Positions 1 through 32,000 of a stretch of DNA of 32,000 bases are shown here, piece after piece. Made by a program: the position numbers and the translations under genes. Every line of letters begins with the position of its first letter. The stretch's first letter is position 1. Origin of the DNA: Sedimentibacter sp. (GTDB taxonomy: Bacteria > Bacillota > Clostridia > Tissierellales > Sedimentibacteraceae); assembly GCA_040770765.1 (NCBI GenBank), contig JAXGIL010000001.1, positions 434,538 to 466,537 on the forward strand. The letters run 5' to 3'. The notes under the pieces are model-generated. The model made no database searches. It was not told the DNA's origin and worked only from the letters and a program-made list of their open reading frames with translations.

Positions 1-1584
1 CGGGAACCCAGCCGTTTCGTGGGCCCGCAGAGTAAATTTCATCTGTCCTTTTGCCTCGCTGTCAAGCCGGATTGTCCATTCCTTAGCCGTGGTCTTGTCG
101 GAGAGTGGAGTTAGCTTTACATATGCGTTCGCCCACTTTGCCTCCTCACCGTCATAATCTTCTTTGAAGGTTAAGGTGTATTCCGTATTTAACCGGGCAG
201 CCAGCTCTTCATACTTTTTTTCCCGCTGAATGAGAGAATCAAAATATATATCACGGCTCAACGACTGAAACATAACCTGAAGGTAATCGTAAATCTCGGC
301 TTTGAAATTGCTTGAAATTTTTTGACGGTCGCTCTCCGACGGCCACGGATACTTGGCAAGACTGCCGTTCTTTTCATAAGTATCTACCCATGATTCCCAG
401 TCGCTGGCTGCAACCTCCCAGTATTTGTTTACATAGTTGTCGATTTCGCCCTTCATTTTATCAATAGCTGCCTGGGGGGCGGATTGATTGTCTTTGTATA
501 TCTTCTTGAATAAATCGTACCAATCCTTGACGCGGCGACTGTTTTCGGGTCTTGCGTAATAGGCGTCGTACATATTCTTTGTACTTTCATACTTGGTGTT
601 GATGGCAAAGTTCATGACATCGGTAAGGGCGATGTCGATTACTCCGACCCCCACATAAGCCACCTGAAATGAATCCAATAGATATTTTTGTGATGACGCT
701 AAATTCAATGCAAGATTCAATACGGTTTTCATTCCGCTGATTGACGTTTCCTTGCTTGTCAGCCCGTTGCTGTATGCGTCATATGCGAACTGTGTACAGG
801 AGGTTGCGATGCCTAAAACCGTCAATGCATCACCAAAGGGTTCGGTAACCAGCTCGTCATAGGCACCGCCTAAGCTTAAGAGCGTGGGAATGTTTGTTTC
901 AACAAACATTGGAAGCGAGTTGTTCGCATCGAGAAAGGCTGACACAACATCTTCCTGCCAGGAGGCACCCTGTGCGGCGTAGGTATTGAGAAGCTGCTCT
1001 GCCTGCTTTGTCGTCATGTAAACGGCGTAGGCATTGACATCGGAAATGTATTCGTTGCGCTTTCCTTCGTTTTTGATCTTAAATGCGCTATAGGTGGAGA
1101 GGTGGTCAGTAAAAATATGCACCTCGTTGGCTTCGACATCCACTGTATAAAAGACATCTTCCCACTGACCTGTCTGCTCATTGAGGTATTTACCGCAGAC
1201 CGAAAGCAGTTCCTCATCGGTGTTGAGCCCCGAGTCGTCATAGGGTATTGTAAGCTTGACAACTCCCTCCGGCTGGCCGGAAGACAGTTTGAAATCATAG
1301 GCGTAGATATCCACACCCTCGTCAAGGGGAGACGGCGTCACCTTTTGTATAGTTACTTCCTCACCAGCCTCCAGCAGACAACCAAAGTCTATGGCAGCAC
1401 CGACCTCCGACCTTAATGTGGTTTGTCCTTCCTCCACCGTAATGCTTTCGGCTTCCTGCGGACCTGAGGGTTTTTCCTGATTGCCTTTTCCGCAGCCGGT
1501 AAGCCCTGTCATTAAGGACAAGAGCATTGCAGCTACAAGCATGAGAGATAATATTTTTCGTTTCATAATGCAAAATTTACCCAT
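1..1584 (-). CDS. Putative lipoprotein of unknown function; the 3' end lies beyond the left window edge
   Basis: This ORF is not in the supplied track because it has no stop inside the window. I checked every minus-strand codon (plus-strand triplets starting at position 1) and found no tta/cta/tca up to the stop at 1609-1611. It translates as MGKFCIMKRKILSLMLVAAMLLSLMTGLTGCGKGNQ..., a signal peptide with lipobox L-T-G-C. AAGGAG (comp. 1593-1598) sits 8 nt upstream of the ATG at comp. 1584-1582. Alternative in-frame ATGs are at 1566 and 1605. Track ORFs 1014..1325, 1102..1416 and 1361..1573 lie inside this ORF in other frames. Confidence 0.7.
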   Translation of the reverse strand, partial: MGKFCIMKRKILSLMLVAAMLLSLMTGLTGCGKGNQEKPSGPQEAESITVEEGQTTLRSEVGAAIDFGCLLEAGEEVTIQKVTPSPLDEGVDIYAYDFKLSSGQPEGVVKLTIPYDDSGLNTDEELLSVCGKYLNEQTGQWEDVFYTVDVEANEVHIFTDHLSTYSAFKIKNEGKRNEYISDVNAYAVYMTTKQAEQLLNTYAAQGASWQEDVVSAFLDANNSLPMFVETNIPTLLSLGGAYDELVTEPFGDALTVLGIATSCTQFAYDAYSNGLTSKETSISGMKTVLNLALNLASSQKYLLDSFQVAYVGVGVIDIALTDVMNFAINTKYESTKNMYDAYYARPENSRRVKDWYDLFKKIYKDNQSAPQAAIDKMKGEIDNYVNKYWEVAASDWESWVDTYEKNGSLAKYPWPSESDRQKISSNFKAEIYDYLQVMFQSLSRDIYFDSLIQREKKYEELAARLNTEYTLTFKEDYDGEEAKWANAYVKLTPLSDKTTAKEWTIRLDSEAKGQMKFTLRAHETAGFP

Positions 1585-1626
1585 AATATTCACTCCTTCT
1601 TTCATTATTCACTGTCTTTTGGGGCC

Positions 1627-2136
1627 TTACCATCCGGTGATGTCTGCAGTTACACCGGTTTCACGAAACAGCTTTTGTGCAGCATCCAGCACTGCCTGCT
1701 TTTGAGTAATTCCGTGCAACAACTCTACCCGCATGGTATGGGCTGTGTCTCCAAAGGTCAGGTACATCTGTCCCTTATTAATATGGACGGTGTGCAGCCT
1801 CACGCCATGTACCCCATCGAGGCCCCACCGGTAGATTTCGCTACCGATAAGGATACCAAAGGTAGATACTACTATTTCATCGTTATCTTTTTTTTCTTGG
1901 CTGCCCGGCATGGAGATAAGAGCAGATGGCACCGCAATGATGCGATTATCCCAAATGAGTGTGGCATCATAGAGCAGACGGTTCTGCCTAACCAATAACA
2001 GGAGCGAGATAAGGCTAATGGCTCCAAAGGCAAAAACCGCTTCTATCATAAATGTTGCACCAAGCCACACAGCCAAACAAATACTGACTGCGAGCATTAA
2101 GACATATCCATTGCGTCGTTTGCGGATTAATTTCAT
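1627..2136 (-). CDS. Small membrane protein with two N-terminal TM helices and a soluble C-terminal domain; function unknown
   Basis: Track ORF 1627..2280, trimmed to M49 (MKLIRKRRNGYVLMLAVSICLAVWLGATFMIEAVFAFGAISLISLLLLV...). AGGAGG (comp. 2147-2152) lies 10 nt upstream of the ATG at 2136. The longer form would read through the palindrome and T-run at 2213-2244. The stop is 42 nt upstream of the lipoprotein start, so an operon is likely. Confidence 0.55.
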   Translation of the reverse strand: MKLIRKRRNGYVLMLAVSICLAVWLGATFMIEAVFAFGAISLISLLLLVRQNRLLYDATLIWDNRIIAVPSALISMPGSQEKKDNDEIVVSTFGILIGSEIYRWGLDGVHGVRLHTVHINKGQMYLTFGDTAHTMRVELLHGITQKQAVLDAAQKLFRETGVTADITGW

Positions 2137-2187
2137 TTGCACCATACCTCCTTCTGCATAAATTTTAGCGAAAAAATCTATGAGTGG

Positions 2188-2244
2188 CATCGTTCGAAAG
2201 GATGAATCTGCATAAAAAAGCCTCTCATACTTTAGTATGAGAGG
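2188..2244 (-). promoter_or_regulatory. Copy A of a conserved palindrome-containing element: candidate LuxR-type operator, also readable as a rho-independent terminator of the LuxR gene
   Basis: The minus strand reads CCTCTCATACTAAAGTATGAGAGG CTTTTTT ATGCAG ATTCATCCTTT CGAA CGATG. There is a perfect 11-bp-arm palindrome at 2221-2244 followed by a T-run at 2214-2219. It starts 25 nt after the LuxR stop and its centre is about 96 nt upstream of the ATG at 2136. It shares a 19-nt core, CTTTTTT and ATTCATCCTTT with copy B at 3904-3953. Confidence 0.5.
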
Positions 2245-2269
2245 CCGGTTAACCTTGTATTCAGGTGGC

Positions 2270-3691
2270 TTATGTATCATTCACCCTTTGATTCTTCAGG
2301 AGGGTGCTGATGAGTTCTGATCGACTGCCTACATCATATTTTGAAAAAATGTTCCTTGTATGTGTTTTTACAGTACTCTCACTGATAAACAAAGCCTCGG
2401 CAATTTCACGGTTGGATTTGCCTGAAAGTATTAGCTGCAATACCTCCTGCTCCCGGACGGTCAGGGGGTCAAGAGTTTTAATTTGACGAACTATATCCGT
2501 TTGCTGCGACTGACTCATATTGTCATAAACGGCAAGGTAGACATGGCTTTTAAGAAGTAAAACAAGCTGACGGTTCAGGGGCGGCAGCATGACCAGTGTG
2601 ACGCAAACCACAGTGAGGGCTATCACCGTAACCTCCGCGCCTGAAAGCCCAATAGATGTTACGGCCATGCCCAAGACGCCCCCGCAAAGGACGCCGAATA
2701 CATTGGCAGAAAGCCCAATGCCAAAGATTTGTGCCGGATTGTCACTATAATCCAGCATTTCACCAAGGATGCTCCACCAAAACAGGTCAAAAATTCCACA
2801 AGCACCCAGCATAAGCGTATCCACAATCAGATAATCGGTAGTGTTTCGCTTTAGCAGCATAAAGGAGATAAAGGCTCCTATAATCATTGCCATTCCGATA
2901 TACAAAATTTTGGAATGCTTTGCTTCTTTCATAGGCAGGTTGCGCATTATAGCAAGGGCCACTATGTAAGGCACAGCCCAATACCAGCTCACCAGCCCCG
3001 TCAGATGGTCAAAGGCAGGGTTGATGACCTGATACATCAGTCCGGAATTAATTGTGATGATAAAGACAAAAAGACAAAGCAGTATAATCGGATTTTTAAT
3101 ACTGCCGTAAGTCTTGTTTTTTGATGTTTTGTTCTGCTCATTCTCCTGGTCTGCCGGCAGCATCCAAATGAAGGCCATACCGATTACAAGGCAGAGTATA
3201 GCAAGACTTAGGCCGATGAAGGTTGACCTGTTCACAGCAACCACATTGACTCCAATCATCAGCAGATTGGAATAAATCAGAACGTCGGCACAGGATTTAA
3301 TCCGCCTGTTCTCGGGAGTAAAGGCCTTAAGGAAAAATCCCCATACCGCCACCGAACAGCCGCTAAAATATCCGCTGATAATCAGTCCGCCCAGCCATAG
3401 AGATGAGGGAGCAAAAAAGAAGGGGAGAGTAGCGGCTAAGCATAAGCCCATACCGGCGAGCATCATGTTCTTGGCAGCCGCCTGGGATTTGATAAACAGG
3501 CCACAGGTAAAAAGCCCCGCAAAATGTGCGATAATTGCAACCAGTATATAAGTGTCTGCATCTGCTCCATGCATATCCAGCAGGCTATACAAAACCTGTC
3601 CCTCGAACTGGAAGGACAGAATGTAAGTAAATAGAAATGAAAATCCGGCAACAGAAAGCCTGCGGGAATTTAACAATTTATGTCTGTTCAT
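2270..3691 (-). CDS. Polytopic-membrane transcriptional regulator with a C-terminal LuxR/GerE-type HTH
   Basis: 473 aa. About 380 hydrophobic N-terminal residues form many predicted TM helices. The C-terminus is LTVREQEVLQLILSGKSNREIAEALFISESTVKTHTRNIFSKYDVGSRSELISTLL, a classic GerE/LuxR HTH pattern (PF00196, from memory). GGAGGG lies upstream of the ATG at 3691. Confidence 0.85.
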   Translation of the reverse strand: MNRHKLLNSRRLSVAGFSFLFTYILSFQFEGQVLYSLLDMHGADADTYILVAIIAHFAGLFTCGLFIKSQAAAKNMMLAGMGLCLAATLPFFFAPSSLWLGGLIISGYFSGCSVAVWGFFLKAFTPENRRIKSCADVLIYSNLLMIGVNVVAVNRSTFIGLSLAILCLVIGMAFIWMLPADQENEQNKTSKNKTYGSIKNPIILLCLFVFIITINSGLMYQVINPAFDHLTGLVSWYWAVPYIVALAIMRNLPMKEAKHSKILYIGMAMIIGAFISFMLLKRNTTDYLIVDTLMLGACGIFDLFWWSILGEMLDYSDNPAQIFGIGLSANVFGVLCGGVLGMAVTSIGLSGAEVTVIALTVVCVTLVMLPPLNRQLVLLLKSHVYLAVYDNMSQSQQTDIVRQIKTLDPLTVREQEVLQLILSGKSNREIAEALFISESTVKTHTRNIFSKYDVGSRSELISTLLKNQRVNDT

Positions 3692-3903
3692 TTTATACCC
3701 TCCGGCATTAATACGACATACTTTACATGGAGCGATATGCTCACCTTGATGTCTATAATATAATTTTAGTCTGTTCTTGGAAACAAGTCAATATAAACAA
3801 CAATAAACACCAATTCACAGCCTGAGAATACTAAAATAAACGAATATTATGCCTACAAGATGGAATTTATGAAACCCCTGAAATACACAGATTAACTGAC
3901 TTA

Positions 3904-3953
3904 TCATACTAAAGTATGAGAGTCTTTTTTGTAATTCATCCTTTTGGTCGATG
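3904..3953 (+). promoter_or_regulatory. Copy B of the conserved palindrome-containing element, upstream of the 4024 operon
   Basis: The plus strand reads TCATACTAAAGTATGAGAG T CTTTTTT GTA ATTCATCCTTT TGGT CGATG. The 7-bp-arm palindrome TCATACT-AA-AGTATGA is at 3904-3919. No plus-strand gene ends upstream of it, so a terminator role is unlikely here. It ends 5 nt before the -35 TTGACA. Confidence 0.5.
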
Positions 3954-3958
3954 TTTTT

Positions 3959-3987
3959 TTGACAAGATTCAATAAAATTAATAGTAT
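3959..3987 (+). promoter_or_regulatory. Sigma-70-type promoter for the 4024-8998 operon
   Basis: TTGACA (3959-3964), a 17-nt spacer, then TAGTAT (3982-3987). It lies 36 nt upstream of the ATG at 4024, with AAGGAG in between. Confidence 0.45.
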
Positions 3988-4023
3988 AGGATTTTTAGCT
4001 TTTTGCCGTAAAGGAGACCAACT

Positions 4024-4392
4024 ATGAAAACTAAGCTAAAAAGAATACTAGTCCAGATAAGCTCTTTACTTATGTTAGTCTGTGCCCTCCCAATGATGCT
4101 ATGGTGCTTGAACCTGATAAACAATGCAGCCTTGGATTATGAATATGCAGGAGCAGGCTGCTTTGGAGCGGCTATGGTATATGCTTTTTCTATGGTCACA
4201 GGGATTGCGGGACTTAGCTTTTCGAAAAAAACTTATCGATATGGCTGGTGCCGTAAACTGGCATATATTCAAACAGCTGTTGGTATAGTTCTTATTATTC
4301 CCCTTCAATCTTACGCAATTCTCGCATTGCCGCCGCTGTTTATTTTAACCATATTTTATCTGCTGGCTTTAGGGCGGCAGGAAGATTATTAA
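4024..4392 (+). CDS. Small 4-TM membrane protein, function unknown
   Basis: 122 aa with four hydrophobic stretches (ILVQISSLLMLVCALPMMLWCL; GCFGAAMVYAFSMVTGIAGLSF; LAYIQTAVGIVLIIPL; LALPPLFILTIFYLLAL). AAGGAG lies 7 nt upstream of the start. Confidence 0.65.
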   Translation: MKTKLKRILVQISSLLMLVCALPMMLWCLNLINNAALDYEYAGAGCFGAAMVYAFSMVTGIAGLSFSKKTYRYGWCRKLAYIQTAVGIVLIIPLQSYAILALPPLFILTIFYLLALGRQEDY

Positions 4393-4412
4393 ATATTTAT
4401 AGGAGGATATCT

Positions 4413-4772
4413 ATGAAAAAATTTAATTCACTGCTTGATGCTGCAAGGTTTGCAGCAACCATATCCGAAAACTGGCACTTTGCAAATTCGGAGGAGACAT
4501 ACATAAAAGAAACCTTATTGACTTTAGCTAAAATCAGTGACTCTGAAGACCCAATCGATGAGGACAGCTTCTATCTTGTTTCTCCAAGTGGAGCCATAGG
4601 TTTATGCCCTGATGGTGAGGATATAGACTGGCTGTTTTTGGTGGGCCCGGATGATGAAGACCTGCCATCCACCTATACCGAGTCACCTGAACTAAACTTT
4701 TGTCCCAAGTGTGGATATGCAATCGTTTCCGGAGCTAATTTCTGTGACGAATGCGGAGAACGTCTGTATTAA
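4413..4772 (+). CDS. Acidic cytoplasmic protein with a C-terminal zinc ribbon
   Basis: 119 aa ending CPKCGYAIVSGANFCDECGERLY (CxxC-N10-CxxC). A perfect AGGAGG lies upstream, and the start is 20 nt after the previous stop. Confidence 0.65.
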   Translation: MKKFNSLLDAARFAATISENWHFANSEETYIKETLLTLAKISDSEDPIDEDSFYLVSPSGAIGLCPDGEDIDWLFLVGPDDEDLPSTYTESPELNFCPKCGYAIVSGANFCDECGERLY

Positions 4773-4805
4773 TGAAAAAAAATCAATTAATAAGGGGGGG
4801 AAAGT

Positions 4806-5411
4806 ATGGCAAATAAATGTATGAATTGTAAGGCAGACCTCCGGGAGGGTGCCAAATTCTGTCAAGCATGCGGCACCAAGGTCCCATTAAAGCAAAAATC
4901 TAAAATAACACAAGCAAAATTCTGTATTAAATGCGGGGCTCCTTTAAAAAAGGGGGCTAAATTCTGCACGAAATGCGGAGCGGAGACAGTGAAGAAAAAG
5001 ACAGCCGACCTGAATATTTACGTGGATGAACCTGTGATTTCCGTCTCTGTAAGCGACCAGCCGCCGGTAGAAGACATAAAGGAAAAGCCGCCCACAGTAG
5101 AAATAATTGACCAAGCCCGGGAAGGCAAAAAAATAAGACAAAGGCCTCCAAAGCAGATTCCACAGGCTAATAAAAACTATAGGGATACAGATGTAGAAAT
5201 AGACAAGAGTTCAAAGGAAACAAAAAATTATGTGGAAGATAAGATTAAAAAGCAAGCGGCAAACTTGGGAAAAAAGGCTCTCACAAACCTGCTCAATCAG
5301 ACTCTTTCAGCATCAGACACAGCAGGAGAAATGCGAATTCCCATGAATGACGCCCAGAAATCCTGCTTGACAGATGTAATTAGTGAACTGACTAAAATGT
5401 TGGGGAGGTGA
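4806..5411 (+). CDS. Double zinc-ribbon protein with a K/E/P-rich, probably disordered, tail
   Basis: 201 aa. Two consecutive ribbons are present: CMNCKADLREGAKFCQACG and CIKCGAPLKKGAKFCTKCG. GGGGGG/AAG lies upstream of the start. The stop TGA (5409-5411) sits inside the Shine-Dalgarno region of the next gene. Confidence 0.7.
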   Translation: MANKCMNCKADLREGAKFCQACGTKVPLKQKSKITQAKFCIKCGAPLKKGAKFCTKCGAETVKKKTADLNIYVDEPVISVSVSDQPPVEDIKEKPPTVEIIDQAREGKKIRQRPPKQIPQANKNYRDTDVEIDKSSKETKNYVEDKIKKQAANLGKKALTNLLNQTLSASDTAGEMRIPMNDAQKSCLTDVISELTKMLGR

Positions 5412-5416
5412 AGGGA

Positions 5417-8400
5417 ATGAAAAGGAATAGTCTTATTTTTACTCTGATGTTTGTATTGATTATTTCAACATTATTTTACCCTAAAAAGGCAATGGCATTA
5501 GTTTTGAATGATTATCCTAACCTTGAGTCTGCAACGATTAGATTTTCTTTTATTACTGCCGGGTATAAAGCAGCTCTTGATGATGATGGTGCCCACAATG
5601 AATTAGACTACTTAACATTGAGAATGGGAGAACCTGTAAAATACACCTTCAATAATTTTATTACAGACAAAGAAGATCATCGTAGTCCACAGAGAACAAT
5701 TACCGGTTGGATTACCTTTGAATTAAACTATGACGAAAACGGAGCTCCTTGTATTTTTTATGAGTTAGATTTGTACACAGAAGGACTAGCTATTGATGGA
5801 ACGCTTGGTACTCGTAATTTATATAAATCCTATAGCAAGATGGAGCCTACAACAGGGATTAGAAACAAAGATATTACAGATACGTTTCATGCGTATAGTG
5901 GTAATGCTAGTTTTATTATAGATGACCTCGAATACAGTGGGTTCTACTTTAATGTAGAAGTCATAGACATTGACGGTGAAGGAATAGGTTCCAAGGAAGT
6001 AACCACCCAAGCCGATGAAGACTCCGGCGAAACAGGAATCCTCATTCCTGCAGCCATTGCAACTGTTGTCATCGGAGGAGGAGTAGGAGTCCTTCGGAAC
6101 AGAAAAAAAGGAAAAAATAGAGATCAATCTAAACAGGAAGAAGCTGAGGAAGAAGACCAGGAGGAAAATTCAAACCGCTACGAGATGCGTATCAGAAAGG
6201 ACTTCGGAAACACTATTTCAGTGGGCAGCACCCTTACCATATATGCCCGCATAGTTGAAATCACTCCGGAGGGGGCGGAAAACTCCCGCAATGATTTGAC
6301 CGGTAAGATCAGCATAAGTTCTCCTGAATATCTTAAAGTAAGCGGTCAGACCATGGCAGGCGAGTACAAAGCTGCTTATGTAGAAGCTCCGGCTACAGGA
6401 GGAATTATCCCTTCCGAGGCCAAGGTATCCTTCCGGTTTGCAGGATCTGGCAGCAGCTTTACAAACCATGTGGTATTCCAAATCGTAGAGGAAAAAATTG
6501 TATTCGGCCAGAAAAATCTTACCCTGCCTGCCTGCTATGAAAAGACCGAGCGTCTGCCCTTTGCAGTCTTTGGTATGGGAGACAATGCGGAGGTCACTGC
6601 AGAAATAATCAGGGATGACGGTTACAGCGTGGAGGTTGAACCTGGAGAAGAAAAGGGACTTTACTATGCTCTCATAACAGAAAAGAAAAAAACCGGAGGA
6701 CAAGCCGGAGACTATGATCCATATAGCTTGGAAGTTAAGGCGGTCAGCGGGGAGAGAAGTGTAACCGGAAACCTTCCCATCTATAGATACCACATGGGAC
6801 TTAGGCTTGATTTGGATTCAATCGGTTGCTATGTAGAGAGCTATGACCCGCTCAACCATCACAACATCAAATTTCGCTTTGAGGTAGATGGTAAACAGTA
6901 CGTTCCGGCAGAATCTAAGGCGACTTTAACATTCTTCAACTGGGATCCTGATACCCATAGTATAATCCGAATTGCGCCTGCAAACTTTGATTATAAAATT
7001 CAGGCTCTTAATGATGAGGACCAGACCCTATTAGAAAAACTGGCAATCCAATGTCAGGTTAACGACCGAATTCCAAGTGGAGGACGCGCTTTAATTTTCC
7101 GCTGTTGTAAAGGAGCTCTGGACACACCGAGCCGTATTAAGGCTAAAGTGACTCTAACCATGATCCGGGGAGATGAAAAATACCCAGTAGAAAAAGAAGT
7201 GTTACTTTGCTCTCAACCACCGCGCAAGTCAAAAGGCATGGAAGATGCCATGGCCATGCTGAAATCAGACCATTTTATCACAGAACAGCTTCGACGTATC
7301 AAGAGTAAAATTTGGGAACTTAACTACTTGCACAGGCTATTCCCTCTGGACAAATTCATTGATGTTATGCTAAAGGGCTATCACGAAGCCTACGGCTATG
7401 ATGCCAAACAGTATGAATTAGTAAAGCAGACCTGGGGTGGTTTTTTACAAGGAACAGTAACAGGTGCTTATGCTGATGTCAAGCCTGTAACCTTAGGGGA
7501 TGAAATGAAACTCTTTGTGGAAAGCTATCTGCAAACGGCGGAATCGGTAGAGAACTCTTTGGGCTTCATGGGACGTATGGCTCTTGGTGTTGCTACCTTA
7601 GGCTGCTCAGACGTAGTGTTCACCTCCTTAGAGGTAGTCCGTGAAATGAAGGATTATGCGGAAAAAGGCGGCGACAGCGTTCTGGACGCGTTCATTGTAG
7701 GCGCCAAGATAGTTACTATTGAATACCTTTCAGACTATGCCATGGATGCCGGACTTGATAAACTGAAAAAGGTTGCTTCAAACTCTGATGTTAAGCAGGC
7801 AGTAAAAGAAATGAAAGAAGATGCGGCAGAAAGCGTACAGATATTCAAAACAGCAATTACAGGCAAGAATACACGGGCTGCCATTACAGATTCTGTCCAG
7901 GCAGGAAAGGCAGCAGCAGTAAAAGCAGACCTCCTTATAGAGACAGGCAGGAAGGGAATCAGGAAAACAACAGACCAAATTGAACTGGACGAAGCTTTAT
8001 TGGAGGGCAGAAGGTTTGCAAAAGAACAGGTGGAAAATCTTCAGGCTGCAGCATGGCAGTTTGAGTTGAATCCCACAGCAGCCAACCGTAAACTTATGAA
8101 TGAGATGGCTGTTAAGGTACAGGAAAACAAACTGGCAATGTACGCACTCCAGGACTATGCCGACGAGAGCTTGGATTCAGCCAGGAAATCCTTTAATGAG
8201 ACCTTGGCTTCCTTCTATGGAAGTGCCGACAGCATAGCCAAAGACAAATTGTCATCCATCACAGGCATACCTGCTGACAGAATACAAATTCTCAATGCCA
8301 GTTCTTCATCACAGGAACTGATGAGGCGTGGAAAGAAAACCACCATAGATAGAGACTGGACTGCCTATTATGTGAATTCCAAGGGTGAAAATGTATATTT

Positions 8401-8998
8401 CAACCAGAGTATGACAGAACAAATTTACAACGACAGTTTTTTTGAAGCCTCCCAGGGCTTCAAAAACAAAGATGCAGATTTTTCAACGCGCTATGCCCAA
8501 AGTACAGACCAGACTGTAATTGAGGATGTTATGGGTCATAGGGAAAGCTATGGCAAGGACCTTGATAAGATGCTTGATAAAAAGCTCCACCATGTGGCTT
8601 TGGATAATCCCGACAAGGTTGCAGCCACTGTTTCCGAAAAGGGCAAGGAGTGGTTCCAAAGGGGTGATGAACTCATGGCAAAAGCAAGTGAAGTTGCCGA
8701 CCCTTCTAAAAGACAGCTTATTCTGGCTGACGCTATAAGTCAAAAAATGGAGGGCAACCGCCAGCTTGTAAAACAGTTTGACAATTGCATCAATCCGAGG
8801 GATGTAGCAAGAAGAAGCGGTGCTGAGGCCAGCAAAATACCTGAAAGGCTTAGGGTTGCCGTAGAGATGTGCCGTAAACAGTTAGAGAAGGACAGCAACA
8901 TCCCCTTTACTGACCTGGAAAACAGCCTTCAAGCTTTAGGGTTTACACCGGATAGCCTTGCCGACTCCCTTGGCCAAGTTATACGGCAAATAGGGTGA
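5417..8998 (+). CDS. Large (1193 aa) membrane protein: signal/anchor, ~180-aa outside domain, one TM helix, ~950-aa cytoplasmic region; function unknown
   Basis: Track ORF 5408..8998, trimmed to the ATG at 5417 with GGGGAGGTG 6 nt upstream. The N-terminus is MKRNSLIFTLMFVLIISTLFYPKKAMA. The TM helix GILIPAAIATVVIGGGVGVL is followed by RNRKKGKNRDQSKQEEAEEEDQEE, which fits the positive-inside rule. The rest looks like beta-rich modules followed by a long helical region. I recognised no catalytic motif. Confidence 0.75.
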   Translation: MKRNSLIFTLMFVLIISTLFYPKKAMALVLNDYPNLESATIRFSFITAGYKAALDDDGAHNELDYLTLRMGEPVKYTFNNFITDKEDHRSPQRTITGWITFELNYDENGAPCIFYELDLYTEGLAIDGTLGTRNLYKSYSKMEPTTGIRNKDITDTFHAYSGNASFIIDDLEYSGFYFNVEVIDIDGEGIGSKEVTTQADEDSGETGILIPAAIATVVIGGGVGVLRNRKKGKNRDQSKQEEAEEEDQEENSNRYEMRIRKDFGNTISVGSTLTIYARIVEITPEGAENSRNDLTGKISISSPEYLKVSGQTMAGEYKAAYVEAPATGGIIPSEAKVSFRFAGSGSSFTNHVVFQIVEEKIVFGQKNLTLPACYEKTERLPFAVFGMGDNAEVTAEIIRDDGYSVEVEPGEEKGLYYALITEKKKTGGQAGDYDPYSLEVKAVSGERSVTGNLPIYRYHMGLRLDLDSIGCYVESYDPLNHHNIKFRFEVDGKQYVPAESKATLTFFNWDPDTHSIIRIAPANFDYKIQALNDEDQTLLEKLAIQCQVNDRIPSGGRALIFRCCKGALDTPSRIKAKVTLTMIRGDEKYPVEKEVLLCSQPPRKSKGMEDAMAMLKSDHFITEQLRRIKSKIWELNYLHRLFPLDKFIDVMLKGYHEAYGYDAKQYELVKQTWGGFLQGTVTGAYADVKPVTLGDEMKLFVESYLQTAESVENSLGFMGRMALGVATLGCSDVVFTSLEVVREMKDYAEKGGDSVLDAFIVGAKIVTIEYLSDYAMDAGLDKLKKVASNSDVKQAVKEMKEDAAESVQIFKTAITGKNTRAAITDSVQAGKAAAVKADLLIETGRKGIRKTTDQIELDEALLEGRRFAKEQVENLQAAAWQFELNPTAANRKLMNEMAVKVQENKLAMYALQDYADESLDSARKSFNETLASFYGSADSIAKDKLSSITGIPADRIQILNASSSSQELMRRGKKTTIDRDWTAYYVNSKGENVYFNQSMTEQIYNDSFFEASQGFKNKDADFSTRYAQSTDQTVIEDVMGHRESYGKDLDKMLDKKLHHVALDNPDKVAATVSEKGKEWFQRGDELMAKASEVADPSKRQLILADAISQKMEGNRQLVKQFDNCINPRDVARRSGAEASKIPERLRVAVEMCRKQLEKDSNIPFTDLENSLQALGFTPDSLADSLGQVIRQIG

Positions 8999-9020
8999 TG
9001 CGTGAAGTCATGAGCTGTAA

Positions 9021-9059
9021 AAAGCCTGAGATATAATTGCTTCTCAGGCTTTTTCTTTT
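9021..9059. terminator. Bidirectional rho-independent terminator between convergent genes
   Basis: GCCTGAGA (9024-9031) pairs with TCTCAGGC (9042-9049). It is flanked by an A-run on the left and TTTTTCTTTT on the right. It lies between the stop at 8998 (+) and the stop at 9098 (-). Confidence 0.7.
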
Positions 9060-9097
9060 ATCTTCACTATTCACTTTACCACCACGGAATAATTATT

Positions 9098-9757
9098 TTA
9101 AATTTTTGCTATCAATATAAATAAAACGACTTCAAATATATTCGCAGTTAAATGGGATACTGTGCTAATCCACGCATTCTTCGATTTATTAAATATAAGG
9201 CCATATAAAACACTGTTTATGAAAGTAAAGACAAGTCCGAATAAAACGATAGTCATATCCCCTTGCTTATAATGTCCAAGGGTAAATAAGAAAGAAGTTA
9301 CAAGTATAGTTGGGATAACCGGCAGTACCTTGCTTAGCCTGTTTTGAAAAAATGCCCTCCACGCAATTTCCTCACCTAAGGCAAAAACAAAAAACATAAG
9401 AAAAGACTTGACACTGATTTTTATCTCCACAAAGGATCCGGCCCTCAATGTTTCATATTCTATATATTCGGGCAAAAACAACACCGACAGTAAAACGCAT
9501 ACAGCGTCCGTTACGATCGGCAGGACAAGCCAAATCCATATTTTTTTATCCTTCAAGCCCCCGGCCATTGCCTTAAAATCAAGACCGCTTCCTTGCATTG
9601 GCTGCCTTTCAACCGCTTTGCAGACGAAGAAAAAGATAATTCCAAGAAAAATTGCCGCAGAGGACAGATTTAACTCAAATAAATTCGAAAAAGAGACGAT
9701 TGCCATGACAACCATGATTACAATAGCCATTAAAGATGTTTTTTTCTTGTTTTTCAT
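9098..9757 (-). CDS. CPBP-family (CAAX protease/Abi-like) intramembrane glutamic protease
   Basis: Polytopic membrane protein carrying the family motifs GEEIAWRAFFQNRL (EExxxR), FTLGHY (FxxxH) and SHLTANI (HxxxN). I trimmed the TTG at 9772 to the ATG at 9757, which has GAGG 9 nt upstream. Confidence 0.8.
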   Translation of the reverse strand: MKNKKKTSLMAIVIMVVMAIVSFSNLFELNLSSAAIFLGIIFFFVCKAVERQPMQGSGLDFKAMAGGLKDKKIWIWLVLPIVTDAVCVLLSVLFLPEYIEYETLRAGSFVEIKISVKSFLMFFVFALGEEIAWRAFFQNRLSKVLPVIPTILVTSFLFTLGHYKQGDMTIVLFGLVFTFINSVLYGLIFNKSKNAWISTVSHLTANIFEVVLFILIAKI

Positions 9758-10274
9758 AAATTTTTTCCTCAATTTTCTGTTTTTTATTCAAAGCCTAAAT
9801 AAATTTGGTCGGCAAAACAAAAAAATATACCCTCAATATGTTTCCATGAACTCACAACGAGGGTTAGGTCATGTTTCTTATCCCCCCAAAAAGCATAATA
9901 TAAAATTCCAATTTTTATTATATGTTAATAAATGAATAATTTCAACCTGTTTATCCTTTACATTCAAACATTAAGAAAAACATTTTTACAACCGGACTGT
10001 CTCCTCAACCTTGTGAAAAATGCCCATTATCTACTCTGTCTACTCAGCCCTGCCGCATTTTGCCCTTTAATATAACCAAAGAATTCACCATTGATATGTT
10101 CCCATTTACGAGTCTTTGCCTTATTACTTTAAATAATCCGGCACCATATCATCATCACATCCCTGTTTATTGTCAATACTGACCTCATGTAAAACTTACT
10201 TTAATTTGAAGGCTTGCATATAAATTACATCTATAAACTCCACATCCGGGTACTGGACGAATATAAAAATTGAG

Positions 10275-10306
10275 CAAGGCACTCTACGCATGCATAGAGT
10301 GCCTTG
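10275..10306 (-). terminator. Rho-independent terminator after the 10334..10606 ORF
   Basis: A perfect 12-bp stem, CAAGGCACTCTA ... TAGAGTGCCTTG, with an 8-nt loop. On the minus strand it is followed by CTCAATTTTTAT. It lies 28 nt after the stop. Confidence 0.6.
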
Positions 10307-10333
10307 TCTAAGTTCACATTTTTTCAATTCAGA

Positions 10334-10606
10334 TTATTTCTTATATCCGCATTTAGGGCACACACCATTTTCGTTTAACGCAATTCCGCATAATGGGCAA
10401 CGGTCTAATTTATTTTTGGGTTCGTACTCTTCTGTTGCGCCATTTACTCCGCTTGTAAACGTGAGCTTAACGATGTTCAACTTGTCCTTTAGTAAATCAT
10501 ATACAATTTTAATCATGCCTTCAACAGTCATCGTTTCTTTTGTGACAACCCCCCATTCAATTATTTTCAAACTATTAATACAAGCCCAGTGTTCCGCTAA
10601 ACGCAC
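10334..10606 (-). CDS. Small protein with a C-terminal zinc ribbon; start uncertain
   Basis: The protein ends CPLCGIALNENGVCPKCGYKK. The track start is a GTG, and internal ATGs (MTVEG.., MIKIVY..) are possible. No convincing SD was seen. A downstream terminator supports expression. Confidence 0.4.
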   Translation of the reverse strand: MRLAEHWACINSLKIIEWGVVTKETMTVEGMIKIVYDLLKDKLNIVKLTFTSGVNGATEEYEPKNKLDRCPLCGIALNENGVCPKCGYKK

Positions 10607-10761
10607 ACGATAAACTTTTTACGGAGGATAAAAAAACAAGGTTTCTATCAATCGGCTATAATTGCCGAAACTCTAAAAACCTTTGATTCAAGCCATTTAT
10701 GGCATATTTATTTGTCTTTCCATGATATTAAGATAACAGTCTCAACGTGGGTTGAGCATAC

Positions 10762-11643
10762 TTATACTTTTCTTAAGACTTTTCCGTATGGATATGAAGA
10801 ATTCTTATTTTCAACAACAATTAGTTTGTTTTCTTCAATTATTTTTTCAATACGTAAAGCATACCAGCTATCGCTGATACCCAGCCCATATTCTCCTAAG
10901 AGCTTTCCGATAAATCCAGCCATAATAAAATCATTATCAGGCAGATTATTCATGATAATAAAATCATAAAAATTTTCCGGTACAGAAGTCAACTTTCCAT
11001 TTAAAATTGCACGCAATGGTGCATTTTCTTCCATTAAGTTGTGCCAATGGTCACTTATAATTCTCTTTTCTATCTTAGTTAATTGTTTTTCAAGAGATAA
11101 AAATTGATAAAACTTACCTGCATCAACTTCTCCCCAATGACTATACTCTGCTGTTTCATCCTCAGATATTGGATTATATTCAGGCAAAGAAACAACACTA
11201 ATATTGCAGTCAATATTTTTTAATAAATGGCATACAAAGTAAAATCCACAGGTAGAATAAGGAGCGTTGCTTTTCCATATTCGAATTGGTATACCATCTT
11301 TTGCAGCAGATAACAGCTTCTCCATATCCTTGCGTTGATTTTGGAAAAACTGTTCTTGCTCCTTATTGTCAAAATCAAATCTTCCCCATACTTTTCGGAA
11401 AATGTTTTGTCGCTCATTTCCGTCAATTTCACCCGAAATATCTCCAATGTCAAGCGAAAAGCCAATATTAACAACATCTTGGGAATTCCCTCCAACTGCT
11501 TGACCTTCAAAATATTTCTCTAATTCAGCTTTAGTTGGTTTTTCCCCAATATAATAAGCTCCACCAAGCATAGCTTTTGCATTATAACTTTTTGCTGCCT
11601 TCATAGAACCTTTTTCACTATCACTGAATACGACTTCAAGCAT
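10762..11643 (-). CDS. DUF1835 / DUF3658 two-domain protein, function unknown
   Basis: MLEVVFSDSEKGSMKAAK..., IRIWKSNAPYSTCGFYFVCHLL and WHNLMEENAPLRAILNGKLTSVPENFYDFII...WYALRIEKIIEENKL match my memory of the DUF1835 N-terminal and DUF3658 C-terminal consensus patterns. Confidence 0.75.
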   Translation of the reverse strand: MLEVVFSDSEKGSMKAAKSYNAKAMLGGAYYIGEKPTKAELEKYFEGQAVGGNSQDVVNIGFSLDIGDISGEIDGNERQNIFRKVWGRFDFDNKEQEQFFQNQRKDMEKLLSAAKDGIPIRIWKSNAPYSTCGFYFVCHLLKNIDCNISVVSLPEYNPISEDETAEYSHWGEVDAGKFYQFLSLEKQLTKIEKRIISDHWHNLMEENAPLRAILNGKLTSVPENFYDFIIMNNLPDNDFIMAGFIGKLLGEYGLGISDSWYALRIEKIIEENKLIVVENKNSSYPYGKVLRKV

Positions 11644-11797
11644 AGTTTCACCTCTATATTTATATATTTAATCTTATCTATGGTGCACATACCTTCAATA
11701 TTTTCCGGATTTTTAAGGAATGTTTCAAACTATCCAAAAATGCTGTCACTTCACTACTCAATTTGCTTTGGCTCATAACTCCTCGTACTTTCTTGGC

Positions 11798-12022
11798 CTA
11801 TGGGGTACTACCACAGACAACAGTAGTACTATCGAGGGCAATGTTGCAGCCCGGAATTCCATACAGCTTCATCAGGGCGGGAATTCGTTCATCCATATGA
11901 GCCTTGAATTCCTCAAGGAGTGCATGGGCACGCATACTCCGCTTGATTTGCAGACTGCCTGAAAACAGCATTATTAGCAAGCTAATTATTGTGGATGTAA
12001 GTATAAACCATAATTTTTTCAT
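11798..12022 (-). pseudogene. N-terminal fragment of a beta-lactamase-like serine hydrolase (signal/anchor plus the first ~50 residues)
   Basis: MKKLWFILTSTIISLLIMLFSG...MDERIPALMKLYGIPGCNIALD resembles the start of class-C-like serine hydrolases, where a GIPG motif precedes the first beta strand. The ORF stops after 74 aa, before any SxxK motif. The sequence after the TAG remains open for about 40 codons but is unrecognisable. Confidence 0.3.
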
Positions 12023-12127
12023 ACTTAAACCTCATAATTCTTACACTCCGCGGCAAACATATTCCATTTCAAATTTTTGAGTTTAGGCAGGGTAAGAGCA
12101 AACAACTTTTCCATCTGTTTATATTTA

Positions 12128-13627
12128 TCAATAAGAAATTGTCTTCTGTATAAAAGTTCCTTTTTTCAAATCATCAAAAGCCTTATTCAATTCTTCCTTA
12201 GTGTTCATGACAATAGGGCCACCCCAGGATATCGGTTCATCCAGCCGTATTGAACTTATGAATAAAACCTGGGCTTTTTTATCGGTAGCCTTTATATCTA
12301 CCTGGTCACCTGAGGTGAGTTTTACCGCCGTCTTTTCCTTTACCAGGACACCACCTATATATGCGTCTCCTAATAGGGTAAACACCATGACAGAGCGCTC
12401 ACTTTCTGTATTCAAAATAACTGATGCATTTGGGTTTAGGTGCAGATCGTAATAATCAAGGGGAAGATATTTGCTCATATATCCTTTTTTTCCTTCAAAT
12501 TCGCCCGCTTCGTAATAATAAGTTCCCTTGTAATCGAGAAATTCGAATCCGAGTTTTTCATAAGGGGATGCCAGCACTATATTTTCATCAAACGGCATAT
12601 TGTATAGAGTACTAATAGCAATTCCAAGCGCCTCATGAATTGTATTGTCAAAGAAGGCAACGGGGGTAAGCAATATGTCCTCACCATCCGAATCACCAAA
12701 CGCCTTCTGCACGATCGGCTCCATGACAGCGCGCTCACAACCAAAGCTACTTTCCGCAACATCATAGACATAGGTGTAGTTTTCTTCCGTGTTTACATTA
12801 AACATCCATACGACATAGGCGTTGTGTACGGGATAGAAGCCGACTGCATTCTTATAGCCGCTCTCAGCTCCCGTAACAACGCGAATGCAATTTTGCCAAT
12901 CCGGCTGCGGCGGATCGCCCCATTCGCTGTGATTCAGTCGTATGTCATATTCGCTCGTTTCGTACAACGCCAGCTTATCGCCATCGTTGAAGATAAATCC
13001 GAGCTCTGCAAGCGTAGTCGGAGGGGGTAAAATTTCAAAATCCCTTCCTTCCAGATTTGCATATATGCCATCAAGTGGCGTATAGTCAGAGGCAGGGCAG
13101 TCCGCCAAGTACAAATACCTTATCCTTGTCAGCCCGGACAGCGGCGAAAGGTCACTCACCCCCGTACCGGGAAGCGCAAGCACGATCAGATTTGTCAGCC
13201 CCACAAGCGGCGCGATATCTGCAATCGGGTTGCCGCCCAGCGCAAGTATGGTGAGTTTACTCAGCCCAGCCAGCGGCGATAAGTCGGTTATCTCATGGAA
13301 AGAGAGGTCAAGTCTTTCGAGGTTTTTGAAGTATTCCAGACCGCCGATCTCCCGTACCGGCACAGCATCGGGAAGAAGCCGCTGCCATTCATAAGAAAGG
13401 TTCAGCGCAGTCACAGCCTCAGCATCGGCAAGCGTAATGTCACCATCTGGCTTGCACATCGCGGCGCGCACCATTGCCTCCAGCGTTGGGTCGGTAAATT
13501 CAACTGTCCGCGTCGGCTGTTGTGTAGTGGGCGATTGCGTATCCTCCGGCTCGGACACCGGCGACGAACAAGCCGCCAGAGCGCAAAACATTGCCATGAC
13601 TAACAGGATGATAAAAATCTTTTTCAT
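12128..13627 (-). CDS. Chimeric ORF: lipoprotein with internalin-like LRRs and an unknown middle domain, fused in frame to a pirin C-terminal half
   Basis: The signal peptide has a lipobox (MKKIFIILLVMAMFCALAAC). About 22-residue LRRs are present (LERLDLSFHEITDLSPLAGLSKLTILALGGNPIADIAPLVGLTNLIVLALPGTGVSDLSPLSGL). The last ~125 aa, ending ISWGGPIVMNTKEELNKAFDDLKKGTF, match the pirin C-terminal domain signature (GPFVMNT..EI.qA..dy..G.f). AAAGGAG lies upstream of the ATG at 13627. Confidence 0.7.
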   Translation of the reverse strand: MKKIFIILLVMAMFCALAACSSPVSEPEDTQSPTTQQPTRTVEFTDPTLEAMVRAAMCKPDGDITLADAEAVTALNLSYEWQRLLPDAVPVREIGGLEYFKNLERLDLSFHEITDLSPLAGLSKLTILALGGNPIADIAPLVGLTNLIVLALPGTGVSDLSPLSGLTRIRYLYLADCPASDYTPLDGIYANLEGRDFEILPPPTTLAELGFIFNDGDKLALYETSEYDIRLNHSEWGDPPQPDWQNCIRVVTGAESGYKNAVGFYPVHNAYVVWMFNVNTEENYTYVYDVAESSFGCERAVMEPIVQKAFGDSDGEDILLTPVAFFDNTIHEALGIAISTLYNMPFDENIVLASPYEKLGFEFLDYKGTYYYEAGEFEGKKGYMSKYLPLDYYDLHLNPNASVILNTESERSVMVFTLLGDAYIGGVLVKEKTAVKLTSGDQVDIKATDKKAQVLFISSIRLDEPISWGGPIVMNTKEELNKAFDDLKKGTFIQKTISY

Positions 13628-13736
13628 ACTCTTTCTCCTTTGGATCAGATTTTGTTATCTCCAAACCGTCAGCTTGGGGTGAAAGGCATTTGCTTTCACA
13701 TGGACTTCACCATAGCCTCCGCTTGGGACATTTAGT

Positions 13737-13946
13737 TCATAGCGTGGTATTGCTCATTTTCATCCGTTCATTTTGTAACATCTCTTTTGCTTTTTCTTCT
13801 GCCTCAGTGTAGGTGCCTGAAAAAAGCAGTTTTGTTTGCAGATAGTTGTAATAGTCCGAGTCATCCGAGATATGGTCGGGCGCATCGCACGCACTTCCTA
13901 TCGTGATACTATACGTCTTGCGAGGCTCTGTTGTTTTAGCTGTCAT
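13737..13946 (-). CDS. Small hypothetical protein (69 aa)
   Basis: The ORF has AGGAGAAAAGG upstream and starts 77 nt downstream of the TIR gene stop on the same strand. I recognised no motifs. Confidence 0.35.
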   Translation of the reverse strand: MTAKTTEPRKTYSITIGSACDAPDHISDDSDYYNYLQTKLLFSGTYTEAEEKAKEMLQNERMKMSNTTL

Positions 13947-14023
13947 TAGCCTTTTCTCCTAATTCACCATCCGTGTGTACTTGTGCTTGCCGAGCCGAAT
14001 ACAATCTTTACGTTTTCACAAAG

Positions 14024-14998
14024 CTATTCATCAAGGAATGTGATAGTTCCCTCGAATGTCTTTTTGAGATTTTCATGGGTAGCGGAATCCTTATGACACC
14101 GTACCGTCAGTTTCGGGCAATCTACAAACGGACTAACCTCGGCAAAATGTACATCGCTGTTCTCAATGATCACCAATTCCAGACTAGGGCAATTAACAAA
14201 AACATAGGCCTCTAACTCAGCAACACTTTGCGGCAAGGTTACCATTTCTATATAATCTCTGTTTCTAAAAACATTGGACGCAATTTTTGTAGGACTACCC
14301 GGAATGGTAAAGCGTTTCTTTATTCCGTGATATGCTTTCACTGTGGAGCCGATCCATTCAAAATCGTTCATGGTTGCCTCGGAATTCTGGATGCGATCAA
14401 TATTCATGCGATCTTGTTCTGATAAGGTAAAGGTCGAGGGAGCAGGCTTGTTTTCGGGTTGTGGAGTTTGCGTGACAGCGGACGCCAGAGCGCTTTTGCC
14501 AGCCCTCAATCCCAACCTTTCAAAAGCAGTTGAGTACTTATATGCATACTCATCTTCATTCATCAAATATTTCAGGATAGCTTGCTTCGTTCCAATCTGA
14601 AGCTTTATCCCCGCACGAAGCGTTGTTTCCTCCAAATGTACGGCGAGAAAAGGCTTTTTTTCATCAATGGCAAAATTGATCTCATTTTGCACGTTTGGAG
14701 AAACGGCAGAATGCGGCGTAATGAATACAACAAACAAAGCGCATTTTTCAAGCGCATTGGCAATCTCATCTGTCCACTCATTACCCGGAGCAATTCCCTC
14801 GTCATACCAAACATGATATCCGGCAGTATGGAATGTGGTAATCTCGGAATAGACCTTTGTGGCATCAAGATGAGCATAGCTGATAAATATGTACGGCTCG
14901 CTTCCATGGTAGGCCGGAAACGGAATACGATTTGAATGTATCTCTGTCGTCTGCTGCCCCTCGGCTGTCTTTTTCTTAAACTTATCGAAAAACCCCAT
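14024..14998 (-). CDS. TIR-domain protein with a C-terminal BspA-type leucine-rich repeat (LRR_5-like) domain
   Basis: The N-terminal region EPYIFISYAHLDATKVYSEI..GYHVWYDEGIAPGNEWTDEIANALEKCALFVVFITPHSAVSPNVQNEINFAI follows the TIR_2 pattern (FISY strand, W..eI...L, S...v..E..fA) and retains the conserved Glu. The C-terminal region FEWIGSTVKAYHGIKKRFTIPGSPTKIASNVFRNRDYIEMVTLPQSVAELEAYVFVNCPSLELVII follows the BspA LRR pattern. The SD AAGGAG lies inside the last codons of the upstream gene. Confidence 0.85.
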   Translation of the reverse strand: MGFFDKFKKKTAEGQQTTEIHSNRIPFPAYHGSEPYIFISYAHLDATKVYSEITTFHTAGYHVWYDEGIAPGNEWTDEIANALEKCALFVVFITPHSAVSPNVQNEINFAIDEKKPFLAVHLEETTLRAGIKLQIGTKQAILKYLMNEDEYAYKYSTAFERLGLRAGKSALASAVTQTPQPENKPAPSTFTLSEQDRMNIDRIQNSEATMNDFEWIGSTVKAYHGIKKRFTIPGSPTKIASNVFRNRDYIEMVTLPQSVAELEAYVFVNCPSLELVIIENSDVHFAEVSPFVDCPKLTVRCHKDSATHENLKKTFEGTITFLDE

Positions 14999-15003
14999 TA
15001 TTT

Positions 15004-16740
15004 TTACTCTCCTTTTACAACGATTTTCATGCCAATGCGCGATAGCAACACTGGAATATTCTCAATAGTGTCGCGGTCAAGTTGCTTTATTTCTTCACTT
15101 AATTCATCATAAGGAATGAGATACGGAGATTCCTTTTTAGCGGAATCTACGGCAACCCCAAGTGTCCACCCTGTGGAAATACGCTCCTGTACCCACCCAT
15201 CATGCTCTTTTTCTGCAAGAGCCTCGACATATTCTGTTGGTATTCTCGTTACTGCTTTACCATCGCCGCCGACTGGCTGCATTGCATATCCCATTTCAAA
15301 AAGCTTCTCTGGAATAGTCATTGCCTGTCGGAGGTTGGAATACTTTAGTGAATCCGTCAAACTGTCAAAATCGGGATATTTTAAAGGCTTGTCAGGGTAG
15401 CGTTCCAGCTGCTTTTCGTTGTACAACGCATGAATTGCCCGTGCAAGTTTCTCCAAATCCTCTAATTGAGGACGAGGCTCCACATGGCTACGAACTACAG
15501 GTAACACCTGCGTCTTTACTGCCTTGCATTGAATATCGACACTTCCGAACAATTCATTCAGATCAAGTATTTTTTGGAGTAAATCTGTCTTCTCTTGTGC
15601 AAAAGTCTCAGGCAAAGAACCATTGTGTGTGATAAAAGTTACAGCGAGTCTCTCCAAATTAATTGTAACATCTGCTTCAGCGGCAAGCACCCGTAACTTA
15701 TCTTTAATGCCGTAAGCCTCGCGGTTCCATTCCTGTAACTCATCACAAAGAATAAGCAGGAAAGCAATGGGGTGTGTTTCCGGTTTCATCGCACCGAGAT
15801 CATACGGTTTTTTCATCATAATATTCTTATAACAGTTGTGAAGCAAAATTGCACTTGCGCTGTCAAGTACCGGCCAGAAGAAATACTCTGGCTTATATCC
15901 GGCAGATTGGATAAGGTATGCATACCATTTCAAAACAATGATGGAACTGTAATAACCGTGGTCGATAAAACCGAGTTTTGCCATCACATTCACGAAATCG
16001 TTCAACGAGAATATGATCTGCTTCAGGTCGACGCCAAGCGATGTGTGCAGTTTATGTGCCAGTAAATCCACAGGCTTGAGCATATCAATATATACAGCGT
16101 CTTCATACCGTCTGTCATAACATTCGATGAACTGTCGCTTTGGTATGATTTCCGCAATACTATTAAGCTCATTGAAGTTTTCAAAGGAAAGTTGTACATT
16201 GACCTTTTCCGTGCCTCCGCCAGCGCCAGTGGCGAAGTCAATGAATTTGTTTATTTGCCTCCCAACAATCTCAACGGGGTAGCCCACATCATGAAACAAC
16301 GAGGCGAGTCCCCAACGATAAAAGAATTCTTCGTTTTTTGTATCATAGGAGAACGGATAAACCTTTTTATCCATGTTAGTCTTGTGAAATGCTACTCGGT
16401 ATTTCCTATTGCCGGAATATATACATAAACCGAGAATGAACACATTAACCGAGTGTACATAATGGTCGCGTTGCTTGTCAATGAGTATCGAAGCATTCTC
16501 CTCGTAGTTTTTCAACACGTCCAACAGGTCAACAAAAGGATTGGACTGCCCTGCCATCCTGATGCGATAGCTGTCAAGGAAAGTTCTGTATACCGCAAAA
16601 GCGGTATCTTTTGTTTCGTTCCTCAAAAACTCCAGAATTGCTTGCTGCATGAATATCTTATAGCAGTGTCCTTTCTGAATATCCTCAAAGACATCCAAGT
16701 CATCGAAAAACTGTACTACATATTCAGATAGTTTGTTCAT
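15004..16740 (-). CDS. HD-superfamily-like phosphohydrolase domain fused to two C-terminal RyR-type repeats
   Basis: Track ORF 15004..16782, trimmed to the ATG at 16740 with AGAGAGGAA 6 nt upstream. H...HD...H...D-type motifs are RDHYVHSVNVFILG, LASLFHDVGYPVE, IDHGYYS, AILLHN and LLILCDELQEWNRE. The C-terminal sequence EALAEKEHDGWVQERISTGWTLGVAVDSAKKESPYLIPYDELSEEIKQLDRDTIENIPVLLSRIGMKI closely follows the RyR-domain consensus as I remember it. A more divergent repeat (LARAIHALYNEKQL...LKYSNLRQAMTIPEKLFEMGY) precedes it. Confidence 0.8.
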   Translation of the reverse strand: MNKLSEYVVQFFDDLDVFEDIQKGHCYKIFMQQAILEFLRNETKDTAFAVYRTFLDSYRIRMAGQSNPFVDLLDVLKNYEENASILIDKQRDHYVHSVNVFILGLCIYSGNRKYRVAFHKTNMDKKVYPFSYDTKNEEFFYRWGLASLFHDVGYPVEIVGRQINKFIDFATGAGGGTEKVNVQLSFENFNELNSIAEIIPKRQFIECYDRRYEDAVYIDMLKPVDLLAHKLHTSLGVDLKQIIFSLNDFVNVMAKLGFIDHGYYSSIIVLKWYAYLIQSAGYKPEYFFWPVLDSASAILLHNCYKNIMMKKPYDLGAMKPETHPIAFLLILCDELQEWNREAYGIKDKLRVLAAEADVTINLERLAVTFITHNGSLPETFAQEKTDLLQKILDLNELFGSVDIQCKAVKTQVLPVVRSHVEPRPQLEDLEKLARAIHALYNEKQLERYPDKPLKYPDFDSLTDSLKYSNLRQAMTIPEKLFEMGYAMQPVGGDGKAVTRIPTEYVEALAEKEHDGWVQERISTGWTLGVAVDSAKKESPYLIPYDELSEEIKQLDRDTIENIPVLLSRIGMKIVVKGE

Positions 16741-17159
16741 TGTGTTCCTCTCTTTCGAACGATAGTAGTTGTGCGCCGCCAAAGCACATGATAGTCAGGC
16801 GCATTTTCTGCCTGAGCAATCGGCTGAAGCGCAAGATAAATAGGCTCGCCGAATTGCGCCACCGGCACAAGCTCGGAAAGCGCGACCGTTTCGCTCTCGC
16901 CGGAGGCAAGGCGCAGACAGGTGGCGGTCTCGCCGTCGATGCTTGTCACACGGTACAAATCGTTGATCGCGCCGGTCTTTTTCGCAACCGTGCTGCCGCG
17001 CTTAATGCCAATGCCATAGAGAGGATTACATTCTGGAATGTGCTCCTAAAAAACAAGCCCGAATTTCTTTTGCTTACTTAGGCGTTCAGCCTCCTGCAGC
17101 AGTCTCTCCCGCAGGGCTTTGTCTTCCACCTGATTGATTAAATCGGTTAATGCCGCCAT
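16737..17159 (-). pseudogene. N-terminal remnant of an adenine-specific (Type III-like) DNA methyltransferase, with an in-frame TAG and truncation
   Basis: I translated this codon by codon. MAALTDLINQVEDKALRERLLQEAERLSKQKKFGLVF is followed by TAG (17046-17048), then EHIPECNPLYGIGIKRGSTVAKKTGAINDLYRVTSIDGETATCLRLASGESETVALSELVPVAQFGEPIYLALQPIAQAENAPDYHVL. FGLVFEEH.PE and FGEPIYP.L match remembered N-termini of this methyltransferase family. The expected ENYHAL motif appears only after a frameshift (AAHNYY), and no catalytic DPPY region follows. Confidence 0.5.
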
Positions 17160-17164
17160 ATTCT

Positions 17165-17458
17165 TTACTCCCATCTCTGGGTCTTTGGCTCTATTCTACT
17201 ATCCGCGTTGTCCCTAATAACGGACTTATCATTCTCCGCGCTCGGTTCAGCGGTATCATCGGGGACAATTTCCATAATATCGCCGATATCGCAATGGAGC
17301 GCCGTGCAGATTTTCAGCAGCACCGAATTGTTTACATTTCCATCGTTGCCGAGCTTCGCAACGGAGGTGGGGCTGATGTCGCTCATCTGACAGAGCGTCT
17401 TCTTATTTATTTCCTTATCAATCAGTAGTTTCCACAGCTTCTTGTAGGTGAATCGCAT
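17165..17458 (-). CDS. XRE/Cro-type helix-turn-helix transcriptional regulator
   Basis: KKLWKLLIDKEINKKTLCQMSDISPTSVAKLGNDGNVNNSVLLKICTALHCDIGDIMEIV is a typical HTH_26/XRE pattern. The stop lies 5 nt before the methyltransferase-remnant ATG. Confidence 0.8.
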   Translation of the reverse strand: MRFTYKKLWKLLIDKEINKKTLCQMSDISPTSVAKLGNDGNVNNSVLLKICTALHCDIGDIMEIVPDDTAEPSAENDKSVIRDNADSRIEPKTQRWE

Positions 17459-17489
17459 GGTATAACCTCATGCTTTTTTACTGCACATA

Positions 17490-17687
17490 TCAGATTACAT
17501 CATTCAGAAAACCGTAACTTCCTTCTTCACGTCCTTTGACGAATTTTGTGACGGTTGCTCCGGCTTCTTCATATTGCAGGTGTGGAATATGGTCTAGATT
17601 CTCTATTACAATCAATTGTCCCTCATCCTGATGATTGATGAAGTATTGGAAAAGTGCTGTGCGCATACTCTCCGGGGCGGAAATCAA
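17490..17687 (-). pseudogene. Possible C-terminal tail fragment of an SMC/ABC-type (DUF3732-like) ATPase
   Basis: A 65-aa TTG-initiated ORF. APESMRTALFQYFINHQDEGQLIVIENLDHIP resembles the region after the D-loop in such ATPases (..QvIVleHa..). There is no Walker A or N-terminal body. It overlaps the previous fragment in another frame. Confidence 0.3.
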
Positions 17688-17943
17688 TACTATTTTTTGT
17701 TAGTGTATATTTGAAACCACTACGATCTCTGCGCACGGTCAATAGCCCATCAACAATCATTTTCTTCAAGGCTTTTGCTATAATCTCACGTCGCACAGTA
17801 AACTCGCTGAAGCCAAAGTCGTTTTCTCCATTTAAGGCTCGGTCTGATAGATTAAATGAGCTGCTGTAAATCGTAATGAAATCGTAAGCGGCGGCGCGGT
17901 CAGCGGTCACCGCATCGTTGGATACGCCAAACAGCAGAGTCAT
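17623..17943 (-). pseudogene. Possible fragment of a winged-helix middle-component-like protein, as found in ABC-three-component systems
   Basis: DFITIYSSSFNLSDRALNGENDFGFSEFTVRREIIAKALKKMIVDGLLTVRRDRSGFKYTLTKNSIDF resembles the remembered pattern of these wHTH proteins. There is no SD before the ATG at 17943. The reading frame runs into the ATPase-tail fragment. Confidence 0.3.
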
Positions 17944-18041
17944 TCGCAGAGATATTTCAAATCCAGATTTATTACAATAGAGATATAAAAAGACTCATAG
18001 CAAGCGCCAGTAAAAGCGCTCACAATGAGCCACTTTTATGT

Positions 18042-18070
18042 ATTATACCACAGGCATTCGCAAAATTCAA
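18042..18070 (-). promoter_or_regulatory. Near-consensus extended -10 promoter driving the minus-strand island genes
   Basis: The minus strand reads TTGAAT (comp. 18065-18070), a 17-nt spacer ending in TGG, then TATAAT (comp. 18042-18047). It lies 31 nt left of the IS481 left end. Confidence 0.5.
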
Positions 18071-18100
18071 TATACTTTGGCGAACGCGAAATAATTTTGT

Positions 18101-19240
18101 TGTAGGATTACAATACATGTGTTACATTAAAACATTTTATCCTATGGATTTGTGGAAAACTCTGCGAGTTTACCACAAACCCACAGGATCTGCTACTGCT
18201 ACTACTAAAATCTAATAAATAAATAGCGAGAATTACTCTCTTTATGTTATACTTTTTTTACCACAAAAAACTAACAAAAGGAGCTTCTCGCTATGGATAG
18301 TATAACACAAGATATGAAATTTCGTCTATCATTAATTAAATATGCTGAAAAATATGGTGTAACCAGGGCCGCCATTAAGTATAAGACAAACAGGCAATAT
18401 ATTTATCGCTGGAAACGTCGTTTTGACGGCTCTATTGAGTCTTTACGCAATAAATCAAGAAGACCACATCATCATCCAAATCAGCATACCGAACAAGAAA
18501 TTAAGCTTATCAATGATATGCGTAAGCGAAACATGCACGAAGGTCTTGTTGTATTTTGGGTTAAGCTTAGGCAACGTGGCTACACGAGATCTATCCCTGG
18601 GTTGTATCGCTTCTTGAAAAAGCAACAGCTTATGGCTGTTAAGCCACCTAATCCTAAATATGTTCCTAAACCTTATGAGCAGATGTCTTATCCTGGTCAA
18701 CGCGTTCAAGTTGATGTAAAGCATGTGCCGGCTGTCTGTTTGGTCGGTGATGCTAAGGGTGAAAAGTTTTACCAGTATACCGCTATTGATGAGTTTTCTC
18801 GTTTTAGATATGTTGAGGCGTTTAATGAAGCCAGTACTTATACTTCCGCATTATTTGTAAAAAACCTTACTAAAGCTTTTAAGTTCAATATTGAATGCAT
18901 CCAGACCGATAATGGCTTTGAATTTACCAAACGCTTTAAAAGTGATAAGCCTTCATTATTTGAAAAAACTCTTTCTGAACTTGGTATTAAACATAAGCTC
19001 ATTAGACCTTTTACACCAAGACATAATGGTAAAGTTGAACGCAGTCATCGCAAGGATAACGAAAGGTTCTATGCCGTTAGATCTTTCTACTCTTTTGATG
19101 ATTTCTCTAAACAATTAAGTATATACAATAAAAGAGACTACAATAATTTTCCTATGAGACCTTTATTATGGCGCTCACCTAAACAAGTTTTAGATGATTT
19201 TTTTAGCTCCAGTGTGTAACATATGTTTGACAAACCTACA
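18101..19240 (+). mobile_element. IS481-family insertion sequence (1140 bp)
   Basis: The left end TGTAGGATTACAATACATGTGTTACA (18101-18126) matches the reverse complement of the right end, TGTAGGTTTGTCAAACATATGTTACA (19215-19240), at 20 of 26 positions. The TGT...ACA termini are typical of IS481. It holds a single DDE transposase ORF. The flanks (ataattttgt / tcaataagaa) show no direct repeat. Confidence 0.8.
18293..19219 (+). CDS. IS481-family DDE transposase (N-terminal HTH plus rve integrase core)
   Basis: 308 aa. The DDE triad context is QVDVKH, IQTDNGFEF and HNGKVERSH. The N-terminal HTH region is KYAEKYGVTRAAIKYKTNRQYIYRWKRRF. AAAGGAG lies upstream. Confidence 0.9.
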   Translation: MDSITQDMKFRLSLIKYAEKYGVTRAAIKYKTNRQYIYRWKRRFDGSIESLRNKSRRPHHHPNQHTEQEIKLINDMRKRNMHEGLVVFWVKLRQRGYTRSIPGLYRFLKKQQLMAVKPPNPKYVPKPYEQMSYPGQRVQVDVKHVPAVCLVGDAKGEKFYQYTAIDEFSRFRYVEAFNEASTYTSALFVKNLTKAFKFNIECIQTDNGFEFTKRFKSDKPSLFEKTLSELGIKHKLIRPFTPRHNGKVERSHRKDNERFYAVRSFYSFDDFSKQLSIYNKRDYNNFPMRPLLWRSPKQVLDDFFSSSV

Positions 19241-19406
19241 TCAATAAGAAAAAGCAGCCAATAATCTAAATGTTGACTGCAACGTATAGAACCTTATTTT
19301 TATATCATTCAAGTTGTAAAATCTGTCATAATTTTAAAGAAATCCATGGCGCTTAAAATCTGCATAGCAGATAATACCTACCAAACTCTTTCCCAATCAT
19401 TGCATT

Positions 19407-19553
19407 TCATTTCCTATCAGTATTGCTATTAGAAGATTGAGTATTTGTGTTTTTAGGTTTATTTAAACCACAGCAATCGAGCCTGTCGGTTCCAAAATTC
19501 TTTTCATTCTCCTTAGCTAATCTGTCTAACCAATTTTTTATGAATTTAAACAT
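19407..19553 (-). CDS. 48-aa LDCC-motif small protein (putative metal-binding)
   Basis: The ORF is below the track size cut-off, so I translated it by hand: MFKFIKNWLDRLAKENEKNFGTDRLDCCGLNKPKNTNTQSSNSNTDRK. A perfect AGGAGG lies 8 nt upstream of the ATG (comp. 19553). The LDCC motif matches a product name I recall (LDCC motif putative metal-binding protein). Confidence 0.6.
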   Translation of the reverse strand: MFKFIKNWLDRLAKENEKNFGTDRLDCCGLNKPKNTNTQSSNSNTDRK

Positions 19554-19606
19554 AAATATTACCTCCTTTTTTAGCTGTCTATATAGATATAAAGCATAAA
19601 AATGCC

Positions 19607-19627
19607 ATACCCCGGTGGGGGGTGTAT
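19607..19627. promoter_or_regulatory. GC-rich pseudo-palindrome resembling CsoR-type operators, upstream of the LDCC ORF
   Basis: ATACCCCGGTGGGGGGTGTAT sits in otherwise AT-rich DNA. It has a CCCC-GGT-GGGG inverted repeat with ATA/TAT flanks. It lies 54-74 nt upstream of the LDCC start. It resembles the TACCC-N-GGGGGTA type of copper-repressor operator (from memory). Confidence 0.3.
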
Positions 19628-19647
19628 GATGAATATTAACAATACTT

Positions 19648-19666
19648 TGTGAAGAAGTTATGAAGA
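19648..19666. promoter_or_regulatory. TGAAGA direct-repeat box (11-bp period), copy 1
   Basis: TGTGAAGAAGTTATGAAGA. The hexamers are at 19650-19655 and 19661-19666. It matches the box at 22062-22079 at 17 of 18 positions. It lies between the HK stop and the LDCC ORF. Confidence 0.4.
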
Positions 19667-19714
19667 TATATATATTCTATTATGTCATCCTGAGCACAAG
19701 CGAAGGATCTAATA

Positions 19715-21082
19715 TTAATGATGATTCAGATTAACAAATTCAACAATTACATTTGTTCCTTTTCCAACCTCGCTGTCTATTTTTATGGTACCACCGTGAG
19801 CTTCAACCAATGCCTTTGTAATTGTAAGCCCAATGCCGGTTCCTCCGGTTTGACGATTCCTTGATAAATCGCTCCTGTAAAACCTTTCAAAAATATGTTT
19901 TAAATCTTCCTTAGGGATACCAATACCCGTGTCTTTTACTGTTATTCTTATCTGATTTTTTATTTGCTCTAATGAAACACTGACAGTTCCATTTTCATTA
20001 GTATACTTAAATGCATTTGAAAGGATATTAATAAAAATTCGTTTTAAATAATCTATATCTCCCATCATATTTACATCATTTTGAATGTTTTTATTTACAG
20101 AAATATTTTTATCTGAAAACATAGGCTCATAACTGTCTACAATATCATTTAAAATTTCCGATAAATCAACAGTGCTTAATTTTAATTTTATTTCATCGCC
20201 CTCTACTATTGATAAATTGGATAATTCACTGATTAATTTAGTTAATCTTATTACCTCGCCGTGAATAACAGAAAGCCGCTCATAATCAGGCTCCCATACC
20301 CCGTCCATAAAGGCCTCGATATGGCTTTGAACGGCAGCTAAGGGTGTTCTTAACTCATGGGCTATATCCGTAGTCATCCTTCGCTTTAATGTTTCCTGAT
20401 GGTGCAACCTTTCGGCAAGCTCTTTTACAGATACGGACAATTCATGCAATTCGGATGTATTTGTTTCCACTTCATTTATATTTTTATATTTTCCTTGTTC
20501 TATCAGCTTAGCATTTTCTTGTATTCTATATATTGGATTTAAAAACTTCTTTGATAAATGAGCACTTGAACGCAATGCTATTATTAATGTCAGCAATGAA
20601 GCCGCTGCGAATATACTGTTTATGGTAATTAAAAATTTTTCATCCTCAATATTGGCTATTATGCTTTTAGGTCGTCCAATATCAATAGTTCCAACTTGTT
20701 CATCATCAATAATAAACGGATAGCTTCTAAACGAAAATTTTTCTTCATTTTTGCTGTATTCGTCTGTAATTCCTATGATTGTACCAAATGCGCTGCTGTT
20801 AAACATTATACTGCTATTCGTATCCTTAATCTGTATAACAACATCCTCGCTGAAAGCATAATGCATTAAATTCATTGAAGAATTATCATTTATTTCTTCG
20901 TATTCACTGAATACACTTTCCACATACTTAAGAACTTTTAAATCATCTCTGCTTCTTGAATCCCTTATATAGCCGGAGAAGAAAAAGTTTATGCTTATAT
21001 TAGAAGTAATTGTAATAAATGCGATTGATAATATTGAAATTGTGATAAAGTACTTCCTTAATTGCTTGCTTATTTTAACCAT
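19715..21082 (-). CDS. Sensor histidine kinase (2 TM, extracytoplasmic loop, HAMP, HisKA, HATPase_c)
   Basis: The H-box is MTTDIAHELRTPLAAVQ. The N/G boxes are ILSNAFKYT, VKDTGIGIP and GGTGIGLTITKALVEAHGG. I trimmed the start from 21112 to the ATG at 21082, which has GAAGGTG upstream and lies just after the RR stop. Confidence 0.9.
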   Translation of the reverse strand: MVKISKQLRKYFITISILSIAFITITSNISINFFFSGYIRDSRSRDDLKVLKYVESVFSEYEEINDNSSMNLMHYAFSEDVVIQIKDTNSSIMFNSSAFGTIIGITDEYSKNEEKFSFRSYPFIIDDEQVGTIDIGRPKSIIANIEDEKFLITINSIFAAASLLTLIIALRSSAHLSKKFLNPIYRIQENAKLIEQGKYKNINEVETNTSELHELSVSVKELAERLHHQETLKRRMTTDIAHELRTPLAAVQSHIEAFMDGVWEPDYERLSVIHGEVIRLTKLISELSNLSIVEGDEIKLKLSTVDLSEILNDIVDSYEPMFSDKNISVNKNIQNDVNMMGDIDYLKRIFINILSNAFKYTNENGTVSVSLEQIKNQIRITVKDTGIGIPKEDLKHIFERFYRSDLSRNRQTGGTGIGLTITKALVEAHGGTIKIDSEVGKGTNVIVEFVNLNHH

Positions 21083-21083
21083 C

Positions 21084-21767
21084 TTATACACCTTCAAACT
21101 TATATCCGACACCGTAGACAGTTACAATATATTTAGGTTCCTTTACGTTATCTTCTATTTTTTGACGCAAATTTTTTATGTGTGTATCAACAGTGCGATC
21201 AAATCCTTCAAAATCATATCCGAAAGCCAGACTGACTAAATGGCTCCTGGTAAATACTTTATGAGGATTTTGTGCTAATACTGATAATATTTTAAATTCA
21301 TTAGGTGTCAGTTTTATTGATTCGCCTGCTTTCTTGACTATATGTTTAGGTATATCAATATACAAATCTTTATCATTAAATTCTAAAACATCAGCTGCAG
21401 TGCCCTTTGTTCTTCTAAGAATTGCCCTTACCCTGCCGACTAATTCCCTTGGACTGAAAGGTTTGGTTAAATAATCATCTGCACCGATGTATAAACCGGT
21501 AACCTTATCATCTTCGCTGCTTTTAGCAGTAAGCATCAAAATAGGAACATTTGATTCCTTTCTTATAAGTTTACATATTTCCTCTCCCGAAATATCAGGA
21601 AGCATCAAATCAAGTATAATAAAGTCCGGTTCTATTTTACGAAATAATTCGATAGCTTTATTCCCGCGATTAGCCGTATAAACTTCATAGGACTCTCTTA
21701 AAAGGTAATCCTTTATTACATTTAGTAAATTTTCCTCATCATCAACAACTAAGATTTTTTCTTTCAT
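21084..21767 (-). CDS. OmpR/PhoB-family response regulator
   Basis: The receiver domain shows KILVVDDEENL, the phospho-acceptor context IILDLMLPD and LMLTAK. The winged-helix C-terminus shows LTPNEFKILSVLAQNPHKVFTRSHL and VYGVGYKF. Confidence 0.92.
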   Translation of the reverse strand: MKEKILVVDDEENLLNVIKDYLLRESYEVYTANRGNKAIELFRKIEPDFIILDLMLPDISGEEICKLIRKESNVPILMLTAKSSEDDKVTGLYIGADDYLTKPFSPRELVGRVRAILRRTKGTAADVLEFNDKDLYIDIPKHIVKKAGESIKLTPNEFKILSVLAQNPHKVFTRSHLVSLAFGYDFEGFDRTVDTHIKNLRQKIEDNVKEPKYIVTVYGVGYKFEGV

Positions 21768-22061
21768 TTTTCACCTTTAATTATCAATTATCAATGTTAA
21801 CAATACCTTAAATTTAGTATATTGCTCATATTATACTCTTTAAATCCAATATTAAAACATGTGGTTTATGAAGAAAATTAATTAATTTGTTTTTCTTCAT
21901 TATTTCTACATAATTTACTTGTATAATCTGTATAGTTTTCAAACAAAAGTGATTGTTATAATACTTGTCCCCCCTAAACAGTGAATAACAATCGAATAAT
22001 AAGACCATTAAGGTCTTATTTTTTTATGTAACTCTATATAATAACAATGATAAAGCAGGAA

Positions 22062-22080
22062 TGTGAAGAAATTATGAAGT
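22062..22080 (+). promoter_or_regulatory. TGAAGA direct-repeat box, copy 2, positioned as a -35 substitute
   Basis: TGTGAAGAAATTATGAAGT. The hexamers are at 22064-22069 and 22075-22080. A 16-nt spacer follows, then CATAAT (22097-22102). It lies about 120 nt upstream of the ATG at 22200. Confidence 0.45.
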
Positions 22081-22136
22081 TTACTTTCTCATATAACATA
22101 ATAAATGTGCAAAACTAGTCAAAGGAAAAAAGTTTT

Positions 22137-22165
22137 TTGCAATTTAAAATATTAAATGCTATAAT
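22137..22165 (+). promoter_or_regulatory. Near-consensus sigma-70 promoter for the giant ORF
   Basis: TTGCAA (22137-22142), a 17-nt spacer, then TATAAT (22160-22165). It lies 34 nt upstream of the ATG. Confidence 0.5.
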
Positions 22166-22199
22166 CCCTAAAAAGGTATGGAATGAAAGGTAGACTTCA

Positions 22200-25100
22200 A
22201 TGAATGAAATACAGCTGAATTACATAGTACAGGCAATATTAGGAGGAGCCTCCGGTTATATTACAAATGACTATGCAATTAATATGCTTTTTAAAGAATA
22301 TACTCCCTTGAAATTAGGCGGCGTTATTAAAAAAACGCGTAATGAATTTATAGAAAATTTGAGCTCACTGGTTGAAAATGACATTATAAATAAAGAAAAG
22401 CTTCTTGAAATTTTTGAAAGCCCTGAGTTTAAGTTCAAATTTGAAAAACTTACCTGTGATTTCTATGAAAACTGTCTTTATGAAACTGTGGGCAATGGCA
22501 AATTTTCGGATATTGACGGGTTTGACTCCTCATTGAAGGGTTTAGATAATTTTGTTATAGAAATTCTTAATAATAATTTGGAAAGTTTAATTGGATTAAT
22601 TGCAGATAATTTTGATGCAGAATACTTTCTGACAAATTCTCAGTTGGAAAAAATAGCAGATTCCATTTATAATTATATTAAAGATGTTATTGAAAATACT
22701 GATGCAGTTGAAAATATTTTAAAAAATATTTATGAAAACAATAAAGAATTGAATCTTTCTCATATATTTGGCTCAAATATGCAGGCGACAGATAATTTAA
22801 TAAATAAGCTTACAGAAATTGTAGCAGATAATGCTGAACATTCTGAATTATTTGCAGGATTTAATGCTGCTTTAAATGAAGCATTGAAGGTTTTTTATGA
22901 CAAGCAAATTAAAGATGTGATTAAGTTTGATAAGGAAATTATAAATTCCTTTATTTCATACATAGAAAAAAATGATATTATTCTTAAATTATGCCGCTCT
23001 TTATTTTCTTACGGGAGAAGCATAGACAAAAGCTTGTATTCCATAATAGACCCTGCCTTTGAAAGCAATCTTAAAGCATATATCGAAAATAATCTTCCCT
23101 TTGTAACTGAAAAATTAGTCAGCTACGTTCAAAAAAACAGTATTCTTATTGACAGGATTATAGAAGATACTTTAGACGAAGTAGTTAGTGAGTCGGAAGG
23201 CTTTAGAAAAAGAATGCTGCATGTGATTAAAAACACCTATTTTAATAATTTAAGCAAAAAATACAGCATTGTTGACAAAATTATTTCATATATAAGGCAG
23301 TTTACAGAGCCTGAAAAGTTGAGCATAGATATAAGCAAAAATATAATTGAGCGTTTGGATAATATAACCGTAAGCGACATTATCTCAGAAACAGAAAACA
23401 ACTTTAACCTTTATAAGGTTTATGAAATTGTTGCAGGCTTTTTAAACAAAAATGCCATGGCTATTTATGAAAATATTGAGAATTATATTTCAAAACTTCG
23501 AATAAAAGATATTTTTCCACCGATTGATTTGAATGCAGGTAAAATTTTATCTTCAGAACAGGCACAAAAATATATAAAAAATAAATCACAAAACTATGTT
23601 AAAGCTGTGTTATCCAAGCAAATAAATGAATTGCTTGAAAATAATTCAGATATATTTATTAAAAGTACAGCTGATTATTTAAAAGTAAAATTTATTGATA
23701 ACGAAATTTCAATTAAGAACTTTCTATCCAAAAAAATAAAGGATTTTAAAATAGACAATAATTATTTAAAAAGCAAGGAGCTTACAAATTTTATCCGTTT
23801 AGAATTATATGATAAATATAAGGAAGAAGCCTCTAAATTGAAAGATTTTGATTTATCTTTAGCTTTGGATAAATTAAATTCTATAGAAAATATATCAAAA
23901 AACAGCTCGGAAACCTTTCGCAAATACATAATAAGCAATACGGATATCATTTTAAAGGGCTCTATAAAGGGTGTTGTGACAGATAATTTAAATAAGCTGA
24001 GTGATGATGAGCTTGTTAAATTTGCCAATGATTTTGTAGGTCGGGAGTTAAAACCCATAATGTTTTTTGGCGGCGTATTGGGAGTTATTGCAGGCTTAAT
24101 TTTGGCTGCATTTCAGAATTCACCCCTTGACCCTGCAAATGTGAATATAGCCAACATGGCAACCTATGCTTTTGTAGGTTTTATTACAAATGTAATAGCA
24201 ATAAATATGATATTCAAGCCCTACAGAGAAATTAAGCCTTTGTCTAAAATTCCTTTTTTCCGCAATTTCTCGCTAGGCTATATAATTAAAAACCAGAAAA
24301 ACTTTGCAAAGAGTACTGCCCATTATATTGACACAAACCTATTAAGCAAAAAAAGCATAAATGAATTGTTTGAAAAGCATAAGGACAGCATTAAACAAAG
24401 CTTTATAAAAAACATTGCCGAAAATGACTATTCAACACTAAGCAGCCTGCTTGTTAAAAATAGAGAAAGTACGATAAGGGGAACATATAATTTTATTAAA
24501 AACAATATTTTAAAAAAAATAATTGTATTCAGCGACTATTTGTATGGAAGAATTTCTAAAACTTCTCTTTCAACGGTGCTTACCGGCAAGAATATTAACA
24601 GTATAAGCAATTTTGCATGTGAATGTTTAAAGACAAATAATATAAAAAGCAGAATTTTTTCAGTTATAGGTTCGGATAATAAATTAAACAAATTTTTTTC
24701 AATCGGTTTTTTAGTTAAACTTCAAAATAATAAATTTGCGAAATTGTATGGTAAATCAATTAATTATTTGAAACCTGATACAATTAAAAATAAAATTTTA
24801 CAGTATAACTATAAGTATAAGTTGCATACGAAAAGAAAAATTGAAGAAGTATTCAGTATAAATGAAGTATCAAGATTTTCCGGAAAGGTTAATAAAGCTG
24901 TTCTTTCTGAAGGTTTTAAGAATAATGTTACTCTGGCTGCCGTCAGTTTATTTAATAAATTATTTGACAGGAATAAAACCTTTGGAGATTTATTTGACGG
25001 CAGATTAAAAATATATATAGATAAAAATCTGCCTCGAATTCTTAAAAATATAACACAAAAAATAAAAAATAGTCTTTCAGAAAGCAAAAAATTTGTTTCA

Positions 25101-26234
25101 ACAGCCCTTCGGGCTGAATTCAAAAACCAGCTGGGTTTTTTTGAAAGCGGTCTGTATGCCATAATGGACGGCGATACAATTATCGACCATATTGTCGGTA
25201 AAATTATGACAGAAAAACTACCTTTGTTTATGGATATGAAAGAGGATGAAATAAACAAAATTATATCTGAATTAATAAATGACAGGTTTTACAAAGCTAA
25301 GGTTGAAGTTTTATATGCAAACTTAAATAAGCTTCAAATAAACGAAGTTGTTGAAAACTACCTAATTGCAAATAAAGAGAAGCTTGAAGCTAAAATAAAT
25401 AAAGCAATAGTTGAACTATACAATAAAATAAAATACAAAGACTTAGACGGTATTTTAGATTATTTTAACATGAGTGACTTGGAAAGTTTTATAAGCTCAT
25501 ATGACTCTGAAATTAATGCATTTGCAAATGCAATGCATTTATACTTATTGAACAATAAGGATGACTTTACCAATGAAGCTTCTTCTTATATCGGCTCTGT
25601 GGCAGAAGAATTTATGAATTTGAAATTCAATGATATTTTTAATTATGAAACTCAAGATGAAATAGACATAATTATTGGAAATGCAACAAACATTCTTTGT
25701 AAAAAGGAAGTTATAAAGAAGACTATAGAATCTTTCATAGGAACATATAAAAAATACTGTAATAATATCCACTTGGATTTTTATATTGACGAGGACGAAT
25801 TTACAAACTCTATACAAATTTTTGCACAAAATTTATTGATGAAGGATGAAACTGAAAAAACAGTAAAACAAATCCTATATTCTGTTATTAATGAAGCTGC
25901 ACAGTCTAATTTTTCTTTTATTGATTCTAAGTCAAAGGAACATATTGTTAATATATTTGTTGACTCAAGCATTGAAGGTCTTAGAAGAAACTTGGATGAT
26001 ATACTTATGTCCGTTGAATTTGACGTTATTGCAGCGGAAGAAATCGAAAAAATGGAGCCGGAGAAAATTCATCTCATGTTTAATTCATTTGGAGAAAAAT
26101 ATTTCAGAAGGCTTATGCTTTACGGATTTGGTGGGCTTGTTTTTGGAATAAACATGTATGTGGGATTTGCATTGACAGGGTTAAAAATATTGTCCGAAAC
26201 ATTTAGAATGAAATACTTCGCTGACGGCGAATGA
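22200..26234 (+). CDS. Giant (1344 aa) membrane protein with two UPF0754/DUF445-like signature modules
   Basis: The N-terminal sequence is GGASGYITNDYAINMLFKEYTPLKLGGVIKKTRNEFIENLSSLV. A second copy, at roughly residue 650, is FVGFITNVIAINMIFKPYREIKPLSKIPFFRNFSLGYIIKNQKNFAKSTAHYI. Both follow the GG.TN..AIkMLFrP...PFtPGlIpKrr.el pattern of Bacillus YheB-type UPF0754 proteins (from memory). TM helices are FFGGVLGVIAGLILAAF and, at the C-terminus, LMLYGFGGLVFGINMYVGFALTGL. The composition is extremely K/N/I/E-rich. Confidence 0.75.
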   Translation: MNEIQLNYIVQAILGGASGYITNDYAINMLFKEYTPLKLGGVIKKTRNEFIENLSSLVENDIINKEKLLEIFESPEFKFKFEKLTCDFYENCLYETVGNGKFSDIDGFDSSLKGLDNFVIEILNNNLESLIGLIADNFDAEYFLTNSQLEKIADSIYNYIKDVIENTDAVENILKNIYENNKELNLSHIFGSNMQATDNLINKLTEIVADNAEHSELFAGFNAALNEALKVFYDKQIKDVIKFDKEIINSFISYIEKNDIILKLCRSLFSYGRSIDKSLYSIIDPAFESNLKAYIENNLPFVTEKLVSYVQKNSILIDRIIEDTLDEVVSESEGFRKRMLHVIKNTYFNNLSKKYSIVDKIISYIRQFTEPEKLSIDISKNIIERLDNITVSDIISETENNFNLYKVYEIVAGFLNKNAMAIYENIENYISKLRIKDIFPPIDLNAGKILSSEQAQKYIKNKSQNYVKAVLSKQINELLENNSDIFIKSTADYLKVKFIDNEISIKNFLSKKIKDFKIDNNYLKSKELTNFIRLELYDKYKEEASKLKDFDLSLALDKLNSIENISKNSSETFRKYIISNTDIILKGSIKGVVTDNLNKLSDDELVKFANDFVGRELKPIMFFGGVLGVIAGLILAAFQNSPLDPANVNIANMATYAFVGFITNVIAINMIFKPYREIKPLSKIPFFRNFSLGYIIKNQKNFAKSTAHYIDTNLLSKKSINELFEKHKDSIKQSFIKNIAENDYSTLSSLLVKNRESTIRGTYNFIKNNILKKIIVFSDYLYGRISKTSLSTVLTGKNINSISNFACECLKTNNIKSRIFSVIGSDNKLNKFFSIGFLVKLQNNKFAKLYGKSINYLKPDTIKNKILQYNYKYKLHTKRKIEEVFSINEVSRFSGKVNKAVLSEGFKNNVTLAAVSLFNKLFDRNKTFGDLFDGRLKIYIDKNLPRILKNITQKIKNSLSESKKFVSTALRAEFKNQLGFFESGLYAIMDGDTIIDHIVGKIMTEKLPLFMDMKEDEINKIISELINDRFYKAKVEVLYANLNKLQINEVVENYLIANKEKLEAKINKAIVELYNKIKYKDLDGILDYFNMSDLESFISSYDSEINAFANAMHLYLLNNKDDFTNEASSYIGSVAEEFMNLKFNDIFNYETQDEIDIIIGNATNILCKKEVIKKTIESFIGTYKKYCNNIHLDFYIDEDEFTNSIQIFAQNLLMKDETEKTVKQILYSVINEAAQSNFSFIDSKSKEHIVNIFVDSSIEGLRRNLDDILMSVEFDVIAAEEIEKMEPEKIHLMFNSFGEKYFRRLMLYGFGGLVFGINMYVGFALTGLKILSETFRMKYFADGE

Positions 26235-26239
26235 CGAAA

Positions 26240-26259
26240 GGGTCGCTCGTAAGCGACCC
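26240..26259 (+). terminator. GC-rich hairpin after the giant ORF (weak T tract)
   Basis: GGGTCGCT-CGTA-AGCGACCC starts 6 nt after the stop. Only TATGTGATTT follows it, so intrinsic termination is plausible but not textbook. Confidence 0.5.
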
Positions 26260-26264
26260 TATGT

Positions 26265-26386
26265 GATTTACATAATTTTAAATATGTAAACCTATGACTA
26301 CAACCCCAAACCTTTATATTCTCAAAACTTCCGAATTTTAGATTTACATAAATTTATATATGTAAACCTTTTGACAAAACCCCTTT
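26265..26386. repeat. Two imperfect direct copies (~46 bp, 76-bp period) of an element with an internal TTTACATA...TATGTAAA palindrome
   Basis: Copy 1 (26265-26310) is GATTTACATAATTTTAAATATGTAAACCTATGACTACAACCCCAAA. Copy 2 (26341-26386) is GATTTACATAAATTTATATATGTAAACCTTTTGACAAAACCCCTTT. They lie in the convergent intergenic region between the giant ORF and the TolC-like gene. Confidence 0.6.
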
Positions 26387-26429
26387 TCCCAACAATGACT
26401 GAAATTTTCATAAAAACGAAAGAGCGTCC

Positions 26430-27665
26430 CTAAAAATCGGATCCTTCCGGTGCCCCGCTTATACTGCCGATTAAATGAGAGTTATCGAACATCAATTTGT
26501 TTATATTGTATGCAGCCAATAGCTGATAATATCCAATTTCTGCCTGATACATGCCTGTATTTGCCTCCAATACATTCAGCATAGTTGCCATTCCGTTATC
26601 ATACAAAAGCTGATTTATCCTCGCTGCCTCTTTTGCCAATTCAAAAGTTTTTTCCATGTTAATTAGGGCTCTTTCTGCCTTAATCAAGTTCAAATACGAT
26701 TTTCTTACATCAAGTTCAACGTCCTTGTATGCTTGCGGTACATTTAACTCTGCATCCTTGAGTTTTTCTTTGGCGGCTTTGTGCTGTCTTAAGTTTGAAG
26801 TATAGTATGCAGTATAAGCATGCGTTTCTATTTTTTGAAGTTCTAAATTATTTTCAGCCTTCAGTATTTCAGGTCTTTCTGCTTTTGCTTTTTCTATTGC
26901 TTCAACTAGATTAATTTCTTCCGTCGGCACGTAGGTAAGATTGGTATCCGTAAGTATAAATTCAGTATCAAAAGGTAATTCCAGTTTATTTAATAAATTT
27001 AACTTTGCAATGCTGTAATCGTCTACTGCAGAATCCAATTCAGTCTTAGCTTTTTGAACTGCCATTTCAGCATTTAATACTTCCGCCTTTGTAGCAGAAC
27101 CGTTATTAAATTTTAAATTTGCAACTCTTAATTGTTCCTCTGCTTTACTTAAATTTAACTTGTTAATTACAATTGTTTGCTCGGCAACCAGTACATTGTA
27201 GTATAATGACTTTGTTTCTATTTCAATGCCTGCCAAAAGCATTTCTCTGTTTTTCTCCAATTGTGCCTGCTGGGAGTCGGCAAATTTAATATAATAATCA
27301 TTTTTTGCCAGTATTCTTTCAACCTGATTACTTGTTACATCAAAGTCCGGACCAAATGTTGCTTCAATTTGAGATAATGGAATGCTCATTATTATCTCTG
27401 CCAAGTTTTTAGCATCCTTAGCATCTTTTCTTGCTTCTTTAACCTGAGCAATTCCATCATCGATTTTCCACATTTCTCTGCTGTTTTCTGTTGCTATTCT
27501 GACAGCATCTTCCATTGACAGCATTAGAGGCTCATTAACCGGCAGTGTCTCTTCTGCAGCTTCTGCCGTTTCTTCTCCTTCCACTGCTTCTTCTGTTGCT
27601 GACACATTTATCAAGGTACTTAATATAAGCATCAGTACTATTAATAAAGATATTTTTCTTTTCAT
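26430..27665 (-). CDS. TolC-family outer-membrane-efflux-protein-like protein
   Basis: 411 aa with a signal peptide (MKRKISLLIVLMLILSTLINVSA). It then shows the two-repeat coiled-coil pattern typical of OEP/TolC proteins (LSMEDAVRIATENS..., AEEQLRVANLKFNNGSATKAEVLNAEMAVQKAK..., INQLLYDNGMATMLNVLEA). It is the last gene of the efflux cluster. Confidence 0.8.
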   Translation of the reverse strand: MKRKISLLIVLMLILSTLINVSATEEAVEGEETAEAAEETLPVNEPLMLSMEDAVRIATENSREMWKIDDGIAQVKEARKDAKDAKNLAEIIMSIPLSQIEATFGPDFDVTSNQVERILAKNDYYIKFADSQQAQLEKNREMLLAGIEIETKSLYYNVLVAEQTIVINKLNLSKAEEQLRVANLKFNNGSATKAEVLNAEMAVQKAKTELDSAVDDYSIAKLNLLNKLELPFDTEFILTDTNLTYVPTEEINLVEAIEKAKAERPEILKAENNLELQKIETHAYTAYYTSNLRQHKAAKEKLKDAELNVPQAYKDVELDVRKSYLNLIKAERALINMEKTFELAKEAARINQLLYDNGMATMLNVLEANTGMYQAEIGYYQLLAAYNINKLMFDNSHLIGSISGAPEGSDF

Positions 27666-27674
27666 CTTTTCCTC

Positions 27675-28265
27675 CTATTGTTGATGTTTTACAGCAAATC
27701 CGTTATACAATAAATCAAAAATTACATCATCTTCTTTGATTTCTTTTTCTTTATTTTGTAATTTTAATCTCGAGTATTCACCCAAAGTCCCTACAATCAA
27801 ACATGCCAAAACTTCAGATTGAATACTCTTTTTGACGACGCCCTCCTCCTTGCCTTGGTCTATTATTTTGCATATTAAACTATACATTTCAGTAATTTTT
27901 CCTATTATTGTCTTGATTGTTTTTTCTGAAATAATGTTTTTGCTGGATAATACATTGTCTATGCTCATATCAGCAAACTCTGATTCCATCTTAAGTTTTC
28001 CATTGAATAAAATCAATAATTTATTTTTAAATGTATCATCTATATTACTGACATATTCTATATTTTCAATAATTACATCAACATATTCAATGCATGCTTC
28101 ATCAAATACATCTTGTTTGCTTTCAAAATACTCGTATAAGGTTCCTTTTCCAACACCTGCACCTATTGCAATATCTTCCATCTTAGTATTATGAAACCCT
28201 TTATCTCTGAATAATGTCATGGCGGAATTTAATATATCCTGCCGCTTTTTATTTTTTTCACGCAT
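27675..28265 (-). CDS. TetR/AcrR-family transcriptional regulator
   Basis: The N-terminal HTH region is RQDILNSAMTLFRDKGFHNTKMEDIAIGAGVGKGTLYEYFESKQDVF. Confidence 0.9.
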   Translation of the reverse strand: MREKNKKRQDILNSAMTLFRDKGFHNTKMEDIAIGAGVGKGTLYEYFESKQDVFDEACIEYVDVIIENIEYVSNIDDTFKNKLLILFNGKLKMESEFADMSIDNVLSSKNIISEKTIKTIIGKITEMYSLICKIIDQGKEEGVVKKSIQSEVLACLIVGTLGEYSRLKLQNKEKEIKEDDVIFDLLYNGFAVKHQQ

Positions 28266-28284
28266 TCCTATTTGCCTCCTATAC

Positions 28285-31200
28285 TTACAGTATCAACTCA
28301 GTAGTTTCATCTTTTTTTATCTTTTTCTTAAAAAATTCTGAAATATCATCGAATATAGTATACATAACAGGAACTATCACTAAGGTTAAGACTGTTGACA
28401 AGGACAATCCTCCTATCACCACAACACCCATCGACTGAGTAAATTCAGCACCTTCGCCTATACCAAGCGACATAGGTACTAATCCTAAGATGGTTGTCAA
28501 TGCAGTCATCATTATTGGACGTATTCTTATTGGACCTGCCTTCATTATGGCAACATTCCTGTCTTCTCCTCTTCTCCGCCTGTTATTGATGTAATCAATT
28601 AATACTATTGCATTATTAACAACAACGCCTACCAATATTATCAACCCTATTATCCCTATTACATTAAGAGGAAGCCCTGTAATAAACAGGCCTATAAATC
28701 CTCCGGACAATGCAAGGGGCACCGAGAACATAATTGACAAAGGCTGAATCAATGATTCAAACTGTGCTGCAATAATCATATAAACCAAGGCAATTGCCAT
28801 CAGCATCACCAAGAATAAGTCAGTAAAAGTTTCCTGTATCTGCTCTATTTCTCCGCCAAGTATATAACTGTAGCCGTAAGGCATTTCATATTCTTTAAGA
28901 AGTTCTTCTATTTCAATGGAGGCAGATTGAACATCTCTTCCCATAACACTTCCCGATACGGTTAGTACTCTTACCTGATTTTCTCTAAGTATGCTTATTG
29001 GTCCTTTTTCTATTCTTATATCGGCAACTTCAGATAAGGGCACATTGCTGCCCATTGGGGTTTCAACAGGAAGCATTTCCAAATATGAAATACTTTCACC
29101 GTAAATATTGTCACCTTTTAAAACCACATCTATTTCATCGCCGTTAATTTTGTACTTTGTAACATTGGAACCGGATAATGTATTAATAACAGCCCTGCCT
29201 ATCTGAGCGGTAGTTAAACCGTATTGGGATGCAATTCCTCTGTCTGCGATAATTTGAACTTGAGGAATCCCGTCTTCATAACTTGTGGTCACTTCTCTTG
29301 TTCCTTCAACTTTTTCTATTATTTTTTTAAAGTCGTCTCCAATAGCTTTTAAAGTATCTAAATCATCTCCTTTAATACTTATGCTTATTGCTCCCGCCGT
29401 CAATCCCAGCATCATTGTTGATGATTCGGAAACACTTATTTCAGCTCCGGGGATATCCTTAGTCATAATTCTTATTTCATCGCTAATTTCTTTTGCACTT
29501 TTGTCCCTTTCATCAAAATCCCTTAATAATACAATCATAGAGCCGCTGCCGCCGGAGCCGCCCATTCCATACATATTTCCACCTCCTGCAGAGGTAAATA
29601 CATCTTCAATTTCAGGAATCTCTGTAATTGTTTCTTGTATTTCATTCAATACAGCATCTATTTCCTGCGTTTCAGAGCCGGCAGGAAGACTAACGCTGAC
29701 ATTAATCATACCTTCGTCACCTGCAGGGAAAAATTCGGCTCCCACGGATATTACCATTATTACGCTTACAACAAATAATACGATACTTATCAATATTGTT
29801 ATTAAACGATGTTTTAAACTGTAACTTAATATTTTTTTATAGAAAACAACCAAAGGACCGAGCTTTTTCTCCTGCTCTTCTTCTGATTCGAGGTTTTTTA
29901 CCGAAACCAGTTTTGATGACAGCATCGGTACCAATGTAAGAGCAATAACCAAAGAACTTAATAAAGCAATTGTTATGGTAAGTGCAAATTCTTTAAATAA
30001 AACCGCGGCAAGCCCGCCGGTAAACACAATCGGAATAAAAACGGCAATAGTAGTTAAGGTGGAAGCTGTAACTGCCATTGAAACTTCGTTTGTTCCATCT
30101 ACTGATGCGGTAAATCTGTCCATCCCTAAGCTTCTGTTTCTGTATATGTTTTCAAGAACAACAATGGAATTGTCAACCAACATTCCTACCGCTAAGGCTA
30201 AGGCTCCTATTGACATCATATTCAGTGTAATATCGGTAAAAAACAGAATAACAAATGTGGTTATTATGGAAAAAGGTATTGAAATAGCTATAACCAATGT
30301 TGTTTTAAAACTTCTCAAGAAAATCAAAAGTATCAGTATAGCTAAAATACCACCCTTTGTCGTATTACCTATCAAATTATCTATTGCAAAATTAATATAA
30401 TCAGCTTGGTTAAAAACAGTAACTAAATCCAGCTCCGGATATTCTGTTTTAATTCTTTCAATTTCTTTCTCTATGTCATTTGCAACATTGACTGTATTGG
30501 CGTCAGATTGCTTCATAACCGATATCTGGACAACTTCCTTGCCGTTCAATTTTGTTATTGATGATTGCTCCTTGTTTTTCAAATTAACATCAGCAATATC
30601 TTTCAGCCTTACAGTACCGCCTTTCATAAGAGGTATTGTCAAATTTCTTATTTCTTCGACGGATTTAAATTCGCCCATTGTCCTTACTGTTAGCTCATTA
30701 TTCCCTTTTTTGACTGTCCCTCCGGGCATGTTTAAATTCTCTGCCTGAAGTATTTGTGCAACATATGAGGAATTCAAATTATATCCTTTAACCGTTTCTT
30801 CTTTCAGCATTATTTCTACTTCCTGCTCTAATCCTCCGGATACGGAAGCAGAAGCAGTGCCTTCTATACGCTCAAAACGTGGAGATATAACATCCTCCGC
30901 AATCTTTTGAGTTGTGTATAAATCTCCTTTGCTTGAAACAGCCAATTGAATTATCGGAATTGCATTAGGGTCCATTTTTAGAGCCAAGGGCGTAGATGTG
31001 CCATCCGGCAAAAAACTCTTAATAACATCAATTCTTTCCCTTATTTGAAGCATTATTTCATCCAAATCAGTATTAAATGCAAACTGCATTAACAATAATG
31101 AACTTCCTTCATTAGATATGGAAATAATATCCTCAATATTTTCAACCGTGGATAAAGTTTGCTCCAAGGGTCTTGATATCATATTTTCTATTTCTTCAGG

Positions 31201-31362
31201 TCCTGCCCCTTGATAGGTTGTTTGAACCATTACATAAGGCAGTTCCATTTGAGGAAGCAAGTCTATCTGAAGCTTGCTAAAGGATACAACTCCTATAACA
31301 ATCACTATTAATATCATCATGGTGATTGTAACGGGTTTTTTAACAGAGAATCTTGCAAGCAT
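28285..31362 (-). CDS. RND-superfamily efflux pump, inner-membrane subunit (AcrB/HAE1-like)
   Basis: 1025 aa. It starts FSVKKPVTITMMILIVIVIGVVSFSKLQIDLLPQMELPYVMVQTTYQGAGPEEIE. It has a 12-TM layout with two large loops. The sequence LSIGALALAVGMLVDNSIVVLENI is typical of TM4. Confidence 0.95.
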   Translation of the reverse strand: MLARFSVKKPVTITMMILIVIVIGVVSFSKLQIDLLPQMELPYVMVQTTYQGAGPEEIENMISRPLEQTLSTVENIEDIISISNEGSSLLLMQFAFNTDLDEIMLQIRERIDVIKSFLPDGTSTPLALKMDPNAIPIIQLAVSSKGDLYTTQKIAEDVISPRFERIEGTASASVSGGLEQEVEIMLKEETVKGYNLNSSYVAQILQAENLNMPGGTVKKGNNELTVRTMGEFKSVEEIRNLTIPLMKGGTVRLKDIADVNLKNKEQSSITKLNGKEVVQISVMKQSDANTVNVANDIEKEIERIKTEYPELDLVTVFNQADYINFAIDNLIGNTTKGGILAILILLIFLRSFKTTLVIAISIPFSIITTFVILFFTDITLNMMSIGALALAVGMLVDNSIVVLENIYRNRSLGMDRFTASVDGTNEVSMAVTASTLTTIAVFIPIVFTGGLAAVLFKEFALTITIALLSSLVIALTLVPMLSSKLVSVKNLESEEEQEKKLGPLVVFYKKILSYSLKHRLITILISIVLFVVSVIMVISVGAEFFPAGDEGMINVSVSLPAGSETQEIDAVLNEIQETITEIPEIEDVFTSAGGGNMYGMGGSGGSGSMIVLLRDFDERDKSAKEISDEIRIMTKDIPGAEISVSESSTMMLGLTAGAISISIKGDDLDTLKAIGDDFKKIIEKVEGTREVTTSYEDGIPQVQIIADRGIASQYGLTTAQIGRAVINTLSGSNVTKYKINGDEIDVVLKGDNIYGESISYLEMLPVETPMGSNVPLSEVADIRIEKGPISILRENQVRVLTVSGSVMGRDVQSASIEIEELLKEYEMPYGYSYILGGEIEQIQETFTDLFLVMLMAIALVYMIIAAQFESLIQPLSIMFSVPLALSGGFIGLFITGLPLNVIGIIGLIILVGVVVNNAIVLIDYINNRRRRGEDRNVAIMKAGPIRIRPIMMTALTTILGLVPMSLGIGEGAEFTQSMGVVVIGGLSLSTVLTLVIVPVMYTIFDDISEFFKKKIKKDETTELIL

Positions 31363-31364
31363 TT

Positions 31365-32000
31365 TTATTCACCCCTTACAACCTTTATTTTACTGCCATG
31401 ACTTATGTAATCCTGACCTTTCACAATAACTCTATCTCCCTCTGAGAGACCTGTTTTAATTTCTATGTATGCTCCTGTGTCAAGTCCTGTTGTAACTTCT
31501 TTTTCAATTGCGCTGTTATCCTCTGCAACAAACACATATTTTTTATCCTCACGTTCTTTAACGGCTTCTGCTCTTACGGCTAAAGCATTTGCAATATTAT
31601 CTGTTTTTAGATAAACCTTGGCAAACATACCGGGTTTAATTGCACCGTCATTTTCCAGCACTATGCTTACGGTATACAGATTTGTCATAATATCTGCTGA
31701 AGAGCTTACGCTGTTTATTACGGCTTCATTTTTATAACCTGCTGAACTTATTTCAACAAGAGTCTTATCACCGGCTTTAACCTTATTTACAAGGCTTGCG
31801 GATATTCCAAACTCAATTGTAACACTGTCGGAATCAACTATTGTTACGGGAGGATTGGATGATGTTGCATATTCTCCTTCAACTATGTTTACACTCGAAA
31901 TTACACCGGATATGGGAGCTTTGACCTCAGCATTTTTCAACATCGATGCTGCATTTGAATAAGCTACCCTTGCTTGTTCAACACCCATTCTTGCAGCTTC
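31365..32000 (-). CDS. RND efflux periplasmic adaptor (membrane-fusion protein); the 5' end lies beyond the right window edge
   Basis: Barrel-sandwich and beta-barrel motifs are present (VKAPISGVISSVNIVEGEYA, GMFAKVYLKTD, YVFVAEDNSAIEKEVTTGL). The frame stays open upstream of the track M to position 32000 (...EAARMGVEQ). The stop lies 2 nt before the RND start. Confidence 0.85.
   Translation of the reverse strand, partial: EAARMGVEQARVAYSNAASMLKNAEVKAPISGVISSVNIVEGEYATSSNPPVTIVDSDSVTIEFGISASLVNKVKAGDKTLVEISSAGYKNEAVINSVSSSADIMTNLYTVSIVLENDGAIKPGMFAKVYLKTDNIANALAVRAEAVKEREDKKYVFVAEDNSAIEKEVTTGLDTGAYIEIKTGLSEGDRVIVKGQDYISHGSKIKVVRGE

Follow-up and report, generated by a model that had tools for sequence, protein, structure and literature searches.

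Thoeris systems pair a TIR protein (ThsB) with a ThsA-type effector, and the text of a 2025 survey distinguishes types I-XI (Yirmiya et al., 2025, bioRxiv 10.64898/2025.12.03.692087). According to the same text, SLATT is the effector domain of type VII Thoeris, and many bacterial TIRs are themselves NADase effectors. Two 2026 preprints report that phage proteins with RyR domains bind or cleave cADPR isomers via H, W, H, and D residues, and that RyDEP and RyR Tad, both from phages, bind 2'cADPR, 3'cADPR, and cADPR at nM affinity (PMC13232231; 10.64898/2026.06.04.730250). RyDEP is a glycosidase with H75 and D117 as its catalytic dyad, and the same H/D residues are also found in non-catalytic phage sponges (PMC13232231).

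The stretch of DNA analyzed here (the window) is 32,000 nucleotides of a Sedimentibacter sp. contig. In our best explanation, to which we give about an even chance of being right, it contains a new, self-contained, widespread, and apparently unnamed Thoeris-type TIR signaling cassette made up of a putative TIR-LRR sensor and signal maker, a putative Repeat12-like receptor, and a putative effector, the last being the N-terminal domain (ND) of the same protein as the receptor. The gene pair is laid out as follows.

15004-16740, minus strand: gene 1, intact ORF, 578 aa from the ATG at 16740, conserved core of the cassette
14024-14998, minus strand: gene 2, intact ORF, 324 aa, TIR-LRR protein
15007-15014, minus strand: Shine-Dalgarno of gene 2, AAGGAGAG, within the final codons of gene 1
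14075-16753, minus strand: DNA homology to the nearest genomic relative (blastn against locus L001)

The original prediction had described two intact minus-strand genes 5 nt apart, the upstream one carrying the Shine-Dalgarno of the TIR gene in its final codons, and the ORFs and junction agree with that description. The junction reads ...AAAGGAGAG TAA AAATA ATG, with the stop codon of gene 1 at 15004-15006, a 5-nt spacer (14999-15003), and GGAG at 15009-15012; an alternative TTG start at 16782 would extend gene 1 to 592 aa. Tight spacing is kept in homologues, seven of 16 tabulated pairs having a 4-nt overlap and four more a gap of 2-13 nt, and the two genes are translationally coupled and co-inherited. 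The closest genomic relative, an Oscillospiraceae MAG (L001), matches at 84% over 2682 nt by blastn and has unrelated flanks. The points at which this homology stops mark the boundaries of the cassette, which travels as one unit.

Gene 2 encodes the TIR protein, in which two regions are distinguished.

14543-14917, minus strand: TIR domain, residues 28-152 (Pfam TIR_2 envelope 37-126)
14105-14317, minus strand: BspA-type LRR_5 region, candidate sensor, residues 228-298 (Pfam, 3.5e-8)

Profile searches recover both the TIR_2 domain and the BspA-type LRR that had been read from the letters, with TIR_2 matching residues 37-126 at E 3.9e-17 and ThsB_TIR at 6.3e-6. The putative catalytic Glu of VQNEINFA is E106 (14681-14683), and this position is Glu in 48 of 56 TIR domains from loci with a gene 1 homologue. 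For gene 2, PADLOC and NCBIfam return only weak TIR-domain matches. Among its homologues the TIR domain is 52-71% identical, and the C-terminal region is hypervariable (25-35% identical or unalignable). The TIR genes of these loci bear C-termini as varied as LRR_5, internalin-type LRR, PASTA, WD40, STAND-TPR, and multi-TM regions. Farther off, at 52-56% identity, TIR homologues occur as solo genes amid housekeeping genes.

Gene 1 ends in an RyR module, whose parts and candidate pocket residues are listed below.

15259-15474, minus strand: R1, degenerate first RyR-type repeat, residues ~423-494
15022-15240, minus strand: R2, canonical RyR repeat (PF02026), residues 501-573
15193-15207, minus strand: EHDGW of R2, candidate pocket residues H513 and W516
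15070-15081, minus strand: LDRD of R2, candidate pocket residue D555

One strong and one divergent repeat were expected here, and both are present. R2 matches the Pfam RyR profile PF02026 at E 1.2e-15 (58 bits against a gathering cut-off of 27.4), and gene 1 matches RyR Repeat12 entries and a Bacteroides RyR protein in PDB at 5.6e-26 to 3e-12. R1 escapes Pfam detection, yet it retains AIH437..Y440 and an invariant KYSNLRQA, and hhalign aligns it in register with R2 (E 0.004). In a Foldseek comparison, the full-length model aligns with the whole 205-residue Repeat12 of human RyR3 over about 200 columns (E 3.6e-6, 25% identity, target TM 0.57). The C-terminus of gene 1 is thus a tandem RyR module whose two repeats form one Repeat12-like domain. 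Across 25 homologues with 60-100% identity, H513, W516, and D555 do not vary; they correspond to RyDEP H75, W78, and D117 by motif spacing, not by structural superposition. The fourth RyDEP ligand position (H100; H154 in RyR Tad) is Ser538 in gene 1 and Ser or Thr across the family. By analogy with the phage proteins, the RyR-type domain is likely a receptor for a TIR-made signal. The suggestion that this part of gene 1 reads a cADPR-type signal is backed by the experiments on those homologous phage domains (PMC13232231; 10.64898/2026.06.04.730250).

The rest of gene 1 is the domain ND, which carries a series of conserved motifs.

15496-16740, minus strand: ND, candidate effector domain, residues 1-415 of gene 1
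16450-16470, minus strand: motif RDHYVHS, residues 91-97, including R91 and H96
16276-16296, minus strand: motif FHDVGYP, residues 149-155, "HD" dyad H150-D151
15946-15963, minus strand: motif DHG, residues 260-262, with D260 and H261
15835-15846, minus strand: motif LLHN, residues 299-302, with H301
15724-15747, minus strand: motif CDELQEWN, residues 332-339, with D333

ND has an all-alpha core (residues ~1-345) followed by a small beta subdomain (353-408) in an AF2 model with pLDDT 92.4 and pTM 0.93. Homologues of gene 1 number more than 1000, mostly 570-590 aa long, and their sole name is "RyR domain-containing protein"; for ND, which occurs in several architectures, a cut-off of E<=1e-3 gives 1094 cluster representatives. 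All five motifs are invariant in 25 homologues (60-100% identity). In sets of 49-57 homologues with identity down to 26%, R91, H96, D260, and H301 are invariant, and H150, D151, and D333 are kept at >=90%.

An HD domain had been proposed for gene 1 from its H..HD..H..D motifs. The motifs are present and conserved, but profile and fold searches do not confirm the domain assignment and yield weak hints of it at most. Pfam HD (PF01966) matches neither gene 1 nor the ND of 58 distant homologues scanned, and a 49-sequence profile searched against PDB sequences (E<=10) finds RyR matches only, with no HD. Foldseek of the ND model against PDB and BFVD finds nothing at E below 1e-3. Its best soluble Foldseek matches, to the C-terminal domain of PPX/GppA (E 0.06-0.3, prob 0.4-0.57) and to the dNTP triphosphohydrolase 7w1f (E 1.3), are all non-significant. 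In hhalign against five canonical HD domains, 15 columns only are aligned, around LFHDxGxP (prob 64%). ND is not recognizable as an HD domain by Pfam, the PDB profile, or Foldseek. Under the refutation rule given with the original prediction, the HD assignment fails at the profile level, and a resemblance at the level of motifs remains. Like the HD-superfamily phosphohydrolases (PF01966; SCOP HD-domain/PDEase-like), ND has H...HD...H...D residues on an all-alpha scaffold; unlike them, it is about twice the usual HD size and has no significant profile or fold match. Two homologous proteins, P0225 and P0229, carry a genuine Pfam HD as a domain separate from ND. The H..HD..H..D residues suggest that ND may be a metal-dependent phosphohydrolase or nuclease, and the chemistry of this candidate effector is a guess.

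We sampled 78 species-level loci with a gene 1 homologue (43-88% identity, mostly MAG contigs), using ORF calling and local TIR, SLOG, and TrkA profiles made in-house. The loci come from Bacillota, Chloroflexota, Bacteroidota, Actinomycetota, Acidobacteriota, and one Methanobrevibacter MAG. A TIR or TIR-like (DUF4062) gene directly adjoins the homologue (within 300 nt) in 41 of them, and the number rises to 55 when fusions and genes up to 5 kb away are counted. Adjacency to TIR genes in unrelated genomes, which had been anticipated, is thus found in several phyla, and with 41 of the 78 loci showing it, the pairing of TIR and gene 1 is beyond chance. In the reciprocal direction, the gene of a TIR-LRR_5 protein with 72% identity has the RyR gene as its neighbor, with the order of the two genes inverted. 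TIR domains are also fused to gene 1 homologues, at the C-terminus as ND-RyR-TIR (P0092, P0097, and P0106) and at the N-terminus (P0190, P0217, P0238, P0194, P0197, P0203, and P0207), and further architectures include TIR-ND-RyR, TIR-ND, TIRx2-ND-RyRx2, and TIRx3-ND-RyR. Fusions to either end of gene 1 are independent events. Gene 1 diverges in step with the TIR domain but not with the sensor region of the TIR protein. TIR genes are often multi-copy beside a single gene 1, and three loci (L045, L048, and L049) have three to four of them.

These data bear on whether the roles could be reversed, such that gene 1 would be a sensor or regulator, for instance through a Repeat12 that senses a phage-induced metabolite or ATP/ADP, and the TIR under its control would be an NAD+-depleting effector. 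The fusions are compatible with this arrangement, PDB titles name ATP, ADP, or cAMP-type compounds as ligands of the Repeat12 domains of animals and Bacteroides, and the NADase role that the survey text describes for many bacterial TIRs would fit (Yirmiya et al.). However, the hypervariable sensor-type repeats (LRR, WD40, and TPR-STAND) and the multi-copy state belong to the TIR partner, and gene 1 is invariant, whereas arms-race sensors show the reverse. We regard reversed roles as improbable.

Twelve loci encode a second RyR protein beside the same TIR genes, with a front end of two predicted TM helices and TrkA_N/RCK. Given this second protein with its different front end, RyR would behave as a modular sensor. 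RyR-less ND homologues also occur among TIR genes (L081, with three TIR genes, and L087, with two), so the link between ND and TIR is independent of RyR. In 22 loci there is also a membrane protein of SLATT type whose N-terminus is SLOG-like; TIR genes and this protein both accompany ND-RyR in 13 loci, and in nine ND-RyR and the SLATT protein occur without a TIR within 5 kb. ND-RyR lacks any TIR or SLATT partner in 12 loci, and TIR and ND-RyR are the sole components in about 25 species-level loci, as in this window.

HD-family enzymes often degrade second messengers, as HD-GYP, PgpH, and SpoT do. In the main rival reading, gene 1 would be a signal terminator or brake, a Thoeris counterpart of ring nucleases, in which RyR would capture the TIR product and either an RyR H513/D555 glycosidase or an HD-like phosphodiesterase would degrade it; the effector would then be the TIR itself, through NAD+ depletion, or another protein, for example the SLOG-like/SLATT neighbor. 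Because the RyDEP catalytic dyad (H75, D117) is conserved in gene 1, its RyR module may serve to break the signal down instead of sensing it. The 13 loci with both TIR genes and a SLATT-type candidate effector beside ND-RyR favor such a role, as do the RyR-less ND proteins in TIR/SLATT operons. The loci composed of TIR and ND-RyR only, including this window, argue against it, since no separate effector is available there. Moreover, the H/D pair is shared with the non-catalytic sponges, and one would not expect the most conserved and obligatory component, or a fusion partner of TIR, to be a regulator. A terminating role is on balance unlikely.

The pair lies amid Lamassu and restriction-modification debris, and the DNA beside it includes the following features.

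17165-17458: XRE HTH gene
17490-17687: C-terminal fragment of LmuB, the Lamassu ATPase (5e-24)
17623-17943: LmuC/MC2 fragment (1e-26)
18293-19219: rve transposase

These features match the flanking debris of the original prediction, as does the N-terminal stump of a type III methyltransferase, which contains an in-frame TAG and for which the match is weak (E 0.008). As also predicted, there is no SLOG, SIR2, or Macro partner in the window. Across its loci, this window included, the cassette is found with STAND NTPases, SLATT, MADS, R-M, and Lamassu remnants; a sample of 140 neighbors includes matches to MADS, AriA, R-M, PD-T4-6, and PDC-S03, which in a sample without a control set are anecdotal. 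IMG/VR contains no relatives (0 found) and 50,697 phage records yield one weak ND match, and the module is accordingly classed by these searches as cellular, not viral. Some homologous loci have housekeeping flanks (Dus and isopropylmalate synthase at L054; a cysteine-synthase-type PALP at L038), as would be expected if the pair were a non-immune housekeeping or regulatory module of NAD+/ADPR metabolism that lies in a variable region by chance. The patchy, cassette-like distribution with unrelated flanks, the multi-copy and hypervariable TIR genes, and the nearby STAND NTPases, SLATT, MADS, R-M, and Lamassu remnants, typical of conflict systems, make a non-immune role very improbable.

Under the preferred reading, a Thoeris-type cassette, the LRR part of gene 2 would recognize an infection cue and switch on the TIR domain. 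From NAD+ the TIR would make a second messenger derived from ADPR, with a cADPR isomer as the likeliest product, and the RyR/Repeat12 of gene 1 would bind it in the H513/W516/D555 pocket. Binding would activate the 415-residue ND, and growth or phage replication would be stopped. Gene 1 would therefore correspond to ThsA as the single, conserved effector, and gene 2 to ThsB as the variable, sometimes multi-copy sensor. Counting against this reading are the RyR-less ND homologues among TIR genes, the loci in which ND-RyR has no TIR within 5 kb, the solo TIR homologues, the conserved RyDEP dyad, and the guesswork in the effector chemistry. A broader proposal, which we advance tentatively and rate at somewhat short of an even chance, is that bacteria and archaea natively use RyR/Repeat12 as their host-side receptor for cADPR-type messengers made by TIRs, a sensor portable on at least two outputs (ND and the 2TM-RCK channel-like protein). 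Phage RyDEP and RyR Tad would then be captured copies, animal R12 would belong to the same lineage, and ND would be a new effector fold. If true, the effect of cADPR on RyR channels, long a matter of debate, would gain a concrete molecular route.

The absence of a named system for the pair, also part of the original prediction, holds within the resources compared. No PADLOC model matches gene 1 or the gene pair; gene 1 hits 0 PADLOC families and no NCBIfam family, and its Pfam content is RyR only. The pair is unmentioned in the text of the 2025 Thoeris survey, and RyR, ryanodine, and PF02026 are absent as effector labels from its main text and parts of its supplementary tables (10.64898/2025.12.03.692087). 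The locus resembles Thoeris in its two-gene operon, in a TIR protein that keeps the Glu, varies in its sensor part, and is at times present in more than one copy, and in a single conserved partner that joins a small-molecule-binding domain (here RyR-homologous and putative) to an output domain; some loci with a gene 1 homologue also bear the SLOG-like/SLATT protein. It differs from Thoeris in that gene 1 is not among the described effectors (ThsA and ThsC to ThsL) and falls outside the SIR2-SLOG, Macro-TM, caspase, DUF2270, DUF6650, SLATT, CMP-hydrolase-TPR, TIR-SLOG, ion channel, and HIT classes, a comparison that extends to these classes of the survey text and leaves aside the type III effector and the 18 "additional putative effectors" of its Fig. 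1C. Its candidate sensor is RyR/Repeat12, unreported as a host-side Thoeris sensor in the same portions of the survey, and its output domain ND is without a significant sequence or fold neighbor.

Gene 1 shares with RyDEP and RyR Tad the PF02026 family, the His-x-x-Trp and Asp candidate pocket residues, and a proposed tie to TIR-derived cADPR isomers. The phage proteins, in contrast, are small homodimers that sequester or cleave the host signal, and the RyR of gene 1 is an intramolecular tandem repeat that ends a 578-aa cellular protein beside a TIR gene. Structurally, the C-terminal 160-200 residues of gene 1 are best matched by animal RyR R12 (human RyR3 848-1055; PDB 6UHA, 6UHH, and 9L90); in both, two tandem repeats make one domain, and R12 binds adenine nucleotides. 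Unlike animal R12, the gene 1 module has a degenerate first repeat and is fused to a soluble enzyme-like domain instead of a Ca2+ channel.

Both genes of the cassette are intact and lie on the minus strand of the window, among other minus-strand genes and gene remnants:

14024-14998 (-), gene 2, intact ORF of 324 aa encoding a TIR-LRR protein
15004-16740 (-), gene 1, intact ORF of 578 aa counted from the ATG, encoding an N-terminal domain (ND, residues 1-415) and an RyR module
16737-17159 (-), type III-like DNA methyltransferase, N-terminal stump (weak match to positions 1-134 of the 709-position PADLOC model MTase_III, E 0.008)
further upstream of gene 1 (-), XRE/HTH_26 gene (domain match)
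17490-17687 (-), last 65 residues of LmuB, the Lamassu ATPase (PADLOC 5e-24, model positions 543-603 of 605)
17623-17943 (-), LmuC/MC2 fragment overlapping the LmuB remnant (PADLOC LmuC 1e-26; Pfam MC2 8e-23)
18293-19219 (-), rve-family transposase, upstream of gene 1

The original prediction of a translationally coupled pair amid defence-island debris agrees with this layout. The two genes are separated by 5 nt (junction AAAGGAGAG-TAA-AAATA-ATG), and the GGAG of the gene 2 ribosome-binding site falls within the final codons of gene 1. Remnants of a Lamassu (ABC-3C) system, mostly deleted, occupy 17490-17943 (-). The ATG of gene 1 shares an ATGA overlap with the stop of the methyltransferase stump, which carries an in-frame TAG at 17046-17048. 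DNA homology of the window to its closest relative (locus L001) covers only 14075-16753, i.e., the cassette. It begins 13 nt upstream of the gene 1 ATG, which suggests that the cassette replaced the remainder of the methyltransferase gene. Scanned for promoters and terminators, the region of the pair gave nothing exceeding shuffled expectation, and no promoter-like site lies immediately upstream of gene 1.

Base composition shifts sharply near the IS. Up to 18 kb, most of the sequence has 40-50% G+C (falling to 34-37% at 9-12 kb); beyond 19 kb the value is 27-37% (27-30% at 21-26 kb). Either an island gained by horizontal transfer or a join made at the IS during assembly could account for the change. 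Genes for an OEP/TolC-type outer-membrane factor and an AcrB-type RND pump (1025 aa, 4e-248) lie at 26430-31362 (-) and imply that the host of this region has a diderm-type envelope. The cassette, by contrast, has its nearest relatives in MAGs of Oscillospiraceae and Lachnospiraceae. Two very large ORFs were also present, one at 5408-8998 (1196 aa, no Pfam match, preceded by three small zinc-ribbon genes) and one at 22200-26234 (1344 aa, with a DUF445 region, inside a stretch of 27-29% G+C). Just downstream of the TIR-LRR gene, 12128-13627 (-) encodes a predicted 499-aa lipoprotein (signal peptide ending LAAC) of unusual architecture, with LRR_4/LRR_8 at about residues 100-141 and a C-terminal Pirin_C cupin (392-492, 6e-18).

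Profile searches recovered the TIR_2 and LRR domains expected in gene 2 and the RyR domain expected in gene 1. Gene 2 matches Pfam TIR_2 at residues 37-126 (3.9e-17), ThsB_TIR (6e-6), and LRR_5 at 228-298 (3.5e-8), and E106 of its TIR domain is conserved. The sole Pfam match of gene 1 is RyR (PF02026, residues 501-573, 1.2e-15). Against PDB sequences, this region matches animal RyR Repeat12 and a Bacteroides thetaiotaomicron RyR protein (5.6e-26 to 3e-12). A second, divergent repeat had also been proposed from sequence reading, and residues ~423-494 align in register with the canonical RyR repeat (hhalign, E 0.004). In Foldseek, the AlphaFold2 model of full-length gene 1 (pLDDT 77.7) aligns over about 200 columns with the entire 205-residue human RyR3 Repeat12 (E 3.6e-6). 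The C-terminal part of gene 1 is thus an intramolecular pair of Repeat12-like repeats, one degenerate and one canonical.

Two 2026 preprints report that phage RyR-domain proteins counter Thoeris (PMC13232231; 10.64898/2026.06.04.730250). RyDEP cleaves the ribose-ribose bond of 2'/3'cADPR via H75 and D117, with W78 stacked against the adenine and H100 in contact with the phosphates; of eight homologues tested, six bind the signals, and two that were characterised are sponges with nanomolar affinity (PMC13232231). RyR Tad binds 3'cADPR (KD 43 nM), 2'cADPR, and cADPR, with H129/W132, K147/H154, and K170/D171 as binding residues (10.64898/2026.06.04.730250). In the alignment of gene 1 homologues, H513, W516, and D555 are invariant, and by motif spacing they correspond to pocket residues of RyDEP and RyR Tad. 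In contrast, the second pocket His of the phage proteins is Ser538 in gene 1 and Ser or Thr across the family.

A phage anti-defence origin of the family was considered and rejected. No relative was found among 2.9 million IMG/VR contigs, 50,697 phage records gave one weak ND match, and plasmids gave RyR-only matches. This near-absence from viral collections sets the family apart from the phage anti-Thoeris proteins. To our knowledge, no host protein using an RyR domain as a receptor has been described. A bacterial TIR-RyR operon is not described in the RyDEP or RyR Tad papers, nor in the other literature searched. The cassette and its family are the evident candidate for a host-side RyR receptor of a cADPR-type signal.

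The original prediction also assigned an HD domain to the N-terminal part of gene 1. The motif residues are strongly conserved: in alignments down to 26% identity, R91 and H96 in RDHYxHS, H150 and D151 in FHDxGYP, D260, H261, H301 in LLHN, and D333 in CDELQxW either never vary or are kept in 90% or more of the sequences. No HD match to gene 1 was found in Pfam or NCBIfam, and a 49-sequence profile returned only RyR matches from all PDB sequences, even at E<=10. RyR likewise dominates the Foldseek matches of the full-length model, with no significant HD match, and the ND-only model (pLDDT 92.4, pTM 0.93) has no neighbour at E below 1e-3 in PDB or BFVD. Pfam HD matches in two distant ND homologues sit in a separate C-terminal domain, and alignment of the ND profile with a canonical HD profile built from those two proteins covers only 15 columns around LFHDxGxP (hhalign, prob 64%). 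Assignment to HD by profile was therefore rejected, and what stands of the predicted HD domain is a motif-level resemblance. The best soluble PDB fold matches of ND, all non-significant, are a dNTP triphosphohydrolase (E 1.3) and the exopolyphosphatase/GppA C-terminal domain (prob 0.4-0.57). As members of the HD/PDEase-like fold class, they give a hint that is in line with that class without reaching significance. Given its conserved residues and the lack of a profile match, ND is best described as HD-like but unclassified, all-alpha with a small beta subdomain, and we lean toward its membership in the HD superfamily.

The gene 1 family is large: clustering at 90% identity leaves over 1000 clusters, and among the 120 matches listed nearly all are 570-590 aa long and annotated as RyR only. 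ND alone has 1094 cluster representatives at 50% identity. One genome per species was scanned, giving 80 loci, nearly all MAG contigs, and neighbours were counted for 78 of them. ORFs were called by a naive method, the TIR profile was bootstrapped from gene 2, and DUF4062, a TIR clan member with Pfam matches in the loci, was counted as TIR-like; the PADLOC scan of neighbour genes ran without a control set. With TIR, SLOG-like, and TrkA profiles derived from the very loci scanned, a TIR or TIR-like gene was found within 300 nt of the gene 1 homologue in 41 of 78 loci and within 5 kb, or fused, in 55; 12 loci, several of them at contig ends, held none of the recurrent partners. Gene 1 homologues thus recur beside TIR genes in several phyla. 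Loci come from Oscillospiraceae, Lachnospiraceae, Peptococcaceae, Syntrophomonadaceae, Anaerolineae, Bacteroidales, Actinomycetota, Terriglobales, and one Methanobrevibacter MAG; the family spans at least five bacterial phyla and one archaeal MAG. In the most frequent layout, the TIR gene lies downstream of the gene 1 homologue in the same orientation, overlapping it by 4 nt or separated from it by a few nt; the opposite order is seen as well, in L020, L036, and L088.

The two proteins also occur fused. TIR_2 is found at the C-terminus of ND-RyR in homologues P0092, P0097, and P0106, whereas P0190, P0217, P0238, P0194, P0197, P0203, and P0207 carry between one and three copies of it N-terminally. 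The P0097 fusion is followed by a translationally coupled TIR-LRR_5 gene. Searched from the TIR side, adjacency is kept for a close gene 2 homologue (L088), but three short TIR proteins 52-56% identical to the gene 2 TIR are solo genes with no ND-RyR neighbour. The association is thus strong from the ND-RyR side, and from the TIR side for close relatives only. The Methanobrevibacter MAG (L076:2333-4591) encodes a 752-aa ND-RyR homologue in which RyR matches twice; its 10.6-kb locus contains no TIR gene. Another Methanobrevibacter assembly (L089) encodes a solo TIR_2 protein 56% identical to the gene 2 TIR domain.

Gene 1 and the TIR domain co-diverge. In 16 pairs whose gene 1 homologues are 44-88% identical to the window protein, the TIR domain tracks gene 1 at 52-91% in 15, and is 27% identical in the most distant (L071). 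The region C-terminal to the TIR is 25-35% identical or unalignable, except in the near-identical L001 (82%), and the TIR proteins range in total length between 312 and 737 aa. Among the regions that accompany TIR in these partners are LRR_5, internalin-type LRR, PASTA, WD40, STAND-TPR, or multi-TM regions, and several loci have two to four TIR genes per single ND-RyR gene. A reversal of the roles of gene 1 (as effector) and the TIR protein (as sensor) appears unlikely to us beside this pattern, and a non-immune function of the pair slightly more so.

Other proteins recur in these neighbourhoods. A ~500-aa protein accompanies ND-RyR in 22 loci, often as the gene immediately after it (e.g., L054:7712-9262, L032:7801-9528, L048:7697-9187, L081:2783-4240). 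The protein belongs to no Pfam or PADLOC family. TM helices are predicted in its C-terminal half, which also gives sub-threshold NCBIfam SLATT_3/SLATT_4 matches. Its N-terminus has a conserved GVTGHR...AEGAD...GCGTA, a GxTGHR/AEGxD pattern that we take to be SLOG-like; Pfam, PADLOC, and PDB profile searches gave no SLOG match. Twelve loci, mostly from Anaerolineae and Bacteroidales, encode a second RyR-domain protein of 545-613 aa, with two predicted N-terminal TM helices, TrkA_N/RCK, and a C-terminal RyR (L026:2484-4250, L030:6937-8778, L073:1400-3037, and nine further loci). It looks like a candidate effector of channel type that would be gated through the same sensor domain. The occurrence of RyR on two unrelated front ends, together with a SLATT-type protein in the same TIR neighbourhoods, fits RyR as a portable signal-receiving domain. 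This arrangement also parallels the Thoeris operons with two effectors reading one signal that Yirmiya et al. (2025) describe.

Among four RyR-less ND homologues, those of L081 (with the SLOG-like/SLATT gene) and L087 are among TIR genes, and those of L084 and L085 are not. The L085 homologue (L085:4723-6269, 422 aa) directly follows a 79-aa DUF2188 gene and a LexA-like S24 peptidase, and also adjoins ParB_N-N6_N4_Mtase genes. DUF2188 is named as a putative, untested effector of Thoeris in the survey (Yirmiya et al., 2025).

Co-occurrence of SLATT proteins with ND-RyR also lends support to gene 1 being a signal terminator, as do the conservation of the RyDEP dyad in gene 1 and the precedent of HD-type messenger phosphodiesterases; many two-gene loci, however, hold no other effector, and we hold this role to be unlikely, though likelier than the other alternatives. 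Under the preferred reading, the TIR-LRR protein would sense infection and make an ADPR-derived messenger, the messenger would bind the Repeat12-like module of gene 1, and ND would execute the response, possibly as a metal-dependent phosphohydrolase. We give this sequence of events, taken whole, about an even chance. The original prediction of a TIR-based signal generator with an HD-RyR partner is largely supported by the comparative genomics and the new RyR-domain experiments, apart from its HD label.

Thoeris systems are defined by the effector and the signal it reads. We know of no Thoeris sensor domain (SLOG, Macro, or others) that was not discovered first on the host side; for RyR the order would be reversed, with phage proteins known before any host receptor. 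If the proposed reading is true, the cassette would represent a new Thoeris type in which both the sensor domain and the effector fold are new, and would explain the origin of the phage sponges. It would also offer a simple soluble bacterial model in which to ask whether Repeat12, including that of animal ryanodine receptors, binds cADPR-family ligands. The cassette is worth experimental follow-up.

The original prediction could name no matching system. None of the PADLOC models covers gene 1 or the non-TIR partners, and PADLOC gave nothing beyond generic TIR matches. NCBIfam searches of both genes and the recurrent partners likewise gave only generic TIR matches (SLATT sub-threshold), and identity of the pair with a known system was rejected on these results. 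The systematic Thoeris survey names types I-XI, with ThsD as the type III effector, and refers to another 18 untested candidate effectors (Yirmiya et al., 2025). Effectors in its text and Table S2 comprise SIR2-SLOG, Macro, caspase, DUF2270, DUF6650, SLATT, CMP-hydrolase-TPR, TIR-SLOG, ion channel, and HIT (Yirmiya et al., 2025). RyR, ryanodine, and PF02026 are not effector labels in the main text and part of the tables, and the gene 2 TIR peptide motifs, TrkA, DUF4062, and HD were not found in the text and part of the supplements (Yirmiya et al., 2025). With a single conserved effector (the role given to gene 1) and variable, often multiple ThsB-type sensors (the TIR genes), the cassette resembles Thoeris, and from its sequence it is best classed as putative Thoeris-type TIR signalling in which the candidate sensor domain is new and the effector domain unclassified.
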